Source: an uncultured Clostridia bacterium (GTDB lineage: Bacteria > Bacillota > Clostridia > TANB77 > CAG-508). From it: DNA of 64,000 nucleotides. The position numbers were made by a program, and so were the translations under genes. Below the pieces are notes generated by a model. That model did not search any database, was not told the origin of the DNA, and saw only the letters and a program-made list of their open reading frames with translations. The stretch covers positions 12,421 to 76,420 of the forward strand of contig CALXKK010000002.1 of assembly GCA_944388935.1 (NCBI GenBank), given 5' to 3'. The first letter of the stretch is position 1. Every line of letters starts with the position of its first letter. Positions 1-64,000 of this stretch are shown piece by piece.

Positions 1-1571
1 GCATTTTCCATTGCAAGTATTATGGAACCAGAATTATATCTAGAAGGTGGTGATGTTTCTGCATCCTTTGTTTCGAAATTTTGAACTCCTATACTTAAGT
101 TTTTCTTTAGTGTTGTTAAAATTGAAATATCATTATCTTCTGAATTTTTACTTTTATTTGGTTTTAAAATTTCTAAGAATCCTTGTTTTGTACATACTTT
201 ACCATTTGCAGAAAATGATTCCTTTTCTACATTTATTGTAACAGAAACTTTACTATACTCCGCTGCAGGATAAAATATTGCTAAAAATCTTTTTACAATT
301 AACTCATAAATATCTTTTTGAAGTTTTGGTAATTTATCATAATTTTCATATCCTTGACCCGTTGGAATTATTGCATAGTGATCTGTTATTTTGCTATCAT
401 TTACATATTTTGTTTTAATTAAATTTGTAGAATATTTTTCCTCTACCATCTTTTTTAAATATCCTTGGACTTCTTCGTTCTTAAATCCCCTACTAATTCC
501 ATTTAAGTTTTTAGTAATTTCTTTTGCAACAGCTGTTGAAAGCACTCTTGCATCAGTTCTTGGATATGTTACTAATTTATTCTCATATAGATTTTGTATA
601 ATTTCCAATGTTTCATCTGGTTTAATTTTAAATCTTTTTGTACATTCATTTTGAATCTCTGCCAAATTAAATAATAATGGTGGATTTTCTTTTTGCTTAC
701 TTTTCTTTACTTCTTTAACCACCGCTTCTTTATCCTTTAATGACAAAATAAAATTTTTTGCATCCTCTAATTTTTTAAATCCGTTATCATTATATAATTT
801 ATTTGAATTATACATTTTTGAGTCTTCTGTAACTTTCCATTCAGCTGTGAAATTAGATTTTTCATCTCCAAATCTTCCTACTATTTTATAATATTTTGTT
901 TTAACAAAATTTCTTATTTCTCTTTCTCTTGAAACTACCATTCCAAGCACACAAGTCATAACTCTACCAACAGAAATAGAAGCTTTATCCTCGTTTATTT
1001 CTTTAGCTAACCTTCTACCATAAATAATTGAAAGTAATCTTGAAAAATTTATTCCTATTAAATAATCTTCTTTTGCTCTTAAATATGCAGCATCTGATAA
1101 ACTATCATATTCTGATAAATCTTTAGCATTTTTTATTCCTTTTATTACCTCTTCCTCTGTTTGTGAATCTATCCAAACCCTTTTCTTCTCTTTACCTTTT
1201 GGCTGTATCATTTGGTCTACTAAACGATATATATATTCTCCTTCACGCCCAGAGTCTGTGCTTACATATATAGTTTTTACATCTTCTCTATTTAGCAATC
1301 CTTTAATGGTATTAAATTGCTTTTGTACATTTGGTATTACTTCATACTTCCATTCTTTTGGAATAAATGGCAATGTATCTAATCTCCAGTATTTTAGTTT
1401 TTCGTCATATTTTTCTGGATAACTCATTGTAACTAAATGTCCAACACACCAAGTAACTATCCACTCATTACTTTCCAGATAGCCATCTTTTCTTGTTGTA
1501 TTTATTTTTAATGCTTTTGCCATCTGCATTGCAACTGATGGCTTTTCTGTTATTAATATTTTTTTATCCAT
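1..1571 (-). CDS. topB: DNA topoisomerase III (TopB), N-terminal ~520 codons; C-terminus runs off the window start
   Basis: Minus-strand ORF starts at ATG 1571..1569 with AAGGAG 8 nt upstream. Translation MDKKILITEKPSVA...IVTWCVGHLVT...WRLDTLPFIP...DSGREGE matches Toprim/topo IA, and is closest to B. subtilis TopB motifs. It was not in the ORF track because it is open to the window edge. Confidence 0.85.
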   Translation of the reverse strand, partial: MDKKILITEKPSVAMQMAKALKINTTRKDGYLESNEWIVTWCVGHLVTMSYPEKYDEKLKYWRLDTLPFIPKEWKYEVIPNVQKQFNTIKGLLNREDVKTIYVSTDSGREGEYIYRLVDQMIQPKGKEKKRVWIDSQTEEEVIKGIKNAKDLSEYDSLSDAAYLRAKEDYLIGINFSRLLSIIYGRRLAKEINEDKASISVGRVMTCVLGMVVSREREIRNFVKTKYYKIVGRFGDEKSNFTAEWKVTEDSKMYNSNKLYNDNGFKKLEDAKNFILSLKDKEAVVKEVKKSKQKENPPLLFNLAEIQNECTKRFKIKPDETLEIIQNLYENKLVTYPRTDARVLSTAVAKEITKNLNGISRGFKNEEVQGYLKKMVEEKYSTNLIKTKYVNDSKITDHYAIIPTGQGYENYDKLPKLQKDIYELIVKRFLAIFYPAAEYSKVSVTINVEKESFSANGKVCTKQGFLEILKPNKSKNSEDNDISILTTLKKNLSIGVQNFETKDAETSPPSRYNSGSIILAMEN

Positions 1572-1631
1572 TAGAATCTCCTTACTGCTGTTTTATTATA
1601 TAGTATTTACGTATAAATTACAATGAAAAAT

Positions 1632-1670
1632 TATCAGCGGGGTGCTTTTTTTATTAGCACCCCGCTGATA
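1632..1670. terminator. GC-rich hairpin (tatcagcggggtgc / gcaccccgctgata) flanked by T/A runs; intrinsic terminator for the 1675..2343 gene
   Basis: 14-bp near-perfect stem seen directly. On the minus strand a T-run follows it, 5 bp after the stop at 1675. Confidence 0.7.
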
Positions 1671-1674
1671 GATT

Positions 1675-2343
1675 TTAAAGCAGACATTTATCATCCTTTC
1701 GAATAATATTATAACCTGACCGTCCATCTGTTGTGGTAATATGTTGTACTCCAGCATGTGTCACCACTTTCTCGATTCTAAACCCTTTTACAGGAAATAC
1801 CCCTCCTCCATTTATTCCTTTACTTTTTAATTCAAAGCGAATTCTTTTAGGAGGTCTTTTGCTCAGAAGTTCATATACTTTACCTGTAATTTTTTCTCTG
1901 AGCGATGGAACTAATGACAGACATAAGTCTCCTTTCCGAAGCCATTCTCCAGCAAAAATAATAAAATCATCACTCTCAATGGAAATTTCTTGTTTTTCCA
2001 CTGGCAACGTTTTCGTAGCTACATTTTGTTCTAACAAGTCGGGTCCAATGTCCATATCTTCTACTTGTATCACATACCCAACTTTACCTTGTGTGGTAAG
2101 GACTACTGTAAAATCTTCTTGATTAGTACATGAAAATACCTCAATAGTTAACATTCCACAGTAAAACCTCCTTTCCCTTTCGTTGGCTAACATCATAACA
2201 TAAATCTGATATCGCCTTTGTGGAAGGAAGCTTTGCCCTATAGAAAAAATAAGGAAATCCCCCTCTCTAAGATTGATTTTTTTTGCTACTTGGCTCCATC
2301 TTTCTGGATTGGTTAAATACCGCTCCTCTTTTTGTCGATTCAT
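1675..2343 (-). CDS. Hypothetical protein, 222 aa, compositionally atypical (clearly higher GC than flanks)
   Basis: Intact ORF with AAGGAGG 7 nt upstream of the ATG. A TTGAAT-18-TATAAT promoter lies at 2392-2421 (minus strand) and a GC-rich terminator downstream. No recognisable family from sequence alone. Confidence 0.6.
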   Translation of the reverse strand: MNRQKEERYLTNPERWSQVAKKINLREGDFLIFSIGQSFLPQRRYQIYVMMLANERERRFYCGMLTIEVFSCTNQEDFTVVLTTQGKVGYVIQVEDMDIGPDLLEQNVATKTLPVEKQEISIESDDFIIFAGEWLRKGDLCLSLVPSLREKITGKVYELLSKRPPKRIRFELKSKGINGGGVFPVKGFRIEKVVTHAGVQHITTTDGRSGYNIIRKDDKCLL

Positions 2344-2472
2344 ATTATTCCTCCTTATTATGAATCATAAAAACAACTTGTTATCTTTCCTATTATATCA
2401 TAATTTACATAACCAATTCAACTCTAATTAGCTTATATTATGCCTTTTTTTAGATTTTTCTTTTAAAAATCT

Positions 2473-2500
2473 TGACTTTTCAAGCTTATTGTATTAAAAT
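2473..2500 (+). promoter_or_regulatory. Sigma-A type promoter (TTGACT-16-TAAAAT) for rplM-rpsI, followed by a ~130-nt leader (possible L13 autoregulatory leader)
   Basis: Hexamers read directly from the sequence. The leader function is inferred by analogy to Firmicute rplM leaders. Confidence 0.5.
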
Positions 2501-2631
2501 TATTATGCTAAATTTATAATTTAGCTATTAAATTAGTCAATAAGTAATAATTATATAAGCCTCTCCCCGGTAGTTTATATATTTATAAGCTTATTATATA
2601 AATAAAAATTTGAATGGAGGGTAATTTTACC

Positions 2632-3066
2632 ATGAATAATACTACATATAGTGTAAAAGGAAATGAAATCGAAAGTAAATGGTATATTTTAGATGCAGCA
2701 AATAAACCAGTTGGTAGAGTTGCAACAGAGGCTGCAAAATTATTAAGAGGAAAACACAAACCAACTTATACACCAAACTTAGATGTTGGTGATCATGTAA
2801 TTATAATAAACTGTTCAGAAGCAACATTTACAGGAAAAAAATTAGATCAAAAATTCTATAGACATCATTCTGGATATCCAGGTGGATTAAAAGAAACTTC
2901 AGCAAGACGTATGATGGAAACAAAACCAGAAAAAGCAATGATGATTGCAGTAAAAGGAATGCTTCCACATAATTCTTTAGGAAGAAAAATGTTAAAGAAA
3001 TTAAGAGTATATGCTGGTAGCGAACATGAAAACATGGCTCAAAAACCAGAAATATGGAATTTCTAA
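2632..3066 (+). CDS. rplM: 50S ribosomal protein L13
   Basis: Translation [49 protein letters not shown]... is a canonical L13. GGAGGG lies 7 nt upstream of the ATG at 2632; the ORF-track start at 2614 sits inside the RBS. Confidence 0.95.
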
Positions 3067-3115
3067 TATAGAATTACAGGGTATATCCCTTAAAAAATTA
3101 AGGAGGAATTTTTAA

Positions 3116-3520
3116 ATGGCAAAGGCAGGAGAAAAAATTGTGTTCTACGGAACAGGTAGAAGAAAAAATGCAATAGCTAGAGTTAGATTAGTTGAAGGAA
3201 AAGGAAATATCACAGTAAACGGAAAAAATTTAGATGAATATTTTGGATTAGAAACATTAAAATATATTGTAAAACAACCATTAACTGTAACAAATACATT
3301 AGATAAATTTGATGTTATTTGTAAAGTTCAAGGTGGAGGATTTACAGGTCAAGCAGGAGCTATAAGACATGGTATAGCTAGAGCTTTAAATGAAGCTAAC
3401 TCAGAATATAGACCAGTTCTAAAATCAAACGGATTCTTAACAAGAGATCCTCGTATGAAGGAAAGAAAGAAATATGGTCTTAAGAAAGCTAGAAAAGCTC
3501 CACAATTCAGTAAAAGATAG
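3116..3520 (+). CDS. rpsI: 30S ribosomal protein S9
   Basis: ...[19 protein letters not shown]...[12 protein letters not shown] is the canonical S9 C-terminus. AGGAGG RBS. Confidence 0.95.
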
Positions 3521-3533
3521 AATTTTATATGCA

Positions 3534-3570
3534 AAAACTTGGAAGTTTTTATACTTCCAAGTTTTTTTAT
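3534..3570. terminator. Bidirectional intrinsic terminator (aacttggaagt/acttccaagtt + T7) shared by rpsI (+) and the 3588..4235 gene (-)
   Basis: 11-bp perfect stem with U-runs on both strands. Confidence 0.8.
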
Positions 3571-3587
3571 TTTGATTTAATTATTTT

Positions 3588-4235
3588 TTAATAACGTTCT
3601 CTTTTTATTAGGAAATCTCTTTTATCTATCATATTCCAAACATTATCTTGTAATCTATTCATATTTTGAATACAGTCTATTTTTATTCCATTTAATTCTA
3701 CACTACTATAATCATCTGTATATGCATATGCATATCTTCTACGACTTATATTCCTATCATTTAAATCTAAGCAACTTAATCTTACATCCCTTATATCTTT
3801 CACAGGCTCATCTGAATCAATTAATATCCAATCTCTGCTATTATTACCACTCCTTTTTAAATATGAAACTACATAGAAATGTCCATCTCTTCCTGTATCT
3901 TTATTTATACAAATAATTTGCATTGTTGGTATTCCCTTAGCTCGTGCAATTGATGTAAATAAAGTACTACTATCACAACATCCTGTTCTTTCCCCAGACT
4001 CTAATATTTCCGTTGCGCCTCTCTTAAATTTTCTTTTATCTCTTACATTATTTATCCTTGCAGTATTTTGATTCATCCATAATAATATTTTTCTAACTGT
4101 AAGCCCATCTGTTGGTTCATTAATATTCATTGCAATTTTCATTATTTCTTCATTACAGTCTGTTCTTTCACCAAATTGTAAGTATTTTTGTATATTTTCA
4201 AATTCTGGTTTTTGTAATAGTCCATCTTCTTTCAT
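3588..4235 (-). CDS. Transglutaminase-like cysteine-protease superfamily protein (cytoplasmic)
   Basis: Cys/His/Asp triad context (TGCCDSSTLF ... DGHFYVVSY ... LIDSDEP) typical of the transglutaminase-like fold. AGAGGA RBS. 14 bp downstream of the AIM24-family gene, so likely co-transcribed. Confidence 0.65.
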   Translation of the reverse strand: MKEDGLLQKPEFENIQKYLQFGERTDCNEEIMKIAMNINEPTDGLTVRKILLWMNQNTARINNVRDKRKFKRGATEILESGERTGCCDSSTLFTSIARAKGIPTMQIICINKDTGRDGHFYVVSYLKRSGNNSRDWILIDSDEPVKDIRDVRLSCLDLNDRNISRRRYAYAYTDDYSSVELNGIKIDCIQNMNRLQDNVWNMIDKRDFLIKRERY

Positions 4236-4249
4236 TTCACATTTTCCTC

Positions 4250-5047
4250 TTATTTTCTAGGTAATGAAGCCGCTGATGCAGCTGTTAAATTTCTTACAGG
4301 TGCCATTAATACTTTACCTGTACCTCTATAAACATTAACAAATCCTTCACCTGCAATAGCTGAACCAATTAAACTCTTTGTTGACTTTTCAACAGTAAAT
4401 TGAAGGTCTTTTGACCAAGCAACTGCAAAATTTCCATCAATTCTTAATACATCATTTTGCAATTCTACCTCTACTAATTCTTCTCTTGGAACTGGTGATT
4501 CTAATGCCACAATACCATTTCCTGAAAGGCTTAAATTAAATAATCCTTCATTTCCTAAAACTGCTGATGATAAATTACTACGCATTACAACATTTTGTCG
4601 TATCTTAGATTCACAGGCTAGGAATAATCCATCATCTAATACGATTCCTCCATCCCAGGTGGATAAATCTTCTAATAAAATATGTTTATATGTAGGTTCC
4701 AAAACTAAAGTTCCCGTTCCTTTATATTTTGGTTTTACTGTGCTTTCTTTTGTAACACTTCCCTTTATTGCTTTTCCAAAAAAGTCCCCTACTCCTTTAA
4801 CATCTGCTACTGCTTCTACATCACCTACAGACCATTGCATTGCACCAGAACTTACTGTATATTCATTATTCTCCAAATTGATAAGAAGTTGTCTTTTCCT
4901 TACATTCATTCTTGAACAGTAATAAGCTGTTATCGCTGTTTCTGGCATTACACTTAAATCAGACATATATTCTATAACTTTCATTCCAGCTTTTGACTCT
5001 GCTACACGAATATCATCGTTATCTTGTAAATTATTAATTTTATACAT
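4250..5047 (-). CDS. AIM24 / DUF124 (TIGR00266) family protein
   Basis: Motifs ...SGAMQWSVGDVE... and ...GEGFVNVYRGTGKVLMAP... are characteristic of the AIM24/DUF124 family. RBS GGAAGTGG. Confidence 0.65.
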   Translation of the reverse strand: MYKINNLQDNDDIRVAESKAGMKVIEYMSDLSVMPETAITAYYCSRMNVRKRQLLINLENNEYTVSSGAMQWSVGDVEAVADVKGVGDFFGKAIKGSVTKESTVKPKYKGTGTLVLEPTYKHILLEDLSTWDGGIVLDDGLFLACESKIRQNVVMRSNLSSAVLGNEGLFNLSLSGNGIVALESPVPREELVEVELQNDVLRIDGNFAVAWSKDLQFTVEKSTKSLIGSAIAGEGFVNVYRGTGKVLMAPVRNLTAASAASLPRK

Positions 5048-5213
5048 AATAAAACCACTTCCTTTGTATATTTGATTCGATTATATTAATAATGTTTAAT
5101 AATGTCAATTTAATTTTTTTTAAATTTATCGAACCGTATTTGGGCAAAAAAATAAACATACAATAATGTATGCTGTCTGTAATTATAACTTTAATTTATT
5201 TTTTGCCGAAAAA

Positions 5214-5241
5214 GTGCGAGGGGCTAACTAGCCCCTCGCAC
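5214..5241. terminator. GC-rich hairpin terminator (gtgcgaggggct aact agcccctcgcac) of the GH13 islet
   Basis: 12-bp perfect stem, followed on the minus strand by TTTTCGGCAAAAAA. Its composition matches the islet, not the host. Confidence 0.75.
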
Positions 5242-5259
5242 CTCGGTCGGTGAAGAAAA

Positions 5260-7062
5260 TTACACAAGTGCTACAGCTCCGTGTGCCTGAAGCAAACACA
5301 AATCTGTATTGTACCTGTACGCAGCAAGAACTTTTCTTCCTGCTACATACTGGCTAACGTCCTGACTGGCTTCGCTTCTATTGGCAACAACTAACACATT
5401 GTCATTACCATTCGTTCTTTCAAACACCAGCAAATCAGTCGTTATACACCGGACCTTTGTATCAGCCCTCCTTAAGAATTGGTTCTTTTTCCTGATGTGT
5501 GTCAGGAATTTTACGTACTTAAGCATATCCTTATCTCTTCTACCCCATGGATATGGTCTTCTGTTTGCAAGGTTTCCTGCTCCTTGAAGTCCCACTTCAT
5601 CACCATAGAATATAGAGAGGATGCCCGGCCAGAATGTCAAGATGAACAAGTAAAGCTTTGCAACTTCCTTGGAATGCTTGTATTCCATCCTGGACAGTTT
5701 GTGGTCCCGCTGCCACTCATAGGATTCATCCACCAATGACCATGTCCACTCACCATCTCGCCTAAAGATTTGTGAGTTGCCAAAGAATTCAATCAACCTC
5801 GATATATCGTGGGTTGAAGAAAAGTTCATCAGCACTGGAATGGTCTCTTCCGGATAATCGCCAAGAATCTTGTCAGTTGCCACCTTAAACTGTTCAGCTT
5901 GACCATATTTGATATAGCCAATTAATGCCGAACAGAAAAAGTAATTCATGACAGTATCAAGCGCTTTACCGGATGACAGATAGGTCCTACCTGTTTCGAG
6001 AGGATTCTTCCAAACTTCACCCAAGATGAGTCCGTCAGGCTTATTACGTTTAACAGCCCTACGTATACCCTCCAAGAAGAAATCTGGAAGTTCATCTGCA
6101 ACATCAATCCGAAGACCATCAATGCCACATGAAAAGAGCTTATCGATGTTACCACCCTCTCCATAGACATATTCCTGCCATTCCTTCGAATTCTTATCGC
6201 AGACAACGAGGTTTTGCATACCCCACCAGTGATCAAAGCTAATTTCACCATTCTGGTCCCTAAAGGTCTTGAACCAAGTAAAATATGGTGAAACTTCACC
6301 CTGAGCGGCACCTACTGTATAATGGTATGTTCCGTATGCATTAAAATACTTACTATCATCGCCAACATGGTTATACACCACATCAACAATAATATGCATA
6401 CCATGCTTGTGAACAGTATCGCAGAGGCTTTTAAAGTCCTCTATGGTGCCAAAATATGGGTCTGGCTTGTCTAAATCTCCCCCGTCGTATTTGTGGTTTG
6501 ACGGACTTTCAGAAATTGGGGTTAAATAGATAATATCCACTCCCAACCTCTTCAAGTATGGAACACTGTTCTCGATTCCTTTGAAGTCTCCTCCATAGAA
6601 GTCGAAATTCCAGTTTCCATTTGTATCTGGACCAATAATTGGCTCCTCACTCCAATCCTTGTGAATAATCCGTTGGCCCATTGGAATCAGCTCGTCCTTA
6701 CTTCCTCTTCTAAACCGGTCTGTAAAAATTTGGCACATTACAGCACCTTTAGCCCAGTCCGGAGTAGTAAAGCCTACTGATAGTTTGTACTGTTCAGTTG
6801 TGTGTTCTTGATACTCAGCCATATATTTAAAGCAGTACTTGTATACTGCATAAACTGGCAGAGTTACTTCTCCTGTGAAATAAGCGTATTCGCTATCCTT
6901 TCTCTCGTATTCCAGTTCAACGTCCCTTTGCACGATTCCCCAAATGATGAATCGCACATGTTCAATGAACCCTAAGGCCATTGCAATCCGGACAACTACC
7001 TTGTACTTCCTTTCTTCATTGTCCCGTCCTACTTCCTTAAGTGCATGGTAAAATACTTCCAT
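5260..7062 (-). CDS. Glycoside hydrolase family 13 enzyme (neopullulanase / maltogenic amylase / cyclomaltodextrinase-like); markedly higher GC than surroundings
   Basis: GH13 conserved regions are present: VMCQIFTDRF, VDVVYNHVG, GLRIDVADELP, EVW, FSSTHD. Start is probably ATG 7062 (MEVFYHAL...) with GGAAGGAG 8 nt upstream; the ORF track gives an alternative at 7095. Confidence 0.85.
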   Translation of the reverse strand: MEVFYHALKEVGRDNEERKYKVVVRIAMALGFIEHVRFIIWGIVQRDVELEYERKDSEYAYFTGEVTLPVYAVYKYCFKYMAEYQEHTTEQYKLSVGFTTPDWAKGAVMCQIFTDRFRRGSKDELIPMGQRIIHKDWSEEPIIGPDTNGNWNFDFYGGDFKGIENSVPYLKRLGVDIIYLTPISESPSNHKYDGGDLDKPDPYFGTIEDFKSLCDTVHKHGMHIIVDVVYNHVGDDSKYFNAYGTYHYTVGAAQGEVSPYFTWFKTFRDQNGEISFDHWWGMQNLVVCDKNSKEWQEYVYGEGGNIDKLFSCGIDGLRIDVADELPDFFLEGIRRAVKRNKPDGLILGEVWKNPLETGRTYLSSGKALDTVMNYFFCSALIGYIKYGQAEQFKVATDKILGDYPEETIPVLMNFSSTHDISRLIEFFGNSQIFRRDGEWTWSLVDESYEWQRDHKLSRMEYKHSKEVAKLYLFILTFWPGILSIFYGDEVGLQGAGNLANRRPYPWGRRDKDMLKYVKFLTHIRKKNQFLRRADTKVRCITTDLLVFERTNGNDNVLVVANRSEASQDVSQYVAGRKVLAAYRYNTDLCLLQAHGAVALV

Positions 7063-7150
7063 ACTAAGACTCCTTCCTAATAAGAAAAAAATCACTAAAC
7101 CTTCATTGTCAATTTTACTTTATATCCTTTTTACCTATTTGTCAAATCCA

Positions 7151-7495
7151 CTAAAAAGCATTTTTTATATGATTTACTACATAATGCTCCTTTATTTGAT
7201 ATATTTCGATTACATCGAACCTAATTTCAGAAAATTTGATTTTTTCCTTATATAGATAATACTTAGTACACTCTTTTATTTTTTTCACTTTTATACCATT
7301 GACCGCATCAATTGGATAGCCATATTTATCGTTTCTTCTGGCTTTTACTTCTACAATAACAATAGTAGTATCGAAATAGGCAATAATATCTATTTCTCCC
7401 CTTCTATTTCTATAATTTCTCTTTAGAATTTTATATTTCATCTTTTCTAAATATTTAACAGCAACATCTTCACCAATCTTTCCAAGACGATTCAT
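7151..7495 (-). CDS. yraN: YraN/UPF0102 family endonuclease-like protein
   Basis: 114 aa. ...GEIDIIAYFDTTIVIVEVKAR... is the UPF0102 signature. A 4-nt overlap with dprA (ATGA) implies translational coupling. Confidence 0.8.
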   Translation of the reverse strand: MNRLGKIGEDVAVKYLEKMKYKILKRNYRNRRGEIDIIAYFDTTIVIVEVKARRNDKYGYPIDAVNGIKVKKIKECTKYYLYKEKIKFSEIRFDVIEIYQIKEHYVVNHIKNAF

Positions 7496-8259
7496 ACTTT
7501 TACAAACATATCTCCTGGCAATACTCTAATATACTCATTTAATTCCAACATCGTTAGCTGTTCACTAACATCTTGTATAGGTAGCTCTGTTCTATTGCAT
7601 ATAGTATTTATATCAATTGGCATATTTCCAATTATGCTATAAACAAGTTTATATTTTTCGGGAACCATTTTATTTTCATATTTCCAATCTTGTTCTATAT
7701 CGCTACACTTATTTATATTAATTTCTTTTAGTATATCTTGTATATTAGTTACCAGCTTTGCTCCTTTCTGAATTAATTTATTCGTTCCTATTCCTAATTT
7801 ACTATCTATATTACTTGGAATAGCAAAAACTTTTTTACCTTGCTTAAATGCACTATTGGCTGTAATTGTGCTTCCACTTCTATATTTAGCTTCTACAACC
7901 AAAACTCCTAATGCTAAAGCACTAATTATTTCATTTCTTTTTGGAAAATACTTAGTATTAACCTTCGTATCTGGAGGATATTCTGAAATAACACAACCAT
8001 CATTTTCTAATATTTTTTCATACAACCTTTTATTTTCTTTAGGATAAATATTGTTAAATCCAGAACCTAATACCGCAATGGTCTTTCCTTTATGGCTCAT
8101 TGCCGAGCTGTGTGCAATAGAGTCGATTCCTATTGCTAATCCACTTATTATACATATACCATTTTTTGATAATGCATTTGAAAATTTTTTTGCTTGCATC
8201 CAACCATATTCACTACAATTTCTTGAACCAACTATTGCTATCGCAGTTTTATTTAACAA
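7492..8259 (-). CDS. dprA: DNA processing protein DprA (Smf), short form without the N-terminal SAM-like domain
   Basis: ...AIVGSRNCSEYGWMQAKKFSNALSKNGICIISGLAIGIDSIAHSSAM... is the Rossmann-like DprA core with a C-terminal winged helix. The in-frame upstream extension (ILNSGDALYPKSLLEIKSHPKKLYVEGNIELLNK) has no ATG/GTG and reaches only to the comM stop, so there is no room for a SAM domain. Start (TTG at 8259 or near-cognate) is unresolved. Confidence 0.85.
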   Translation of the reverse strand: MLNKTAIAIVGSRNCSEYGWMQAKKFSNALSKNGICIISGLAIGIDSIAHSSAMSHKGKTIAVLGSGFNNIYPKENKRLYEKILENDGCVISEYPPDTKVNTKYFPKRNEIISALALGVLVVEAKYRSGSTITANSAFKQGKKVFAIPSNIDSKLGIGTNKLIQKGAKLVTNIQDILKEININKCSDIEQDWKYENKMVPEKYKLVYSIIGNMPIDINTICNRTELPIQDVSEQLTMLELNEYIRVLPGDMFVKV

Positions 8260-8351
8260 TTCAATATTTCCTTCTACATATAATTTTTTAGGATGTGACT
8301 TTATTTCTAATAAACTTTTTGGATACAGAGCATCTCCACTATTTAAAATTT

Positions 8352-9890
8352 TTATCTTTCCACACTTCCCTTGTTATAGAATTTATTATCAACTTTATAC
8401 TGAACCGCTTCTGCTATACAGGATGTATCTATTATTTCTTTTTCATCCAAATCTGCAATAGTTCTAGCTATCTTTAAAATATTATTATATGTTCGTATGT
8501 TGAAATTCATTTTAATATATAATTTTTCTAACAACTTTTTACTTTCTAAATCCAATACACAATACTTTTTTATTTGTTTAGAATTCATTTCTGAATTAGT
8601 TGTTATTCCTTCGTTTATAAATCTTGATTTCTGGATTTGTCTTGCAATTTCCACTCTTTTTCTAATATCTTTACTTTTTTCTAACTTTCTATTAGTATTA
8701 ATTTCTGAATATTTTACATTCGTTATATTTAACTGTATATCTATCCTATCTAATACAGGTCCACTTATTTTCGAAAGATATCTTTTTATTTTAGTTTCCG
8801 AACAAGTACATTTCTTATCCTGACTTCCAAAATATCCACATGGACACGGATTCATTGCTGCGATTAAAACAAATTTACAGGGATATATTACTGAATTTTG
8901 AACTCTATCTAATTTTATAGTATGCGAATCCAATATTGTTCTTAAATTTTCTAATTTCTTAATATCAAATTCTGCAAACTCATCCATAAATAGAACTCCT
9001 AAATTTGCCAAGCTTATTGCTCCTGGCATTGGATTTCTTCCACCACCTAAAAATGCTGCTAACGTTATATTAGAATTCACTTCTATAAATGGTCTTTTAT
9101 TTATAATCTTACCTTCGTTTATATTACCAAGTATACTATTTATCTTAGTAATCTCTATTATTTCATCATAACTCAATTTAGGAAATATTGTTATTAATCT
9201 TTTTGCGAGCATTGTTTTACCAACACCGGGCGCTCCAATTAATAAACAATGATGATTTCCCGCAGCCACAATTTCAAGTGCTCTTTTAGCTTTTTCCTGA
9301 CCATAAATATCTGCAAAATCTATATCATATTCTTCTTCTGCATTTTCTTTTATTTTACTAACATTTTTTTCTATGGATAAATTAGAATTAATTTTTAAGA
9401 TTAAATCTTTTAAAGAATCAACATTTACAATTTCTAAACCATTTACAAGCTTTGCCTCTTCTAGATTTCCAGTTGGTATATATACTCTTTTAAAACCATG
9501 TTTTTGGGCTGTTAAACACATTGGTAATATTCCATTTACAGAATTAATATTTCCGTTATATGATATTTCACCTATAAAAATTGAAGAAATAATATTTTCT
9601 TTTTTAATAATTCCTAGGTTTATTAATAAACCTACTGCTATTGCTAAATCAAAAGAAGAACCTTCTTTTTTTATTTCTGCAGGCGCTAAATTTACGCTTA
9701 TCTTTTTACCAACCAATTTTATTCCACTATTTTTTATAGCAACGCTAATTCTTTCCTTTGATTCTTTTATACTAGTACCTAGCATTCCCACCATATCCCA
9801 ATGTGGTATTCCAGCTGATACATCTACTTGAACTTCTATAATAGTTCCTTCTATGCCTTCTAAAGCAATCGTATTTACTATTGATAACAA
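8352..9890 (-). CDS. comM: ComM/YifB family Mg-chelatase-like AAA+ ATPase (competence helicase)
   Basis: 512 aa. An N-terminal Lon-protease-like domain is followed by Walker A (GAPGVGKT), Walker B and a C-terminal ChlI domain. TTG start with AGGAGA 7 nt upstream. Confidence 0.9.
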   Translation of the reverse strand: MLSIVNTIALEGIEGTIIEVQVDVSAGIPHWDMVGMLGTSIKESKERISVAIKNSGIKLVGKKISVNLAPAEIKKEGSSFDLAIAVGLLINLGIIKKENIISSIFIGEISYNGNINSVNGILPMCLTAQKHGFKRVYIPTGNLEEAKLVNGLEIVNVDSLKDLILKINSNLSIEKNVSKIKENAEEEYDIDFADIYGQEKAKRALEIVAAGNHHCLLIGAPGVGKTMLAKRLITIFPKLSYDEIIEITKINSILGNINEGKIINKRPFIEVNSNITLAAFLGGGRNPMPGAISLANLGVLFMDEFAEFDIKKLENLRTILDSHTIKLDRVQNSVIYPCKFVLIAAMNPCPCGYFGSQDKKCTCSETKIKRYLSKISGPVLDRIDIQLNITNVKYSEINTNRKLEKSKDIRKRVEIARQIQKSRFINEGITTNSEMNSKQIKKYCVLDLESKKLLEKLYIKMNFNIRTYNNILKIARTIADLDEKEIIDTSCIAEAVQYKVDNKFYNKGSVER

Positions 9891-10195
9891 TTATTATTCT
9901 CCTAAAATATAAATATCGATTTATCCTAAACCGCAAATAGACATGTATAATAAATTGGAGTTACTTATTTATGAAAAACATATCACCTCCTAGGATGTTA
10001 TTCTTATATTAACTTTTTTATTTAGGGTTTCTATTTAGATTATAAATTATTGGATTTTAATTTATTGATTTCAAAAAACGATTTAGAATAAATCTGTATT
10101 TTATATATCACATTATTTTGCATTTGTAAATAGATATTTGCTATTTTCTTTAATTATTTTCGATTATCTAAGTTTTTCTCCTTTTTTCAACTTTT

Positions 10196-10302
10196 TTCGA
10201 CATTTTTCGACATTGAATAGGGACTGTCCTTAAAGTTCAACGTTTCCAATGCTCAGTTAACGTAAAATTTGAACTTTTAAGGTCCGTCCCTTAAGTTCAG
10301 CC
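10196..10302. repeat. Composite repeat element: tandem 10-bp repeat (ttttcgacat x2) followed by a ~21-bp imperfect inverted repeat (gggactgtccttaaagttcaa ... ttgaacttttaaggtccgtccc) with a 28-nt spacer containing GTTAAC, and a third direct copy (tcccttaagttcagcc)
   Basis: Seen directly at 10196-10215, 10220-10240, 10269-10290 and 10287-10302. The last copy overlaps the ogg stop codon. On the minus strand the tandem repeat reads ATGTCGAAAA x2, giving two TGTCGAA (Spo0A-box-like) motifs 10 bp apart. Confidence 0.6.
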
Positions 10303-11166
10303 AAGCTCTCTTCTCCAGTAAAATAGGTATTGTTGTGCAATTCCGGATAATTTTCCAAACTTATCTTCAGCTAATTTTAGTATATCTTTTTTGCTTACAC
10401 TTTTTTCATCATCTTTATGTATATATAAATCATTCATAACTCTTCTAACCCATACATCAATTGGGAAAACATCAAATCTTTTTAGTGTAGAAAATAATAA
10501 GATACAATCTGCAACTTTATCTCCTACACCTGCAAGTTTTAGAAGTTCATTTCTTATTTCGTTGGTATCTTTTATATCCTTTAGTTTATAAATATCAACA
10601 ACTTTATTCAAAACCATTATTGTCGTTTCATATATTCTGATATCTCTAAAGCCTAATCCTAACTGTCTGTAAGCTTCTACTGTAACATCTTTTAAATCTT
10701 CTGGTCTTGGAAATGTATAATAAACTTTATCATTAAATTCTATCCTTTTTCCATAATTTTTACATAGTCTTTCTATAATACCTTTTATTCTTGGAATATT
10801 GTTATTTGCAGAAATTATAAACGAAATAATAGTTTCCCATAAATCCTGATTTAATATTCTAATACCATCTCCAAATTTTACGCTTTCTTTCATATTGTCA
10901 TCTATTTTTGCTAATGTTCTCTTAATTTCGCTATAATCCCTGTCTAAATCGAAATAATCAATTACAGTATTAATTATATCGTTCTCGCAAACTCCTTTAA
11001 ATAGAATGCCTTTATCCGTCTTTTGCACATTTAAAACATTGCTTCCAAACACACCTGTATAACTTTCATCAGGTTCTTCATTCCATCTAAAGCATTGTCC
11101 ACATTCGAATATATCTTTTAAATTAAATGAATCATATTTTTCTAGTAAAAACTCTTGATATTTCAT
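10297..11166 (-). CDS. ogg: 8-oxoguanine DNA glycosylase / AP lyase (OGG1-type, HhH-GPD)
   Basis: 289 aa. An N-terminal OGG_N-like region plus the HhH-GPD motif LLKLAGVGDKVADCILLF and the catalytic Lys/Asp context. Resembles clostridial Ogg. Confidence 0.85.
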   Translation of the reverse strand: MKYQEFLLEKYDSFNLKDIFECGQCFRWNEEPDESYTGVFGSNVLNVQKTDKGILFKGVCENDIINTVIDYFDLDRDYSEIKRTLAKIDDNMKESVKFGDGIRILNQDLWETIISFIISANNNIPRIKGIIERLCKNYGKRIEFNDKVYYTFPRPEDLKDVTVEAYRQLGLGFRDIRIYETTIMVLNKVVDIYKLKDIKDTNEIRNELLKLAGVGDKVADCILLFSTLKRFDVFPIDVWVRRVMNDLYIHKDDEKSVSKKDILKLAEDKFGKLSGIAQQYLFYWRRELG

Positions 11167-11178
11167 CTATCATCTCTC

Positions 11179-12012
11179 CTATTTAAAACCTTTTCCTAAT
11201 ACCTCTCTTGCATTTGCTATTATTATAAATGCATTTTTATCATTTGATTGTACAATATTTTTTATCTTTAATACATCCCCTCTACCTGCTGCACACATTA
11301 ATACTAGCCTATCTTTATCCTCAAACATACCCTTTCCATATAGACCTGTGGTTCCTCGTTTTATATATTCACCAATCTCTTTAGATATTTTATCATTTTT
11401 TGTTGATATTATAAATATCAATTTTGAAAAATTTGTACCTTCAACAATAATATCAATTACTTTACCCATCAAAATAATTGCTATTGCTGAATATAACCCT
11501 ATCTCAATTTCCTTAAAAACTATAACATTTAACAATACAATTGAAGAATCTATAATCATTATTAGTGTACTTGTCCTATAATTTAAATTATATGTTTGTA
11601 TCAAATTACTAACTAATTCTGTTCCTCCTGTTGTTGCTTTTGAATTCAATACAATTCCAGTACCAATTCCTAAGAAAATCCCCCCATATATACTTGCTAA
11701 TAAGCCATCATTAGTAAATGCTGGTAATTTATCTAACATATCCATGAACACAGAATAAACTACAGAACCTATAATTGAATTAATTAGTATTGTTTTTCCC
11801 AATCTATAAAAAGTAAAAATAAGAATTGGAATATTAAGTATTAATGTGAATGTTCCAACTGGAATTTTAAATAAATAGTACACTATAGTAGAAATTCCAG
11901 TAACTCCACCTGTAGAAAGCTTATTTGGCAATAAAAACATAGAAGTTCCTATTGCCATTATTAAGCATCCAAATATTATCATAATTAAATTTTTTAAATA
12001 TCCCTTTATCAT
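11179..12012 (-). CDS. YitT family membrane protein (DUF161 + DUF2179)
   Basis: 277 aa. About 5 N-terminal TM helices are followed by the C-terminal DUF2179 domain (...MCAAGRGDVLKIKNIVQSNDKNAFIIIANAREVLGKGF). Confidence 0.8.
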   Translation of the reverse strand: MIKGYLKNLIMIIFGCLIMAIGTSMFLLPNKLSTGGVTGISTIVYYLFKIPVGTFTLILNIPILIFTFYRLGKTILINSIIGSVVYSVFMDMLDKLPAFTNDGLLASIYGGIFLGIGTGIVLNSKATTGGTELVSNLIQTYNLNYRTSTLIMIIDSSIVLLNVIVFKEIEIGLYSAIAIILMGKVIDIIVEGTNFSKLIFIISTKNDKISKEIGEYIKRGTTGLYGKGMFEDKDRLVLMCAAGRGDVLKIKNIVQSNDKNAFIIIANAREVLGKGFK

Positions 12013-12060
12013 AAAAAATCACCTATATTACAATTATCTGTAATATAGGCTTTTTTTATT

Positions 12061-13014
12061 CTACTCATCATCATCCAAAAAATCTGTATAAGTTTTTAAT
12101 ATTTCCATTTTATAATTTCCTCTATTAATTTTATCATTTTTTGATACCTGTAATTCTACATCGTAAATTTCTTTTAATTTATTTAAATTACAATCATCAA
12201 TACCTTTTACAAAATTTATATCTGCTTTGTTAACTTCTATATTAACAACCTTAACTTTTACATTATATGATTTAATCATTTCGACAATTCTATCATACCA
12301 TATATCACTTGCAATTAAGCCCCTGAATTGCTCTATACTCATATCATCTATAGTTTGATTTTTTTCTCCTATTGATATACTCTTTATTTTAGCCTTATTT
12401 ATTAGTTCTATACTCTCTTTAAGTCTTTCTATTAATTGAACTTTTGATAATGGCTCAAACTCATCTTGTTCATATAAATTTTTAACAACATTACTATAAT
12501 CTATTTGACATGGAATTAATGTAATGTGTATTGGTTTTAATCCTATACTTTCTTTTACAGTATTTAAATCATCTGCAACAGTACTTTCTGGAAGTCCAAT
12601 TGTTAATTTTATCCCAATTGCAAATCGTGAAAATTTAATTTGCTTTGCAATTTTTTTAGCATATTTAAATTTATAATCTACACCGATATGTTTTAATATG
12701 TAATCATTTGAAGATTCTATTACTAGTTCTATTTCCTTTACTTTAAATTTTTTTAACATCTTTAAATTCTTTTTATCTACACTATCTGGATTTGATGTTA
12801 TTTTTATTTCAAATATTTTATATTTTTTTATTAATCCATTTAGTTTTAAAAGAATTTTTTCCTGATTGTCAATATTAATACTTGTAAAATCATCATGCAC
12901 TAGTTCTAAAATAATTTTTTTATCTTGGTTCTTCTCTACTTCTTTAATAATTTCATCTGTTATTTGTATTTCGTTCTCATTTATTTTTATAGGAATATAT
13001 ATTTTTTCTTTCAT
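12061..13014 (-). CDS. TIGR01212-family radical-SAM homolog lacking the CxxxCxxC cluster-binding motif (degenerate, probably non-catalytic)
   Basis: Aligns by eye to B. subtilis YtqA-type proteins across the TIM-barrel core (ELVIESSNDYILKHIGVDYKF ~ ELGLQTIHDKTLRKINRGHTY; TIGLPESTVADDLNTVKESIGLKPIHITLIP ~ IFGLPGEGPEEMMATADAVAKLPVQGVKIHLLH). The protein has no N-terminal Cys triad; its only cysteines are C170 and a C-terminal C286. It sits in the conserved clostridial position immediately downstream of rnc. Confidence 0.6.
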   Translation of the reverse strand: MKEKIYIPIKINENEIQITDEIIKEVEKNQDKKIILELVHDDFTSINIDNQEKILLKLNGLIKKYKIFEIKITSNPDSVDKKNLKMLKKFKVKEIELVIESSNDYILKHIGVDYKFKYAKKIAKQIKFSRFAIGIKLTIGLPESTVADDLNTVKESIGLKPIHITLIPCQIDYSNVVKNLYEQDEFEPLSKVQLIERLKESIELINKAKIKSISIGEKNQTIDDMSIEQFRGLIASDIWYDRIVEMIKSYNVKVKVVNIEVNKADINFVKGIDDCNLNKLKEIYDVELQVSKNDKINRGNYKMEILKTYTDFLDDDE

Positions 13015-13067
13015 TAAAATCTCCTCCTACAGCTACAACTTCCAAATCGTTAATTTTACATAGCAAA

Positions 13068-13736
13068 TTATAACTGCTCAATAGCTTTTTTAGCTGCTTC
13101 CATCTCTGCTGCTTTTTTTGATGTTCCTGTCCCTGTTGCTAATTGCTTTCCATTGCATCTTACTTCTGCTTCGAACACTTTACTATGGTCCGGTCCGCTT
13201 TCTTTTAAAATATTATATTCTATCTTAACATTTCCTTTGTGTTGTAACTTCTCTTGTAATACTGTTTTATAATCTTTTTGACCTACATTTTGACTAGCAA
13301 TTTTTATATCATCCTTTAAGTTAGAAATTATAAATTCTTTTACAGGTTCTAATCCTCCATCTAAATACATTGCTGCGATAACAGCTTCTACACTATCTGC
13401 TAATATAGCCTCATTTGTATTTCCATGGTTAGACAATTCGCTCTTTCCAAGATATAAGAAATCACCAAAATTATGCTTTGTAGCCACTTTATATAAACTT
13501 TTTTCGCAAACGACACTTGCTCTAACTTTAGTCATTTCTCCTTCATTTAAATTAGGATAGTTTTTATACAAATAGTTACTAGATATAAACTCTAATATGC
13601 TATCCCCTAAAAATTCTAATTTTTCATTACTTTGTACTTTTTTCTCGTATGCATATGATGTATGTGTTAATGCTGTTTTTAATAAGTTTTTATTTTTAAA
13701 GATATATCCTATATTTTTCTCAAATTCTTCTAACAT
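13068..13736 (-). CDS. rnc: Ribonuclease III
   Basis: The RNase III signature NEKLEFLGDSILEF is present, with a C-terminal dsRBD (GPDHSKVFEAEVR...KKAAEMEAAKKAIE). Confidence 0.95.
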   Translation of the reverse strand: MLEEFEKNIGYIFKNKNLLKTALTHTSYAYEKKVQSNEKLEFLGDSILEFISSNYLYKNYPNLNEGEMTKVRASVVCEKSLYKVATKHNFGDFLYLGKSELSNHGNTNEAILADSVEAVIAAMYLDGGLEPVKEFIISNLKDDIKIASQNVGQKDYKTVLQEKLQHKGNVKIEYNILKESGPDHSKVFEAEVRCNGKQLATGTGTSKKAAEMEAAKKAIEQL

Positions 13737-13864
13737 TTTTACCTCCTAGATGTTATCTATTATATAACATTTTTCAAGTTTTGCAAATAATTGTGGTCAA
13801 AATCTTCCAAATTATTCCACTAATACCTTTTTGAAAAGGAAAAAAGAAGATATTTCTATCTTCT

Positions 13865-15106
13865 TTAACGATCCTCATATGTTGGAGCTTCTTGACCACT
13901 CTTTTTAGCATCTGCTAGTTTAGGTCCATTTCTAATTATAACATCTCCTGTATTTCTACTTGTATCATATTGTGTTTTTGTATCTTGAGTCTTAACTCCT
14001 TCCATGCTTTTATTTGGTTCGAATTGTTGCATTTGTGCACCTTTAGTTTGAACATATTGATTCAATCTTTCTGCAGCTCTTAGTCCTTTATTTCTTACAC
14101 TATTTTTTGCGTCTTGAACAATTTCAGAAGCTTTTTGTGTAACTGCTGTTCCAGCATTTCCAACTTTTTCTACTGCACCTTGAATCCATTTCTTTGCAGG
14201 AGTAAATACATTATCCTTTAATTTTTGTGATTTATTAAGTGCAAATTTTGAAAAGAACATAGTAATTCTATTTCTTAATCCTGTTTTTTCTTTAAAGTCT
14301 GCAACTGCTCTATTTTTTTCATTCGCTGCTTCTAATAAACCTTCTTGCTTTGCATCTTCTAATTTTTTAATTTCTGCTTTTATCTCTGCCATTCTGGCTT
14401 TATTAGCCATAATTGCTTTTTTATTCTCATCGAATGCTTTGTTTTGTCTAGCATACGCTCTAGTTGATTCTAAGCCTTTTGCTCCCATATCACTTTCTAA
14501 TTTGGTTGCCTCAGCCATTGCTTGTTGATATTCATCAATATTGCCCTCTTGCATAGCTTTCATTGCTCTATTTCTTGCATCTTCTATTTGTGGCATCACT
14601 GACTTCATATCTTTTGCAGTATCTTTTGTACCTTTTTTTGCAGAGCTTTTAGCTTTTTTTAATGCATATTGTTCTGCTCTTCTTTCTGCATTTTCTAATT
14701 TAAGAGCTGTTCCTTCTTTTATTAATGCCTGTATTTGTGCATCATAAACACCTGCAACTTTTGCTGCACTTTTATTATATTCAGCTAGTAATTGATCTTT
14801 TTGAGCTGTATACTCATCATATAATTTAGAACCCTCTTTAATTTTTCCAACTGTTGTTGTTGCCAAACTTTCTACATTTTTTGATATAGTATCTGCACCA
14901 GTTTTTATTCCTTCTCTAGTTTTTGCAGCATTGTACGCACACCATACCTTAGCTGCTAGAGCTGCATTATCTTTTAATTGTTTAATTATATCTGCTGCTT
15001 TCATATCTTCTGGAGATACTGGTTCACTTTGTATTTCTTTATAAGCTTCATCCACAGTTGCTTGGTGCTCTGCGCTATTTACTTCGTTTTCTCTATTGTC
15101 TGCCAT
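13865..15106 (-). CDS. Coiled-coil, Ala/Lys/Glu-rich low-complexity protein (~413 aa), the large subunit of paralogous module A
   Basis: Predicted almost entirely alpha-helical, with one hydrophobic patch (RITMFFSKFALNKSQKLKDNVFTPAKKW). The most plausible start is ATG 15106 (MADNRENE...), with GGGGGA 8 nt upstream and 1 nt after the stop of the upstream small ORF. The ORF track's longer 429-aa version overlaps that small ORF in another frame. Confidence 0.6.
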   Translation of the reverse strand: MADNRENEVNSAEHQATVDEAYKEIQSEPVSPEDMKAADIIKQLKDNAALAAKVWCAYNAAKTREGIKTGADTISKNVESLATTTVGKIKEGSKLYDEYTAQKDQLLAEYNKSAAKVAGVYDAQIQALIKEGTALKLENAERRAEQYALKKAKSSAKKGTKDTAKDMKSVMPQIEDARNRAMKAMQEGNIDEYQQAMAEATKLESDMGAKGLESTRAYARQNKAFDENKKAIMANKARMAEIKAEIKKLEDAKQEGLLEAANEKNRAVADFKEKTGLRNRITMFFSKFALNKSQKLKDNVFTPAKKWIQGAVEKVGNAGTAVTQKASEIVQDAKNSVRNKGLRAAERLNQYVQTKGAQMQQFEPNKSMEGVKTQDTKTQYDTSRNTGDVIIRNGPKLADAKKSGQEAPTYEDR

Positions 15107-15107
15107 T

Positions 15108-15269
15108 CTACTCATCCCCCATTTCACGATCATATTCTTTTTCAAGTTCTTCACCTTTTGATTCGACCTTATCTGCTAAGTTCTTTAACTCATCAGATGT
15201 CATTTTATCTAAATCATATATTCGTCCGTCATAAACTATTCTCCCAAAATTTTCTGTTTCATCTGCCAT
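15108..15269 (-). CDS. Small acidic protein, 53 aa (MADETENFGRIVYDGRIYDLDKMTSDELKNLADKVESKGEELEKEYDREMGDE), the small subunit of module A
   Basis: Below the ORF-track cutoff and found by manual translation. Its stop TAG lies 1 nt before the start of the large gene. It shares the KM(T/S)x(D/E)ELxN motif with the small ORF at 22168..22323. Confidence 0.45.
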   Translation of the reverse strand: MADETENFGRIVYDGRIYDLDKMTSDELKNLADKVESKGEELEKEYDREMGDE

Positions 15270-15377
15270 ACTATCACTCTTTTCTTCCGTTATTTATATT
15301 AAGTATATCTTTTTTGCAATATTTAGTACATATCAAATATATTACATTTATGTTTATTTTTTGTTACAAATAAAAAA

Positions 15378-15402
15378 AAGATATCATAATCTCATATGAT
15401 AC
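15378..15402 (-). terminator. Weak AT-rich hairpin + U-run downstream of acpP
   Basis: ATCATA tgagat TATGAT stem followed by T8 on the minus strand. Confidence 0.4.
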
Positions 15403-15434
15403 CTTCTTTATTTTATAAAGATATTCTTTTAACT

Positions 15435-15674
15435 CTAAGCATTATCTTTAATATAGTCTACAACGTCACTTACTGTAACGATTTTTTCAGCATCTTCGTC
15501 TGGAATTTCCATATCGAATTCTTCCTCCAATGCCATAATTAATTCTACTATGTCTAAAGAGTCTGCTCCTAAGTCATCTATGAAAGATGCTTCCATTGTT
15601 ACAGATGTATCTGCAACTCCTAATTGTTCAACTATTATTTTCTTTACTTTTTCAAATATTTCTTCTTGGTTCAT
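15435..15674 (-). CDS. acpP: Acyl carrier protein
   Basis: 79 aa with the [20 protein letters not shown] phosphopantetheine-attachment motif. Confidence 0.95.
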
Positions 15675-15744
15675 TTAACTATGTACACCTCCTCTCGCAT
15701 GTTTATTTTTACTGATTAAACAATAATATATTGTTTCAAAAAAG

Positions 15745-16785
15745 TCAAGCTTTATTTTCCTTTTGTCTAAAAAATTCTTCTGTCATTTTCTCTACAGCTT
15801 TATTTTCAACGAATTTTTCTGCCTGAATTATTGTATACTCGAATAATCTGTCATCACTACTTCCATGTGCTTTAACAACAGGCTTTTTTACTCCTAAGAA
15901 TAAAGCTCCACCATATATTTTGTAATCCATTGTCTTAGCAAATCTTTTTATTGCTGGTAAACAAGGAATACTACCAATCTTAGATAAAATATTTCTTTTT
16001 AAACTATCTACCAAAGAAGCTTTTACTAATTTTCCTACACCTTCTGTTGTTTTTAGAAAAATATTACCAGTAAATCCATCTGTAATTATTGCATGAACTT
16101 TACCAGAAAAAGCATCTCTTCCTTCTATATTTCCAATAAAATTAATGTTTAATTCTTTTGATTTTTCTTTTAATAATTCATATGATTCTTTTGTTAATTC
16201 ATTACCTTTAGTTTCTTCTGTTCCAATATTTAGTAGTCCTATTGCTGGATTTTCTATTCCAAAAGTATTTCTTAAATATATTGAAGCCATCTGTGCAAAT
16301 TGTAGTAAATTAATTGGCTTACAATTTGTATTAGAACCACAATCCATTAGCAATAATTGACTTTTATATGCTGGCAAAATTCCGGCTAATGCTGGCCTAT
16401 CGATTCCTTTTATTCTTCCAACAAGTAATGTTGCTCCAGTAAGAAGTGCTCCAGAATTACCTGCAGAAATAAAGACATCTCCTTTGCCTTCTTTTAATAA
16501 ATTAAAACCTACTACCATAGAAGAATCTTTTTTATGGCGTATTGCAACTGTAGGTATATCTTCCATTTCTATTGTCTCTGTAGCGTTATAAATTTTTAGT
16601 CTTGGAGAAATATCTGATAGTTTCTCTTTATTATATAATTCTTTAACTCTATTATTAATGATTTCTTCGTTTCCTATTAATAATATCTCTGTTGACTGAC
16701 TTACTTCATTAACTGCTTTTACAGCTCCCTTTATATTGGCATCTGGAGCATTATCTCCCCCCATTGCGTCTAGCAGTATAATCAT
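15745..16785 (-). CDS. plsX: Phosphate acyltransferase PlsX
   Basis: MIILLDAMGGDNAP... is a canonical PlsX. Start ATG 16785 has a perfect GGAGGA 7 nt upstream; the ORF-track start at 16800 lies inside the RBS. Confidence 0.95.
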   Translation of the reverse strand: MIILLDAMGGDNAPDANIKGAVKAVNEVSQSTEILLIGNEEIINNRVKELYNKEKLSDISPRLKIYNATETIEMEDIPTVAIRHKKDSSMVVGFNLLKEGKGDVFISAGNSGALLTGATLLVGRIKGIDRPALAGILPAYKSQLLLMDCGSNTNCKPINLLQFAQMASIYLRNTFGIENPAIGLLNIGTEETKGNELTKESYELLKEKSKELNINFIGNIEGRDAFSGKVHAIITDGFTGNIFLKTTEGVGKLVKASLVDSLKRNILSKIGSIPCLPAIKRFAKTMDYKIYGGALFLGVKKPVVKAHGSSDDRLFEYTIIQAEKFVENKAVEKMTEEFFRQKENKA

Positions 16786-16893
16786 ATTTATTTCCTCCAA
16801 TTATTGAATTTTGACTAATTAATTTTATTATTTCTTTTGTAAAAAAGCAATACCTTTTGACCAAATAGTTTAGTTTTCTAAAATAAAATTTGA

Positions 16894-16926
16894 CAAAAAA
16901 AGAAGTGCTTATGCACTTCTTTTTAT
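16894..16926. terminator. Bidirectional intrinsic terminator after tuf (agaagtgc ttat gcacttct)
   Basis: 8-bp GC-containing stem with T-runs on both strands. Confidence 0.75.
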
Positions 16927-16940
16927 AAATATTCGGTTTA

Positions 16941-18143
16941 TTACTCGATTATTTTAGCTACAACTCCTGAACCAACTGTTCTTCCACCTTCACGGATAGC
17001 GAATCTTAATCCTTCTTCCATAGCGATTGGTGTGATTAATTCGATTGTCATATCGATGTTATCTCCAGGCATAACCATTTCTGTTCCTGTAGGTAACTCG
17101 ATAACACCTGTAACGTCTGTTGTTCTGAAATAGAATTGTGGTCTATATCCATTGAAGAATGGTGTATGTCTTCCACCTTCTTCTTTAGTTAATACATAAA
17201 CTTGTGCTGTAAATTTTGTATGTGGATGTATTGTTCCTGGTTTAGCTAATACTTGTCCTCTTTCGATATCTGTTCTTTGGATACCTCTTAAAAGAACACC
17301 AATATTGTCTCCAGCTTCTGCTTGGTCTAATATTTTTCTGAACATTTCTACACCAGTAACAACTGATTTTAATTTTTCTGTTGATAATCCAACGATTTCA
17401 ACTTCATCAGATACTTTAACTTCTCCTCTTTCTACTCTACCTGTAGCAACTGTTCCTCTACCTGTAATAGAGAAGATATCTTCTATAGGCATTAAGAATG
17501 GTTGATCTATAGGTCTTTCTGGTGTTGGGATATAGCTATCAACTGCATCTAATAATTCTTTGATTGGTTGATATACTGGATCGTTAGGATCTTTAGATGT
17601 ACTTTCTAGTACTTGTAAAGATGATCCTTTTATAACTGGAACTTCGTCTCCTGGGAAACCATATTCTGTTAATAGGTCTCTAACTTCCATTTCAACTAAG
17701 TCTAATAATTCTGGATCGTCTACCATATCGCATTTATTTAAATAAACAACGATATATTTAACACCAACTTGTCTTGCAAGTAAGATGTGCTCTCTTGTTT
17801 GTGGCATAGGTCCATCAGCTGCAGAAACAACTAATATAGCACCATCCATTTGAGCAGCACCTGTAATCATGTTCTTTACGTAGTCTGCGTGTCCTGGGCA
17901 GTCAACATGTGCATAATGTCTTTTTTCTGTTTCATATTCAACGTGAGCAGTATTAATTGTGATTCCTCTTGCTTTTTCTTCTGGAGCACTATCGATTGCA
18001 TCATATGCTTCGTAGTCAGCTCTTCCTAATAATGATAAGTATTTTGTAATAGCTGCTGTTGTTGTTGTTTTACCATGGTCAACGTGTCCTATTGTACCAA
18101 TGTTTACGTGTGGCTTTGATCTAACATATTTTTCTTTAGCCAT
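16941..18143 (-). CDS. tuf: Elongation factor Tu
   Basis: 400 aa. [17 protein letters not shown] and NKCD are canonical. Confidence 0.97.
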
Positions 18144-18165
18144 TTTTATTCCTCCTTTAATTTTT

Positions 18166-18215
18166 GAGATTTGATTATCTCTATTATTTTATTTTCTTTT
18201 TGACGCATTTATTTT
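18166..18215 (-). promoter_or_regulatory. Putative internal promoter for tuf in the fusA-tuf spacer (TTGATT-16-TATAAA)
   Basis: Hexamers read on the minus strand. Confidence 0.35.
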
Positions 18216-18269
18216 TACGAAGATAATTTTATACTATAATCTCGAAAAAATCAAGTATCTTAATAAATA

Positions 18270-20354
18270 TTATTCGCTTTTCTTTCCTCTTGTTGCTACA
18301 ATTTGTTCTAATATAGATTTTGGAACTTCTTCATAGTGTGATGGTTCCATAGAATATGTTCCTCTACCTTGTGTTTTTGAACGTAAATCTGTAGCATATC
18401 CAAACATTTCTGATAATGGAATAAATGAACGAATTTCTTCCATTCCATCATTTCCTTCCATACCTTCTACTCTACCACGTCTAGAGTTTACATCACCAAT
18501 AACTTCACCCATATATTCTTCTGGAACAGTTATTTCTACTTTCATAATAGGTTCTAGTATAACAACACCTGCTTGTTTACATCCTTCTTTGAATGCTAAA
18601 GATGCTGCTATTTTGAAAGCCATTTCTGAAGAGTCAACTTCGTGGTAAGATCCATCTACTAATGTAGCTTTGAAATCTATAACTGGGTATCCAGCTAAAT
18701 ATCCACCTTCTGCTGCATCTCTTAATCCTTGTTCGATTGGTTTAATATATTCCTTAGGAACAGCTCCACCAACGATTTTGCTTTCAAATTCTACACCTTT
18801 ACCTGGCTCTAATGGTTCCATTTCGAACCAAACATCACCATATTGTCCTTTACCACCAGATTGACGAATGAATTTACCTTGAACTTTAACTTTCTTTTTG
18901 ATTGTTTCTTTGTAAGCAACTTGTGGTTTACCTACATTACATTCAACTTTAAATTCTCTCTTTAATCTGTCTACGATAATGTCTAGGTGTAATTCACCCA
19001 TACCAGCGATAATAGTTTGTCCTGTTTCATGATTTGTATATGTTTTGAATGTTGGATCTTCTTCTGCTAATTTTGATAATGCAATACCCATTTTTTCTTG
19101 AGCTTCTTTGTTCTTAGGCTCAATAGCAATATCAATAACTGGCTCTGGGAAGTCCATTGATTCTAATATAACAGGATATTCGATATCACATAAAGTATCT
19201 CCAGTTGTAACCTCTTTTAGTCCAACTGCTGCAGCTATATCTCCTGCATATACTTTATCTATATCTTCTCTGTGATTAGAATGCATTAATAATATTCTTC
19301 CGATTCTTTCCTTTTTATCTTTATTTGAATTTAATACTGTTGAACCAGAATCTAATGTTCCTGAATATACTCTAAAGAAACATAATTTTCCAACAAATGG
19401 GTCTGTAGCAATTTTAAATGCTAATGCTGCAAATGGTTCTTTGTCGTCAGTTTTTCTTTCAACTTCGTTACCTGCTAAGTCAACACCTTTAATATGTGGT
19501 ATATCTAATGGTGATGGCATATAATCTACAATTGCATTTAATAATTCTTGAACACCTTTGTTCTTGTAAGAAGAACCGCATGTTACTGGAACTACAGTAT
19601 TAGCTATTGTTCCTTTACGAAGTCCTATTTTTATTTCTTCCTCAGTCAAATCACCTTCATCTAAGTATTTCATCATTAATTCTTCGTCTTGATCTGCTGC
19701 GGCTTCAAGCATTTTTTCTCTGTATTCTTTAGCCATATCTACCATATCTTCTGGTATATCGCATTCTTCTATTTCTTTTCCTAAATCATCTTTATGAATG
19801 AAAGCTCTCATTTTTATTAAATCTACTATACCTCTAAATTGATCTTCTGCTCCAATTGGTAATTGGATAGGTACAGCATTTGCTTTTAATCTTGTTTTTA
19901 ATTGTTCAACACAAAGCATGAAGTTTGCTCCTGTGATGTCCATTTTGTTTACATATACCATTCTTGGTACTTGATATTTATCAGCTTGTCTCCAAACTGT
20001 TTCTGTTTGTGGTTGAACACCACCTTTTGCAGCAAGTACTGTAACTGCACCATCAAGAACTCTTAGAGATCTTTGAACTTCTACTGTGAAATCAACGTGT
20101 CCTGGTGTATCGATAATATTTATTCTATTATTTTTCCAGATACAAGTTGTAGCAGCAGATGTAATTGTTATACCTCTTTCTTGTTCTTGTGCCATCCAGT
20201 CCATTGTAGCTTCACCATCATGAACTTCTCCGATTTTATGAGTTCTTCCTGTATAGAAAAGTATTCTCTCTGTTGTTGTTGTTTTACCAGCATCAATATG
20301 AGCCATAATTCCTATATTTCTTGTTTTTTCCAATGGAAATGCTCTTCCTGCCAA
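18270..20354 (-). CDS. fusA: Elongation factor G
   Basis: 694 aa. [12 protein letters not shown] and DTPGHVDF are canonical. Confidence 0.97.
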
Positions 20355-20425
20355 CTTTATTTCCTCCCCTCATTATTACATATATAATCTTCAAAATATT
20401 CTCTTATATAGTAATATACATTTTA

Positions 20426-20896
20426 TTACCATTTATAATGTGCAAATGCTTTATTAGCTTCTGCCATTCTATGTGTATCTTCTTTCTTCTTGAATGCTCC
20501 ACCGTTTCCGTTTATAGCATCTATAATTTCTCCGGCTAATTTTTCAGCCATTGTTTTTTCATGTCTTAGTCTTGCATATCTAACTAACCATCTTAAACCT
20601 AAAGTTTGTCTTCTTTCTGGTCTAATCTCTAATGGAACTTGGTATGTAGCTCCACCAACTCTTCTAGCTTTAACTTCAAGAACTGGCATGATGTTATTTA
20701 GTGCTTCTTCAAAAACTTCTAGTGGATCTCTTTGCTCTTTTTCTTTTACGATGTCAAATGCACCATAAACTATTTTTTGAGCAACTGATTTTTTACCATC
20801 TAGCATAATATTGTTTACTAATTTTGTAACAACTTTACTATTATATACTGGATCTGGTAAAACTTCTCTTTTTGCTATATATCCTTTTCTTGGCAC
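20426..20896 (-). CDS. rpsG: 30S ribosomal protein S7
   Basis: 156 aa canonical S7. Confidence 0.97.
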
Positions 20897-21040
20897 TATT
20901 CTTCCCTCCTTAATTATATTTTGATACTAATTTAGTATCTAGGTACTCTGAAAAGTATTTTTCTTTTCCGCATAGTGCTATATATCCTAAATTTAAGTAC
21001 CTTAAATTAGTAATTAGCACTAGTTTAAATTTCCTAAATT

Positions 21041-21454
21041 CTATTTTTTAGGTTTCTTTGCTCCGTATTTTGATCTACCTTGCATTCTGTCTTTAACACC
21101 TGCTGTATCTAATGTTCCTCTAATAATATGATATCTAACACCTGGAAGGTCTTTAACTCTTCCTCCTCTTATTAGAACAACACTGTGTTCTTGTAAGTTG
21201 TGTCCGATTCCTGGGATATAAGATGTTACTTCATATCCATTAGAAAGTCTAACTCTGGCAACTTTTCTTAATGCAGAATTAGGTTTCTTTGGTGTTACAG
21301 TTTTAACTACTGTACAAACTCCTCTTTTTTGTGGTGCTCTATGGTTAGTTTGTCTATTTTTCTTAGAGTTATAACCATGTTGCAATGCTGGAGCGTTTGA
21401 TTTTGTTACTGATGTTTTTCTTCCTTTTCTTACTAATTGATTAATTGTTGGCAC
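21041..21454 (-). CDS. rpsL: 30S ribosomal protein S12
   Basis: 137 aa canonical S12. GTG start with AGGAGGTG 8 nt upstream. Confidence 0.97.
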
Positions 21455-21597
21455 TTAAATTTCACCTCCTATTTTTTATTCGCCTATTCGTGCATAATAC
21501 ACTAGCGTCAACTATTTTATCATCAAAACATAATCATGTCAATATTTATACGTAATTTTTTTCATATATAAACAGGAATAAAGAGCGTTTTGATTTT

Positions 21598-21675
21598 ATC
21601 ATTACGCACCTCTTTCTAACTAAATTTAATAACCTGCCCAATAATGAGGAAATGCGGTGCATTACGCACCGCACA
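21598..21675. repeat. Direct repeat CATTACGCACC (x2, 61 bp apart) plus hairpin GCGGTGC-attac-GCACCGC, GC-rich relative to flanks, just downstream of the 80-aa membrane-protein gene
   Basis: Seen at 21598-21608 and 21660-21670. The hairpin at 21655-21673 has no following T-run on either strand. Confidence 0.5.
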
Positions 21676-21707
21676 TCCCGGATAGTACTCCTAGTTATAG
21701 CTTGGTC

Positions 21708-21950
21708 TTAGCGAGACTTAATATTGTTATAAATTCCTCTTACGAAGACCCCAATAAGTACTCCGACAAGCAAAACTAAGATGTCGCTCGGTTCAGGTTC
21801 TATCACGTTATTGACAATAGTGATAATCGTCGTTGCCGCGTTAGAAATCCAGTTGAGCAAATTCGTAAGTTCAAACTTGACCGTACCAGAAACAACGAGA
21901 ATCACTACAATAACAATAAGTATAACCCGTACGACAAATTGCTTCCGCAT
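21708..21950 (-). CDS. Small two-TM membrane protein, 80 aa, compositionally atypical (GC-richer)
   Basis: MRKQFVVRVILIVIVVILVVSGTVKF...DILVLLVGVLIGVFVRG has two strongly hydrophobic helices. AGGAGGTG lies 7 nt upstream. A perfect TTGACT-17-TATAAT promoter sits at 21991-22019 (minus strand). Confidence 0.55.
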   Translation of the reverse strand: MRKQFVVRVILIVIVVILVVSGTVKFELTNLLNWISNAATTIITIVNNVIEPEPSDILVLLVGVLIGVFVRGIYNNIKSR

Positions 21951-22087
21951 AGTACACCTCCTTATAAAAACTCCAACGAGTTACAATCTCATTATAGTAT
22001 ATTATGTAAATATAGTCAATTTTTGCTAGTTCTTAAAATGCTAGTTTTTTGTCTGTTATCACTTATATAGATTTACATAATTAGTTG

Positions 22088-22116
22088 TTGACATTATTTG
22101 CCTTTTTAAGTATAAT
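22088..22116 (+). promoter_or_regulatory. Perfect consensus sigma-A promoter TTGACA-17-TATAAT driving module B
   Basis: TTGACA at 22088-22093, a 17-nt spacer, TATAAT at 22111-22116. Confidence 0.7.
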
Positions 22117-22149
22117 ATATGTAGTTTTGATTACTAATGAGAGGAGGAT

Positions 22150-22169
22150 ATCTTAGAATTTTCTAAGAT
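22150..22169 (+). promoter_or_regulatory. Perfect 20-nt palindrome ATCTTAGAA-TT-TTCTAAGAT between the SD (GAGGAGGA, 22141-22148) and the first AUG (22168); candidate translational operator / SD-AUG spacing hairpin
   Basis: Seen directly. The 3' arm includes the A and U of the AUG at 22168-22170. Confidence 0.5.
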
Positions 22170-22323
22170 GATTTATATTATGGAAGAAAAGAAAATATTT
22201 ACAGAAGAAGAATTAAAGAAAATGTCTCCTGAAGAATTAGCAAATTATAAGGTTGCTTTAAAGGAACTTTCTTTAGATATAGATGAATTAATTAAAAAAT
22301 GCGATGAAATTTTATCTAAATAA
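22168..22323 (+). CDS. Small acidic helical protein, 47-51 aa ((MIYI)MEEKKIFTEEELKKMSPEELANYKVALKELSLDIDELIKKCDEILSK), the small subunit of module B
   Basis: Manual translation; the alternative start is ATG 22180. Shares the KM(S/T)(P/S)(E/D)ELxN motif with the 53-aa ORF at 15108..15269. Confidence 0.45.
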   Translation: MIYIMEEKKIFTEEELKKMSPEELANYKVALKELSLDIDELIKKCDEILSK

Positions 22324-22338
22324 TAATAAACGGAAAGG

Positions 22339-23628
22339 ATGGTGAAGCCTCAATTTAGAGGCAAATTTATGGCACAACAACCAACACAATTTTCAGAATT
22401 AAGTCAACAATATGGACTTATACAAAATAACAGACAGCAAGTAGCAGCTATTGAAAGTCAATTAACAGGTTATTTGGCAAGATTAACTGAACTAAAAACT
22501 CAAAAAACTAATTTAACTAACTTACAACAATTACAAGCACAAAATGCTCAACTATTTACTAGTGATGCACAATCAGCAATAGCTAAGCAACTACAACAAA
22601 TTGACGCAGAAATTAACTCTATTACAGGTTCTGTTCAAAACTTAAGAGATAATGATTTATACAAACAAAAAGATGCAATTGAGAGCGCTTCTAAAGATTT
22701 AGACTCTTATATTGAATCTGCTAACACTAATTATGCATTTAGAAGGGCTGTAGGAGAAGAATTGGTTCGTAGAACTCAAACTAGAATTGACGAACTAACA
22801 GCAGAACAAAGTAAGCCTAATGAATATGTTGCATTTATAGAAAAATTACAAAGTATAGCACAAAACGACCCTAGTTTAAAATCTATTCTTTCATCTATTG
22901 ACAAAAATAAAGCAGATATTAATAGTTTAAATATTACTAAAACTAGTTTAGATAATCTTGTAAATCAAAGTTCTGATCCAAGAGTAAAAAATAGCATGAA
23001 AGCTTCTTATATAACTATTAATAAAGGTATTGCAGACAAAACAACTGATTTAAATTCAAAATCTGATGATTTAAAGAAATACATATCAGACCATAGAGAA
23101 GATTTTGGTCTTCCAGCTGGTACAGATGACTTAAACTTCGATGATGCTACATCACCATTATCAATTGTTTCTGTATATACAGATCCTAATGAAAATAAGG
23201 GATTAGATGACTTAAAGGCTGAATATGCAAATATAGTAAATATCTCAAGCGATAGAATTGAAGAACTTAACAAACTAAATAGATTTTTAGATTATGCGGA
23301 ACATGATTTAGATACTGTAAGAGAAGAAGAACTTGAAAATATGTATACTCCATTTTTCACTAAAGTTAAAGTATTCTTTATAAACTTAAAAAATAGATTT
23401 GTAAGTTGGGCTAAAGACAAAGAAGCTCCTAAACCTATTAAAGCTCCACCAAGAGGTGCTGAAGTAGTAGGAAGTCATTCAGATTTTATAAATTCTATAC
23501 ACACAGAAATTGGACAAGATGCAATTGCAAAAGTTGCACAAAAATATGAGCAAAAATATGCACAAGAAAAAGCGCAACAGCAGCAACAAACATCACATAA
23601 CACACCGGATAATGGTCAAGAAAGATAA
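22339..23628 (+). CDS. Coiled-coil, Gln/Asn/Ser/Asp-rich protein (~419-429 aa), the large subunit of module B
   Basis: Predicted helical and low-complexity, with the hydrophobic patch MYTPFFTKVKVFFINLKNRFVSWAKDK at the same relative position as the RITMFFSKF... patch of the 13865..15106 protein. Start is ambiguous: 22339 (ATGGTG) or 22369 (MAQQPTQF). Confidence 0.6.
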   Translation: MVKPQFRGKFMAQQPTQFSELSQQYGLIQNNRQQVAAIESQLTGYLARLTELKTQKTNLTNLQQLQAQNAQLFTSDAQSAIAKQLQQIDAEINSITGSVQNLRDNDLYKQKDAIESASKDLDSYIESANTNYAFRRAVGEELVRRTQTRIDELTAEQSKPNEYVAFIEKLQSIAQNDPSLKSILSSIDKNKADINSLNITKTSLDNLVNQSSDPRVKNSMKASYITINKGIADKTTDLNSKSDDLKKYISDHREDFGLPAGTDDLNFDDATSPLSIVSVYTDPNENKGLDDLKAEYANIVNISSDRIEELNKLNRFLDYAEHDLDTVREEELENMYTPFFTKVKVFFINLKNRFVSWAKDKEAPKPIKAPPRGAEVVGSHSDFINSIHTEIGQDAIAKVAQKYEQKYAQEKAQQQQQTSHNTPDNGQER

Positions 23629-23644
23629 TTTAATACTAGATATA

Positions 23645-23677
23645 TAAAAAGAAGCAATCTTAAATTGCTTCTTTTTT
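23645..23677. terminator. Bidirectional terminator (aagaagcaat cttaa attgcttctt) shared by module B (+) and trmFO (-)
   Basis: 10-bp perfect stem with T-runs on both strands. Confidence 0.8.
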
Positions 23678-23681
23678 CTTA

Positions 23682-25046
23682 TTATTTAATTAGTTTCTTT
23701 AATTTTTCCATTGCCCTATCTGCTAAAATTCCATATTTTTTCTTTTTATCTTTAATTCTTTCTGTAAGTCCTGGCACTATTCCAAAATTTGCATTCATTG
23801 GCTGAAATTTATCATTTGGAGTTGATATATAGTTTGCCAAAGCACCACTCATGGTTTCTATTGGCAAAACAAAATTTTCTTTATTTTCTAATTCATTTGC
23901 AGCATTTATTCCAGCAATAAGTCCAGAAGAAATTGACTCTACATATCCTTCCACACCAGTAATTTGTCCTGCGAAATATAAATTCTTAATATCTTTCATT
24001 TTATATGTATTAGTTAAAAGATGGCTAGAATCTATAAACGTATTTCTGTGCATAACACCATACTTAACAAATTCTGCATTTTCTAATCCAGGAATACTAG
24101 AGAAAACCCTTTTTTGTTCTCCAAATTTTAAATTAGTTTGAAATCCTACTAAATTAAAAATATTTCCTTCTGTATCATCCTGTCTTAGTTGTACCAATGC
24201 ATATGGTCTTCTTCCCGTTCTAGGATCTGTAAAACCTACTGGCTTAAGTGGTCCAAATCTTAATGTATCCTCTCCTCTTTTAGCCATAATTTCTATTGGC
24301 ATACAACCTTCGAATATTTCTCTTTTTTCGAAATTATGAAGCTCTACAACTTCTGCATTTATTAAATTATTATAGAAGTTTTCGTATTCTTCTTTATTCA
24401 TTGGCAAATTTATATAATTTTGTTTTTCTTGTGTTTTATTTAGTCTTTCTTTCCAATCTTCCACTTCTTCATTTTTCTGTCTTTCCTGCTCATACCTATC
24501 GCCCCAAAAAGCTATATCAAAATTAATACTATCCTTTGTAACTATTGGAGCTGCTGCATCATAAAAATACAACTTATCCTGTTTTGTTATCTCAGAAATA
24601 TTCTTTGCTAAGTCATCGGAAGTTAATGGACCTGTTGCAACTATTGTAATTGCCTCTTCTATTAATTTTTTTAAATCTACTACTTCTTCATTAATAATTT
24701 CTATATTTGGATTGCTCTCTATTTGCTCTGTAACCTTTTTTGCAAACACTTCCCTATCAACTGCTAGAGCTTGTCCTGCAGGCACGGAAGTACTATCTGC
24801 TATTTTTATAAGCAAAGAATCCATAGCTCTTAATTCTTCTTTTAAAAGTCCACAAGCATTAGTATGTAAATTTGATTTAAAAGAATTACTACATACTATT
24901 TCTGCCAGATTTTTATTAGAATGCGCTGGAGAATATTTCTTAGGTTTCATTTCGTATAATTTTACTTTTATTCTTCTTTTAGCAATTTGATACGCAGCTT
25001 CCGTTCCAGCAAGTCCTCCACCTATTACATTTATATATTTTTCCAT
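23682..25046 (-). CDS. trmFO: Methylenetetrahydrofolate--tRNA-(uracil54-C5)-methyltransferase TrmFO (Gid)
   Basis: 454 aa. An N-terminal FAD-binding GGGLAGTEAA and the conserved Cys region match TrmFO. Confidence 0.9.
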   Translation of the reverse strand: MEKYINVIGGGLAGTEAAYQIAKRRIKVKLYEMKPKKYSPAHSNKNLAEIVCSNSFKSNLHTNACGLLKEELRAMDSLLIKIADSTSVPAGQALAVDREVFAKKVTEQIESNPNIEIINEEVVDLKKLIEEAITIVATGPLTSDDLAKNISEITKQDKLYFYDAAAPIVTKDSINFDIAFWGDRYEQERQKNEEVEDWKERLNKTQEKQNYINLPMNKEEYENFYNNLINAEVVELHNFEKREIFEGCMPIEIMAKRGEDTLRFGPLKPVGFTDPRTGRRPYALVQLRQDDTEGNIFNLVGFQTNLKFGEQKRVFSSIPGLENAEFVKYGVMHRNTFIDSSHLLTNTYKMKDIKNLYFAGQITGVEGYVESISSGLIAGINAANELENKENFVLPIETMSGALANYISTPNDKFQPMNANFGIVPGLTERIKDKKKKYGILADRAMEKLKKLIK

Positions 25047-25090
25047 TCCTTATTCCTTTCTCGAACGCCAAAATTGTAATTATTGTTCAA

Positions 25091-28000
25091 CTAACTGAAT
25101 AATTCCATAATATCATCCTTATTAAGCTTATTAATAAATGTAGTTTGAGTACTAAGCATATTATCTATAAGTTTTGATTTTTTCTCTTGTAATTCATATA
25201 TTTTTTCTTCTATTGAGTTTTTAGTTATAAGTTTATATACTTGAACATTATTCTTTTGCCCAATTCTGTATGCCCTGTCTGTTGCTTGGTTTTCTGCAGA
25301 CATATTCCACCATGGGTCATAATGAATTACCATATCAGCTCCGATTAAATTTAAGCCAGTTCCTCCTGCTTTTAAAGATATCAAAAATACTTTTACTTCT
25401 GGATTATTATTAAAATCATTTACTAATTTTACTCTTTCATCAACCTTAGTTTGACCAGTTAATTTATAATAGCTTATTCCTTCTTTCGCTAGATTTCCTT
25501 CTATTATATTAAGCATAGAAGTATAACCAGAAAATATTAAAATTTTATGTTTTCCAGCAATAGCATCTTTTACAATTTCTATACATTGTGTTAATTTGCT
25601 ACTTTCACCCCTATAGTTTTCCAAGAATAGTGATGGATGGCAACATATTTGTCTTAATCTTGTTAGTAAAGCTAAAATTTTAATTTGTGATTTTTCTAAT
25701 CCATTTCCTTCAATCTCGTTAATAGCTTCCTTCTTTGCTTGTGCCAAATAAGATAAATAAATTTGTAATTGTTCACCTTGCATTTCATTATTTAAAACTG
25801 TAATACTCTTTTCTGGCAATTCTTTTAAAACATCTTTCTTTACTCTACGAAGTACAAATGGCTCTATCATCATTTTTAATTTTTGCATAGCTTCTTCGTC
25901 ATTATCTTTCATTATTGGAATCTCATATAATTGCTTAAACTTTTTATATGTAAATAAATAACCTGGCAAAATATAATCAAAAATTGACCATAATTCTGCT
26001 AAAGAATTTTCTATTGGTGTACCTGTTAAAGCATATCTGGTTTGTGCATTTATGGCTTTTAATGATTTTGCATTTTGTGTATTACTATTTTTTATATATT
26101 GTGCTTCATCAGCTATTTGATATTTAAACAATATATCTTCTTTCTTATATACATCCATATCTCTTTTTAATAAGTCATAAGAAGTAATTACTAAATCATA
26201 ATTAGGAATACTCTTTATTTGTTTTTCTCTTTCTTCTGAATTTCCTCTAATAACTAGCACATTAATACTGTTTGCAAATTTTTCAATTTCACTTTTCCAG
26301 TTTAGTGCAAGAGAACTTGGAGTTATAACAATCGAAGGTAATTTTACTTTTGCATTTTCTTTATAATCTAACAATAATGATATTAATTGAACTGTTTTAC
26401 CAAGACCCATATCATCTGCTAAAATTCCACCAAGTCTATACTCGTCCAATATTTTTAACCATTTATATCCTATTTTTTGATAATACCTTAAAGTACAATG
26501 TAACCCTTTAGGAGGTTTTATTTCGTTATCATATTCACGTTCATCTATATTATTTACTATATCTCTATAATTCTTATCTTTTTTTATTTCTACATTTTTT
26601 ACATTTTCTAATAGCTTATTTAAATATAATGACCTATAAACAGGAACTTTTATCTTACCCTTTTCTAAATCTTTGTAGTCTACTTCCATACCATATTCTA
26701 AGCTATTTAAAAATTTTATGTCGTCATTTTGTTCTAAATCTAAGAAACTACCATCTTTTAATCTATGATATTTTTTCTTTAAATTATATTTTGTTAATAT
26801 TTCTTGTAATTCACTTCTGTCAAAATCTAATCCTGTTAAATCTATATTAAGCAAATTATTTTCTATTTTTACACCAACTGTTCCTAATTTTGGTTGTCTT
26901 ATTTCTTTTGTTTTAAAATTATCTGTTACTAATACTTCGTATTTTTCTGTATAATTATTTATATCTTGAGATAAGAAATTATATATTGCATCGTCAGATA
27001 CAAGTACAAATCTTTTATTGGCAGAATCTAATAAAAATCCTGTTTTTCTGCACATATTTAAACAATTAGATTCTTGTATTACATTTCTTGCAACTTTTGG
27101 TATATTATCCAAATCTAATGGATTAAACTCTACATCTCCATATACAAATTTTAATTCTGCAATAATGTAATTGTTTTTATCAAAATCTAAAAATATTTTT
27201 ACATCCAAATCCTTTGGAATATAATCTTTTAATTTCTCCGTATCTATATTAGAAACATCTATGTTCTCTCTCATTTTTGGCAAAACTAATGAGAAGAAAT
27301 CTGGTAATTCTTTTTTGTTAAATCTTATTTCTCTTATAAAATTCTTTTTATAGATTTCTAATAATTTAATAACTGTATTTTTATAATTTTTATCACATCT
27401 ATAGATAAATTCATTTAGAATAACATAAATGTACTTTTTTCCTTCTAGAACATAATAGTCAAAAATATCTTCCTTTTGAGTTAATTCAAATTCACCATCT
27501 GCAACTTCTGTTAATTTAAATTTTATATTTGGTGTTCCTGGAATAAATGTTATTTTTCCTTTTTCACCATCTTGAACTATCTCTAATTTTTTTCCTTTTA
27601 CTATCTCAAAAAATTCATCTATACCTGTATTACTTAAAATAATACAATTATCACTTAATATTTTTCCATAATATCTATATCCTGCATTACCACTGCTATT
27701 AACATATTTTATAATCTCAGCATGTTTTAAAATAAAATCTATAATTGGTAAGCTTTCTTTTGCAAAATTTTCTCTTGTATGAATAAATTCTAGTTTGTTA
27801 CCATATTTAACATTTTCCTTATTTAACATACTTGTATAAAAATCTGAAAGGCTCTTTATTTTATAAAATTTGTCCAAGCCTAATTTAAATTCTACTTTCA
27901 TCTCTTTATAGTAGCTATCAAAAATAATTGAAGGAACTATCTTTATATTTTTACATTCTTTTATTACTTCTTCTTTTTCATCTATAGTTTCTACTTCTGT

Positions 28001-28402
28001 ATTATAAAAAGCAGTAATCATTTGTTTAAATCCACGATGGTCCATTTTGGTATCTACTTCGCTTCTTTTTTCGACATGATTTGCATATAAATCATCATAT
28101 ATAGGATTATCTATAAATTCTATTATCATTGCTAAAATATGTTTACAAGTACAATAATTTTGTGTATTATCCGGGCAGGAACATTTTAGCTCCTTAATTT
28201 CGCCCTCTTTTATTTTTGCATATACATTATATGTATCTTTGTCACCTTTAACATTTGCAGATAATTCGAAATTATTTTTGTTTTCATATTTTACATTAGT
28301 TATTGTTACTCTTTTATCTTTTACATACTCCAATGCTTTTTGATACCTTTCATCTCCAGCATTTTCGTATAGTTCACTTATTATTTCTTTATTTACTAAC
28401 AT
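25091..28402 (-). CDS. SNF2-family helicase with N-terminal SWIM zinc finger (YwqA-like)
   Basis: 1103 aa. SWIM is [20 protein letters not shown]. The SNF2_N domain has [11 protein letters not shown] and DEAQYIKN. The helicase-C domain has [21 protein letters not shown] ... [11 protein letters not shown]. Confidence 0.85.
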   Translation of the reverse strand: [1103 protein letters not shown]

Positions 28403-28503
28403 TTTATTGCACCTACCACGCTTATTTTCAGTATATTATTATATAATATTTTGCTTAATTTCTCAAGTGGCATATTAATCTTTTTTATATATTTTAAATT
28501 TCC

Positions 28504-28550
28504 TAAAAAAAGTAGCTCTAAATACCGGATTTCTCTAGTACTTAGAGCTA
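28504..28550 (-). terminator. Intrinsic terminator after topA (tagctctaa ... ttagagcta + T7 on minus strand)
   Basis: 9-bp stem with a 20-nt loop, followed by a T-run. Confidence 0.6.
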
Positions 28551-28559
28551 AAATAAAAT

Positions 28560-30539
28560 TTATTTGTTTTCTTTCTTTGGTTTTGTCCAAGATATATAAT
28601 CACATTTTTCTGGATTATTTTCGCATATATAAAATTTCTTTCTAGTTTTAGTTCTTCTTATTTGAACTTTGCCTCCACATTTTGGACATGGCTCATCTAT
28701 TGTTTCTATATATGGTTTTGTATTTTTGCATTCTGGATAACCAGGACATGCTAAGAACTTTCCATATCTACCATATTTTATAACCATCATTCTGCCACAT
28801 TTTTCGCATGGTATATCGGAAACTTCCTCATGCAATTCCACATGTTCCAAGTCTTTTTCAACTTTTTCCAATTCTTTTTCGAAAGGTCCATAGAATTCCG
28901 AAATCATTTCTTTCCAGTTTTCTTTTCCCTCTGCAATTTCATCAAATTCATTTTCTATTTTTGCTGTAAATTCTACATTAATTATATCTGGAAAATTTTC
29001 TATTAACAATTTATTTACAACCTTACCAAGTTCGGTTGGAACTAGTTGTTTACCATCTTTTTCTATATAGTTTCTTGTTATAATAGTTGTTATAGTTGGT
29101 GAATATGTACTTGGTCTACCAATTTCTTTTTCTTCTAAAGCTTTTACTAAACTTGCCTCTGTATATCTTGGTGGTGGTTCTGTAAAACTTTGCTTAGATT
29201 CTATTTTTTCCTTTTTTAGTTCTTGGTTAACCTCCAACATTGGTATTTGACCAATTTCAGCTTCTTTTTCATCCGTTCCTTCTACATATAAAATCATAAA
29301 TCCTTTAAATTTAACAGATTGACCATTTGCTTTAAAATTATATGTATTTGCATCAATCGTTACAGCTAAGGTGTCAAATATAGCTGATTTCATTTGACTT
29401 GCTAAAAATCTATTATAAATTAATCTATATAGTTTATACTGGTCATTAGTTAATGAATCTTTTATTTGCTCAGGTTCTATATCTATATAAGTCGGTCTAA
29501 TAGCCTCATGAGCATCTTGCGCATCTGCTTTTGTTTTGTAGTATCTATTTTCATAGTATTCACTACCATAAGTGCTTTCTACAACTTCTTTTGCGACCCT
29601 TCTTGCTTCTTCTGATATTCTTGTAGAGTCAGTTCTCATATATGTAATTAAACCAACTGTACCTTTTTCAGGAATTTTTACTCCTTCATAAAGTGTTTGT
29701 GCAACAGACATAGTCTTCCTTAAGCTGAAATTTAGTTTTCTAGAAGCTTCTTGTTGCATTGTACTTGTTGTAAAAGGTGGTGCAGGATTTCTCTTTCTTT
29801 CTCCTTTTTTCACATCTTTTACAATAAATTTTGCGCGCTTTATATGTTTTAATATTTCGTCAACCTCTTCTTTATTATGTATTTCTATCTTTTTATTGTC
29901 CTTACCAACTAGTTTTGCTTCAAAAGATTTTTGGCTTTTATTATCTATTAGTTTAGCAATTATATTCCAATACTCTTCTGGTACAAAGTTTTCAATCTCA
30001 TTTTCTCTGTCCACAATTAGCTTAACAGCAACAGATTGAACTCTTCCCGCAGATAGTCCTTTTCTTACTTTTTTCCATAAAAGTGGACTAATTTTATATC
30101 CTACAATTCTATCTAGCACACGTCTTGCCTGTTGAGCATTTACCAAGTTTATATCTATTTTTCTTGGCTCTTTCATTGCCTTTTGAACAGCTGTCTTAGT
30201 AATCTCATTAAAAGTTACCCTAGATTTACTATCTTCTGGAATATCCAATATATGTGCCAAATGCCAAGCTATAGCTTCTCCCTCACGATCAGGGTCAGTT
30301 GCAAGATATACTTGCTTTGCTGACTTAGCATCTTTTTTTAATGATTTTATTAAATCACCTTTTCCTCTTATGTTAATATATTCCGGTTCGAAGTTATTTT
30401 CTATGTTAACTCCCAATTTTGATTTAGGTAAATCTCTAATATGTCCCATTGATGCAACAACTTTTGTTCTTCCTCCAAGAAACTTTTTTATAGTGTTTGC
30501 TTTTGCTGGTGATTCTACTATTATTAATTTATCTGACAT
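28560..30539 (-). CDS. topA: DNA topoisomerase I
   Basis: 659 aa. Toprim (LIIVESPAKA) and the topo IA core are followed by C-terminal Zn ribbons (CEKCGRMMV...CPGYPEC, CPKCGGK). Confidence 0.95.
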   Translation of the reverse strand: MSDKLIIVESPAKANTIKKFLGGRTKVVASMGHIRDLPKSKLGVNIENNFEPEYINIRGKGDLIKSLKKDAKSAKQVYLATDPDREGEAIAWHLAHILDIPEDSKSRVTFNEITKTAVQKAMKEPRKIDINLVNAQQARRVLDRIVGYKISPLLWKKVRKGLSAGRVQSVAVKLIVDRENEIENFVPEEYWNIIAKLIDNKSQKSFEAKLVGKDNKKIEIHNKEEVDEILKHIKRAKFIVKDVKKGERKRNPAPPFTTSTMQQEASRKLNFSLRKTMSVAQTLYEGVKIPEKGTVGLITYMRTDSTRISEEARRVAKEVVESTYGSEYYENRYYKTKADAQDAHEAIRPTYIDIEPEQIKDSLTNDQYKLYRLIYNRFLASQMKSAIFDTLAVTIDANTYNFKANGQSVKFKGFMILYVEGTDEKEAEIGQIPMLEVNQELKKEKIESKQSFTEPPPRYTEASLVKALEEKEIGRPSTYSPTITTIITRNYIEKDGKQLVPTELGKVVNKLLIENFPDIINVEFTAKIENEFDEIAEGKENWKEMISEFYGPFEKELEKVEKDLEHVELHEEVSDIPCEKCGRMMVIKYGRYGKFLACPGYPECKNTKPYIETIDEPCPKCGGKVQIRRTKTRKKFYICENNPEKCDYISWTKPKKENK

Positions 30540-30627
30540 TTCATTCTCCTTTTTAGTTATAGATAATTTCTATAATCTTTATATCTATAGTATTTTAGTT
30601 CATATATTCGTTTTTTTCAAGTATTTT

Positions 30628-30930
30628 TTAACATTTAGCTAAATCTTGCACAACATCTTTTAATGCAACAGGCGTTACTTCATTTCTTTTTAAAAGATTT
30701 AATATAGAATTTTCAATCTCTTCATCATTAGTAAGTTTATCTACTGAAGCTTTCTCCACATTTACTTTCTCATTTATATATTCTGTTTTTACTACTTCTA
30801 CACCAAATATATCATTCTTACTCTTTAAATCTTTAATCTTATAATATTCCAATTTTATTGGATATAAAATTCCTTCTCTTCTTAATTCTTCTTTATTCAT
30901 AAACATTCCTCCAAAAAAAGTTTTCATTTG
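30628..30930 (-). CDS. Hypothetical protein (~91-100 aa)
   Basis: ORF with GGAGGA 5-6 nt upstream of ATG 30930 (MKTFFGGMFMNKEEL...); an alternative start lies at 30903. The ORF-track 116-aa version begins upstream of the RBS. Confidence 0.5.
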   Translation of the reverse strand, partial: QMKTFFGGMFMNKEELRREGILYPIKLEYYKIKDLKSKNDIFGVEVVKTEYINEKVNVEKASVDKLTNDEEIENSILNLLKRNEVTPVALKDVVQDLAKC

Positions 30931-31018
30931 ATTCCTCCTACATGTCTTTTTGTATTTACTAATATATACTCTTAACATTAGCTATGCAAGACAAATCGAA
31001 TGCCTATTTTCGAGGAAT

Positions 31019-31111
31019 TTCGACAATTATTTTTTATTTTATAAAAATAGATGTCGAAATCTTTTTTATTATATTTTATTATGTAATTTCCTCTTGGCAA
31101 CAAAAGTCGAA
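31019..31111. promoter_or_regulatory. Cluster of Spo0A-box-like motifs (TGTCGAA): perfect on minus strand at 31019-31025, perfect on plus strand at 31052-31058, imperfect AGTCGAA at 31105-31111
   Basis: Direct sequence match to the 0A-box consensus TGNCGAA. Located upstream of the 30628..30930 gene. Chance occurrence in an AT-rich genome cannot be excluded. Confidence 0.3.
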
Positions 31112-31146
31112 AAAAATCTCTTTGGGTAAAATTCCCAAAAAGATTT
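31105..31146 (-). terminator. Intrinsic terminator ending the murG-coupled operon
   Basis: aaaatctctttggg taaaatt cccaaaaagatttt: a 14-bp stem with one mismatch, followed by T7 on the minus strand. Confidence 0.65.
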
Positions 31147-31150
31147 TTTC

Positions 31151-31927
31151 TTAAGCTCCCATCATCGCATTAAAAGCTGAATTAATTTTACTTTTATTAT
31201 CTTCCATTTGTAACGCAAACTCAAATATTTGGTTATATAATATTCCAATAGATTTTTCTACTTCACCAGTTAATTGTACAATATGGTCCTCTGATGGTTT
31301 TAGAACATAATTTTCAAAATTTTTCTTTCTATTAAGTTTTTTTATTAAATTATTAAAAAACTCTAAGATCTTACTTTTCTTTTTTGTTGTGACATCCAAT
31401 TTTTCATTAATTTTTATTTTATCAGAAAAATCGCTTATTTGCTCTATACATTCTTCTAGCCTATCATTACATTCAGCTACAATTGTCTCATAATTTAGTT
31501 TCTTTTGAATAGAAGCATTAATTTTATTTGTATAATAATGTATTTTTTCTGAATCATTTTCTTCTATTGCTTTTTCTAGATTTTGTTTATTTATACTAAT
31601 ATTAGTTACAACAATAACTTCTGATTGTAAAGCTGCAGATAGTTCTCTTTGTATATTTACATATCTTGTACTACATACATCAAATAATTTATCCAATTGC
31701 TTTTTATATTGTTCTACTAAATTCTCTATTTCTGTTTTGTATCTTTCTAAAGAATTATAATAATTTGCTTGTACATATAGTCCATCTTTAAATTCTGTTA
31801 ATCTAATCTCTTTGCTATTTGACAATGAATTTTCAAATAAAATTGCCAAATTCATTTGCTTTTGGTTTTCTACATCTACAAGTTCCTTTAAATCTTCTTT
31901 AAAGTTGTCTTTTGTAATTGTTGTCAT
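31151..31927 (-). CDS. Hypothetical alpha-helical protein, 258 aa
   Basis: Long ORF whose start overlaps the stop of the upstream gene (ATGA). No recognisable family. Confidence 0.55.
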   Translation of the reverse strand: MTTITKDNFKEDLKELVDVENQKQMNLAILFENSLSNSKEIRLTEFKDGLYVQANYYNSLERYKTEIENLVEQYKKQLDKLFDVCSTRYVNIQRELSAALQSEVIVVTNISINKQNLEKAIEENDSEKIHYYTNKINASIQKKLNYETIVAECNDRLEECIEQISDFSDKIKINEKLDVTTKKKSKILEFFNNLIKKLNRKKNFENYVLKPSEDHIVQLTGEVEKSIGILYNQIFEFALQMEDNKSKINSAFNAMMGA

Positions 31928-32328
31928 TATCTTTCACCACCTTTATCAAATACTTTGTTTCCTACATTTCTAACTCCATTACCAACCATATCTAATGTTG
32001 GGTCAGCAACTGTTCTTTGCAAAGTATCTTTAGTTGCTTGAACTGAAGTTCTAACAGAATCCATTGGCGATTTTTGTTTATCTAGAATGCAATTATCAAT
32101 AACTAAATCTTTAAACAATTTTGCTGTAATTATAGCAGGTCCAAAAAGATACATTGTGCCAACTGTCATCCCTATACCTAATACTTTTTTTACCGGGCTA
32201 CTTTTAATTATACCCCCTGCTGCTCTCATAGTATTTCTGCCAATGAATTTTCCACCTTTTTCAAATCCCTTTAAAGAATATTTTCCTACTGTTTTTGCTC
32301 CTTTTATTGCAACACTTCCTACACTCAT
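31927..32328 (-). CDS. Hypothetical Gly/Lys-rich protein with one hydrophobic segment, 133 aa
   Basis: MSVGSVAIKGAKTVGKYSLKGFEKGGKFIGRNTMRAAGGIIK...VLGIGMTVGTMYLFGPAIITAKLF. GGAGG RBS. Its start overlaps the stop of the 54-aa ORF (TAATG). Confidence 0.55.
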   Translation of the reverse strand: MSVGSVAIKGAKTVGKYSLKGFEKGGKFIGRNTMRAAGGIIKSSPVKKVLGIGMTVGTMYLFGPAIITAKLFKDLVIDNCILDKQKSPMDSVRTSVQATKDTLQRTVADPTLDMVGNGVRNVGNKVFDKGGER

Positions 32329-32492
32329 TAAATCTTCCTCCTAATACAATCTAAATAGTTAGTTACATGTTCATCTATTCTGTCCTGTATTTCGGTTTCT
32401 TTAATAGTTAAATTGTTAAGTTCTTTTCTTATTAGATTTGTATCCACCGAATCAATTTCTTGCAATTTTCCATTTACAAAAACTCCATTCAT
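32328..32492 (-). CDS. Hypothetical small protein, 54 aa (MNGVFVNGKLQEIDSVDTNLIRKELNNLTIKETEIQDRIDEHVTNYLDCIRRKI)
   Basis: Manual translation. A strong RBS AAGGGAGGTG lies 8 nt upstream and overlaps the last codons of murG, implying coupling to murG. Confidence 0.45.
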   Translation of the reverse strand: MNGVFVNGKLQEIDSVDTNLIRKELNNLTIKETEIQDRIDEHVTNYLDCIRRKI

Positions 32493-32507
32493 TTGGCAGC
32501 ACCTCCC

Positions 32508-33629
32508 TTATCTTTTGTTAATTAATTTTTCTATTTCTTTGTATATTTTATCTTCTACATCTTTCATAACAATTTTTTTAGCGTTTTTACCCATTTGAAT
32601 TAATTTCTCTTTATCGCTGATTGTTTCTTCTATCATTTTGTTTAAAGATTCTCCGTTTATTTCATTATCATGTATTATTTTTGCAGCACCTACATTTACC
32701 AATACTTTCGCATTATATTCTTGATGATTTTCCGCTGCAAATGATAATGGAACAAATATAGCTGGTCTTCCAGAAATAGACACTTCTGTTATAGTCATTG
32801 CACCACTTCTACATACTATTAAGTTAGCTGCAGCCATTGCTTTTTGCATATCATAAATATATGGTACTACTTTTACATCTTCTATATTTTCTATATTTAT
32901 ATTCTTTTCTTTTAATTGCTCTTTTATTATATCATATTGGCTTTTACCAACTGACCATAAAATTTGATAATTTTTATTTAAGTTCTTTTCTATTATTTCT
33001 TCTAATGCAAGATTAATTGGTCTTGCTCCTTGGCTTCCACCAAATACCAATATTAAAGTTTTATCTGTCTTTAAACCATTTTCTTTTAAGAACTCATCCT
33101 TTTCTGTTTGAGAAAATTCTACATCTTTAAATTTTGTAGGAGTTCCTGTTAAAACTATATTTTTAGCATTGTGAATTTTAGCTCTAGCATCTTCAAATCC
33201 AATTAAAATTGTATCCACTCTTTTTGCTAATAATTTTACTGTTACACCTGGGAACGCATTACTTTCGTGAAGCATTGTAGGTATTTTTTTCTTTGATGCA
33301 GCAAGCAATACTGGTCCACAAATAAATCCCCCTGTACCTATTACAATATCTGGTTTTTCTTCTTTTAAAATCTTTTTAGCTTCTCCAAATCCCTTTAATG
33401 TTTTAAACATCTTTTTTATATTATCTAAAGAAATTCTTCTTTCTATTCCATAAGCTTCGATAGTTCTTAGCTTATATCCAGCTCTTGGTACTAAGTCATT
33501 TTCCAAACCTCTTTTAGTTCCAACAAAAACTATTTCTGCATCTTTATTTTCTTCCTTTATTTTATTTGCTATCGCAATTCCTGGATTTATATGCCCACCA
33601 GTTTGTGAAGCTGCAATTATTACTTTCAT
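32508..33629 (-). CDS. murG: UDP-N-acetylglucosamine--N-acetylmuramyl-(pentapeptide) pyrophosphoryl-undecaprenol N-acetylglucosamine transferase MurG
   Basis: 373 aa with the GT28 N- and C-domains (IAASQTGGHINPGIAIA ... GGSQGA). Confidence 0.9.
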   Translation of the reverse strand: MKVIIAASQTGGHINPGIAIANKIKEENKDAEIVFVGTKRGLENDLVPRAGYKLRTIEAYGIERRISLDNIKKMFKTLKGFGEAKKILKEEKPDIVIGTGGFICGPVLLAASKKKIPTMLHESNAFPGVTVKLLAKRVDTILIGFEDARAKIHNAKNIVLTGTPTKFKDVEFSQTEKDEFLKENGLKTDKTLILVFGGSQGARPINLALEEIIEKNLNKNYQILWSVGKSQYDIIKEQLKEKNINIENIEDVKVVPYIYDMQKAMAAANLIVCRSGAMTITEVSISGRPAIFVPLSFAAENHQEYNAKVLVNVGAAKIIHDNEINGESLNKMIEETISDKEKLIQMGKNAKKIVMKDVEDKIYKEIEKLINKR

Positions 33630-33657
33630 TTTTTATATCCTTTCTTTTTTACTATTT

Positions 33658-34815
33658 TTAAATCTTCGAACCTGCTCTAGATATATTTAGCAGTAATCCT
33701 ACTGAACATAATAATATTAATAATGATGTAACACCATAACTAAAGAATGGTAATGGCATTCCTGTTACTGGCATAGATGATGTTACAACCGCAATATTTA
33801 TTATTGCTTGTAATCCTATTAAAGATGTAATTCCAACTGCTACCAAACTTCCAAACATATCTGGCGCTTTCATAGCTGCTAATATACCTCTCCAAATAAA
33901 CACACCAAATAAAATTATAACTATTGCACAACCTACAAATCCCAATTCTTCTGCCAAAACTGCAAAAATGAAATCCGTATGTGGCTCAGATATGTATAAA
34001 TATTTTTGTTTACTATTACCTAGTCCAACGCCAAATAATCCACCAGAACCAATAGCATAAAGACTCTGAATTACTTGCCAACCATCACCTTGTTTATCTG
34101 CCCATGGATTTAAAAATGATGTTATTCTCGCAATTCTAAATGCACCCTTACTAGTAAATTTGGCCATTAAATACAATCCTGCTACTCCAAGTGCTGCCAC
34201 GCCACTACCTACAGTTGCAAAATATTTTGGTCTTACACCTGCCATAAGCATCATTATTCCAACAACTAAAACAATTATTATTGTTGCACTTAAATGGTCT
34301 TGTATAAGTATTAGAATTAGTACAACTGGTATTAAATATGCAAGAGGTTTTAAAAAGCCTTTTTTAAAATCCTTTAGCTCATCTTTATGGTCTGTTAAAT
34401 AACTTGCATAAAATATTATTAAACCTATTTTAGCCAACTCTGAAGGTTGGAATTGAACGCCTAAATTTATCCATCTTTTAGCACCACCTGCTGAAACACC
34501 AATTCCCGGAATTAGCACCATAAGTAATAAAACTATTGAACCAATATATGCAATTTTATAAAATTTCTTCCAATACCTATAATCAATCTTAGAAATAAAT
34601 AACATTGCTACAACACCAACTGCAGCAAATATAGCTTGTTTTCTAAAGTATGAATAACTATCATCACCTGTTTCTGCAAGGGATGTAGGTGAACTTGCTG
34701 AAAGTACCATTATTAATCCAAGAGATAATAATAAAATAACAGTTATTAATAAGATAAAATCCATTTGATTATTCGCAAATTTTGAAAATCTTCTTACTTT
34801 TTTATTTTTAGCCAT
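33658..34815 (-). CDS. ftsW: FtsW/RodA/SpoVE (SEDS) family peptidoglycan glycosyltransferase
   Basis: 385 aa with about 10 TM helices, placed between mraY and murG in a dcw context. Confidence 0.85.
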   Translation of the reverse strand: MAKNKKVRRFSKFANNQMDFILLITVILLLSLGLIMVLSASSPTSLAETGDDSYSYFRKQAIFAAVGVVAMLFISKIDYRYWKKFYKIAYIGSIVLLLMVLIPGIGVSAGGAKRWINLGVQFQPSELAKIGLIIFYASYLTDHKDELKDFKKGFLKPLAYLIPVVLILILIQDHLSATIIIVLVVGIMMLMAGVRPKYFATVGSGVAALGVAGLYLMAKFTSKGAFRIARITSFLNPWADKQGDGWQVIQSLYAIGSGGLFGVGLGNSKQKYLYISEPHTDFIFAVLAEELGFVGCAIVIILFGVFIWRGILAAMKAPDMFGSLVAVGITSLIGLQAIINIAVVTSSMPVTGMPLPFFSYGVTSLLILLCSVGLLLNISRAGSKI

Positions 34816-34828
34816 TCTTATCTCCTTT

Positions 34829-35809
34829 TTAGATAATATTTAATCCTATTACACAAAGAACTAATGTAATTAGACTAAACACTGTTACAATTTTGTTTTC
34901 ACTCCATCCAGATAATTCAAAATGATGATGAATTGGTGTCATTTTGAAAATTCTTTTTCCTGTTTTTTTATAATATGTAACTTGAATCATTACAGATAGT
35001 GTTTCTATTACTGGTATTAATGCTATTACTATTAATAGCAATGGCATTTTTAATACAAGTGCCATACCTGCAATTACACCACCTAGCATTAAAGATCCAG
35101 TATCCCCCATAAATATTTTTGCTGGATGCAAATTAAATATTAAAAATGCTAAGTTACATCCACAAACTATTGCTCCAAATATAATAATTTCTTTTACATC
35201 AAAGATAACCCCTATTACTGTTAAACAAGCAATTATAATTGTTGTAACACTTGTTGCTAAACCATCAATTCCATCTGTTAAATTAACTGCATTTGTTGTT
35301 GCAAGCATTACTAATATTGCAAATGGAATATATATCCAAACAGGTATATTAACATATGTTTTTATTATTGGAATATAAATATCTGTTCCTAAATTCAAGA
35401 CATTTAATAAATATAAAACAAAACATACTGCAATTATTAATAATCCTAACATTTTATATGAAGGTTTAAGACCTTCTGTGTTTTTTAAAACCATTTTCTT
35501 AAAATCATCTACAAAGCCAACTAATCCAAAACCTATTGTTGCAAACAATAACGGAATAATCCTCTTTACTATCTCTGCTTTACCATCCATATAATAAATT
35601 AGCATTACGCCTATACTTAAAATTATTATAGCTATTATAGATATAATTCCTCCCATTGTAGGAGTTCCTTTTTTTGCTAAATGTGATTTTGGTCCCTCTG
35701 TTCTTTCTTGTTGGCTAACTTTTAATCTTCTTAATATTGGTAAAATAATTATTCCCAGTATTAATGCTACACCAAAAGATACCAATAATATTTTTATTTG
35801 AAAATTCAT
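34829..35809 (-). CDS. mraY: Phospho-N-acetylmuramoyl-pentapeptide transferase MraY
   Basis: 326 aa. Canonical MraY motifs (NAVNLTDGIDGLA, HHHFE). Confidence 0.95.
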   Translation of the reverse strand: MNFQIKILLVSFGVALILGIIILPILRRLKVSQQERTEGPKSHLAKKGTPTMGGIISIIAIIILSIGVMLIYYMDGKAEIVKRIIPLLFATIGFGLVGFVDDFKKMVLKNTEGLKPSYKMLGLLIIAVCFVLYLLNVLNLGTDIYIPIIKTYVNIPVWIYIPFAILVMLATTNAVNLTDGIDGLATSVTTIIIACLTVIGVIFDVKEIIIFGAIVCGCNLAFLIFNLHPAKIFMGDTGSLMLGGVIAGMALVLKMPLLLIVIALIPVIETLSVMIQVTYYKKTGKRIFKMTPIHHHFELSGWSENKIVTVFSLITLVLCVIGLNII

Positions 35810-35823
35810 TTAATTTCTCACCC

Positions 35824-37332
35824 TTACTTTTTCTTTTTTGTACTTTTCCCATCCTGTCTTTTCTTTAGCTCATCTGTAATTTCTAGTACTATTTTTTTCT
35901 CATCAAATTCTATTTTTTTACCTTTTATTTCTTGGTACATTTCATGACCTTTTCCTGCAATTACAACAATATCTAATTTATTTGCCATTTCTATAGCATA
36001 TTTTATTGCTTCTTTTCTATCTTCTATAACTTTATAATTAGCTTTGGTCTTTTTTATACCTTCTTCTATCTTTTTTATAATATCGGCTGGTTCTTCGTCT
36101 CTTGGGTTATCTGATGTAATAATTGTAAAATCACTTATTCTTCCAGAAATTTCTCCCATTAGAGCTCTTTTATGTTCATCTCTATTTCCACCACAGCCAA
36201 ATACACAAATAACTCTTCCTCTTGTATAAGATTTTACAGCATTTAGAATACTTTCTAAACTTTCTGGTGAATGAGCATAATCTATCATTATAGGAATTTC
36301 TAGCTTGTTATCTACCATTTCTGATCTTCCTGGTACTCTAACTTCCACTAATCCTTGTTTTATCATATCTGCATTACAGCCAAATTGTAATGCAACTGCA
36401 ATTGCAGCTAGTGCATTATATACTGTAAATCTTCCTGGAATGCAAGCTTTTACTCTTTCATTCCTATCCCCTATTTTTACTCTAAAATCAACATATGAAT
36501 TTGTTATAGTAATATCTTTTGCTAAAATTTTTGCATAATTATCTATACCAAATGTTATATATTCTGGTCCTGGTACTAATTTTGGAAGCTTTATAGAATA
36601 AATATCATCTGCATTTATATATGCTTTTTTACACATAGTAAATAATTTGCATTTAGTCTCAAAATATTCTTGCATACCAGAATGTTCTTTCTCACTTATA
36701 TGCTCTTCTGATAAATTCGTAAATATTCCTATATTAAAATCTGAACCATAAACTCTATTCAATTTTAAACTTTGTGACGAAACTTCCATAACAACAACAT
36801 CGCATTTTTCATCTGCCATTCTTGCAAATAATTTTTGCAATTCTAAGCTTTCTGGTGTTGTTCTTTCACTATCTCCCAAATCTTCTGTTCCAATATAATT
36901 GTGTATAGTTCCTATTAAACCAACTTTTAAGCCTTTTTTCTCCAAAATTGATTTTATCATATATGTAGTTGTAGTTTTTCCTTTTGTTCCAGTTACACCA
37001 ATTAATTGAAATTTTCTTGATGGATTATCATAATAATTGCAAGCAATTTGTGCCATTGCAATCCTTGCATCTGGAACTACTAGTAAAGTTGTATCATCAT
37101 TTATTTTTAATTGTCTTAAATCTGTTCCTTCTTCTACTAATACAGCTTTTGCTCCATTTTCTACAGCTTCTCCCACATAATCTGCTCCGTCTTTTTCATA
37201 ACCTTTTATAGAAATAAACAGATCTCCATTCTTAACCTTTCTAGAGTCGTTTTCTACGGAATTTATTTCGATATCTATATTGCCTTTTGCTTTTATTCCG
37301 CTAACGCCTGCTAATATATTTTTAAGGTTCAT
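35824..37332 (-). CDS. murE: UDP-N-acetylmuramoyl-L-alanyl-D-glutamate--2,6-diaminopimelate ligase MurE (DNPR motif, meso-DAP type)
   Basis: Mur ligase domains with GVTGTKGKTTTT and the DNPR motif (SDNPRDEE). Start ATG 37332 (MNLKNIL) has GGAGGT 8 nt upstream. Confidence 0.9.
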   Translation of the reverse strand: MNLKNILAGVSGIKAKGNIDIEINSVENDSRKVKNGDLFISIKGYEKDGADYVGEAVENGAKAVLVEEGTDLRQLKINDDTTLLVVPDARIAMAQIACNYYDNPSRKFQLIGVTGTKGKTTTTYMIKSILEKKGLKVGLIGTIHNYIGTEDLGDSERTTPESLELQKLFARMADEKCDVVVMEVSSQSLKLNRVYGSDFNIGIFTNLSEEHISEKEHSGMQEYFETKCKLFTMCKKAYINADDIYSIKLPKLVPGPEYITFGIDNYAKILAKDITITNSYVDFRVKIGDRNERVKACIPGRFTVYNALAAIAVALQFGCNADMIKQGLVEVRVPGRSEMVDNKLEIPIMIDYAHSPESLESILNAVKSYTRGRVICVFGCGGNRDEHKRALMGEISGRISDFTIITSDNPRDEEPADIIKKIEEGIKKTKANYKVIEDRKEAIKYAIEMANKLDIVVIAGKGHEMYQEIKGKKIEFDEKKIVLEITDELKKRQDGKSTKKKK

Positions 37333-37386
37333 AAAGTATACCTCCATTTTATACAATTTTACGAATACATTATATAGCAAGAAAAT

Positions 37387-39363
37387 TTATATATCAATAT
37401 AAACTTTCGTTTCTTTAGTTATTTTTATTCCTGGTTTAGGAATTTGTTCCTTTACATATGTTTCACTTTCATTTATTTCATCTGTAGAATTACTTATTTC
37501 TAGCTCCAATCCCAACTCTTTTAATGTCTTTCTTGCATCCTTTACAGTCATATTTCTAATTTCCGGCATTTCTACTTCTTCCTTTTGAGTTTCTTCGCTT
37601 TCTTTATCCTGCTTTAGTTCTAAGTATGGCAATACTTCTCCTAATATTTGGCCACCTACTGGTGCAGCAACTCCACCTCCCTGGTGTCCTCCTTCTCCTG
37701 TTGGATTATATAAAGTAACCAAAATAACAACTTGTGGGTCAGAGATTGGTGCAACTCCCATAAATGATGTTACATATTTATTTGTATTAACTCCATCTTC
37801 TGAAGTTCCTGTCTTTCCTCCAACTAAATATCCTTGCACTTGTGCATTTCTTCCTGTTCCATCTTCTACTACAGATTGCATCATACTTAAAATATTTTTT
37901 GCTGTTTCTTCTGAGATAACTCTATTTTCTTTCTTTACTTCTATATCCTGTTTTTCTCCTGTACTTGAATCTATTATTGCTTTAACTACCCTTGGTTCCA
38001 CATATTCTCCACCATTTGCTATGCTAGAAACCGCTGTTACCATCTGAATTGGAGTTACCTCAAATCTTTGACCAAAACTTATTGTTGCAAGTTCTACTGG
38101 TCCTACTTTATCCTTATCCAAGAATATTCCTTTTGCTTCTCCCGGCAGATCTATATTTGTTTTCTTAAAAAAACCAAATTTATCTAGATATTCATAATAT
38201 TTATCCTTCCCTATCTTTTGACCTAGAGCAATAAATACTGGATTGCACGAATTCATAAGGGCTTCCCTCAAGCTTTGCCTTCCGTGAGGTCTGTAATATC
38301 TCCAGCATTTTATTCTAACTCCTGCAATATCTATTCCTCCACCACAATTAAATTCTCCTTCATTATCTGTTTTCGTTATTCCCTCTTCTAATGCTGCTGA
38401 AGAAGTTATTAATTTAAATACTGAACCCGGCTCATATGTATCTGCAATTGCCTTGTTCCTCCACTTTGCCTGTAACTGTTTGTTTTTATCGCTATTACTC
38501 ATATTCTCACTATTATCTAATTCATATGGATTATTTAAATCATAATTTGGATATGTAGCCATTGCTAATATGTCTCCATTATTTGGATTCATAATAATTA
38601 CATTTCCACCATCTGTGCATTCGTTATCTATACAAGCATTTTCAAGATATTTTTCTACAATAGATTGAATTGTTAAATCTATTGTTAAAACTAAATCTTT
38701 TCCCTTTTCTGCAGCCACATAATTTTCATCTAACTGTCCAATATCTCCACCCTTTGCATCTGTTACCTTCTCAATTTTTCCACTCTTACCTTTTAAAATA
38801 TCATCATATTTTGCTTCAATTCCATCTAATCCCTGATTATCACTTCCACAAAATCCAATAACTTGAGATGCCAAAGTACTATATGGATAATATCTTTTTG
38901 TATCTTCATCTATATTAATTCCAGATTCTATATTATTTTCTTTCATCCACTCTCTTAATTCATTTGTTTTATCTTTTTCAACCTTCTTAGCAATCGTTTC
39001 TATAGAACTTCTTTTCTTTACTTTTTTTAGAGTTTCCTCATAATCCAAGCCTAAAATATCCGATAAAGCCTTACTTACCAATTCTTTCTTATCATCCGGA
39101 ATATTGATAGAATTAACTGTTACAGTTTCTACAGTACTACTTTGGGCCAATATATTTTTTCCACTTGCATCATAAATAGTCCCTCTTTTTGAAGTTACTT
39201 TTCTGTTTAGAGTTTGCTGCTCGTATGCCATTTGTTTTAGCTTATTTCCATCTACAAATTGAATAATAGCAAGTCTTACTATTAATAATATAAGCAATAT
39301 TAAAGATACTGCTATAATCCATAACATCATTTTTTTATTTTTTATACTACAAACTGTTTGCAT
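37387..39363 (-). CDS. Class B penicillin-binding protein (FtsI/SpoVD/PBP2B-like) with C-terminal PASTA domain
   Basis: 658 aa. An N-terminal TM and dimerisation domain are followed by a transpeptidase domain with SVFK, SSN and KTGT and a C-terminal PASTA domain (MPEIRNMTVKDARKTLKELGLE). Confidence 0.9.
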   Translation of the reverse strand: MQTVCSIKNKKMMLWIIAVSLILLILLIVRLAIIQFVDGNKLKQMAYEQQTLNRKVTSKRGTIYDASGKNILAQSSTVETVTVNSINIPDDKKELVSKALSDILGLDYEETLKKVKKRSSIETIAKKVEKDKTNELREWMKENNIESGINIDEDTKRYYPYSTLASQVIGFCGSDNQGLDGIEAKYDDILKGKSGKIEKVTDAKGGDIGQLDENYVAAEKGKDLVLTIDLTIQSIVEKYLENACIDNECTDGGNVIIMNPNNGDILAMATYPNYDLNNPYELDNSENMSNSDKNKQLQAKWRNKAIADTYEPGSVFKLITSSAALEEGITKTDNEGEFNCGGGIDIAGVRIKCWRYYRPHGRQSLREALMNSCNPVFIALGQKIGKDKYYEYLDKFGFFKKTNIDLPGEAKGIFLDKDKVGPVELATISFGQRFEVTPIQMVTAVSSIANGGEYVEPRVVKAIIDSSTGEKQDIEVKKENRVISEETAKNILSMMQSVVEDGTGRNAQVQGYLVGGKTGTSEDGVNTNKYVTSFMGVAPISDPQVVILVTLYNPTGEGGHQGGGVAAPVGGQILGEVLPYLELKQDKESEETQKEEVEMPEIRNMTVKDARKTLKELGLELEISNSTDEINESETYVKEQIPKPGIKITKETKVYIDI

Positions 39364-39436
39364 TTATGCACCTCTTTATTAGCATTTTTCTTTTACCATT
39401 CTATGTAAAGAAGGCTTGTTTAAATTACTAAAGCGC

Positions 39437-39467
39437 ACAAAAAAGGGAAAAATAATATTTCTCCCTT
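39437..39467 (-). terminator. Intrinsic terminator after the GH3 gene
   Basis: aagggaaaaat aat atttctccctt stem with T6 on the minus strand. It separates the GH3 gene from the pbp-murE... operon. Confidence 0.6.
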
Positions 39468-41843
39468 TTATTTTAAATATAATTTCACAAAATCCAAATT
39501 CAAATTTTCCTCATCTTTTTTTGCAGTTTTTATAAATTCTTCCACCATTTCTTTTGTGTATTTACTGCTTTTCTTTTCATAAAATTTTTTTAGAGGTTTT
39601 TGTAAATCCATCATAACTTTTGTTGCTTTATTTACATTTTGTACTTTCATTAATTCATTCATTTTTTCCATCTCATGCTCAAAAATCACCTTGCCAATTT
39701 TTGTGTTTTTAAATTGTTCTAAAGTATTTTCGTCTGTTAAATCTTGCAAATCTATATATCTAGTAGGAATTTTATGCCCTAATATTTCCTCAAAATCTTT
39801 ATCACTTACATTATCTATTGTTCCATTAATGTAATCTGCTGGATATTTTTTATCACTAATTACATTACTACTTTCAATATTTATTTTTTCACTTAAAACA
39901 ATATCTTGAATATTTTTTCCTATATAAATGTCGTATATTCCAGGTTCGATACTCCATTTTCCTTGGCTTACATCAAAAAAGGCTAAGTCTTGTTTTCCAA
40001 TTTTTATTATTACTTCCTTTTCTTCATCTGGTTGTAACTCTACCTTTTTAAACCCTTTTAATTCTTTTTTTGCTCTATATATTTTAGAATCTTCTTTCCC
40101 AACATATACTTGTGCTATTTCATTTCCACTAACTGTACCAACATTTTTTATTTTAAATTTTACTATGATGTTATTTGTATCTTGACTAATATTCAAACTA
40201 GAATACTCAAATTTTGTATAACTTAAGCCATATCCAAATGGAAATAAAACTTCTTTTTGTACTTTATCATAATATCTATATCCAACGAAAATTGCCTCTT
40301 TATATTCAACACTTACTTCTGTTCCTGGATAATAATTAAAACAAGGGGTATCTTCAAGTTTTAATGGATATGTCTCTGCTAATTTTCCACTAGGATTTAC
40401 CCTTCCACTTAAACAATTTGACATTGCTTCTGCGCCTGCTTCTCCACCTAAATATCCTGTAATTATAGCCTTTACCTTATCTTTCCATGGCATTAAAATT
40501 GGAGAACCATTTGATAACACTACCACAATATTTCTATTTACATTATATATAGCTTCTATTAATTTATTTTGATTATCTGGAATATCTAATTTAGTTCTGT
40601 CCATTCCTTCTGATTCGAAATTTTCTGTAAGTCCAACACATATAACTACAATTTCATTGCTTTTAGCAATTTCTATTGCTTCTTTTCGTAATTTTTCATC
40701 GTTTTCACTTTCTATTCTTTCATATCCTTGTGCATAAGTACATTCAAATCCTTGCTCTTTTAAACAGTCTAATAAATTTGTTAATTTATATGGATTTATA
40801 GTAGAACTTCCAGCTCCTTGATATCTTGGATTTTTAGCCATATCTCCGATTACCGCAATTTTTCTATTTTTTATTGGCAATATATTTTCTTCGTTTTTTA
40901 ATAAAACTATAGAATCTTCCGCTAAACTTCTTGCTATATTATGATGTTCATTTCTATCATATTCTTTTAAGTTTTCTCTCTCTGATGCTTTAAATGCATA
41001 TTCTAGAATTCTGCTTACTACTTCATTTAAATATTCTTCTGATATTTTTCCTTCTTTAACTGCTTGTATAATTTCTTCCTTACCATTTCCTCTTCCTCCA
41101 GGCATTTCTATTTCATTACCTGCAATTAATCCAGAAACCCTATCATTTTCTGCACCCCAGTCAGTTATAACCAAACCATTAAATTTCCATTCTTTTCTTA
41201 ATATATTCATCAATTCTTGATTTTCGTTGCAATACTTTCCATTAAGCTTATTATATGCACTCATAATACTCCAAGGCTTTGCCTCTTTTACTATCATTTC
41301 AAAAGCTTTTAAATATATTTCTCTTAATGTTCTCTCATCTACCACTGCATTTATAGTTCTTCTTCTGTTCTCTTGATTATTTACCGCAAAATGTTTTACA
41401 CATGCTCCTACTCCATTTAATTGCAAACCTTTTACATATTCTGTAGCAAGTACTCCTGTTAAATATGGGTCTTCGGAAAAATACTCAAAATTTCTGCCAC
41501 ATAAAGGTGTCCTTTTTATGTTTATAGCAGGACCCAATACAATATCCACATTCTCATAAGAAGCTTCTTCTCCTAAACTTTTTCCTAATAAAAAGGCTGC
41601 TTCTTTATTCCAACTATTTGCTATTGTAGATGATGCAGGAAAGCATGTAGAAATCTCACTTTCATTTATTCCTAAATTATCAGCCTTCGTTTTTTGAACT
41701 CTTAATCCATGAGGTCCATCTGACATAGTAATACTTGGAATATTAAGTCTTTCTATATTTTTACTATGCCAATAGTCCCCTCCAACGCATAAACTTGCTT
41801 TTTCCTCTAATGTCATACTCTCTATTAATTCTTTATATTTCAT
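39468..41843 (-). CDS. Glycoside hydrolase family 3 beta-glucosidase (BglX-like) with C-terminal Fn3-like domain
   Basis: GH3 motifs KHFAVNNQE, SAYN and GLVITDWGA (the catalytic Asp). Start ATG 41843 (MKYKELIESMTLEEK) has GGAGGT 5 nt upstream. Confidence 0.85.
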   Translation of the reverse strand: MKYKELIESMTLEEKASLCVGGDYWHSKNIERLNIPSITMSDGPHGLRVQKTKADNLGINESEISTCFPASSTIANSWNKEAAFLLGKSLGEEASYENVDIVLGPAINIKRTPLCGRNFEYFSEDPYLTGVLATEYVKGLQLNGVGACVKHFAVNNQENRRRTINAVVDERTLREIYLKAFEMIVKEAKPWSIMSAYNKLNGKYCNENQELMNILRKEWKFNGLVITDWGAENDRVSGLIAGNEIEMPGGRGNGKEEIIQAVKEGKISEEYLNEVVSRILEYAFKASERENLKEYDRNEHHNIARSLAEDSIVLLKNEENILPIKNRKIAVIGDMAKNPRYQGAGSSTINPYKLTNLLDCLKEQGFECTYAQGYERIESENDEKLRKEAIEIAKSNEIVVICVGLTENFESEGMDRTKLDIPDNQNKLIEAIYNVNRNIVVVLSNGSPILMPWKDKVKAIITGYLGGEAGAEAMSNCLSGRVNPSGKLAETYPLKLEDTPCFNYYPGTEVSVEYKEAIFVGYRYYDKVQKEVLFPFGYGLSYTKFEYSSLNISQDTNNIIVKFKIKNVGTVSGNEIAQVYVGKEDSKIYRAKKELKGFKKVELQPDEEKEVIIKIGKQDLAFFDVSQGKWSIEPGIYDIYIGKNIQDIVLSEKINIESSNVISDKKYPADYINGTIDNVSDKDFEEILGHKIPTRYIDLQDLTDENTLEQFKNTKIGKVIFEHEMEKMNELMKVQNVNKATKVMMDLQKPLKKFYEKKSSKYTKEMVEEFIKTAKKDEENLNLDFVKLYLK

Positions 41844-41898
41844 AAATACCTCCACATTTTTATTTAAATAATATATCATAATATATTAATTTTAACAA

Positions 41899-41927
41899 TT
41901 GACTTTTTACATTTTACATAATATAAT
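41899..41927 (+). promoter_or_regulatory. Perfect consensus promoter TTGACT-17-TATAAT in host-like AT-rich DNA driving the GC-rich GT2 gene
   Basis: Read directly from the sequence. Confidence 0.6.
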
Positions 41928-41971
41928 AGGTACATTAAACACATTTTAAATGTAGAAAGAAGGATGATTTT

Positions 41972-42835
41972 ATGCCAATGTTCTCCATCGTAGTTCCCGC
42001 TTACAATGCAGAACGCACTTTGCGGGAATGCCTAGAAAGCATCGTAGCACAAACTTTCACAGACTTTGAGGTCATCATCGTAAACGATGGTTCCACCGAC
42101 AAAACTGTGGAAATCGCTACCAACTTTTCGAAAAAGGACCCCAGAATCAAGCTGTTTAGCTTTTTAAACTCTGGAGTCTCGGAAACTCGTCGGCGGGGTT
42201 TGTCTTTGTCTTCTGGAGAATACATAATCCAGGTTGATTCGGACGACTCCATTAATAAGGATTTGTTGTCTCGCATTAAAGCTGCAATTAACAGCTTCGA
42301 TTCTCCTGATCTCATCAGATTTCAGTGTGAACTTATAGATGACAATCCGAACAAAGATCATCAGCGATACAATTGCAACTCCATGTTGTACCGCCAAATG
42401 TCGGGAATGGAAGCCCTAAAGTTATGGTCCAAACCTGGCAAAAAATATGCACTCTATTGGCTTTACGCAGTGAAGAAGGAAGTCTTCTCCGATGTACTTC
42501 TTTTTCCTCCACTGCGTTGCTACGAAGACGTTGCACTAATTCCTCTCTTGATTGCTAAGTCCAGAACTGTTGTTACTATTGGCTATGTTGGTTACAACTA
42601 CCAATATGTGAGTAAATCCAGTCTCACTAACACAGGAGGAATAGATTCAGAAAGGAAACGCGCTCAAGACTTCGTAGATGCATGCCATCTTGCAGTTGAA
42701 CACTTTATGAAACTTGCTAATATTACCACTAGTGATTTGGCATTCTTCGTGAATGACTTCAACATGCGACTGGAGGATAAGTTCCAATCTCTCCCACCCG
42801 AACTTCAGGATGAGATGTACGATCTCTTCCACTAA
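41972..42835 (+). CDS. Family 2 glycosyltransferase (GT-A fold), strongly atypical composition (~45-50% GC)
   Basis: MPMFSIVVPAYNAERTLRECLESIVAQTFTDFEVIIVNDGSTD ... QVDSDD (DxD). The many spurious overlapping ORFs on both strands here reflect stop-codon-poor GC-rich DNA. Confidence 0.85.
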   Translation: MPMFSIVVPAYNAERTLRECLESIVAQTFTDFEVIIVNDGSTDKTVEIATNFSKKDPRIKLFSFLNSGVSETRRRGLSLSSGEYIIQVDSDDSINKDLLSRIKAAINSFDSPDLIRFQCELIDDNPNKDHQRYNCNSMLYRQMSGMEALKLWSKPGKKYALYWLYAVKKEVFSDVLLFPPLRCYEDVALIPLLIAKSRTVVTIGYVGYNYQYVSKSSLTNTGGIDSERKRAQDFVDACHLAVEHFMKLANITTSDLAFFVNDFNMRLEDKFQSLPPELQDEMYDLFH

Positions 42836-42857
42836 CAATAATTGAGTGCAGCAAAAT

Positions 42858-42905
42858 GGGATGGCAGTGTGAATATACAATCACACTACCATCCCTATTT
42901 TATTG
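42858..42905 (+). terminator. GC-rich hairpin terminator of the GT2 islet
   Basis: gggatggcagtgtga / tcacactaccatccc: a 15-bp stem with one mismatch, followed by a T-rich tail. Confidence 0.7.
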
Positions 42906-42910
42906 GCTTA

Positions 42911-43732
42911 TTAATTATTTTTATCCAATATTATATTTAGCATATATGCTAGTCCATCATCATCATTTGTCTTTGTTTCATAATTTGCAAATCCTTTTAC
43001 ATATGGACTTGCATTACCCATTGCTACAGAATTACCTGTAGTCTTAAACATGGAAATATCATTTTCTCCATCCCCAATTGTTACTACCTCTTGTGTAGAA
43101 TCATATAGTTTTTTTATTAATTTTTCTACTGCTCGTCCTTTTGAAACTCCTTTATTAATAACATCACAATAATACGTAGATGGATCTGGTAAAGTTTCAT
43201 CTGTTAGTTTTTTAGATTCATTTTCTATTTTTTGATTTTTAAAATTCGCATAGAAAAATCTCTTAAATTCTTTCATTTTATCTATATTCTCATTCATTAT
43301 AACACATTGAACTACTTCTTTATTTTTTATAATATCTAATATCTCTTCATCAGTTTTAATATATTCTTTTTCATCCGGATAAAATGCTCTATTAATTGCT
43401 AATTTATCTTCATAATTAAATTTTATATTAAAGCCATTTTCTTTTACATAATCATATAGAATTTTTACTTTGTTTTTGTCAATGGGATTAGAAAAAATTG
43501 TCTTGTTTGTTTTTGCATCATAAACTTCCGCACCATTAGATGAAATAATATAATCACTTACATCTAAGTCTTTCCTAAATTTTAGCATATTCTCCCTTGA
43601 CCTACCAGAAACAAGTATAACTTGTAAACCTTCATCTTTACATCTTTTTAAAGTTTCTCTCGTGTATTCAGACACTTCTCTATTACTATTTTTTAATGTT
43701 CCATCAATATCTGTAAAAACTGCTTTAATCAT
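42911..43732 (-). CDS. Cof-type HAD-IIB family hydrolase (sugar phosphatase-like)
   Basis: MIKAVFTDIDGTL ... VILVSGRS ... GDGENDISM are HAD motifs I-IV. Confidence 0.8.
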   Translation of the reverse strand: MIKAVFTDIDGTLKNSNREVSEYTRETLKRCKDEGLQVILVSGRSRENMLKFRKDLDVSDYIISSNGAEVYDAKTNKTIFSNPIDKNKVKILYDYVKENGFNIKFNYEDKLAINRAFYPDEKEYIKTDEEILDIIKNKEVVQCVIMNENIDKMKEFKRFFYANFKNQKIENESKKLTDETLPDPSTYYCDVINKGVSKGRAVEKLIKKLYDSTQEVVTIGDGENDISMFKTTGNSVAMGNASPYVKGFANYETKTNDDDGLAYMLNIILDKNN

Positions 43733-43852
43733 TTTCACACCCACTTCATAATTTTATATTTCATATTATAACTCAATATTCTAAAAAAAGAAATACCAAT
43801 TTTAAAACAAAAAAAGGAAATTTATGACTAACCCAAAATCCATTGAGTAGAC

Positions 43853-44368
43853 CTAATTTCCTTTTATTTTATCAATTATTTTAGAAAGCCAACTTTTTTG
43901 CGTTGTTGTTTCTGTATTATCTGTTGAAGATTGTACATAATCTTTCTTTGGTAAATTTATATAAATTTTTTGATCATTTGTTAGTTTTTGCATTCCAAGT
44001 TTACTTTTTGCTTCTTCTTCTATTTTATTCAAATTAACATTGCTTTCTATTGATACTTCTGTTTGTTGATTTTCCTTTTGTAATGTTGTAAGTTCTTCTT
44101 TTAATGATTTTACCTTATTAAAATCTTCTGTTATTAAAGAGTTCCTATAGCTAATGACTAGTAGCATTGCAAAAACTAAACTGATATATACAACAACTTT
44201 TTTCTTTAATAAGCGTGCTGCCCTTTTTTGCTTTGCTTTTTCTTGTGCTTCTTGCTTTATTTTTTCTTTTAATTCTCTTTGTTCTTCCTGCCATCTTTTT
44301 GACTTTCTATTAGGTATAAAGTCCGGCTCTAGTTTTCTAGGACTTGTTTCGTATTGGTATCTAGCCAT
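43853..44368 (-). CDS. ftsL: Cell division protein FtsL/DivIC-like (septum formation initiator)
   Basis: 171 aa. A basic N-terminus, a single TM (VVVYISLVFAMLLVISY) and an extracellular coiled coil. Located directly downstream of rsmH. Confidence 0.7.
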   Translation of the reverse strand: MARYQYETSPRKLEPDFIPNRKSKRWQEEQRELKEKIKQEAQEKAKQKRAARLLKKKVVVYISLVFAMLLVISYRNSLITEDFNKVKSLKEELTTLQKENQQTEVSIESNVNLNKIEEEAKSKLGMQKLTNDQKIYINLPKKDYVQSSTDNTETTTQKSWLSKIIDKIKGN

Positions 44369-44389
44369 TAGCCTTCACCTCCTCTTTCG

Positions 44390-45319
44390 TTATTTTCTTT
44401 CGAAAATTCTTAATTTTGCACTTTTACTTCTAGAATTTTCGTTTTGTTCCTCCTTAGTAGCAATAATTGGTTTTTTATTTATAATTTTTCCATATGATAC
44501 AGCACCACATACACAATATGGTAAATCTTTTGGACATGTACATCTACCTTCTGCTTTTACATATGCTCTTTTTACCGCTCTATCTTCCAAAGAATGAAAT
44601 GTTATTATACATAATCTTCCGCCCGGTTTTAAACAATTAATACATTTTAAAACTGTATCATATAAAGGTTCTATCTCATTATTAACCTCTATTCGAATCG
44701 CTTGAAAAGTTCTTTTTGCAGGATGCCCATTATTTTGTTTAGATTTAGGAATAGAATTTTCTATTATCTTAACTAATTCTGCAGTTGTTTCTATTGGCTT
44801 TTTCTTTCTTTCTATGCAAATATTTTTTGCTATATGTCTGGAAAATCTCTCTTCTCCATATTCATATATAATATTTGCTAATTTTTCTTCTGGATAATTA
44901 TTAACCACATCTCTTGCAGTTAATTCTTGAGTTTTATCCATTCTCATATCTAATTTATTCTCTCCTAAGTAACTAAATCCTCTGTTACGTTCATCCAATT
45001 GATATGAAGAAACTCCCAAATCTAATAAAATTCCGTCTACACCATCTATATTTAAAGATTGCATTATAGCATCTATATCATCATGATTTCCATGTATATA
45101 TTTTACGTTGTTATAATCTTTCAAATTATTTTTGGCTGCTTCTATAGCTTCTAAATCTCTATCTATGCCTATTAATAATCCATTATTTGATAATCTTTTT
45201 AAAATTTCTTTACTATGTCCTGCTCCACCAAGTGTTCCATCTATATAAATTCCGTCTGGTTTTATATTTAATCCTTCTATACATTCATTAAGTAAAACAG
45301 GTTTATGTTTAAACTCCAA
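44390..45319 (-). CDS. rsmH: 16S rRNA (cytosine1402-N4)-methyltransferase RsmH (MraW)
   Basis: Canonical RsmH (EFKHKPVLLNECIEGL ... DGTLGGAGHS). Probable TTG start at 45319 with GGAGGG 6 nt upstream; the ORF-track ATG at 45340 lies upstream of this RBS. Confidence 0.9.
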   Translation of the reverse strand: MEFKHKPVLLNECIEGLNIKPDGIYIDGTLGGAGHSKEILKRLSNNGLLIGIDRDLEAIEAAKNNLKDYNNVKYIHGNHDDIDAIMQSLNIDGVDGILLDLGVSSYQLDERNRGFSYLGENKLDMRMDKTQELTARDVVNNYPEEKLANIIYEYGEERFSRHIAKNICIERKKKPIETTAELVKIIENSIPKSKQNNGHPAKRTFQAIRIEVNNEIEPLYDTVLKCINCLKPGGRLCIITFHSLEDRAVKRAYVKAEGRCTCPKDLPYCVCGAVSYGKIINKKPIIATKEEQNENSRSKSAKLRIFERK

Positions 45320-45353
45320 TACATACCCTCCATCCATCATTTTTTGAATAGCA

Positions 45354-45389
45354 CAAACAGTTGGAAGTTTTCGAGTTCCAACTGTTTGA
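45354..45389 (-). other. Perfect 13-bp stem-loop (caaacagttggaa gttttcgagt ttccaactgtttg) 14 nt upstream of the rsmH RBS, within an unusually long (386 bp) mraZ-rsmH spacer
   Basis: Seen directly. There is no U-run after it on the minus strand, so it is not a canonical terminator. Confidence 0.5.
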
Positions 45390-45705
45390 TAGCTATTCTT
45401 CTTTAGTTTCTAGCGGTTTCATCATTTGTATTTCATTCCCTTTTTCGTGGTATATATTAGCTATTTGCATTTGTAATTTTAATTTTTTTCTTAAGTACAT
45501 AGATAAATAAAATATAATTAGTTTCTTAAGATTTTATCTTTTGTGTATTAAAATTTTTTTCTTTCGTATAGCCCTCTTCTTATCAAGTTTTATCTTGACT
45601 TTTCTTTAGTAAATGTTTACAAAATTTCTTTTGTAATTTACTTTTTCTCATTTGTAATTTTTTAATTTATCTTTTGTGTAAAATTTATATAAACTTTTTT
45701 TAAAG

Positions 45706-46137
45706 TTATATACCTAACATTGTCATATTCTCTGCAATACTATCTGCAGATATATTTTCTTCACTGTTGTATTCTTCCCATTTGTTTTTGTTCCAAATTT
45801 CAATTCTTGTCCCAACACCTATTATAACAACTTCTTTTTCTAGTGTTGCAACTTTTCTTAAATTACTAGATATTAAAAATCTTCCTTGTTTATCTATTTC
45901 GCATTCCATTGCTCCAGATAAGAAAAATCTTACAAAATCTCTAGCATTTTTATTGGTAAGTGGAAGTGTTTTTAATTTTGTTTCGAAGTTTTCCCATTCT
46001 TGTTGTGAGAAACCAAATAAACATCCATCTAGCCCCTTAGTTATTATGAACTTTTCGCCCATATCTTCTCTTAGCTTTGCTGGCATTATTAATCTGCCTT
46101 TGGCATCTAAGGAATGTTCATATTGGCCAATTAGCAC
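45706..46137 (-). CDS. mraZ: Transcriptional regulator MraZ
   Basis: 143 aa with two MraZ/SpoVT-AbrB-like repeats ([14 protein letters not shown] ... [13 protein letters not shown]). GTG start with GAGGTG upstream. Confidence 0.9.
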
Positions 46138-46160
46138 TTCGTTTCACCTCTATTCATTTT

Positions 46161-46190
46161 TGTACCACTTTGTACCACTTCTCTCCACCT
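46161..46190 (-). promoter_or_regulatory. Three direct 10-bp-phased GTGG repeats (GTGGAGAGAA GTGGTACAAA GTGGTACAAA on minus strand): putative MraZ operator in the mraZ promoter
   Basis: Seen directly ~25-55 nt upstream of the mraZ start. Matches the known MraZ-box architecture, in which GTGG-containing direct repeats are spaced one helical turn apart. Confidence 0.55.
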
Positions 46191-46363
46191 GGATAAATTT
46201 TAATACAACATTTATTAAATTGCAAGCACTTTTATAGTTTTTTTTGAATTTTTTTAATTTTTTTATAATTATTAATACAATATTAAAGAAGAATTATTGT
46301 TTCTCAATAATTCTTCTTTATTACTTACACAAATTATATTTCATCAGACAAATTACTTAATAT

Positions 46364-46972
46364 TTATTTAAATAAATTATTTTCTTCTATATATCTATAA
46401 ACTTCATCTGGAGTAAAATACCTTATGCTTTTCCCCTCTTTTATTTTTTCCCTTACAAATGAAGAACTTAGACTACTTCTTATATTGTTTTTTACTTTAA
46501 TAAAATCCGACTTATTTTCTTTTAAAAATGGATCACTATTTATAATATCTTCCAAACAATCATTGTCCCTCTCTAATACTAGTATGTTGAATTTTTTTAC
46601 TAATTCTTTAGCTCCTTTCCATTTATGCATCTTTTTTAAATTATCACTACCAGTTGTAAACCATATCGTTCTATCTGGATACATATCTTGAATTTTCTCT
46701 AAAGTTTCTAAAGTATTTAATTGTGTTTCGTTTTTTAGCTCTATATCCGAAACTTCAAATCTACAATTTTTATCACAAACGCTTTTTAGCATCTCATATC
46801 TATATTCATTATTTAGCAAACCATTTTTTTGATATTTTTGATTTACTGGTACAAATATAATTTTTTCTACATTTTCATATTCAGATACAATTTGTTCTGC
46901 TACCGAAAAATGCGAATTTAAAGGTGGATTAAATGAACCTCCAAAAACTACTATTGTTTTTTCCTTTTTCAT
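46364..46972 (-). CDS. NadD-family nucleotidyltransferase (probable nicotinate-nucleotide adenylyltransferase; variant HxGH motif)
   Basis: MKKEKTIVVFGGSFNPPLNSH... resembles the NadD N-terminus (GGTFDPxHxGH), but the first His is Leu and the Gly is Ser. Confidence 0.6.
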   Translation of the reverse strand: MKKEKTIVVFGGSFNPPLNSHFSVAEQIVSEYENVEKIIFVPVNQKYQKNGLLNNEYRYEMLKSVCDKNCRFEVSDIELKNETQLNTLETLEKIQDMYPDRTIWFTTGSDNLKKMHKWKGAKELVKKFNILVLERDNDCLEDIINSDPFLKENKSDFIKVKNNIRSSLSSSFVREKIKEGKSIRYFTPDEVYRYIEENNLFK

Positions 46973-47097
46973 AGCCTATTTTCCTTCCCAATATATATTT
47001 TTTCAAAGTATAGAAATAATATGCAAATAAATATAATTTAATAAAAGAAAAAAGCTTCTTAATATTCCATATTAAAAAGCTCTTTTAAAAATTAAAT

Positions 47098-48201
47098 TTA
47101 TTTTATTTTTTTGTAGTTTTCTTTTAGTAAATCTGTATCCTTTAATAAAACCGTGCTAGTTGGATAAGATAAGTCCACTCCTTCTTTTTCTAGTATTTCT
47201 AATATATTTTTATTTATATTTTCTTTACAATTCATATAACTATCATAATCAACTGAATTTGTAAACACATATATCATTATAGAAACTCCATCAGGTTCTA
47301 TTTCGTCAAACTTAACATATGTATCTTCATTTATAACACTTTGATTATTTATTAGCATAAAATAAATTTTACTTGTAATTCTTTGTATTACTTCTACTGG
47401 CGTATCCAATGGTAATTTTAAATTCAATTTATATTTTCTTTTTTCCATTTTACTCCAGTTTATAACAGCTTCATTAGATAGCACTCCATTTGGTATATTT
47501 ACTAAGGAATTGTCAAAAGTACGTATTCCTGTACTTCTAAAAGATATATCTTCTACAATACCTTCATAGTTGGTAGTTTGAATCCAATCACCTATTATAA
47601 AAGGCTTATCTATTAAAATCATAACTCCTCCAAATAGGTTTTTCGCTGTATCTTGAGCTGCCAATGTTAAAACAACACTTCCTACTCCAAGTCCAGCTAG
47701 TATAGCATTCAAATTAATTCCCAATAGTCCAATAATACACAATACTGCAATTAAATATATAATCCATCTTGATATTTTATATATAAAATTCAATCTATTA
47801 TCATCTGTATTGCTAAAGAATTTTCTTTGTAATCTTCTCATTGTTTTTGAGTCATTAGAGAAGCAACCTGCCAATGCTTTTGCAAATAAAATTATACAAA
47901 TTATTTTAAATGCTAAAACAATAATATCCATTGCCTTGCCTGTTATTTGTAAGACTCTTGCTGCCAAGAACAAACCAAGCACTATAAAAAATATTTTTAA
48001 TGGATAATAAAATGGCATCTTTCTTATTCGCTCTTTATCTGTCTTTTTTCTTTTAAATATTCTTATTATTATATAAGATAAACCTGAACTAAAAATGTAG
48101 AAAAATATTATGATTGCAATAGCTATTAAAAAATCAATTACTTGTTTTAAATCGATTGATTTAAAATAATTTATTACATTCATTAGTTTATCCATAGACA
48201 T
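47098..48201 (-). CDS. MscS-family mechanosensitive ion channel
   Basis: 367 aa. TM helices are followed by the MscS beta-domain (GVGSVVLTLAAQDTAKNLFGGVMILIDKPFIIGDWI). Confidence 0.8.
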   Translation of the reverse strand: MSMDKLMNVINYFKSIDLKQVIDFLIAIAIIIFFYIFSSGLSYIIIRIFKRKKTDKERIRKMPFYYPLKIFFIVLGLFLAARVLQITGKAMDIIVLAFKIICIILFAKALAGCFSNDSKTMRRLQRKFFSNTDDNRLNFIYKISRWIIYLIAVLCIIGLLGINLNAILAGLGVGSVVLTLAAQDTAKNLFGGVMILIDKPFIIGDWIQTTNYEGIVEDISFRSTGIRTFDNSLVNIPNGVLSNEAVINWSKMEKRKYKLNLKLPLDTPVEVIQRITSKIYFMLINNQSVINEDTYVKFDEIEPDGVSIMIYVFTNSVDYDSYMNCKENINKNILEILEKEGVDLSYPTSTVLLKDTDLLKENYKKIK

Positions 48202-48218
48202 TTTCTCCCTTGTTTATA

Positions 48219-49874
48219 TTACAACACTTTTTTAGCATTTTCAAATCTTTCTTTAATTCTATCCTTACCCATAATTTCCATTATTTCATACATATCTGGA
48301 GTATTTGCTCTTCCGGTTAATGCTATTCTTAAAACAGTACTTACATCTCCAACATGAGCTTCGTATTTATCTGGATTTGCTTTAAACTCTTTTACTTCGC
48401 TTGCATATCCAAGTTTTCCAGCTAACTCTTTTATCTTGTTAAACCATGTTTGTTTATCATCATTTTCATCAAAATAATTATTTATGTATTCTTCCAATAT
48501 TGTTTTTATTTTATCACTATTTGATATTTTTTGGTATTCATATTTAACATTTTGATTATAAAATTTATCATCATACATATATGATATTTCATTTTTTACG
48601 TCTGACCATTTTGCAATATCTTTACGTGGCTTTTTGTTTCCTCTTTCTATTCCAAATATTTTTAAAGCATATTCCTTATCTGTTAACATATCAGCCAATT
48701 CTTTATCATATTTTTCTGCCCATTTTAATGTTTCATTATATACTTTTTCTGCAGTAAATCTTGAGATTACAGATTTTGAAACATCAAGTAATTTTACCAT
48801 ATCAAAAAGTGCTCCACTTACACTCATTTTATTTAATTGCAATTCGAATTTATCTATATCTTCTGTTGGATTTTGTCTTCTCCAATTTTCAAAATTTGAA
48901 TTTGCAATATTTAATAAATATTCTTTAACAGCCTCTCCAGGTATTCCTTGTTCCGCATAATAACTTACAGCTGCCTCTGGGTCTTTTCTTTTACTTAATT
49001 TTCTCTTATTTCCATTATCATTTTTCATGATTGGTGAAATATGTACATATTTTGGAGCCTTAAATCCAATTTCATGGAATAGTTGTAAATGTAATGGAAC
49101 AGATGAAAGCCATTCATCACTTCTAATAACATGAGTTGTTCCCATTAAATGGTCATCCACAACATGTGCAAAATGATATGTTGGAAGACCATCAGCTTTA
49201 ATTATTACTATATCTTGGTCATTCTCTGGGAATGTAACATTTCCTTTTACTACATCATGATGTTTAATTTTTCTGTCTTCTCTACCTGGTGATTTAAATC
49301 TAATAATATATTTTTCTCCGGCTTTTATTTTTTCTGCCATTTCTTCTACTGTTAGATTCCTACATTTTGCCCAAACACCATAATATCCAGGTCTTACTTT
49401 AGCTGCCTCTTGTTTCTTTCTTATCTCTTCAACTTCTTCCGGTGTGCAAAAGCAAGGATATGCTTTACCCATTTCTATCATATATTTAGCATATGATCTA
49501 TATATATCTCCTCTTAAAGATTGTTTATATGGACCATAATTTCCTTTTTCATCTGTTTCGCTTACCATTCCTTCATCAGGTTCTATTCCAAAATCCTTTA
49601 AAGAATTAACTATATCTGTAATTCCATTTTCTATTTCTCTTTTTTGGTCAGTATCCTCTATTCTTAAGAAAAATACACCATCTGTTTGAGAAGCAACCTT
49701 TCTTGCAACCAATGCTTGGTACAAACCACCAATATGCATAAATCCTGTTGGACTTGGAGCAAATCTTGTTACAATAGCTCCCTCTTTTAAGTTTCTTCTT
49801 GGATATTTTTCCTCATAATATTCTATAGGTTTTACATCTGGAAATATTAAATTTGCTAAATCTTTATAGTCCAT
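48219..49874 (-). CDS. gltX: Glutamate--tRNA ligase
   Basis: Class I aaRS with HIGH-type FAPSPTGFMHIGG and KLSKRK. 551 aa. Confidence 0.9.
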   Translation of the reverse strand: MDYKDLANLIFPDVKPIEYYEEKYPRRNLKEGAIVTRFAPSPTGFMHIGGLYQALVARKVASQTDGVFFLRIEDTDQKREIENGITDIVNSLKDFGIEPDEGMVSETDEKGNYGPYKQSLRGDIYRSYAKYMIEMGKAYPCFCTPEEVEEIRKKQEAAKVRPGYYGVWAKCRNLTVEEMAEKIKAGEKYIIRFKSPGREDRKIKHHDVVKGNVTFPENDQDIVIIKADGLPTYHFAHVVDDHLMGTTHVIRSDEWLSSVPLHLQLFHEIGFKAPKYVHISPIMKNDNGNKRKLSKRKDPEAAVSYYAEQGIPGEAVKEYLLNIANSNFENWRRQNPTEDIDKFELQLNKMSVSGALFDMVKLLDVSKSVISRFTAEKVYNETLKWAEKYDKELADMLTDKEYALKIFGIERGNKKPRKDIAKWSDVKNEISYMYDDKFYNQNVKYEYQKISNSDKIKTILEEYINNYFDENDDKQTWFNKIKELAGKLGYASEVKEFKANPDKYEAHVGDVSTVLRIALTGRANTPDMYEIMEIMGKDRIKERFENAKKVL

Positions 49875-49991
49875 ATTATTTATCTCTCCTTCAATCTAAA
49901 GTCTTGAATCTTTTATATTATACAATATATTTATTTTTATATCAAGGTAAAGTTTGTAATACTTTGCCTATGGTATACATAAAAAAAGTGG

Positions 49992-50020
49992 TTGACAATA
50001 ATATTCTAAAATGTTATACT
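49992..50020 (+). promoter_or_regulatory. Consensus promoter TTGACA-17-TATACT for the argGH leader
   Basis: Read directly from the sequence. Confidence 0.6.
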
Positions 50021-50027
50021 GGAAATG

Positions 50028-50303
50028 TATAGTTAAGATATCCAATACAAAAATCGATGATTAAGAGAGTAATTTTATACAGAAGCGACAGCGAGTTAGG
50101 TAGAGTGAGAGCTAACATGTGGAATATAAAATGAAAAGAACTTATGAGTGGCTATGGGAAAAGTAATCTTAGTATCATAGCTCGCGGACTCGGCGTTACT
50201 GAGAATGAGTGATTTATATAGAAATAATATTTAAAATATATAAATAACTAGAGTGGTACCACGTTTTTATAGGCGTCTCTTGTAAAAGAGACGTCTTTTT
50301 TTA
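50028..50303 (+). ncRNA. T-box riboswitch leader (probable Arg specificity) with terminator/antiterminator, upstream of argG
   Basis: Conserved T-box sequence AGAGTGGTACCACG at 50250-50263, immediately followed by the terminator aggcgtctctt gtaa aagagacgtc + T8 (50271-50303). An upstream AGAGA / GA-motif is present, and CGC/CGG triplets occur in the putative specifier region (...UCGCGGAC...). Arg T-boxes upstream of argGH are established in Clostridia. Confidence 0.75.
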
Positions 50304-50438
50304 TTCTATATAAATATTTTATTATTGAATTTGTTTATTAGTTAGCAAATTATATTACTAATAAAATGTCGACTTACTATTAGTTATTATAATTCTAAAT
50401 TATTAATATGGATATCGCAAAAAAAAGGAGGAGTTAAT

Positions 50439-51647
50439 ATGGATTATAAAAAAATTGTATTGTCATATTCAGGGGGACTAGATACCTCTATTATAATTAC
50501 ATGGCTTAAAGAACATTATAATAACTGTGAAGTAATAACCGTAACCGGAGATGTAGGACAAGGTGAAGACGAATTAGAAGGTTTAGAAGAAAAAGCAATA
50601 AAAAGTGGTGCTTCTAAAGCATATATATTAGATTTAAAAGATGAACTAGTAAATGATTATATTATTCCAGCAATTAAAGCTGGTGCAAAATACGAAGGTC
50701 AATATTTATTAGGCACACCATTTACTAGACCTTTGCTAGCTAAAAAATTAGTAGAAATTGCAAAAAAAGAAAATGCAGATGCAATCTGCCATGGCTGTAC
50801 AGGTAAAGGAAATGATCAAGTTAGATTTGAATTGGCAATAAAATCTATAGCCCCTGATATGCCTGTTATTGCGCCATGGAGAATATGGGATATAAAAGGA
50901 AGAAATGACGCAATTGATTATGCAGAAAAGCACAAAATTCCTTTAAAAATAAATAGGGAAACAAATTATTCTAAAGACAAAAATCTATGGCATTTATCAC
51001 ATGAAGGTCTAGACTTAGAAGATGTAAAAAATGTACCAAATTACGATAAAATTTTAGAAATGGGTGTAACACCACAAAAAGCCAAAGATGAAGAAACTAT
51101 TATAGAAATTGAATTTGAAAAAGGAGTACCTGTCGCATTAAATGGTGAACATCTAGGTTTAGTTGAACTTATAGAAAAATTAAATAAAATTGGTGGCGAA
51201 AACGGAATTGGAATATTGGACATGGTAGAAAACAGATTAGTAGGTATGAAATCAAGAGGAGTATACGAAACACCAGGTGGAACTATAATTTACAAAGCTC
51301 ATTCCCTATTAGAATCTATCTGCCTAGATAAAGATACAATGCACTTTAAACAAATTGTATCAGACAAATTAGGAGAATTATTATATGACGCAAAATGGGT
51401 TACCCCTCTTGCAGATGCAATAAATAGTTTTGTAGATAAAACACAAGAAACTGTAACCGGAAAAGTCGGTTTAAAACTATATAAAGGAAATATAATTCCA
51501 AACGGAATATCAAGTCCATATTCTTTATATTCTGTAAAGGTTGCTTCTTTTGATGATGATACCGAATATAATCAAAAAGATGCAGATGGATTTATTAATT
51601 TATATAGCTTACCAATAAAAACAATTGCAAAAATGAAAAATTTATAA
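50439..51647 (+). CDS. argG: Argininosuccinate synthase
   Basis: 402 aa. SGGLDTS (PP-loop) and canonical ArgG motifs. Confidence 0.95.
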
Positions 51648-51661
51648 AGGAGGCGATTACA

Positions 51662-53032
51662 ATGCCCATGTGGGAAGGAAGGTTTTCTAAAAAAATAGAT
51701 AAACGTACTAATGATTTCAATTCATCTATACGATTTGACCATAAAATGTACAAAGAAGATATCGAAGGAAGTATTGCACATGCAAAAATGCTTTCAAAAC
51801 AAAAAATTATCGAAAAAGAAGATGAATTAAAAATTATTAATGGTTTAAACTCTATTTTAGAAGATTTAGAAAGTGGAAGTTTAGAATTTGATCCAAACGC
51901 AGAAGACATCCATATGTTTATAGAGTCTGAATTAACTAAACGTATTGGTAAAAGTGGCAAAAAGCTACACACTGCAAGAAGTAGAAACGATCAGGTAGCA
52001 TTGGACATTAGAATGTATCTAAAAAAGAATATTATTGAAATTAAAGGAAATATTAAAAAGTTAATTTTAACATTACTTGACAAAGCTAAAGAAAACACTG
52101 AAACAATAATGCCAGGTTATACCCATATGCAAAGAGCACAACCAATAACTTTTGCACATCATTTAATGGCATATGTAGAAATGTTTAAAAGAGATATGCA
52201 AAGATTAGATGAAACATATGAAAGAGTAAACGTATGCCCAATTGGTAGTTGTGCTTTAGCTGGAACAACATATCCATTAGATAGAGAATTTGAAGCAAAA
52301 GAATTAGGATTTTCTAAAATTACAAATAATAGTATAGATGGAGTTTCAGATAGAGATTTTGTTATTGAACTATTATCTGATATTTCAATAATAATGATGC
52401 ATTTATCAAGAATAAGTGAAGAAATTGTTTTATGGAGCTCCTGGGAATTTAAATTTGTAGAATTGGATGATAGTTTTTCTACCGGTTCTTCTATAATGCC
52501 CCAAAAGAAAAATCCAGACATAGTAGAATTAATTAGAGGCAAAACGGGTAGAGTATATGGAAGTTTAATGGCTATGCTAACAGTAATGAAAGGCACTCCT
52601 CTTGCATATAATAAGGACATGCAAGAAGATAAAGAGTTAATATTTGATGCAATAGATACTGTTAATTTAAGCCTTACTACAATAGAACCTTTAATTAAAA
52701 CAATGTCAGTTTTAAAAGAAAATATGAAAACCGCAGCAGAAAAAGGCTTCATTAATGCTACAGATTGCGCAGACTATTTAGTAGAAAAAGGGTTACCATT
52801 CCGTGATGCTTATAAAATAGTTGGAAACATTGTAAAATATTGCATAGAGCATAATACTACATTAGAAAAGCTAGATATAGAAACATACAAACAATTCAAT
52901 ACAGCCTTTGATGAAGATATTTATTCAGCAATTAATCTAATTAATTGCGTAAATAAAAGAAATGTATTTGGTGGTCCTGCCAAAGAACAAGTAGAAAAAC
53001 AAATTGAACTAGCCCGAAGTGAATTTATTTAA
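51662..53032 (+). CDS. argH: Argininosuccinate lyase
   Basis: 456 aa. The fumarate-lyase signature [12 protein letters not shown] is present. Confidence 0.95.
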
Positions 53033-53131
53033 CTATGCTTTTATTTTATTAAAAACTATTTAAAGAAAAACGTTCATAGTATATTTTAACATATTTAGTT
53101 GTGTTTATGTAAACATTTTTATTTTTAAATA

Positions 53132-53160
53132 TTGATATTTCAGGCTTTTTGTGATATAAT
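53132..53160 (+). promoter_or_regulatory. Promoter TTGATA-17-(TGa)TATAAT (extended -10) driving the GC-rich 140-aa gene
   Basis: Read directly from the sequence. Confidence 0.55.
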
Positions 53161-53212
53161 ATCATTGCATTAATTTAGAATTATGTAGCCCGCTTTAGAG
53201 AAAGGAGCACCT

Positions 53213-53635
53213 ATGGCTACACCTAAGTATGACATTCACCTTGTTCTGAAAAACGCGGACGATCCTGATCCGAGTCAGTGGGAGTGGAAATTCAAATTTC
53301 CATTCTATGATGTGCATTTTCCAAGCTTCAGAATTGATTTCTATCAGTCTGTAGCTTGGCAGATTGCCATTAATCTCCCCTACAGCCCGGACACCATTCA
53401 TCTCGATTTGTCACACATTCGTGCAATGTGCCAATTGGTTTGCGATTGCGATTCTATCGAAATCGTATTCCCCAATGGTACGTACGAACATGTGAGTCGC
53501 GAATTCGTAGGTGATATTATAGACCTTGTCAGCAACTTTGAACGCATTTACTGTAATGCAACTGTTGATGACTTCGTCGTACAAACGAACAAAGAGATCA
53601 TCCCCAGAACATCGGTTAAGTTGTCCCTAGGTTAA
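53213..53635 (+). CDS. Hypothetical protein, 140 aa, strongly atypical composition (~45% GC)
   Basis: Intact ORF with AAAGGAG 7 nt upstream. MATPKYDIHLVLKNADDPDPSQWEWKFKFPFYDVHF... has no recognisable family. Confidence 0.6.
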   Translation: MATPKYDIHLVLKNADDPDPSQWEWKFKFPFYDVHFPSFRIDFYQSVAWQIAINLPYSPDTIHLDLSHIRAMCQLVCDCDSIEIVFPNGTYEHVSREFVGDIIDLVSNFERIYCNATVDDFVVQTNKEIIPRTSVKLSLG

Positions 53636-53643
53636 CAAAACAC

Positions 53644-53733
53644 AGAACAACTACTTTGTTCTGGCAAGTAACATCACACGTTATCTTGCAAAACAAGAGA
53701 GGAAGGCACACGCCTCCCTCTCTTGTTTTTTTC
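53644..53733. terminator. Two tandem hairpins: cagaacaa ctact ttgttctg (53644-53664) and the GC-rich aacaagagaggaaggc acac gcctccctctcttgtt + T7 (53692-53733); terminator of the 140-aa islet gene (partly bidirectional with rnjA)
   Basis: Perfect 16-bp GC-rich stem followed by T7. Confidence 0.8.
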
Positions 53734-53742
53734 TGCATTTTT

Positions 53743-55638
53743 CTATACTTCCATTATGATAGGTAAAATCATTGGGTTTCTCTTTGTTTTTGCTGCTATA
53801 TAATCTTTTAAGTTATCTCTTAAATTAGATTTAATTGTAGCCCAATCTGTAATATGATTTCTTTCGCATTTTTCTATTTCATTTCTTATAACTGATTTAA
53901 CATTTTCCATTAAGTTTTCTGATTCCCTTACATATACAAATCCTCTAGAAATTACATCTGGACCTGCAATAATTTCCCCTGTAGAAGAATCCATTGTCAT
54001 AACAATTATAATTAATCCATCTTGTGATAGATGTTGTCTGTCACGAAGTACTATATTTCCAACATCTCCTACACCTAAACCATCTACTAATACTCTTCCT
54101 GATTGTACAGATGTAGTGAACTTACATTCATTTTCGTTAAGCTCTAATACTCTACCATTTGAAAGCATGAAGATATTATCTTTGTCTATTCCCATTTCTT
54201 CTGCTGTTTCTGCATGAGCTTTTAATTGTCTATATTCACCATGTACTGGTAAGAAATATTTTGGTCTTACTAAAGCTAACATTAATCTTTGTTCTTCTTG
54301 GCAAGCATGTCCAGAAACATGGACATCTGCTAAAGAACTATATACAACATCTGCTCCAATTTGCATTAAATCATCAATTACTTTAGAAACTAACTTTTCG
54401 TTTCCTGGTATTGGATTTGCAGATATTATAACTAAGTCATTAGCTGTAATTTGAACTTTTCTGTGTTCTCCAGATGCCATTCTTGTAAGAGCTGACATTG
54501 GTTCACCTTGACTTCCTGTTGTAATAATTACAAGTTGGTCATCAGTATAATTTTTTATCATATCGATATCTATAAATACATTATCTGGAACTTTAATATA
54601 ATCTAATTCCCTTGCAGTATTTATCATGTTTATCATACTTCTACCACAAACTGCTATTTTTCTGTTATATCTAACTGCACAATTAACAATTTGTTGAACT
54701 CTGTGAACATTAGAAGCAAATGTTGCTACAACAATTCTCTTTTTGCAACCATCAAAAAATCTTTCGAAAACATCTCCTACTGTTTTCTCAGACATAGTGA
54801 AACCTTTTCTTTCAGAATTTGTACTATCAGACATAAGTGCTAGGACTCCCTCATTTCCAAGTTCAGCCAAACGTCCTAAATCCATTATCTTTCCGTCTAT
54901 TGGTGTATAATCAACTTTAAAGTCACCTGTATGCACTACTGTTCCTACTGGTGATTTAATAGCCAATGCTACAGAATCTGGAATACTGTGAGAACTTCTT
55001 ATAAATTCAACACTAAATTTACCAGCTTTTATTGTTTCTCCTTGTTGCACTTCTATTAGCTTTGTAGATTTTAATAATTTGTGTTCTTCCAATTTATTTC
55101 TTATAAGTCCACAAGTTAATCTTGTTGCATAAATTGGTACATTTATCTTCTTTAAGAAATATGGAATTGCTCCAATATGATCTTCGTGTCCATGTGTTAT
55201 AAACAAACCTCTTATTTTCTCTTTGTTTTTCTCTAAGTATGTTATATCTGGAATAACTAAATCTACTCCTAACATATCATCTTCTGGGAAAGCTAAACCA
55301 CAGTCTACAATTATAATATCATTTTCGTACTCAAAAACTGTCATGTTCTTTCCTATTTCGTGTAAACCACCTAATGGAATAATTTTTAGATTACTTGGCT
55401 TAAATCTAAAATCCTCTTGAGTTCCTTGCTTTTTAGTTCTTTTTACATTAGTTCTGTTTCTAGTTTGTTTTACACCTTCTGATTTAACTTGATTTTTAGG
55501 TTGTTTAATATTTTCTGTATTAGTTCTATTCTTTTGATTTACTCCTTCTGTTTTTGTATTTGTTCTATGAGTCCTTCTTCTTTGTGTATTCGCACCCACT
55601 TTCTTACCATTCTCTAAACTCTTTTTCTCTTCTGTCAT
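53743..55638 (-). CDS. rnjA: Ribonuclease J with ~70-aa basic low-complexity N-terminal extension
   Basis: The metallo-beta-lactamase core starts at ...LKIIPLGGLHEIGKNMTVFEY... (residue ~85 aligns with residue ~10 of B. subtilis RNase J1). HGHEDHIG, the beta-CASP and C-terminal domains are present. The 5' extension has no alternative canonical start codon near the domain boundary. Confidence 0.9.
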   Translation of the reverse strand: MTEEKKSLENGKKVGANTQRRRTHRTNTKTEGVNQKNRTNTENIKQPKNQVKSEGVKQTRNRTNVKRTKKQGTQEDFRFKPSNLKIIPLGGLHEIGKNMTVFEYENDIIIVDCGLAFPEDDMLGVDLVIPDITYLEKNKEKIRGLFITHGHEDHIGAIPYFLKKINVPIYATRLTCGLIRNKLEEHKLLKSTKLIEVQQGETIKAGKFSVEFIRSSHSIPDSVALAIKSPVGTVVHTGDFKVDYTPIDGKIMDLGRLAELGNEGVLALMSDSTNSERKGFTMSEKTVGDVFERFFDGCKKRIVVATFASNVHRVQQIVNCAVRYNRKIAVCGRSMINMINTARELDYIKVPDNVFIDIDMIKNYTDDQLVIITTGSQGEPMSALTRMASGEHRKVQITANDLVIISANPIPGNEKLVSKVIDDLMQIGADVVYSSLADVHVSGHACQEEQRLMLALVRPKYFLPVHGEYRQLKAHAETAEEMGIDKDNIFMLSNGRVLELNENECKFTTSVQSGRVLVDGLGVGDVGNIVLRDRQHLSQDGLIIIVMTMDSSTGEIIAGPDVISRGFVYVRESENLMENVKSVIRNEIEKCERNHITDWATIKSNLRDNLKDYIAAKTKRNPMILPIIMEV

Positions 55639-56110
55639 TATTTTATCTACTCCTTCTTTTTTATATTAATTTAAACTTCTTTATGATTAGAAGAAATATA
55701 ATTAATTAAAAAATATTTACTTATACAAAATTTAAAATCTCATCACAAAATTTATAATTGAATTACTCAATTATATTTTATACAAGTCTGTCTTTTAGTA
55801 ATATCCGTTCATAAATTTTGTATTATCCTAATTTTAACTCTCTCTTTAATATACACATAATTGTACCATCATATACACTATGATTGCAAAAATTTCTCAT
55901 TAATTATTATAACTATTTTTTTCTATATATTTATAATTCCGAACCATATATAGCAAATAGTTATTCTTCTTTTCATAACAAAACTTAAATCTCTTATTGT
56001 GCCTGTATAGGCAACCTTATGTTTGCTATTATACCAAAAAAATACTATTCTGTCAAATACATTATGTAAATACAACTTTTTCTAAGTGGAATATTTAAAT
56101 CAAATAAACC

Positions 56111-56147
56111 CAAAAAAGACTTAAGAATTTTATTTTTCTTAAGTCTT
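56111..56147 (-). terminator. Intrinsic terminator after the giant GT84/GH94 gene
   Basis: aagacttaagaa / ttcttaagtctt: a 12-bp stem with T6 on the minus strand. Confidence 0.7.
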
Positions 56148-56156
56148 ATAAAATCA

Positions 56157-59100
56157 TTACATTATTATTTCAATATTATATATTTCTCCATCATCTAATA
56201 ATTTTATTTCTTTGTCAAAAACTTCATTTCCATTGCAATACATCTTTTTTACCCCAGTATTTTTTCCATCAGGATTTCTTACAATAATATGATAGATACT
56301 ATTTTTATATTTGTAATTTATTTTATATTCTTTCCATTCTTTAGCAATACATGGTTCTATCCTTAAAATATTATTTGATATTCTTAATCCCAAAATATAT
56401 TCCACTCCTGCTGTATATAGCCAACCACTAGAACCTGTATACCAAGTCCAGCCTCCTCTTCCTGCTAAATTTCTACTACTATATACATCTGCTGCAACAA
56501 CATATGGTTCTACTTTATATTTATTAGTACTTTCTTTTGTTCGTGTATGCTCTATTGGATTTATTAGTTTAAACATTTCTACAGCTTTGTCTCCAAATCC
56601 AAGCATTGCTTCTGCAATTATTGCCCAAATAGCACCATGTGTATATTGTCCTCCATTTTCTCTTACACCTGGTAGATATGACTTTATATATCCCGGATTT
56701 ACTTTTCCATTTTCAAAAGGTGGGTCCAATAATTTTATTAATCCATTTTCTCTATCTATTAAGTGAGTTTCTAAACTATCCATGCTTATGAATTTTTTAT
56801 CATTATCTGCAGCTCCAGAAATAACACCCCAACTTTGCGAAATTCCATCTATTCTGCACTCTTCATTTTCCATACTTCCAAGCGGTGTACCATCATCCAT
56901 AAAAGCACGCTTAAACCATTTTCCATCCCAAGCATTTTTATTAATATTTCTTTTTAAGTTTTCCATAATTTCTGCATATTTCTCGTTTTCATCAATCTTT
57001 AAAACATTTGTCCATTTATTTAATATATCATATAAGAAAAATGCAAGCCATACACTTTCTCCCTTTCCTTTTACACCTACATTAGAAAATCCATCATTCC
57101 AATCACCTGAACCAATCTTAGGTAATCCATTTTCTCCGAAATTAAAAGCTCTTTCTATTGCTTTTTTGCAATGCTCGTATATACTTCCTTCTGTCTCGGA
57201 TGCATTATACAAACTATATCTTTCCATTTCTCCTTCTTCTAATATTTTTCCTTCCAAATAATTCGTTCTTACATCTAAAATTGTTCTATCTCCAGTGACT
57301 TCTATATATTCCAACACTGCATAAGGAAGCCATAATAGGTCATCCGAAAATCTAGTTCTTATTCCCATCTTAGTTTCTTTATGCCACCAATGCTCCACAT
57401 CACCTTCTATAAATTGATGCTTGCTGCTTTCTATTATCTGGTTCTTTAGTAAATTAATATTAATATATTTCATGTTCAAAGCATCTTGAAGTTGGTCTCT
57501 AAAACCTGTTGCTCCACCAGATTGATAATATCCTGTTTTTCCTAATAATCTGGATGCTATTGTTTGATAAACAAGCCATCCATTTAGTAATATATTCATA
57601 GATTCTAAAGGTGTTTCTACTTGCACTGTATTTATAATATTTTTCCAATATTCCTTTATTTCTTCCAATGCAGATTTGCAATTTTCTATATTAGTATATT
57701 TTTCTGTTAATTCCGGTATTTTGGATTTATCATCCTGTCCAAATATAATTGAAATTTCGGTAGATTCATATGGTTTTAATTCGATATTTATTTTTACAGC
57801 AACACATGACTCTTCTCCAATTCCATCACTATTATCCAAAGAATTAATAAATAAAGCATTTGGCATCTTTATATCACCATTACCAACAAATGATTTCTTA
57901 CTTCCTGTAAATGAATTTATATTTTTGTTGCAAGACACAAAACTTATTTCATTTAATAAATTATCAAATCTGTTAATTGCAAATACGATATTTTCTTCTT
58001 TCTTTACCTCTATTTTGCCATTTGTTTGTAGCTCATCTTCTCCTAATACAGGTTTTAAATAATAAAATATGCTTAATTTTTTTAGTTCATCTGTAGTATT
58101 TTTCAAACTAATTAAATTAATCTTTACTTTGTCTTTTTTGGGCACAAAGATTTGATTCTCCTGTATTATTCCATCTGCAGTATGATTATATTTTGCGTAT
58201 CCAAATCCATAGGTAATATAATAATCATTATCATCTTCTATTACTCTGTTTCCTAATGTCCAAAAATATTTACTCTCATTATTAATAAAATAAAGCATTT
58301 CCGATGGAATATCTTTACTAGTATAATTTGCAAATGCTGTTAATCTGTTTAATCTACTATTTGCATTCCAAATATATCCACCCGCACCATCTGTAACAAG
58401 TGTACCAAAATCTTTATTGGCAATTACATGACTCCAAACAGTTGGCAAGGTTATATCCTTGTTTGTTTTTATATAATATTCTTTTCCACTTTTAGAAAAA
58501 GCACCATATTCATTATAATATTTTAAGTTTTCTACCGAATCTATTTTTTCTAAAGCAGGAGTTCTTATTTTTTCTGTTGTTTTTAAATTAAGAGTTTCTA
58601 TTGGTGCACTAATAAATTTCTTTTGCTTATTGTATATTTTCTTAATTTTATTTAATTGATAATTTATATTGCCTAAATTTGCATCAATCACTAAATCTGA
58701 TGAAAACAAAATTAAATCATTATCCGCTTTAGTCAATTTATTAGCAATTAGTACAAATATTCCTGCTCTAATATTTTTTGTATAGTCCAAATGTGCATTT
58801 AAAATTGCTGTGTTTATATATTCTACAAGGTCTTCCTCTTCACTTAAGATTACAAATTCAATTTGAATATTTTTCACTTTTAGTATTTCGTATAATTTTA
58901 AAAGTTTATTTAAAAGATACATATCATTAATATTTTTTAATTTTAAAGTCAAAATCGGAAAATCTCCAGAAATACCAAATTTCCATAAATCGCTCTTTTT
59001 AAAGTTTTCGTTCTTAATTTTATTTCTATAAAACCATCTAACATAATTAGGTTTTAAAAGAAGTGTAATAAGTTTTTGGTACTCGGCAAGTTCATTTCCT

Positions 59101-62100
59101 TTTATTTGTAGATATCTTGATTCCTCGATTGCCTTAGCTTTCGAAATTTCAAAAATATTTCTTATAGCTTCTTGATTTCTAACTTTCTCTATATTAGAAA
59201 TTGCCTCTTCTTTTTCTTCTGCAACTGATATTATAAAATACAATTCTACAGAAGAATTCGCTGGAATTTTTAATGTCCTTTTTATAGCAACAATTGGCTC
59301 TGTAACTAGTCCAATAGAATTAGAAAATCTTTTTCTTTCTTTTATTTGCTTTGGTAAGCTAAAATTATTAGGACTATTAAATTTCTGCGCATCAATCTCG
59401 TATTCTAACTCTCCCATAGTTTCGTCTTCTGTATAAAAATTAACCCCTAAAAATATACTCTTACCATTTGCATCTCTTTTTCTTCTCTCTATTATTAAAG
59501 TTTGTTTTTCGGAATTAAAGTCATATCTTAAAAATAAATTATTAAAAGCTTTGTGTGCAATATCCGCATTTATATCTGATATAATCGGTTCAAAACTTCC
59601 TGTAACTTCTATTATTTCATCTTCATTTCCTATATTCGTAAATGCAATCTTTCTTATTTCTGTCGCTTCATTCTGGCTAACTGTTACATCTAATTTAGTT
59701 TCTATATTTCCGTCCAATCTCTCTATAGTATTGCTATCCGGCTTAAAAATAACTTTATATCTGCTAGGCTTACTTATATCTTGGCAATAGTTCGATGTCC
59801 AAATTTTATTTCCATTAATATTCCTTATAAAGAAATTAATTCCTTGTGCATAGTCATCTGTATATTTATACCTATTTATATAAATGTCATCAAACTTACT
59901 ATAACCATTTCCCTTTTCGTCCATTACTACTGTGTAATTTTGATTAGAAATAACATTACACCTATCAGCTTTTTCTACATCATCAAATTCGATTCTATAG
60001 TATGATTCATAGTCTTTATATTTTAATTTTTCTGGAACTTCTTTCTTTTGCTTTGTTATAATTATATCTTCCGGCATTTTCTCTTGTAGTAAAATTTCTG
60101 TTGCTTCTATTTCTGGGTTCTTAGAAAATCTTTGTTGAATAATATTTTTATGGAAAAAATTATTTATAGAAATTAAAATTAGAGCTTGGTGATGCGCCAT
60201 AAATGTTTTAACAACTTCTTTTCTTTCGCCTTCTTTTAATCTGCTTTTAGTATAATCTATAGATTCATATAAACCATACTTTCCAAAGGCTCCCTCAACT
60301 TCTAGTCTTTCTATATTTTGTAATACTTCTCTTGGATAATCGTAAATTGCAAGAACTGTGCCATAAGAAGAAACTACCATCTCATCCCCAAGGCCTCTTT
60401 TTAGACCAAGCCATGGAATTCCAAATGCTTTATATTGATAATTTGATTTTAAGTCTTTTAAATTAAAAGCTGATTCAGAAATTCCCCATGGTATATTTAA
60501 TTTCTCGCTATATTTCATTTGGCTCATAACCATAAATTTACAAGATTCATCTAGTAAACTTCCCTCATAGCTCTTCATATTTATATTTGGCATTAAATAT
60601 TCAAAAGCTGTACCAGACCACGAAATTAATCCTTTATATCCATCCATTGTAGTTAAGGTTCTATTTAAGCTAGCCCAATGTTTTGCCGGTACATCCTTTT
60701 TGCAAATTGCAATAAAACTTGCTTGTCTTGCCTCTGATGCTAGTAAATCATAATATGAATCTGTAAGTTTATTTTCGTTTACATCAAATCCAATAGAAAA
60801 CAACTTTGTAGAATTATTATATAGCAAAGAAAAATCTGTTTTATTTATAAGTTCATCCACCATTGCAATATATTCATTTATATTTTCATATAACCTATTA
60901 TGCTCCTTTAAGAATCGCCTTACAATATATAAATACCCCACAAAATTTCCACTATCTACAGTTGAAACATATCTTGGTTCCAAAGGTTTTAATGTTCTTA
61001 TGTCATACCAATTATAAAGGTGTCCATTCCATTTTTCTAGTTTTGTAATTGTATCTATCATATTTTGCAATAAACTTACACTAGCATAAATATTTTCGAA
61101 ACCTAAGTCGTATGCAGAAATTACAGACACCATTGCTAAACCTATATTTGTAGAAGATGTTCTTGTTACAATTTTGTTTTTTCTGTTTTCTTGATAATTA
61201 TCCGGTGGTAAATAATTATTTTCTTTTGTTAAATAATCCTTAAAATAATTCCATGTGTTATGCGCAATATTTAAAATATAATTTTGATGTTTTTTGTCTA
61301 TCCTTTTTAATGGGTCTTTTTCCGGAAGTTTTTTTCCAATTTCTAATGAAATAAATGGAGTTATTAACCATAAAATTCCTATAATTATTGTAATAATACT
61401 TGCTCTAAAAATATTAATTAAAACTGCAAAAATAAGGTTTGCAAACATATATCCTACATATGTGTCCAAATTATCTTGTTTGCTAGCTTCTGCCTCTTCT
61501 GCTGTTGTCCATTCTAATAACTTTTTCTTACTAAAATATTTCCTATAAACAGCTTGTATCACAGCCTTTATTTCTATATAGGTTTTTGTTGGCAAAAAAG
61601 CAATATCAAACAAAGCTTTAACGCCAATACCTTTCCATCCATTTACCATAGGTGTAAAAGATTTTTTGAATTTCTCTCCATCTTTTCTAAAAATAATTTT
61701 GTTAACTAATTCTAATACTAAAGTTATACAAATTGAAACAATTGCAAGTAGTATAATACTAAATTTATTTAAATAAATTCCTATCACTAATAAACTTAAC
61801 GAAAATAAATCTACTATGCTTCTTCTTAGATTATCAAATATTTTATACTTTGATAATTTATTAAGAGGATTTTTTATTGTTTCGTTTTTTCCATTTTTAA
61901 TTTTTCCGCAAAGCCAATTACATATTTGCCAATCTCCACGTATCCATCTATTTAATCTTGTTGTAAATGAAATAAAATTGGTTGGGTATCCGTCCATTAA
62001 CAATATATCTGATGCTAGTCCACATCTTAAATAAGAACCTTCTAATAAGTCATGACTTAAAACAGTATTCTCTGGAATTGCATCTTTCATTATGTTATAA

Positions 62101-64000
62101 AAAGTATTAAGCTCGTATATTCCTTTCCCTGTGAATATTCCTTCATCAAAATTATCTTGGTAAAAATCGGAAATGGCATTTGTATATAAATCTGTTCCAG
62201 CAGAACCTGCAAAAATTTTGCTAAACCAAGATTTATTTGCACTTACCAAATCTATTCCTACCTTTGGTTGTATAATTCCATGTCCCTCTATTACAACCCC
62301 ATCTTTTAGAATTGGTTTATTTAATATATGTTCCATCGTTCCGATTAATTCGAATGCAGAATTTAAAACAAGGTTTGTATCAGAGTCCAATGTAATAATA
62401 TACTTTATCTTTGGTATCTCTTGCATATTGCTAATTGTATTAGCTATAAAATCTTCATCTGTTCCATTTACTAGGAACGCATTAAACTGCATTAGCAGTC
62501 CTCTTTTTCTTTCCCAACCTAAGTACTCATTTTCGCCTTCATTCCATCTTCTTTTTCTGTATAAAAAATTAAATATCTCCTTATTATATTTTTGGTTTAA
62601 TTCATTTGCAAAATGTATTCCTGCATTTATAATTTCCTTGTCGCCTTTTCTTTTTTCTATTTTAGAAGTCTTACAATCCCCAAGCAATGTAAAATATAAA
62701 TTATCGCTTTTATTTGCCAAATAATACACTTCTAATTTTTTAAACATCTCTTCTACTTTTTTACCAGAATCAACAATCGTTGGTACAACAACCATTGTTG
62801 CTTGTTCTTTTGTAATTTTATTTTGCAAATCCATCTTTGGTAATAATTTAGGTTTAACAATTTTGCTTAAAATATATTGCATTGTTTGATTCAATATTTC
62901 TTGTATTGGCAATAGTAAAATTAAACTTAAAAAATAATTTCTATATGCTTTTCCAAGTAAAACAGAAAACATAATAGAAAGTCCCCAAACGACTGCAATT
63001 ATTAAATTTAATTTTGTATTATTATTAATTTTAATCGGATTATATTCGATTTCTTTATATAATTCTTTCGTTCCTTCATCTATTAAATAATAGCCAATAT
63101 GGCTCTTCTTACCTTCTTTTCCTGTAGCTAACTCTACTAATTTTTTTGCAATATATACTTCTGATATCTTAGTTTTTTTAGATAATTCTTTTATTTTTCC
63201 TCTGTAATATGATTTAGTTTTATAATCCATTTTGTCATATACTTCTGCTGGATCCATTTTTAATATTTCTTCTACACCATTTAATTTTTCGAATATCTCT
63301 TGAAAATCTATTCTAGAAATATTTTTTAATGTTGTAATACAATTTCCCATCAGCACTTTCTTTATTGCAATATCAAAATGTTCCTTTTTTATAACATCAT
63401 TTATGTTTGTCCCCATCTTTTCTACAGCTTCTTCTAGAGCTTCTATATAATCGTAACTATCTTTATCCGTTTTCTTTAATTTGTATGACATATATTCTAT
63501 AAATGGATATTTCATTTCGCCATATCCAAATTTATAGCTTTTATATGGCTTTTTATTAAATACTTGATGTTCTTTATCCTTTAATTCTACTAGTCTTTCG
63601 ATTATATTTTCTACTCTATATTTTTGCATTTGGCTTGCATAAATCTTTTCGCAAATATCTTTTATATTTTCTATAATACTAATTTTTATAAATAATTCTA
63701 TATTCCAAATTTCATCCATATTTAGTGTTTTTCTTTTTTGATATGAACTTAGCATGAATTCTAAGTTTTCTTTATTTATATTACTATCTGTATATGTGCA
63801 CATCTCCTTTGCCAAAATATATATTCTAGCAAAACCCGCATAAGGACCGTTATCCAGTCCCAAAAACTTCTTATATTTCTTTAAATCTAACTCCTCTTTT
63901 ATTTGTTGCATTCTTTCTTCTATAATATAGTAATTATCTAAAAGCCACTCCCCCGCTGGATGAATATCTATTCCTAATTTTATATGTTCATTTAATAAAT
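56157..64000 (-). CDS. Cyclic beta-1,2-glucan synthase-like giant protein (GT84 glycosyltransferase + TM region + GH94 glycoside phosphorylase domain); N-terminus lies beyond the window
   Basis: At least 2614 codons open to the window edge, since the frame continues upstream of the ORF-track Met (HPAGEWLLDNYYIIEERMQQ...). The GT-A DxD is KYIITLDSDTNLV. Multiple TM helices are present (e.g. IAVVWGLSIMFSVLLG, VDLFSLSLLVIGIYLNKFSIILLAIVSICITLVL). The C-terminal GH94 signatures are SGDWNDGFSNVG (the catalytic DWND) and NGGQYTHGAIWAI. Confidence 0.85.
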   Translation of the reverse strand, partial: LLNEHIKLGIDIHPAGEWLLDNYYIIEERMQQIKEELDLKKYKKFLGLDNGPYAGFARIYILAKEMCTYTDSNINKENLEFMLSSYQKRKTLNMDEIWNIELFIKISIIENIKDICEKIYASQMQKYRVENIIERLVELKDKEHQVFNKKPYKSYKFGYGEMKYPFIEYMSYKLKKTDKDSYDYIEALEEAVEKMGTNINDVIKKEHFDIAIKKVLMGNCITTLKNISRIDFQEIFEKLNGVEEILKMDPAEVYDKMDYKTKSYYRGKIKELSKKTKISEVYIAKKLVELATGKEGKKSHIGYYLIDEGTKELYKEIEYNPIKINNNTKLNLIIAVVWGLSIMFSVLLGKAYRNYFLSLILLLPIQEILNQTMQYILSKIVKPKLLPKMDLQNKITKEQATMVVVPTIVDSGKKVEEMFKKLEVYYLANKSDNLYFTLLGDCKTSKIEKRKGDKEIINAGIHFANELNQKYNKEIFNFLYRKRRWNEGENEYLGWERKRGLLMQFNAFLVNGTDEDFIANTISNMQEIPKIKYIITLDSDTNLVLNSAFELIGTMEHILNKPILKDGVVIEGHGIIQPKVGIDLVSANKSWFSKIFAGSAGTDLYTNAISDFYQDNFDEGIFTGKGIYELNTFYNIMKDAIPENTVLSHDLLEGSYLRCGLASDILLMDGYPTNFISFTTRLNRWIRGDWQICNWLCGKIKNGKNETIKNPLNKLSKYKIFDNLRRSIVDLFSLSLLVIGIYLNKFSIILLAIVSICITLVLELVNKIIFRKDGEKFKKSFTPMVNGWKGIGVKALFDIAFLPTKTYIEIKAVIQAVYRKYFSKKKLLEWTTAEEAEASKQDNLDTYVGYMFANLIFAVLINIFRASIITIIIGILWLITPFISLEIGKKLPEKDPLKRIDKKHQNYILNIAHNTWNYFKDYLTKENNYLPPDNYQENRKNKIVTRTSSTNIGLAMVSVISAYDLGFENIYASVSLLQNMIDTITKLEKWNGHLYNWYDIRTLKPLEPRYVSTVDSGNFVGYLYIVRRFLKEHNRLYENINEYIAMVDELINKTDFSLLYNNSTKLFSIGFDVNENKLTDSYYDLLASEARQASFIAICKKDVPAKHWASLNRTLTTMDGYKGLISWSGTAFEYLMPNINMKSYEGSLLDESCKFMVMSQMKYSEKLNIPWGISESAFNLKDLKSNYQYKAFGIPWLGLKRGLGDEMVVSSYGTVLAIYDYPREVLQNIERLEVEGAFGKYGLYESIDYTKSRLKEGERKEVVKTFMAHHQALILISINNFFHKNIIQQRFSKNPEIEATEILLQEKMPEDIIITKQKKEVPEKLKYKDYESYYRIEFDDVEKADRCNVISNQNYTVVMDEKGNGYSKFDDIYINRYKYTDDYAQGINFFIRNINGNKIWTSNYCQDISKPSRYKVIFKPDSNTIERLDGNIETKLDVTVSQNEATEIRKIAFTNIGNEDEIIEVTGSFEPIISDINADIAHKAFNNLFLRYDFNSEKQTLIIERRKRDANGKSIFLGVNFYTEDETMGELEYEIDAQKFNSPNNFSLPKQIKERKRFSNSIGLVTEPIVAIKRTLKIPANSSVELYFIISVAEEKEEAISNIEKVRNQEAIRNIFEISKAKAIEESRYLQIKGNELAEYQKLITLLLKPNYVRWFYRNKIKNENFKKSDLWKFGISGDFPILTLKLKNINDMYLLNKLLKLYEILKVKNIQIEFVILSEEEDLVEYINTAILNAHLDYTKNIRAGIFVLIANKLTKADNDLILFSSDLVIDANLGNINYQLNKIKKIYNKQKKFISAPIETLNLKTTEKIRTPALEKIDSVENLKYYNEYGAFSKSGKEYYIKTNKDITLPTVWSHVIANKDFGTLVTDGAGGYIWNANSRLNRLTAFANYTSKDIPSEMLYFINNESKYFWTLGNRVIEDDNDYYITYGFGYAKYNHTADGIIQENQIFVPKKDKVKINLISLKNTTDELKKLSIFYYLKPVLGEDELQTNGKIEVKKEENIVFAINRFDNLLNEISFVSCNKNINSFTGSKKSFVGNGDIKMPNALFINSLDNSDGIGEESCVAVKINIELKPYESTEISIIFGQDDKSKIPELTEKYTNIENCKSALEEIKEYWKNIINTVQVETPLESMNILLNGWLVYQTIASRLLGKTGYYQSGGATGFRDQLQDALNMKYININLLKNQIIESSKHQFIEGDVEHWWHKETKMGIRTRFSDDLLWLPYAVLEYIEVTGDRTILDVRTNYLEGKILEEGEMERYSLYNASETEGSIYEHCKKAIERAFNFGENGLPKIGSGDWNDGFSNVGVKGKGESVWLAFFLYDILNKWTNVLKIDENEKYAEIMENLKRNINKNAWDGKWFKRAFMDDGTPLGSMENEECRIDGISQSWGVISGAADNDKKFISMDSLETHLIDRENGLIKLLDPPFENGKVNPGYIKSYLPGVRENGGQYTHGAIWAIIAEAMLGFGDKAVEMFKLINPIEHTRTKESTNKYKVEPYVVAADVYSSRNLAGRGGWTWYTGSSGWLYTAGVEYILGLRISNNILRIEPCIAKEWKEYKINYKYKNSIYHIIVRNPDGKNTGVKKMYCNGNEVFDKEIKLLDDGEIYNIEIIM

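Follow-up and report, generated by a model that had tools for sequence, protein, structure and literature searches.

A radical-SAM homologue without its cysteine triad is retained beside the RNase III gene in uncultured gut Clostridia

The cluster-binding cysteine triad is the defining feature of radical-SAM enzymes, and conserved descendants without it are, to our knowledge, rare. A precedent by name is PsgB, the 'HemN-related non-iron pseudo-SAM protein' (NCBIfam TIGR04419). Among the active relatives, the MnmL/YtqA/YhcC proteins are radical-SAM enzymes of the tRNA xnm5U pathway, in which the TIGR01212 members MnmL/YtqA have a role in turning cmnm5(s2)U into nm5(s2)U in tRNA, and the MnmL paper cautions that the superfamily contains many paralogue subgroups (bioRxiv 10.1101/2023.12.21.572861; PMC13228596). 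In this work, we analyzed a radical-SAM homologue encoded directly downstream of rnc in a 64-kb stretch of DNA (the window) from an uncultured Clostridia bacterium. The protein lacks the cysteine triad, and we refer to it as pseudo-rSAM. Our literature search on its family, rnc-linked radical-SAM genes, triad-less radical-SAM proteins, PsgB and pseudo-SAM proteins returned nothing relevant. The features of the gene and its surroundings are collected in Table 1.

Table 1. Features of the pseudo-rSAM gene and its flanking region (window coordinates)
Feature	Position	Strand	Basis
Whole ORF, cysteine-triad-less radical-SAM homologue (pseudo-rSAM), 317 aa, read 13014 to 12061	12061..13014	(-)	ORF call, HMMs, AlphaFold2
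Ribosome-binding site GGAGGAG, 6 nt 5' of the pseudo-rSAM ATG	13021..13027	(-)	sequence
rnc (RNase III), directly upstream of pseudo-rSAM	13068..13736	(-)	ORF call; adjacency elsewhere
Promoter-like site TTGCAA-16-TATAAT, 5' of rnc	13759..13787	(-)	consensus match only
Terminator-like hairpin, 13 pairs + T run, directly past the pseudo-rSAM stop	12021..12050	(-)	terminator scan
Residues 1-13 (MKEKIYIPIKINE), retained first strand; cluster loop deleted right after residue 13	12976..13014	(-)	alignments
Remnant radical-SAM barrel, residues 33-170	12505..12918	(-)	HMM, alignments; dN/dS 0.17
HDD, residues 40-42, at the place of the intact SAM-binding FFGGSFT glycine motif	12889..12897	(-)	alignment
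ESSNDYIL in barrel, Gln of GVQS replaced by Glu	12694-12717	(-)	alignment
GLPEST in barrel	12580-12597	(-)	alignment
C169 of barrel LIPC	12508-12510	(-)	invariant in terminal triad-less clade (groups A and B)
Degenerate Radical_SAM_C-like region, residues 171-226	12337..12504	(-)	alignment; dN/dS 0.32
Long helix + putative KH-like domain, residues 227-308	12091..12336	(-)	predicted secondary structure, profiles
Loop GIDDCN, residues 271-276, replacing invariant basic IGHK(K/R)EN of intact homologues	12187-12204	(-)	loop comparison
C-terminal tail YTDFLDDDE, residues 309-317	12064..12090	(-)	conservation; short terminal helix predicted in isolated-domain model

The sequence of pseudo-rSAM retains a weak similarity to the radical-SAM core. 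Pfam Radical_SAM (PF04055) scores 27.9 bits, below its gathering score of 29.5, and covers profile positions 29-153 only, and TIGR01212 scores 35.2 bits against a cutoff of 180 with a match that begins at model position 57. The original prediction of a triad-less protein named the alignment at the triad columns as its check, and both matches start past those columns. The AlphaFold2 model (pLDDT 91, pTM 0.84) gave 113 PDB matches at E <= 0.001, and all 50 of the listed matches are radical-SAM enzymes with Elp3 on top. The best matches were radical-SAM domains of Elp3 (PDB 6ia8, 5l7j, and 8pty_C), with query-normalised TM-scores of 0.53-0.63 and E values of about 1e-9 to 5e-8. The partial (beta/alpha) barrel in the predicted structure is homologous to radical-SAM enzymes.

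The Radical_SAM and Radical_SAM_C architecture is common to Elp3 and the parent family of pseudo-rSAM. However, pseudo-rSAM lacks the GNAT/KAT domain of Elp3 (no GNAT match), has a putative KH-like domain instead and would carry no cluster, and the ELP3 HMM (TIGR01211, cutoff 350) gives 21.5 bits. TIGR01212 represents a related barrel with a GLPxxT segment and is the best-scoring curated HMM for both pseudo-rSAM and its intact orthologues, but its C-terminal domain and genomic context are unlike those of pseudo-rSAM. The intact positional orthologues score 87.9-113.7 bits with TIGR01212, which is also below 180, and their Elp3 scores are nearly equal. Membership in TIGR01212 was rejected on these scores. 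From the original assignment to the TIGR01212 core, the barrel similarity is retained, including the TIGLPEST segment at residues 137-145, and the family membership is not. The resemblance to PsgB is an analogy, not membership, as PsgB is on the HemN-like branch and TIGR04419 scores 24 bits on pseudo-rSAM against a cutoff of 300.

The motifs for cluster and SAM binding are lost from pseudo-rSAM. As originally noted, CxxxCxxC is absent, and only two cysteines (C169 and C275) are found in the 317 residues. In the alignment with intact homologues, an 18-residue gap is located exactly at their LGCPxxCxFCNQxxISGQ cluster loop. The first strand before the gap is retained, and its I7 and P8 are invariant in triad-less and intact forms. 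The SAM-contact motifs FFGGSFT, GVQS, and RGH are replaced by LVHDDFT, VIES, and VDY, the last within a GVDY stretch of the barrel, and the RIYP and AGPxHPAF motifs are likewise lost. The Radical_SAM_C-like region, where AGPxHPAF is gone, aligns with a 12-residue deletion. The corresponding PF16199 scores are 67-74 bits in intact homologues, 34.6 bits in P0122, and 15.4 bits in P0011, and pseudo-rSAM has no match. The whole protein is about 40 residues shorter than the intact family members. From these lost motifs we strongly infer a non-catalytic protein, which would no longer be able to bind the cluster or cleave SAM.

The C-terminal part of about 100 residues had been regarded as an extension added to the radical-SAM core. 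We rejected a novel extension because intact homologues carry an equivalent domain, which makes it ancestral. Its predicted secondary structure has the order beta-alpha-alpha-beta-beta-alpha, which matches type I KH domains (vigilin, PNPase, Rrp4, and IGF2BP3). KH_1 (gathering score 21.5) matches 26 of the 55 family members, P0301 among them with 24.6 bits, and is undetectable in pseudo-rSAM itself. The family profile searched against the PDB placed KH domains at the top (vigilin, E = 1e-3). The Foldseek search with the isolated C-terminal domain gave marginal and mixed matches to RNase E fragments, FliH, the V-ATPase stalk, and NusA KH, in which the RNase E fragments and FliH ranked ahead (E of about 0.01) and KH was not first. 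With these modest sequence scores, the C-terminal domain appears to be KH-like.

The GXXG loop of KH domains corresponds to GHKK in the active enzymes and to G-I-D-D in pseudo-rSAM. The basic GHK(K/R) loop is acidic or neutral in triad-less forms, while G271 and N276, which are invariant core residues of the putative KH-like domain, are kept in pseudo-rSAM. The net charge of the protein is -1, and the median among the intact sisters is +8. The loss of the basic loop residues and of the positive charge weakens the RNA-binding version of the original proposal. The proposal of a repurposed, non-catalytic descendant agrees with the lost motifs, whereas RNA binding is not clearly retained. The YTDFL motif of the tail is common to pseudo-rSAM and its nearest intact orthologues (YTDFLE there), and the tail region, residues 303-317, is the most constrained piece tested (dN/dS 0.02).

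The start codon of pseudo-rSAM is 53 nt away from the stop codon of rnc. The two genes are bracketed by the promoter-like site and the terminator-like hairpin, the latter from a scan that found 7 terminator-like sites against 0.7 expected in shuffles. This arrangement suggests that pseudo-rSAM is probably co-transcribed with rnc. The Lys/Ile/Glu richness pointed out in the original prediction is real, as K+I+E+N accounts for 46.7% of the protein, the highest among 15 window genes. However, it reflects the genome-wide AT bias in exaggerated form; the GC content of the gene, 22.3%, is the lowest among the 15 window genes sampled.

Judged by its sequence, pseudo-rSAM belongs to a separate, unnamed, and widespread family with Radical_SAM, Radical_SAM_C, and a KH-like C-terminal domain. 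A profile search for this family recovered 2,581 representative clusters at 50% identity. The homology to its intact members in Clostridia and other bacteria (P0274, P0301, and L017:5842-6876) is full-length, as the profile of the triad-less clade matches intact proteins over approximately positions 8-305 of 317, and 29 alignment columns are invariant across triad-less and intact forms. In sister genomes of gut Clostridia, intact orthologues (358 aa, CPHDCIFC, 42-46% identical to pseudo-rSAM) fill the plsX-acpP-x-rnc-[gene]-yitT-ogg slot. The rnc-X-yitT-ogg order is kept in 16/16 recovered triad-less genome loci. The gene is adjacent to rnc in every triad-less context examined and in six of the seven separately encoded intact contexts examined, with L027 as the exception; L020, L025, and L026 are among the loci with this adjacency. 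A true fusion protein was found as well, in which Ribonuclease_3 and dsrm are joined to Radical_SAM and Radical_SAM_C. The position directly downstream of rnc and the occasional fusion suggest that the parent family is probably an RNA-modifying enzyme.

Triad-less homologues are found in more than 100 full-length clusters (295-320 aa with an intact frame) and in 16 species-level genomes, and 64 residues are invariant among members that are just 50% identical. In a neighbor-joining tree with 100 bootstraps, all 22 triad-less representatives form a single clade with a bootstrap of 95, nested in the intact clade. The comparison with orthologues of related species, which had been suggested for dating the loss, thus gives one triad-less clade inside the intact ones, and multiple independent losses were rejected. 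Long-branch attraction could have inflated this single-loss topology. Within the triad-less clade the decay is graded, both in the motifs and in the Radical_SAM and Radical_SAM_C scores. P0167, with FPPRCSFC, is the only exception to the single clade and falls elsewhere in the tree.

The pseudo-rSAM gene is under purifying selection, which is relaxed relative to rnc. Each pair gives a dN/dS of 0.12-0.26 for pseudo-rSAM, and rnc, compared between the same genomes, gives 0.01-0.04. Among the intact sisters, the enzyme (0.07-0.11) and rnc (0.09-0.14) are equally constrained. The selection, the slot shared with intact orthologues, and the nested position of the triad-less forms support the original view of a radical-SAM descendant kept at its ancestral post-rnc locus. 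The dN of pseudo-rSAM is 4-34 times that of rnc, and with this non-synonymous rate its role may be minor. Pseudo-rSAM is among the fastest-evolving genes of its neighborhood.

The explanation that we lean toward is a dead yet folded orthologue, whose function, maintained by selection, would be non-catalytic and linked to RNase III or to the RNA of that enzyme. The CxxxCxxC [4Fe-4S] triad would have been lost once, in one lineage of uncultured gut Clostridia with low GC. Decay of the contacts to SAM (GG, the Gln of GVQS, and RGH) would have followed, and the cluster loop would have been deleted outright in the terminal clade which holds the window gene. Given the lost cysteines and cofactor motifs, pseudo-rSAM probably survives beside rnc for binding and not for chemistry. 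The retained ancestral activity would most likely be the binding of RNase III and/or a shared RNA. The barrel face (SSNDYIL and GLPEST..DD.NT), the KH-like core, and the YTDFL-acidic tail are the proposed binding surfaces.

A still-active radical-SAM enzyme with non-canonical cluster ligands, or an assembly or annotation artefact which hides the triad, has only the residual superfamily similarity in its favor. The triad-less homologues have one conserved Cys and no Cys/His set for alternative cluster ligation, and the GG, Q, and RGH contacts are gone. The 53 nt to rnc contain no alternative frame, and the ATG at 13014 is the earliest start codon past the upstream in-frame stop, leaving no space for a hidden N-terminal exon. 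In addition, the N-terminus MKEK(I/L/V)YIPI recurs in independent assemblies. We rejected a frame or assembly error on these grounds, and this explanation, refuted at the sequence level, has almost no chance of being correct. The gene could instead be slowly decaying; its ORF would persist only by inertia or because of polar effects within the rnc operon, and its protein would be functionless. Its extreme AT richness, its high dN relative to rnc, and the progressive fall of the Radical_SAM and Radical_SAM_C scores would fit such a decay. However, the dN/dS of every pair, and of the tail region above all, the intact frame across the clusters and genomes, the invariant residues at 50% identity, and the confidently folded model largely refute it, and we regard a decaying gene as very unlikely.

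The remaining explanations accept a functional protein. In a neofunctionalised enzyme, the old barrel would perform cluster- and SAM-independent chemistry or bind a small ligand via newly fixed residues. Between intact and triad-less forms, 8 positions switched their invariant residue (H->Y114, E->D149, Y->I167, V->C169, and K->Y173 among them) and 13 are newly invariant, and the polar barrel motifs ESSNDYIL and PEST.ADD stay constrained. The switched and newly fixed residues, such as C169 with its invariance in the terminal clade, leave some room for a new activity. On the other hand, constraint was lost at 44 positions and gained or switched at 21, the overall constraint is relaxed and not tightened, and there is neither a recognisable catalytic constellation nor a family match pointing to another activity, so that we consider a new enzyme improbable. 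Many pseudoenzymes pair with active relatives, and by this general pattern pseudo-rSAM could regulate or scaffold an active paralogue whose gene lies at another place in the genome, with the conserved fold and tail mediating heterodimerisation. However, the triad-less gene occupies the only ancestral slot, which holds the active enzyme in sister genomes; this favors replacement over duplication. The 64-kb window contains no second copy, and no CxxxCxxC occurs in its ORFs of at least 100 aa, the intact paralogue which the original prediction had proposed to look for being absent from this region. We consider a pairing with an active paralogue quite improbable.

We tentatively propose that the RNase III-linked radical-SAM/KH proteins could do a second job without catalysis, for instance as an RNase III partner or specificity factor in rRNA, tRNA, or mRNA processing, docking via the YTDFL-acidic tail. 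In that case, the triad-less clade would represent a naturally occurring separation-of-function allele, which shed the Fe-S chemistry, perhaps to economise on Fe-S in a reduced gut lineage, and retained that role alone. If true, the proposal would bring to light a bacterial RNA modification and a cofactor of RNase III, both previously unknown.

Triad-less descendants can reveal what else radical-SAM proteins do. The surfaces still selected without chemistry in the triad-less clade comprise the barrel face with GLPEST and SSNDYIL, the core of the KH-like domain, and the YTDFL tail. They offer specific starting points in the search for a partner or substrate of the family as a whole. The parent family is widespread yet uncharacterised, and is tightly tied to RNase III via gene order and fusion. 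The proteins are currently annotated as 'radical SAM protein' or 'histone acetyltransferase (Elongator)', a systematic misannotation which would make Fe-S enzymes look more numerous than they are in reduced gut Clostridia.

The ATG of the target ORF is the first start codon past an upstream in-frame stop, which precludes an N-terminal extension of its product, the window protein. The protein contains two cysteines (C169 and C275) and no CxxxCxxC, the triad that ligates the [4Fe-4S] cluster. The Pfam Radical_SAM model matched it with 27.9 bits, slightly below the gathering score of 29.5 and only at profile positions 29-153, and TIGR01212 matched from model position 57 with 35.2 bits. Both matches are weak but real and begin past the triad columns, in agreement with the original prediction of a missing triad. 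The TIGR01212 family label in the same prediction is not supported, as the cutoff of this model is 180 bits and the HemW, HemZ, and Elp3 models score nearly as high. The predicted unusual composition was confirmed: the gene is the most AT-rich (22.3% GC) and the protein has the highest K+I+E+N content (46.7%) among the 15 window genes. Both values fit weaker constraint within an AT-biased genome, which would account for the richness in Lys, Ile, and Glu.

Positions of the target gene and other features in the window
Feature	Position	Strand	Description
Target ORF	13014..12061	-	317 aa; preceded by ribosome-binding site GGAGGAG
rnc	13068-13736	-	stop codon 53 nt before target ORF start
Hairpin	12021-12050	both	perfect, 11-13 bp, T runs on both strands; between target gene and yitT
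Lys/Ala/Glu-rich ORF	13865-15154	-	429 aa; between acpP and rnc
Giant ORF	56157-63911	-	2,584 aa

A database search found 664 homologues of the window protein. The best 120 of these are nearly all 295-320 aa long, share a single conserved cysteine in an LIPC/IIAC context, and all lack the triad, which rules out an artefact as the source of the triad-less protein. Across 15 diverse triad-less members (49-80% identical), 64 columns are invariant, including the stretches SSNDYIL, GLPE.T..DD.N, WY..I...IKS.NVKVK, and the C-terminal T(Y)TDFL. The triad-less gene is present in 16 species-level genomes, without exception uncultured Clostridia, 'Clostridium sp.', or CAG:354-type gut MAGs, and the order rnc, triad-less gene, yitT, ogg is the same as in the window in all 16. 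Two members of this clade, P0024 and P0058, are named 'histone acetyltransferase (RNA polymerase elongator complex component)' and 'radical SAM superfamily' in the source database. These names are probably over-annotations, and such labels are misleading for triad-less forms.

A profile of the triad-less clade matched 2,581 clusters among 1.84 billion representative proteins, most of them 320-370 aa long with the N-terminus IIPIFIPHxGCPxxCxFCNQ. The nearest intact homologues (350-361 aa, 36-46% identity, triad in 120/120) end in ILKTYTDFLEE, the same C-terminal motif as in the triad-less forms, and lie in the context plsX-acpP-(unknown ORFs)-rnc-rSAM-yitT-(GGDEF)-ogg. Since this is also the neighbourhood in the window, gene order and sequence indicate that the target gene and the gene for this apparently active radical-SAM enzyme are positional orthologues. 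Intact members match Radical_SAM (~90 bits) and Radical_SAM_C (67-74 bits) and carry an additional C-terminal domain, which we designate KH-like. KH_1 matched this domain in 26 of 55 family members, in P0301 with 24.6 bits, above the Pfam gathering score of 21.5. Among PDB sequences, the domain profile matched KH domains best (vigilin at 1e-3, then PNPase, Rrp4, and IGF2BP3), and the predicted element order is beta-alpha-alpha-beta-beta-alpha. The isolated domain gave ambiguous Foldseek matches (RNase E fragments, FliH, and a weak NusA KH match). No curated NCBIfam model attains its cutoff on the intact proteins (TIGR01212, 88-114 bits against 180; ELP3, 74-102 bits against 350), and the family is unnamed. 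Some intact members, P0231 (584 aa), P0217 (717 aa), and P0232 (566 aa), have additional N- or C-terminal regions.

Relative to the intact orthologues, three stretches are missing from the window protein: 18 residues after residue 13, which are exactly LGCPxxCxFCNQxxISGQ, 6 residues after residue 27, and 12 residues after residue 219. The intact motifs FFGGSFT, GVQS, RGH, and RIYPV are replaced by LVHDDFT, VIES, VDY, and TLIPC, AGPxHPAF is absent, and the KH-like loop changed from IGHK(K/R)EN to KGIDDCN. In other triad-less representatives (P0122, P0125, P0126, P0133, P0134, and others), the loop has its full length and lacks the triad cysteines. These proteins partly keep the glycine motif, most have AGPxHP, all have lost the Q and RGH, and the genes of the three that were examined also follow rnc. 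The NJ tree unites all 22 triad-less representatives in a single clade (bootstrap 95), which lies on long branches inside the intact low-GC clade and has the window's group in terminal position (bootstrap 100). The Radical_SAM score falls stepwise (~90, 48.5, 43, 32.7, and 27.9 bits). The simplest history suggested by these sequences is a single loss of activity, then gradual erosion, and finally deletion, while the apparent monophyly could be overstated as a result of long-branch attraction. P0167, outside this clade and otherwise an intact-clade member, has the first triad cysteine replaced (FPPRCSFC), which hints at a separate, incipient loss or may be a sequencing error.

The AlphaFold2 model of the window protein, built on a 55-sequence alignment (pLDDT 91, pTM 0.84), predicts that the barrel is kept despite the loss of the cofactor sites. 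In the PDB, the model is most similar to the Elp3 radical-SAM domains from archaea, bacteria, and eukaryotes (query-normalised TM-scores ~0.53-0.63), followed by RimO, MiaB, HemN, and viperin. In the triad-less clade, dN/dS (ω) is 0.12-0.26 for this gene, 0.01-0.04 for rnc, 0.04-0.10 for yitT, 0.07-0.14 for ogg, and 0.01-0.07 for plsX; across the same genome pairs, the dN of the triad-less gene exceeds that of rnc by a factor of 4-34. For the intact sister clade, ω indicates equal constraint on the enzyme gene (0.07-0.11) and rnc (0.09-0.14), with 0.15-0.17 for yitT and 0.11-0.16 for ogg. Constraint on the triad-less gene is thus relaxed, not abolished. The ω of rnc itself is far lower beside a triad-less partner (the window and loci L001-L016) than beside the intact enzyme (L018, L022-L024). 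By region, pooled ω of the triad-less protein is 0.28 at the N-terminus, 0.17 in the barrel, 0.32 in the Radical_SAM_C remnant, 0.15 in the helix and KH-like domain, and 0.02 at residues 303-317, the tail region.

The link of the parent family to RNase III is strong. The rnc gene is directly upstream of the intact gene in loci L017, L018, L022-L024, and L028, with an 8-nt overlap in L028 and an exception in L027, and P0263 (L021:1278-3032) combines Ribonuclease_3, dsrm, Radical_SAM, and Radical_SAM_C in one polypeptide. Because of this adjacency and fusion, we infer that the active enzymes act on RNA. The P0263 fusion sits in an unrelated metagenomic contig and its radical-SAM part is intact; P0142 is an apparent dsRBD-rSAM read-through or fusion.

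The window protein has lost the cluster ligands and SAM-contact motifs while keeping the fold, and selection maintains the gene in its ancestral rnc-linked slot. The protein is likely incapable of radical chemistry and may persist because of a non-catalytic role that the parent enzyme already had. This would most plausibly be association with RNase III, with the RNA that the two proteins share, or with both, because of the invariant gene coupling, the fusion, the extreme tail-region conservation, and the promoter-like site ahead of rnc with a terminator-like hairpin immediately 3' of the target gene. Streptococci lost Fe-S-dependent RNA-modification genes outright (PMC12632869), whereas the retention of this gene in a form without the cluster suggests a second function. 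The lost basic KH-like loop and the net charge of -1 (+2 in the triad-less clade; median +8 in intact sisters) count against a simple RNA-binding role, so a protein partnership appears slightly favoured. A new activity in the old barrel pocket is an alternative, for which 21 switched or newly fixed residues speak. Partnership with an unseen paralogue and slow decay of the gene are the other alternatives to the RNase III association. Across the 64-kb window (1-64000), no ORF of at least 100 aa contains CxxxCxxC, which would fit a lineage with few radical-SAM and Fe-S enzymes.

In terms of descent, the window protein is a member of both the radical-SAM superfamily and the unnamed rnc-linked rSAM/KH family. 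It lacks the defining catalytic features of the superfamily and is below the membership thresholds of TIGR01212, Elp3, and PsgB. PsgB (TIGR04419 in NCBIfam) is a named precedent for a cluster-less 'pseudo-SAM' protein, so this category is already known. Literature searches found no publications on the parent family or on triad-less radical-SAM proteins; as far as could be found, there is no earlier description of the triad-less clade, of its parent family, or of the link to RNase III.

The 3' arm of the hairpin holds AGGTGA, a putative yitT ribosome-binding site, and therefore the hairpin could gate yitT translation besides terminating transcription. The ORF between acpP and rnc has no Pfam match and a GC content of 33.5%, above its neighbours. 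In the sister loci, the same interval contains unannotated ORFs of 372-459 aa plus one of 53-81 aa.

Follow-up and report, generated by a model that had tools for sequence, protein, structure and literature searches.

Gene pairs encoding a small acidic and a large helical protein in a clade of uncultured human-gut Clostridia

Genes and signals of modules A and B

The DNA analysed here, called the window, is a stretch of 64,000 nucleotides from an uncultured Clostridia bacterium (contig CALXKK010000002.1). It carries two gene pairs, modules A and B, in each of which a gene for an acidic protein of ~50 residues is followed by a gene for an all-helical protein of ~415 residues. Both pairs are genuine operon-like units, the large gene being co-expressed with the small one, and all four genes are real. 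Module A consists of the following features:

15302..15368, minus strand: conserved upstream block, from an alignment of six loci
15108..15269, minus strand: small A, ORF for a 53-residue acidic protein (pI 4.25)
13865..15106, minus strand: large A, 413 residues, basic (pI 9.3), Ala/Lys/Glu-rich, all-helical
13837..13866, minus strand: intrinsic terminator, stem of 10 bp, then a U-run; overlaps the stop codon

The upstream block is preceded by the acpP terminator (~15372-15406) and contains the direct repeats TGTAAC (15363-15368) and TGTAAT (15341-15346), followed by a −10 box, TATACT (15302-15307); a canonical −35 element was not found by the promoter scan. The ATG of large A is located 1 nt past the small A stop codon, with the RBS GGGGGATGAG. 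The terminator folds with −9.7 kcal/mol (z = −4.06), which was matched by 0 of 200 shuffles. The conserved core of small A reads FG-IV-DG-IYDLD-M(T/S)-DELK, and residues 280-303 of large A form the patch RITMFFSKFALNKSQKLKDNVFTPA.

Module B consists of the following features:

22072..22116, plus strand: promoter, TTGACA, 17 nt, TATAAT (sigma-70, 12/12)
22139..22169, plus strand: 5′ UTR element, SD-like GAGAGGAGGAT and, 3′ of it, a hairpin of 7-9 bp (22150-22169)
22180..22323, plus strand: small B, ORF for a 47-residue acidic helical protein
22347..22362, plus strand: intergenic hairpin, GCCTC/GAGGC, the 3′ arm of which holds the large B SD (GAGG)
22369..23628, plus strand: large B, 419 residues, acidic (pI 5.1), all-helical
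23646..23676, plus strand: terminator, 13-bp stem, bidirectional, common to module B and trmFO

The promoter is nearly invariant at nine loci, with a conserved TTTACATAA upstream, and its consensus form would be expected to drive strong transcription of the module. Small B has the conserved start MEEKK (consensus MEEKK..T.EELKKMSP.ELA.YK.AL.ELSLDIDELIKKCDEILSK), and the in-frame ATG at 22168 is peculiar to this genome. An SD beside the AUG is absent; the SD-like GGAGGA lies 31 nt 5′ of the start codon, and the leader hairpin sits between the two. In this hairpin 96.8% of cells are paired and compensatory changes occur at three pairs, a result reached by 4 of 500 shuffles. The intergenic hairpin is kept in seven of nine loci and is found in the MFE fold (z = −1.9); as covariation was not seen, it is at most a candidate regulatory element. 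Together, the conserved leader and intergenic hairpins may tune translation of the two genes.

The start of large B was corrected from 22339 to 22369 (MAQ...), the start found in all homologues and in the NCBI annotation, which widens the gap to small B from 15 to 45 nt. Of the spacing of 1-15 nt given in the initial annotation, the 1 nt of module A stands and the value for module B does not. Similarly, the assignment of a separate promoter and terminator to each module holds fully for module B, and for module A it holds for the terminator, the promoter being reduced to its −10 box. Conserved in large B are the N-terminus (MA.EFSELS..YS), a loop (HREDFGLPAGTDDLNFDD..SPL), a cationic amphipathic helix (residues ~329-349), a Pro-rich linker and the C-terminal domain DFINSIHTEIGQDA.

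Distribution and inheritance

Related contigs keep all four genes at unchanged positions. Each small ORF adjoins its large partner gene in all related contigs recovered, and the small ORFs are annotated in public assemblies and are under purifying selection (dN/dS 0.09-0.36; 0.19-0.36 for small A and 0.09-0.23 for small B). The pairs exist as first described. Small A homologues occupy the same position in the related loci L001, L009, L010, L015 and L016, and small B is represented by 38 clusters with 52-100% identity throughout. The small partner is much more conserved than the large one: small B is ~72% identical at a distance where large B is ~33% identical. Large A is fast-evolving, its positional equivalent in L010 no longer being detected by HMMER.

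Modules A and B were shown to be confined to one clade of uncultured human-gut Clostridia. Sequence, profile and structure searches with the proteins of both pairs found no known family, which agrees with the earlier statement that no described family matches; an exhaustive profile search of 1.84 billion representatives returned only 14 relatives of large B. The modules had been regarded as insertions. However, the whole 30-kb neighbourhood that includes both shows conserved synteny throughout the clade, also at distances where large B identity is only ~33%, and the sole module missing is module A, in one lineage (L017), which has neither gene of the pair. Both pairs are vertically inherited core genes of the clade and not recent insertions.

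Module C and its probable relationship to module A

A third module (54, 133 and 258 residues), adjoining murG, was overlooked in the initial annotation:

32328..32492, minus strand: small C, 54 residues, directly downstream of murG (dN/dS 0.19-0.35)
31927..32328, minus strand: mid C, 133-residue protein rich in Lys and Gly, one segment of borderline hydrophobicity (KD19 1.68)
31151..31927, minus strand: large C, helical protein of 258 residues, 62-79% identity within the clade

The start and stop of mid C overlap the adjacent genes; the module is translationally coupled, directly follows murG and recurs as a trio in related contigs. Family searches with mid C gave no match. Relatives of large C (60-84% identity) come from human-gut contigs only, and no cationic amphipathic helix in the protein is stronger than the patch KILEFFNNLIKKLNRKKNFENYVLKP (µH 0.62, z +5/+6). 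With a small, a membrane and a helical protein, module C would form the end of the murG/dcw operon.

Small A and small C were matched by hhalign over 40-41 collinear columns with P values of 1.3e-4 and 1.1e-3, obtained from very shallow profile alignments; 0 of 200 shuffles reached these scores in either direction. The link falls to P = 0.008 with one lineage left out, and plain HMMER does not detect it. Large A and large C are weakly similar, and their homology is not significant. Judged from these profiles, small C is probably a relative of small A, and likelier to be so than small B; module A would more probably be a fast-evolving, dispensable relative of module C.

Comparison of modules A and B

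Modules A and B had been taken for paralogues with a motif common to the small proteins and similarity between the large ones. They are not demonstrably paralogous, the sequence tests being at chance level. For the large proteins, BLASTP gave E = 0.27 and hhalign a probability of <1%; the local score was 20.9, against 19.5 for the reversed sequence, and the global score lay under the shuffle mean. The 12-residue motif of the small proteins (hhalign P 0.01-0.03) was reached by 9 of 200 shuffles and equalled by the reversed control.

That A and B, perhaps with C, are nevertheless ancient paralogues of one small-partner and helical-protein system, diverged beyond sequence recognition, appears unlikely. 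Such a history would account for the like gene order, the similar sizes and the small acidic partner in first position; in addition, the top local hhalign match of the large profiles is the FF patch (275-301 vs 327-353), and the small profiles match best at the LxKM(S/T)xxEL motif. Since large A loses detectable similarity even within the clade, the missing signal between A and B is weak evidence. In addition to the control scores, however, an exhaustive search with the B profile retrieved no A-family proteins, the large proteins are of opposite charge (pI 9.3 vs 5.1), small B lacks the FG-IV-DG-IYDLD segment conserved at the start of small A, and the motif itself, on our reading, resembles a generic helix N-cap/staple pattern.

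Helical structure of the large proteins

Both large proteins are predicted to be cytoplasmic and all-alpha, and signal peptides and transmembrane segments were not found. In AF2 models of modest confidence, built from alignments of 4-5 sequences, large A (pLDDT 61) forms helices of 155, 86 and 86 residues, and large B (pLDDT 73) consists of 33-56-residue helices folded back on one another, together with a structured loop and, at the C-terminus, a further domain. Heptads, crudely scored, account for 0-27% of residues (15-27% for A and B), compared with 97% for tropomyosin. The large proteins had been called almost entirely coiled-coil and of low complexity: their helical nature and a conserved basic/aromatic patch in each are upheld, but the low heptad content makes the coiled-coil claim an overstatement, and large B, with its sharply conserved non-helical motifs, is not of low complexity.

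The proposed resemblance to crescentin and FilP thereby loses its support. Intermediate-filament-like cytoskeletal filaments of the crescentin/FilP/Scy class, with polymerisation controlled by the small proteins, are accordingly an improbable reading, although the predictions are all-helical, large A has long helices and the sizes are near that of FilP. Like this class, membership of which is set by architecture and not by homology, the large proteins are cytoplasmic, ~400 residues long, mostly alpha-helical, lineage-specific and fast-evolving; they differ from it in their low heptad content, in the bundle of shorter helices with structured loop motifs and a separate C-terminal domain predicted for B, and in showing no sequence relation to described families. 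To our knowledge, proteins of the class are not accompanied by a dedicated small partner gene.

Functional interpretation

A cationic amphipathic helix is located at 65-80% of the length of all three large proteins. In the B family (relative position 0.79) µH reaches 0.77 (z +4/+5); large B of this genome and the members of the A family are only moderately amphipathic at the patch (µH 0.27-0.48). Among 13 housekeeping proteins, just one comparable segment was found. With low confidence, the large proteins of A, B and C are best regarded as putative peripheral-membrane scaffolds or adaptors, each carrying a small partner and possibly connected with the cell envelope or division. The small protein would be bound to the large one, either as a stoichiometric subunit or as a regulator of assembly, the amphipathic helix would attach the large protein peripherally to the cytoplasmic membrane, and the conserved terminal motifs would let it act as scaffold or adaptor. 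For A and C, the process served would most likely be the cell envelope or division; for module C the adjacency to murG is no more than circumstantial evidence of a part in division, and module B lacks a link of this kind. The joint explanation (vertically inherited two-gene units, A a relative of C, small protein bound to large, membrane scaffolding through the amphipathic helix, hairpin-tuned expression of B) is given a probability of roughly 35%.

Other functions were considered less probable. The opposite net charges of large A (+11.6) and small A (−10.5), the AKKA/KKG-type stretches of large A and the neighbouring rnc (A) and str operon rpsL-rpsG-fusA-tuf (B) would suit a nucleoid- or RNA-binding large A neutralised by its partner and a translation-related module B. 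Such nucleic-acid or ribosome association is improbable, as large B is acidic, the neighbours are separate transcription units (B being divergent, with its own promoter and terminator) and a domain search detected no nucleic-acid-binding domain. Still less probable is membrane stress or remodelling of the PspA/Vipp1/ESCRT-III type, or pore formation as by ClyA/Nhe-type helical proteins: an amphipathic helix is present, but it is internal instead of N-terminal, neither a signal peptide nor a hydrophobic hairpin was found, Pfam PspA_IM30, Snf7 and HBL gave no match even at E <= 1, and the fold matches, of short aligned length or large rmsd, did not surpass those to dozens of other, unrelated helical hairpins. 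A mobile or phage-derived secreted substrate with its chaperone, or a toxin-antidote pair, is very improbable; the gene of the small acidic partner directly precedes that of the large protein, as is the case for many chaperones, and the N-terminal peptide of large B is conserved, but synteny in the core-genome context is strict, there is purifying selection, phage or viral matches are absent by sequence and fold, no secretion-system or immunity genes were found nearby, and no enzymatic or toxin domain was detected in the proteins.

Comparison with known systems

Amphipathic-helix-anchored division and morphogenesis proteins include FtsA, MinD, SepF and the EzrA/DivIVA/GpsB-type scaffolds. The amphipathic helix of the putative scaffolds, which is short, cationic and rich in aromatic residues (such as RIKNFFKKVGHGIKNWF for the B family and KILEFFNNLIKKLNRKK for C), recalls known membrane-targeting sequences, and module C closes the dcw/murG operon. 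Unlike in these anchors, the helix is internal (65-80% of length) and not terminal, and no homology to any of the families was found.

A weak match to positions 13-48 of the YqgQ-like profile (PF06014), in one register around FG-IV/IY-G, occurs in three of the six homologues of small A, at sub-threshold scores (13-17 bits vs a cut-off of 25); small A of the window itself has no match. We know of no function assigned to YqgQ.

Hairpins that bridge SD and start codon occur in phage T4 genes 38 and 25, and STAB-SD sequences, as in cryIIIA, stabilise mRNA at the 5′ end. The leader of module B is a candidate of a similar kind, with a distant strong SD-like GGAGGA and a covarying hairpin in between; the hairpin is present in the MFE fold and has an energy unremarkable for its composition (z = −0.65). 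A gene for RNase J is also present in the window.

Gene structure of modules A and B

Modules A and B each pair a small gene with a large one. Module B is encoded on the plus strand, flanked by the str operon and trmFO.

Genes of modules A and B and flanks of module A (window coordinates)
13068-13736: rnc, one flank of module A
15106 (ATG start), minus strand: large A, 413-aa ORF, beginning 1 nt past the small A TAG
15108-15269, minus strand: small A, 53-aa ORF
15435-15674: acpP, the other flank of the minus-strand module A
22180-22323, plus strand: small B, 47 aa
22369 (start), plus strand: large B, MAQ..., 419 aa

The large A ATG at 15106 is preceded by GGGGGATGAG. A 429-aa GTG-initiated version of large A, which overlaps small A, was rejected; it receives no support from the homologues, which begin MxD.... 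All small B homologues start with MEEKK or MKEEK, and the in-frame ATG ahead of the gene at 22168 is particular to the window genome. A large B start at 22339 was ruled out by every homologue, by the loss of the frame or the ATG at this site in other genomes and by the public collections, which carry the 419-aa version. G+C content is ~30 % across the region, with no compositional break at either module.

Conservation and selection

The genes described in the initial annotation are real, as judged from their relatives, from the small ORFs upstream in related loci and from low dN/dS values. Three relatives of large A (55-99 % identity) were found. For large B, a word-indexed search gave a 310-aa fragment besides five relatives of full length (36-100 % identity), and 14 relatives came from running HMMER exhaustively against 1.84 billion representative proteins. 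Small ORFs precede the large genes in all related loci that carry the module, whether or not they were called by the assembler. By the Nei-Gojobori method, dN/dS was 0.09-0.23 for small B, 0.19-0.33 for small A and 0.19-0.35 for small C (the small gene of a third module, described below). The small B profile retrieved 38 protein clusters with identities of 52-100 % throughout.

Conservation is far stronger in the small partner. Comparison of the window with the related contig L010 gave identities of ~72 % for small B and ~33 % for large B; in the same contig small A is recognisable, and the 349-aa protein at the large-A position is undetected by the A-family HMM. In such a pair, as this case illustrates, the conserved anchor can be the small ORF, with a large protein that diverges until it is no longer recognised. 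In the related locus L015 (1291-2392) large A is broken into two ORFs (63 aa and 297 aa); it is intact (365 aa) in the near-identical assembly L016 (1087-2184); frameshifted versions of large B also exist (proteins P0008 and P0012). These reflect either assembly error or occasional pseudogenisation.

Distribution and synteny

Gene order in the clade is radical-SAM gene, rnc, [large A, small A], acpP, plsX, tuf, fusA, rpsG, rpsL, small membrane protein(s), [small B, large B], trmFO, SNF2 helicase, topA, DUF6514. Because this neighbourhood is collinear even where the large B of a contig retains only about one-third identity, modules A and B are ancestral and vertically inherited rather than recent insertions, and the initial wording "inserted" was misleading. 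In the related contig L017 the acpP-rnc spacer (255 nt) contains no ORF and module B is kept; module A is therefore dispensable or lost there. The region upstream of module B differs in another related contig (L018).

A scan of one genome per species (185,579 species) gave one further locus only, in an "uncultured Clostridia bacterium" MAG. Large C was found in 31 metagenome loci. No relatives outside the clade were detected in the 185,579 species genomes, the 1.84-billion library, the small-B clusters or the large-C metagenome loci. Both the contig names and the metagenome scan indicate the human gut as the habitat of the clade; large C was found in human-gut contigs only, within the reach of the search. 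The lineage is an uncultured, apparently small-genome Clostridia clade that is common in human-gut metagenomes.

The str operon (rpsL-rpsG-fusA-tuf) runs directly into plsX-acpP-rnc (window 15745-21454, minus strand), an unusual arrangement found clade-wide. No smc follows rnc in it; in other Firmicutes smc is expected at this place. An 80-aa membrane protein gene (21708-21950, minus strand; weak YuiB-like match, E=0.004) is divergent from module B. The equivalent position in related loci mostly holds small unannotated genes (76-141 aa), two side by side, and the second of these is apparently missing in the window.

Comparison of modules A and B

The striking element of the initial annotation was the claim that A and B are two paralogous modules. 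This claim is not supported: comparisons of both the large and the small proteins stay at control level. Large A and large B gave a BLASTP E value of 0.27 and an hhalign probability of 0.6-0.9 %, and their global collinear alignment scored 2.9, below the block-shuffle mean of 4.4±3.1. No A-family protein was retrieved by the B profile in the exhaustive search of 1.84 billion representatives. The pI is 9.3 for large A versus 5.1 for large B. The hydrophobic FF(S/T)K-containing patch said to be common to both (A 275-301, B 327-353) is indeed the best local profile alignment of the large proteins, but it is not significant, since the reversed-sequence control scores about as high (19.5 versus 20.9).

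The motif attributed to both small proteins had a similar outcome. A 12-residue stretch (DLDKMTSDELKN in A, ELKKMSPEELAN in B) does align, and is the only part that does, but not beyond chance: hhalign scored 13.3 versus a null of 9.4±1.9, the reversed control gave 12.7 and 9/200 column shuffles reached the score. The stretch has the form of what we take to be a common helix N-cap/hydrophobic-staple pattern. Small A carries a conserved N-terminal FG-IV-DG-IYDLD segment; small B has none.

Module C and its probable relation to module A

A third set of genes, absent from the initial annotation, lies beside murG.

Genes of module C and murG (window coordinates)
31151-31927, minus strand: large C, 258 aa
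31927-32328, minus strand: mid C, 133 aa
32328-32492, minus strand: small C, 54 aa
32508-33629, minus strand: murG

The three genes follow murG directly and are translationally coupled by overlapping start and stop codons; the trio was found in all related loci. It is appended to the murG/dcw operon, and includes a putative bitopic membrane protein. Large C is 62-79 % identical across relatives. A small-protein HMM search of the 64,000-nt window gave no further modules.

The alignment of small C (MNGVFVNGKLQEIDSVD...) with small A spans 40-41 collinear columns (hhalign, both directions: P=1.3e-4 and 1.1e-3, probability 21-54 %, z=5.4-6.8), and 0/200 shuffles reached the score in each direction. 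The P value rises to 0.008 if L010 is left out, and HMMER alone does not see the match (E ~1-2). On these profile comparisons a relation of small A and small C is probable, though not proven. Large C carries KILEFFNNLIKKLNRKKNFENYVLKP, which is closer to the A patch (RITMFFSKFALNKSQKLKDNVFTPA) than the B patch is; the tests are not significant. Large A versus large C gave P=0.023 or 0.31, depending on the direction, and 5/60 block shuffles reached the global score. Against a six-frame background, HMMs of the FF patch placed the patches of the other modules near the top rank at a non-significant E value of ~1-2.

Predicted structure

Large A and large B are predicted to be all-alpha (AF2). The large A model (pLDDT 61) has helices at 32-186, 190-275 and 277-362 and a disordered tail. 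In the large B model (pLDDT 73), five folded-back helices, each 33-56 residues long, lead into a conserved non-helical loop (HREDFGLPAGTDDLNFDD..SPL), after which come short helices and an amphipathic helix (329-345); the C-terminal part consists of a Pro-rich disordered linker and then a helical domain. No transmembrane segment was found in large A, B or C.

Large A, B and C have only one feature in common, an amphipathic helix that is cationic and rich in aromatic residues and lies at 65-80 % of the protein length. The patch covers about residues 329-349 in large B and 186-203 in large C. In the B family it lies at a relative position of ~0.79 in nearly all members; seven members have µH of 0.58-0.77 with z of +4/+5, and the others have lower values (0.41 in the window's own large B). 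In large C, at 0.72, µH is 0.62-0.63 with z of +5/+6, and the helix is the top-scoring window in 3/4 sequences tested. The A family helix is weaker (µH 0.11-0.48). Only one of 13 housekeeping proteins of the window has a comparable amphipathic window. A conserved cationic helix of high µH marks these proteins, on sequence, as putative carriers of a membrane-targeting amphipathic helix, which is a functional class and not a homology family.

Expression signals

Signals of module B (window coordinates, plus strand)
22088-22116: promoter, perfect TTGACA-17-TATAAT; predicted transcription start ~22123
22139-22149: SD-like GAGAGGAGGAT in the leader, 31 nt upstream of the small-B AUG
22150-22169: leader hairpin, 7-9 bp, between GAGAGGAGGAT and the small-B AUG
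22347-22362: conserved intergenic hairpin GCCUC/GAGGC, containing the large B SD
23646-23676: terminator, 13 bp

The module B promoter, with conserved TTTACATAA upstream, is nearly invariant in nine genomes; ~45 nt (22072-22116, plus strand) are nearly invariant where the proteins are down to ~33 % identity. The related contig L005 (about 5690-5760) has the TTTACATAA...TTGACATTATTT segment in two tandem copies. The leader hairpin covaries (three compensatory changes, 96.8 % paired; 4/500 shuffles). As no SD is adjacent to the small-B AUG, the leader could be an SD-bridging hairpin that joins SD and AUG, or a STAB-SD-type element whose SD-like site stabilises the mRNA. The intergenic hairpin is part of a conserved element, GAGAGGATGGTGAAGCCTCA...GAGGCAAAT (22330-22368, plus strand), which is missing from the L015/L017 lineage. 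The CCUC arm could also pair with a GAGAGG located upstream, in competition with the hairpin, and this hints at a translational switch.

Module A is located after the acpP terminator. Its upstream block contains conserved TGTAAC and TGTAAT direct repeats and a -10 box, with no canonical -35; its SD is of the AGGTGAT type and its terminator overlaps the stop codon. The repeats (15341-15368, minus strand) are 16 nt apart, are conserved in six genomes and look like a candidate transcription-factor binding site. No known RNA was found in the leaders by using Rfam.

Relation to known systems and interpretation

Searches of Pfam, NCBIfam and PHROGs with the four A/B proteins and module C gave sub-threshold noise only, PDB sequence profiles gave nothing below E=0.05, and no account of the module genes was found in the literature. 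An origin of the large proteins as a phage tape-measure or SMC fragment, raised initially as a possible objection, was not borne out: there was no PHROG match, no tblastn match in 50,697 phage records and no SMC match in Pfam/NCBIfam, and viral structure predictions (BFVD Foldseek) gave a best E value of 0.046 with TM<=0.24. In the small A family, 3/6 members gave sub-threshold matches to the YqgQ-like family PF06014 (best 17.3 bits, E=0.005; gathering threshold 25 bits); the window's own small A gave none. A reading of small B as an Sda anti-kinase was rejected (hhalign versus B. subtilis Sda, probability 0.5 %, P=0.11; no Pfam Sda match).

Several explanations compete for the large proteins. 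Intermediate-filament-like filaments would agree with the all-alpha predictions and with the initial description as "almost entirely coiled-coil". That description was overstated, because heptad-like windows cover only 0-17 % of residues in A and 16-27 % in B, by a crude score on which tropomyosin reaches 97 % and globular controls 0 %. Unlike crescentin/FilP (IF-like, coiled-coil-rich), neither large A nor large B shows a long near-continuous heptad rod, and with large B modelled as short folded-back helices the analogy is weak. A PspA/ESCRT-III-like or pore-forming role would accord with a helical protein that carries an amphipathic helix; neither a PspA_IM30/Snf7 profile match nor a specific structural match was found, and membrane-spanning segments are absent. 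Association with nucleic acids is a further rival. A SAP/HeH-like reading of the LxKM(S/T)xxEL motif has a single weak match, in one member (E=0.014). A secreted substrate with its chaperone would also account for a coupled small and large gene. Ancient paralogy of A and B, perhaps with C, is another rival; for A and B the comparisons stay at control level.

What is observed is three orphan, clade-restricted operons, A, B and C, whose small partners are under strong constraint and whose large proteins are helical and non-membrane-spanning, with a conserved amphipathic cationic helix. In the reading that we prefer, each small protein would bind its large partner, as suggested by gene coupling and, for A, by charge (+11.6 for the large and -10.5 for the small protein). 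The large proteins would use this helix to dock on the membrane and might scaffold other factors via conserved terminal motifs, and A and C would function in envelope or division processes. We give this mechanism as a whole a low probability of about 0.3-0.35. Core-genome context, the consensus promoter and structured leaders of module B and the position of module C at dcw/murG make the modules concrete candidates for lineage-specific envelope/division factors. Bolder still, and distinctly improbable, is the proposal that A, B and C are undescribed clade-specific membrane-anchored helical scaffolds (small subunit plus internal amphipathic anchor), of which at least one (C, with A as an offshoot) would act in the divisome or in cell-wall synthesis as a new component of this small-genome gut Clostridia lineage, possibly replacing canonical FtsZ/PG-synthase tethers. 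At present the products are well-documented conserved hypothetical proteins and not a demonstrated new system; beyond the gene pairs, module C at murG is a useful lead and the conserved leaders are of interest.

Other features of the window

A 2584-aa ORF (56157-63911, minus strand) contains GH94 catalytic and supersandwich domains and a glucoamylase-like domain; we presume it to be a cyclic beta-1,2-glucan synthase or a phosphorylase-type giant protein. A T-box leader (50048-50283, plus strand; 105.7 bits) lies upstream of a 402-aa ORF (50439-51647).

Follow-up and report, generated by a model that had tools for sequence, protein, structure and literature searches.

A conserved module of three uncharacterised genes, operon-linked to peptidoglycan glycosyltransferase genes in uncultured gut Clostridia

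Introduction

Clostridia depart widely from the canonical divisome composition, and missing adaptors are still to be found (PMC10693644). Lineage-restricted accessory division operons occur in these bacteria, an example being MldABC, whose products are division proteins that localise to mid-cell and are tied to septal and wall processes (PMC13584725, PMC10693644). Here we describe a gene trio from TANB77, a prevalent, uncultured order of the human gut that has been tied to immunotherapy response (PMC11680825). Like MldABC of Clostridioides difficile, it is a three-gene operon of a narrow Clostridia lineage and encodes small to medium-sized proteins (p54, p133 and p258) without enzymatic domains. 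MldA, which crosses the membrane once and has an extracellular domain, further resembles b277, a protein encoded beside the trio in lineages where it is linked to a GT51 gene. However, a sequence relationship to the Mld system was not found: the SPOR domain that defines MldA has no match in p54, p133, p258 or b277. To our knowledge, the Mld genes do not adjoin murG or a GT51 gene. The localisation and phenotype of the Mld proteins are known, whereas the trio is known here from its genes.

The trio occupies the slot at the distal dcw end that in Firmicutes usually holds FtsQ/DivIB, the gene following murG or murB. FtsQ/DivIB is bitopic with a large extracytoplasmic domain, a topology shared by b277 of other lineages. 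In contrast, all three trio proteins are predicted to be cytoplasmic. p54 and p258 lack transmembrane segments, and the segment of p133 is marginal and followed by some 60 residues. A POTRA/FtsQ match (Pfam, PDB) is absent from all of the trio proteins and from b277.

FtsA, SepF, GpsB, EzrA and DivIVA are cytoplasmic, largely helical or coiled-coil organisers of peptidoglycan synthases, bound to the inner leaflet of the membrane through amphipathic helices. The job that we propose below for the trio is of this kind, but they are not homologous to it, and the trio differs in having three subunits and in being limited to low-GC gut Clostridia-like lineages. The Lia system is functionally connected to the lipid II cycle, and PspA/LiaH–LiaI resembles the trio in combining a helical protein of ∼220–260 aa with a small membrane-associated partner and amphipathic elements. 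It differs in that p258 lacks the PF04012 domain, that the trio has p54 as an extra, obligatory partner of 50–55 aa, and that the trio is constitutively coupled to murG or GT51 rather than belonging to a stress regulon. The fold matches of the low-confidence p258 model are non-significant and speak neither for nor against an ESCRT-III fold (α1–α2/3 hairpin with α4 and α5 packing). Finally, the ClyA-family proteins Hbl, Nhe and MakABE are elongated helical bundles encoded as triplets, but they are secreted, carry a hydrophobic head and measure about 330–400 aa as opposed to the 258 aa of p258. Their triplets are also paralogous, whereas the trio proteins are mutually unrelated and lie in a housekeeping context.

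The murG-linked transcription unit

The window analysed is a stretch of 64,000 nt from the genome of an uncultured Clostridia bacterium (contig CALXKK010000002.1, positions 12,421 to 76,420). Directly downstream of murG, it carries three tightly coupled ORFs on the minus strand, with exactly the lengths reported in the initial annotation (Table 1). murG carries Glyco_transf_28 and Glyco_tran_28_C (precomputed Pfam annotation of the identical gene, L003–L005). As had been pointed out, the trio lies at the end of the dcw block, where ftsQ, ftsA and ftsZ often follow. Genes for a SEDS protein and for a PASTA-containing bPBP are retained in this block, and an FtsZ motif was not found anywhere in the window.

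The ribosome-binding site of p54 had been described as overlapping the last murG codons. Such a site is present in the 15 nt gap between the genes, but its core (GGGAGGTG) lies just after the murG stop rather than over the last sense codons, and the p54 ATG follows it by 7 nt. Sites of the AGGAGG or GGGGG type occur at the same place before p54 in 15 related genomes. Of the two kinds of stop/start overlap that had been reported, only TAATG is found, at both the p54/p133 and the p133/p258 junction; the ATGA junction is absent in the window. The Shine-Dalgarno sequences of p133 (AGGAGG) and p258 (GGTGGTG) each lie within the gene that precedes.

A single terminator ends the unit, as claimed, and is a stable hairpin (−25.7 kcal/mol, z = −5.85) that none of 200 shuffled sequences equalled. 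Terminator-like sites were not seen between murG and p258, and hairpins lie 3′ of p258 in most related genomes. By every criterion that can be read from sequence, the trio is co-transcribed with murG. The Rfam search detected no RNA element within the trio or close to it. The GC content of the trio is that of its surroundings.

Table 1. Features of the murG-linked unit and of the second p54-like gene pair in the window.
Feature	Coordinates	Strand	Remarks
murG, GT28 lipid II synthase	32508..33629	−	373-aa ORF; upstream gene of the unit, outside the trio
Shine-Dalgarno of p54, GGGAGGTG	32500..32507	−	immediately 3′ of murG stop TAA; read from sequence
p54, 54 aa, acidic (pI 5.2)	32328..32492	−	small-protein family, 50–61 aa
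p133, 133 aa, very basic (pI 10.1, net +12)	31927..32328	−	start overlaps p54 stop
p258, 258 aa, acidic (pI 5.4), predicted all-helical	31151..31927	−	start overlaps p133 stop
Intrinsic terminator of murG-p54-p133-p258 unit	31110..31150	−	17-bp stem, 7-nt loop, U-run
p54b, 53 aa, pI 4.2	15108..15269	−	iterated p54 profile E 6.5e-16; between acpP and rnc
413-aa Ala/Lys/Glu-rich basic protein, pI 9.3	13865..15106	−	ATG 1 nt after p54b stop

Properties of the three proteins

The helical nature attributed to p258 agrees with the prediction, albeit from a low-confidence model (pLDDT 52), which places helices at residues 6–56, 60–122, 126–171, 186–201 and 213–257. Conserved positions include Y57, Y74, N109 (in the motif NQKIAIxN in relatives) and the stretch QKKLNY-x5-EC-x6-C. 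The protein has no hydrophobic stretch (maximum Kyte-Doolittle (KD) value 0.88). Residues 183–203 combine the top hydrophobic moment (0.61) with the only +5 stretch, giving one cationic amphipathic helix; in an alignment, this position is the best cationic amphipathic window in 22 of 37 relatives.

p133 is Gly/Lys-rich, as had been stated (G 14%, K 12%), and so is its amphipathic N-terminus, where 11 K/R residues stand against one D/E and the motif AKT-GKY[ST]LKG is conserved. Residues 1–48 show a helical periodicity power of 26–36 versus 9 in shuffled sequences. The C-terminus is polar and helical, while the centre (residues 49–72) is moderately hydrophobic and contains G and P; an AF2 model reached a pLDDT of only 46. 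The single hydrophobic segment noted previously exists, but is borderline rather than clearly transmembrane, with a KD value of 1.68 in the window and of 0.46–0.93 in several family members, where it includes charged residues. A firm assignment of p133 as a single-pass membrane protein was rejected for this reason: the segment falls below the threshold and carries charges in several orthologues. A discrete 11-residue repeat is likewise not claimed, given that lag 11 gave the highest self-similarity only marginally.

p54 has neither a hydrophobic segment (maximum KD 0.25) nor any Trp. Its family is marked by the conserved N-terminal pattern G-x-[FIV]-x-x-G-[KR]-x-[ILV], after which a helix is probable; in the 15 related genomes, the C-terminus YLDCIRRKI is near-invariant. 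A likeness to the first hairpin and helix of ubiquitin (E 0.015, PDB profile search) was judged spurious. None of the trio proteins has a signal peptide.

Conservation and genomic contexts

Conservation downstream of murG, which had been proposed as a check, was found in 15 species-level genomes, in which the lengths, order and coupling of the trio are kept. These genomes belong to an uncultured clade of gut bacteria centred on “Clostridium sp. CAG:354” (GTDB TANB77/CAG-508), with the fixed synteny ftsW-murG-p54-p133-p258 followed by DUF6514-topA and murG identities of 78–94%. Even the small p54 is present in all 15. Median dN/dS values were 0.32 for p54, 0.49 for the fast-evolving p133 and 0.12 for p258, as against 0.10 for murG. 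The trio genes are thus real and under purifying selection.

Strict lineage specificity, on the other hand, did not hold up, as the trio also occurs in other low-GC lineages and contexts. What is confined to the CAG-354-like clade is the attachment of the trio to murG. Sequence collections were scanned with a degenerate DNA pattern for NQKIAIAN, and an exhaustive profile search returned ∼45 distant relatives of p258. Among the 28 p258-like genes with enough flanking DNA (the window included), all have a p54-like gene on the same strand within 700 nt, including 12/12 outside the clade, and 23 have a p133-like neighbour. The trio is therefore a portable module and not an oddity of murG. Conversely, all but one of the 44 members of the iterated p54 profile adjoin p258-like genes, making p54 the constant partner of p258.

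In six diverged lineages, in which p258 identity is only 37–60%, the module forms one operon, b277-p54-p133-p258-GT51, with gaps of 4–37 nt. The terminal gene encodes a monofunctional peptidoglycan glycosyltransferase (PF00912, E 1e-58 to 1e-62), in agreement with precomputed annotation. b277 is a bitopic protein of ∼277 aa with a short basic N-terminus, one transmembrane helix and an external domain of ∼230 aa. These lineages may have one ancestral arrangement in common, and hence should not be counted as six independent events.

The contexts at L069, L095, L024 and L102 involve no peptidoglycan enzymes. At the first three of these loci the module accompanies a P-type ATPase and unknown genes, with a putative sporulation-type sigma-like gene nearby at L069. 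At L102, the neighbours are genes for ParB, a HipA-like protein, an AAA_14 ATPase and ORFans, and the p258-type protein is a 524-aa fusion of a full-length p258-profile match (E 4.5e-14) to A/G/K 11-residue repeats. Downstream of the module at L025 lies a gene for a 427-aa protein with an HExxH motif, while at L106–L108 the spore-coat genes for CotJA, CotJB and Mn-catalase are found 1.5 kb from the module on the opposite strand.

Homology searches

In keeping with the initial description of the trio as uncharacterised, no match was found in Pfam, NCBIfam, PHROGs, PADLOC or the PDB. Searches of the first four with the trio and with all members of the broad alignments yielded just isolated hits that stayed under the threshold, with nothing below 0.01 in PHROGs and only LmuB coiled-coil noise (E 0.013–0.1) in PADLOC. 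Taken with the synteny and the conserved small ORF described above, none of the tested grounds for discarding the trio (absence or displacement in relatives, an unconserved small ORF, a known family) applies. PDB profile searches with the trio-family alignments returned nothing but Vibrio cholerae MakE, matched by the broad p258 profile over 100 residues (E 0.004). As the two entries concerned, 6w08 and 6tao, are one protein, this was treated as a weak lead.

Targeted comparisons were also negative. FtsQ domains (PF08478/PF03799) were absent from p54, p133 and p258 at E ≤ 1 and from b277 at E ≤ 0.01, and the b277 profile gave nothing significant against the PDB. Pfam matches to PspA_IM30 (PF04012) or Snf7 were lacking in p258 and its 37 family members, as were matches to Bacillus_HBL or ClyA in those 37. 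No WXG100/LXG match was found in the trio families, nor were T7SS genes seen near any locus inspected. For p133, a word-indexed homology search with a divergent profile identified no relatives outside the clade. One of 13 p133 relatives matched Phage_holin_Dp1 below the cut-off (E 0.0033), and a holin was rejected because the hydrophobic segment is not kept as a transmembrane helix and no lysin is adjacent. Kinship of p133 with the A/G/K 11-residue-repeat proteins was not claimed because hhalign gave probabilities of ≤1%. Mobile-element origin was similarly rejected: tblastn found the trio in none of 72,556 plasmids, 50,697 phages or the viral contigs searched, and its GC content matches the surroundings.

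Proposed function and alternatives

The module is operon-linked to two different peptidoglycan glycosyltransferases, MurG and GT51. A helper role in cell-wall synthesis is plausible because related lineages keep the trio in an operon with another wall polymerase gene, and the envelope role first suggested for the trio gains independent support from the GT51 operon of the six diverged lineages, while the tests run lent no specific support to division or sporulation. On the strength of gene context, we tentatively favour a module that sits peripherally on the cytoplasmic face of the membrane and scaffolds or regulates the peptidoglycan glycosyltransferases by which lipid II is made or used. p133 would bind the anionic inner leaflet through its amphipathic N-terminal region together with a shallow, hydrophobic G/P hairpin, and p258 would form an elongated helical bundle, kept at the membrane both by p133 and by the cationic amphipathic helix that p258 itself carries. 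MurG as well as FtsA, SepF, MinD and MreB bind the inner leaflet via amphipathic helices of this kind. p54 could bind p258 as an assembly or capping subunit, and translational coupling would match production to murG in the CAG-354-like clade and to GT51 and b277 elsewhere. The resulting p54-p133-p258 assembly may position or modulate MurG or GT51 activity where the wall grows or a septum forms. Membrane binding, contacts among the trio proteins and an effect on MurG or GT51 are what we infer. The contexts that lack peptidoglycan enzymes count against a peptidoglycan helper, as do the fast evolution of p133 and its inconstant hydrophobic segment.

Several other explanations were considered. The module could maintain the membrane under envelope stress in the manner of PspA/LiaIH (ESCRT-III-like), with p258 coating the membrane and p133 anchoring it when the lipid II cycle is disturbed. 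The size and modelled helix pattern of p258 appear to resemble PspA/Vipp1 (a long hairpin and shorter helices, 220–260 aa), Vipp1, PspA and CHMP1B are among its weak Foldseek matches, and the combination of a helical protein and a small partner recalls liaI-liaH; cationic amphipathic elements and the link to lipid II enzymes would also fit. This is nevertheless unlikely, given the missing PspA_IM30 and Snf7 domains, the non-significance of the Foldseek matches (E 0.13–0.21, TM 0.30–0.34), which come from the pLDDT-52 model and stand alongside matches to BAR, SH3BP5 and chemoreceptor helices, and a constitutive murG coupling that differs from stress-induced lia/psp promoters. Unlikely, too, is a sporulation-specific accessory that would work with the dcw SEDS/bPBP pair (SpoVE/SpoVD-like) and GT51 in asymmetric septation, engulfment or the cortex, not in vegetative growth. 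In Firmicutes, spore formers retain the dcw-encoded SEDS genes, which function during sporulation (PMC10693644), the window retains both dcw genes, and cotJ and putative sigma-like genes lie near some modules; but the trio has translational coupling to murG, a gene that vegetative growth requires, and the proximity of cotJ, on the opposite strand, may be incidental.

A selfish or conflict origin, in which a cassette of the toxin-antitoxin, abortive-infection, polymorphic-toxin or secretion-substrate kind landed by chance after murG and was then fixed, seems improbable to us. Its portability and varied contexts, the neighbours at L102 and L025, a make-up of one small acidic, one basic and one larger protein that recalls multi-component toxin-antitoxin systems, and the fast evolution of p54 and p133 could be read this way. 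However, the trio has no match in PADLOC, PHROGs or the plasmids, phages and viral contigs searched, its proteins show no toxin domain such as a nuclease or kinase, its GC content does not deviate, and p258 is as constrained as murG. It holds a fixed position in 15 species, and the GT51 operon is kept across six lineages down to 37% identity, which therefore favours vertical inheritance and a host function. An α-helical pore former (ClyA/Hbl/Nhe/Mak) or holin relative, in which a soluble p258 bundle and a membrane-inserting p133 might control autolysis, for instance, is very improbable. It would draw on the MakE and holin matches and the tripartite organisation, yet MakE is the sole independent PDB match, weak and confined to coiled coil in the C-terminal 40%. 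Moreover, p258 has no hydrophobic head or tongue, no signal peptide and no Bacillus_HBL or ClyA match, is ∼100 aa shorter than ClyA-family proteins and is encoded in a housekeeping operon.

Should the proposed role as a glycosyltransferase scaffold be correct, the trio would add new, non-homologous accessory proteins to the bacterial wall synthesis and division machinery. A bolder version is that the module, with b277, is an unrecognised membrane cytoskeleton or scaffold for lipid II synthesis, glycan polymerisation or septation that replaces FtsQ/FtsA-type adaptors in TANB77 and related low-GC gut Clostridia, the gene pair beside plsX-acpP described below doing likewise for membrane-lipid enzymes; we think this unlikely. 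What is new is the three protein families and the composition of the module, which provides a searchable signature (p54, p133 and p258, with or without b277 and GT51), whereas a membrane-peripheral helper of peptidoglycan synthases, as we infer it, would be of a familiar kind.

A second p54-like gene pair

The window contains another p54-like gene, p54b, followed by a gene for a 413-aa protein that matches no Pfam family (Table 1). Against the p258 profile directly, the latter scored just 9 bits with no significant hhalign result, and direct kinship is not claimed because the hhalign probabilities were ≤1%. It does share 23% identity over 278 aa with the 524-aa fusion protein of L102 (E 9e-5), through which it is probably, on weak sequence evidence, a distant relative of the p258 superfamily. 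p54b and the 413-aa protein probably represent a paralogous sub-module, encoded in a unit that has its own ribosome-binding site and is preceded by the acpP terminator.

Gene order and operon structure

The three genes p54, p133 and p258 close a minus-strand block that runs bPBP-murE-mraY-ftsW-murG, and the initial annotation, which placed three ORFs of 54, 133 and 258 aa behind murG, joined by overlaps and ending in a single terminator, was correct apart from three details, two of which concern the layout. The ribosome-binding site of p54 does lie at the murG end, but after the stop codon rather than over it: GGGAGGTG directly follows the stop and the p54 ATG lies 7 nt further on. The junctions are indeed stop/start overlaps, but the ATGA also described is absent; TAATG, with an overlap of one base, occurs at both internal junctions, and p133 and p258 each have their own Shine-Dalgarno sequence within the preceding gene. 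The hairpin that follows p258 is the sole terminator-like element on the minus strand within 30400..34000, and the base composition of the trio is the same as that of its flanks.

The block lacks murD and murF, no ftsQ, ftsA or ftsZ lies downstream of murG, and an FtsZ signature was found nowhere in the 64-kb window. The dcw cluster is split across 46137..37387, its upstream genes standing apart from the murG-containing block with three other genes in between.

Coordinates of the trio, its surroundings and other features of the window
Feature	Position	Strand	Remarks
mraZ	46137..45706		detached dcw part
rsmH	45340..44390		detached dcw part
DivIC/FtsL-like gene	44368..43853		detached dcw part; weak match
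HAD hydrolase	43744..42911		between the two dcw parts
GT2 glycosyltransferase	41972..42835	opposite	between the two dcw parts
GH3 glycosidase	41879..39468		between the two dcw parts
bPBP with PASTA domain	39363..37387	minus	start of murG-containing block
murE, then mraY		minus	between bPBP and SEDS gene
SEDS gene (ftsW/spoVE type)	34815..33658	minus
murG	33629..32508	minus
p54	32492..32328	minus	54-aa ORF
p133	32328..31927	minus	133-aa ORF
p258	31927..31151	minus	258-aa ORF
Terminator	31150..31110	minus	17-bp hairpin and U-run; -25.7 kcal/mol, z = -5.85
Inverted repeat	31017..31060
p54b	15269..15108	minus	53 aa, p54 family; profile E 6.5e-16
413-aa Ala/Lys/Glu-rich basic protein	15106..13865	minus	start 1 nt after p54b stop
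429-aa ORF	22339..23628	plus	no Pfam match at E<=0.001
T-box leader	50048..50283	plus	Rfam RF00230, 105.7 bits; upstream of ORF 50439..51647
Giant 2584-aa ORF	56157..63911	minus

Conservation and selection

Exact copies of the trio proteins were found on metagenome contigs, flanked by the same genes as in the window, and homology searches returned relatives, all unnamed, with identities down to 55-60%. Scanning a single genome for each species yielded 15 MAGs, labelled as uncultured Clostridia or Clostridium; "Clostridium sp. CAG:354" is among them. GTDB places the genus CAG-354 in order TANB77, family CAG-508 (bioRxiv 10.1101/2021.05.11.441322), and the TANB77 clade comprises uncultured gut bacteria with reduced genomes (PMC11680825).

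The order ftsW-murG-p54-p133-p258 is kept in all 15 genomes, so that conservation downstream of murG, small ORF included, holds as anticipated; DUF6514-topA-SNF2 lies past p258 in all 12 whose contig reaches that far. Identity to the window across the 15 genomes is 78-94% for murG, 50-85% for p54, 40-74% for p133 and 60-86% for p258. ORF lengths and the p54/p133 TAATG overlap are likewise retained throughout, and the p133/p258 overlap in 12/15, the other three having instead 14-18 nt of spacer that contain a strong RBS. Pairwise dN/dS has a median of 0.32 for p54, 0.49 for p133 and 0.12 for p258, compared with 0.10 for murG. By sequence comparison, the conserved lengths and overlaps and the median dN/dS of 0.12-0.49 mark the trio ORFs as protein-coding genes under selection.

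In contigs L001 and L002 (s6060.ctg006760l and s22608.ctg028351l), gene calling splits murG, murE, the PBP gene and topA into two or three fragments each and omits p54. Short-read contigs from that species have all five genes intact, and the fragmentation is probably frameshift error of long-read assembly rather than pseudogenisation.

Protein properties and structure models

None of the three proteins has a signal peptide; p54 (pI 5.2) and p258 (pI 5.4) are acidic and p133 is very basic (pI 10.1, net charge +12). Residues 1-48 of p133 contain 11 K/R, 1 D/E and 9 Gly and show a strong amphipathic periodicity of helical type (at 3.6-3.8 residues, with a power of 26-36 vs 9 in shuffles); the best-conserved element of the family is AKT-GKY[ST]LKG. 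The single hydrophobic segment attributed to p133 is present (VLGIGMTVGTMYLFGPAII), but its strength had been overstated: KD is 1.68 in the window protein and 0.46-0.93 in several orthologues, with Arg, Lys or Glu inside. The segment would more likely be a hydrophobic hairpin, shallow or buried, than an obligatory transmembrane helix. In p258, residues 183-203 (KKSKILEFFNNLIKKLNRKKN) reach the top hydrophobic moment of the protein (0.61) and contain its only +5 charge cluster, and 22/37 relatives have their best cationic amphipathic window at this position of the alignment.

As first described, the trio is uncharacterised: p54, p133 and p258 are all without a match above noise in Pfam, NCBIfam, PHROGs and PADLOC, and scans of this type with every member of the broad alignments gave the same result. 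PDB profile searches were negative save for V. cholerae MakE, which the broad p258 profile matched weakly (E 0.004, 100 coiled-coil residues; the two PDB entries behind the match are one protein). AlphaFold2 models were poor for p133 (pLDDT 46) and p258 (pLDDT 52), the latter all-helical with predicted helices at 6-56, 60-122, 126-171, 186-201 and 213-257, of which a short separate one covers the cationic segment. Foldseek against the PDB found nothing at E<=0.001, only generic long-helix proteins.

The module in other genomic contexts

An exhaustive HMMER search with the p258 profile over 1.84 billion representatives gave about 45 full-length relatives (243-307 aa, about 20-25% identical) sharing the motifs FYG/YYN, NQKIAIxN, QKKLNY-x5-EC-x6-C and GKxKF. 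Their contexts were obtained through exact-protein look-ups and by scanning metagenomes with the motif NQKIAIAN in back-translated form. With an iterated p54 profile, a 50-61-aa p54 relative was found to adjoin the p258-like gene in 28/28 loci with enough flanking DNA, including 12/12 outside the CAG-354 clade; 23/28 loci also have an adjacent p133-like gene.

Six lineages keep the order b277, p54-like, p133-like, p258-like and GT51, with gaps of 4-37 nt and one 8-nt overlap. The b277 protein (269-287 aa) spans the membrane once, has an external domain and is not detectable as FtsQ/DivIB. Identity among the six lineages is only 37-60% for the p258-like protein, 25-53% for b277 and 53-79% for GT51, a 241-255-aa monofunctional transglycosylase (Pfam PF00912, E 1e-58 to 1e-62, also annotated in the collection's precomputed matches). 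MurG (GT28) makes lipid II and the GT51 enzyme polymerises it; one clade thus has the module in an operon with MurG and another has it in an operon with a GT51 enzyme. About 1.5 kb downstream of the GT51-linked operon, on the opposite strand, lie spore-coat genes for CotJA, CotJB and a CotJC-like Mn-catalase (L106:11378-12621, also L107 and L108), followed by a PP2C phosphatase gene, as in locus L062. The CotJ/Mn-catalase neighbours suggest that these hosts are spore formers.

The association with peptidoglycan synthesis is suggestive rather than universal because other contexts lack such a link, one having a P-type ATPase and unknown genes, another ParB and a HipA-like gene. In the latter, L102, ParB lies 4 kb upstream of the module, which is adjoined (L102:6133-8777) by a 386-aa protein with the HipA-like kinase motif DRHFGNFG and by two GYD/GYN-rich repeat proteins (191 and 283 aa). 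A variant architecture (L025:2843-4126, L063:998-2605, L025:1474-2859) comprises a p258-like protein with a ~35-aa insertion, two flanking p54-like genes and then 461-535-aa A/G/K-rich proteins. The latter consist of A/G/K/V-rich ~11-residue repeats (VRDGAVxGATA...) with a sub-threshold Synuclein match (E 0.004), and in L025 the next gene encodes 427 aa with the motif HELTH (HExxH) and without a Pfam match. A 524-aa L102 protein unites both types: its residues 1-298 cover the p258 profile from end to end (E 4.5e-14), and residues 387-475 match the repeats (40% identity, E 4e-13).

Possible role

The protein families and the module composition are new; the proposed role, as yet unproven, is of a familiar kind. 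We tentatively favour a cytoplasmic assembly of the three proteins that is peripheral to the membrane and accompanies lipid-II glycosyltransferases. Membrane binding, mutual interactions and an effect on peptidoglycan synthesis are what we infer: p133, together with the cationic helix in p258, would attach to the inner leaflet, the elongated helical scaffold would be p258 with p54 as its obligatory small partner, and translational coupling would match trio output to MurG or GT51. Conceptually, the trio comes closest to MldABC of C. difficile, a lineage-restricted operon of three genes whose proteins locate to mid-cell and whose function is still unclear (PMC13584725, PMC10693644), but the SPOR domain that defines MldABC is absent from the trio and there is no detectable homology.

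Of the lineage-specific envelope, division or sporulation module first suggested, the cell-envelope link remains plausible, but the module extends beyond one lineage and nothing points specifically to division or sporulation; a sporulation-specific role seems unlikely. A PspA/Lia-like membrane-stress module would be a rather unlikely reading of these proteins. It is quite improbable that the trio is a selfish or defence cassette. L102 is the sole context with some mobile- or conflict-element flavour, and the module was not found in the viral contigs, phage genomes or plasmids searched. A ClyA-like or holin-like permeabiliser is very improbable indeed.

Other features of the window

The window also encodes p54b and a 413-aa protein, which form their own unit between plsX-acpP and rnc. 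The pair resembles the sub-module of a p54-like and a long A/G/K-rich protein beside the L102 trio, and the window may therefore hold two separated halves of one system. Via the L102 fusion protein, the 413-aa protein has a weak link with the p258 superfamily (E 9e-5; hhalign not significant). Rfam gave no matches in the window besides the T-box leader. In the 220-nt spacer between the trio terminator and the DUF6514 gene, an inverted repeat (ATTTCGACA and TGTCGAAAT, separated by 26 A/T-rich nt) overlaps promoter-like hexamers and may serve as an operator of the DUF6514-topA unit. Judging by its RBS, the DUF6514 gene probably begins near 30927 (99 aa) and not at the start of the 116-aa ORF.
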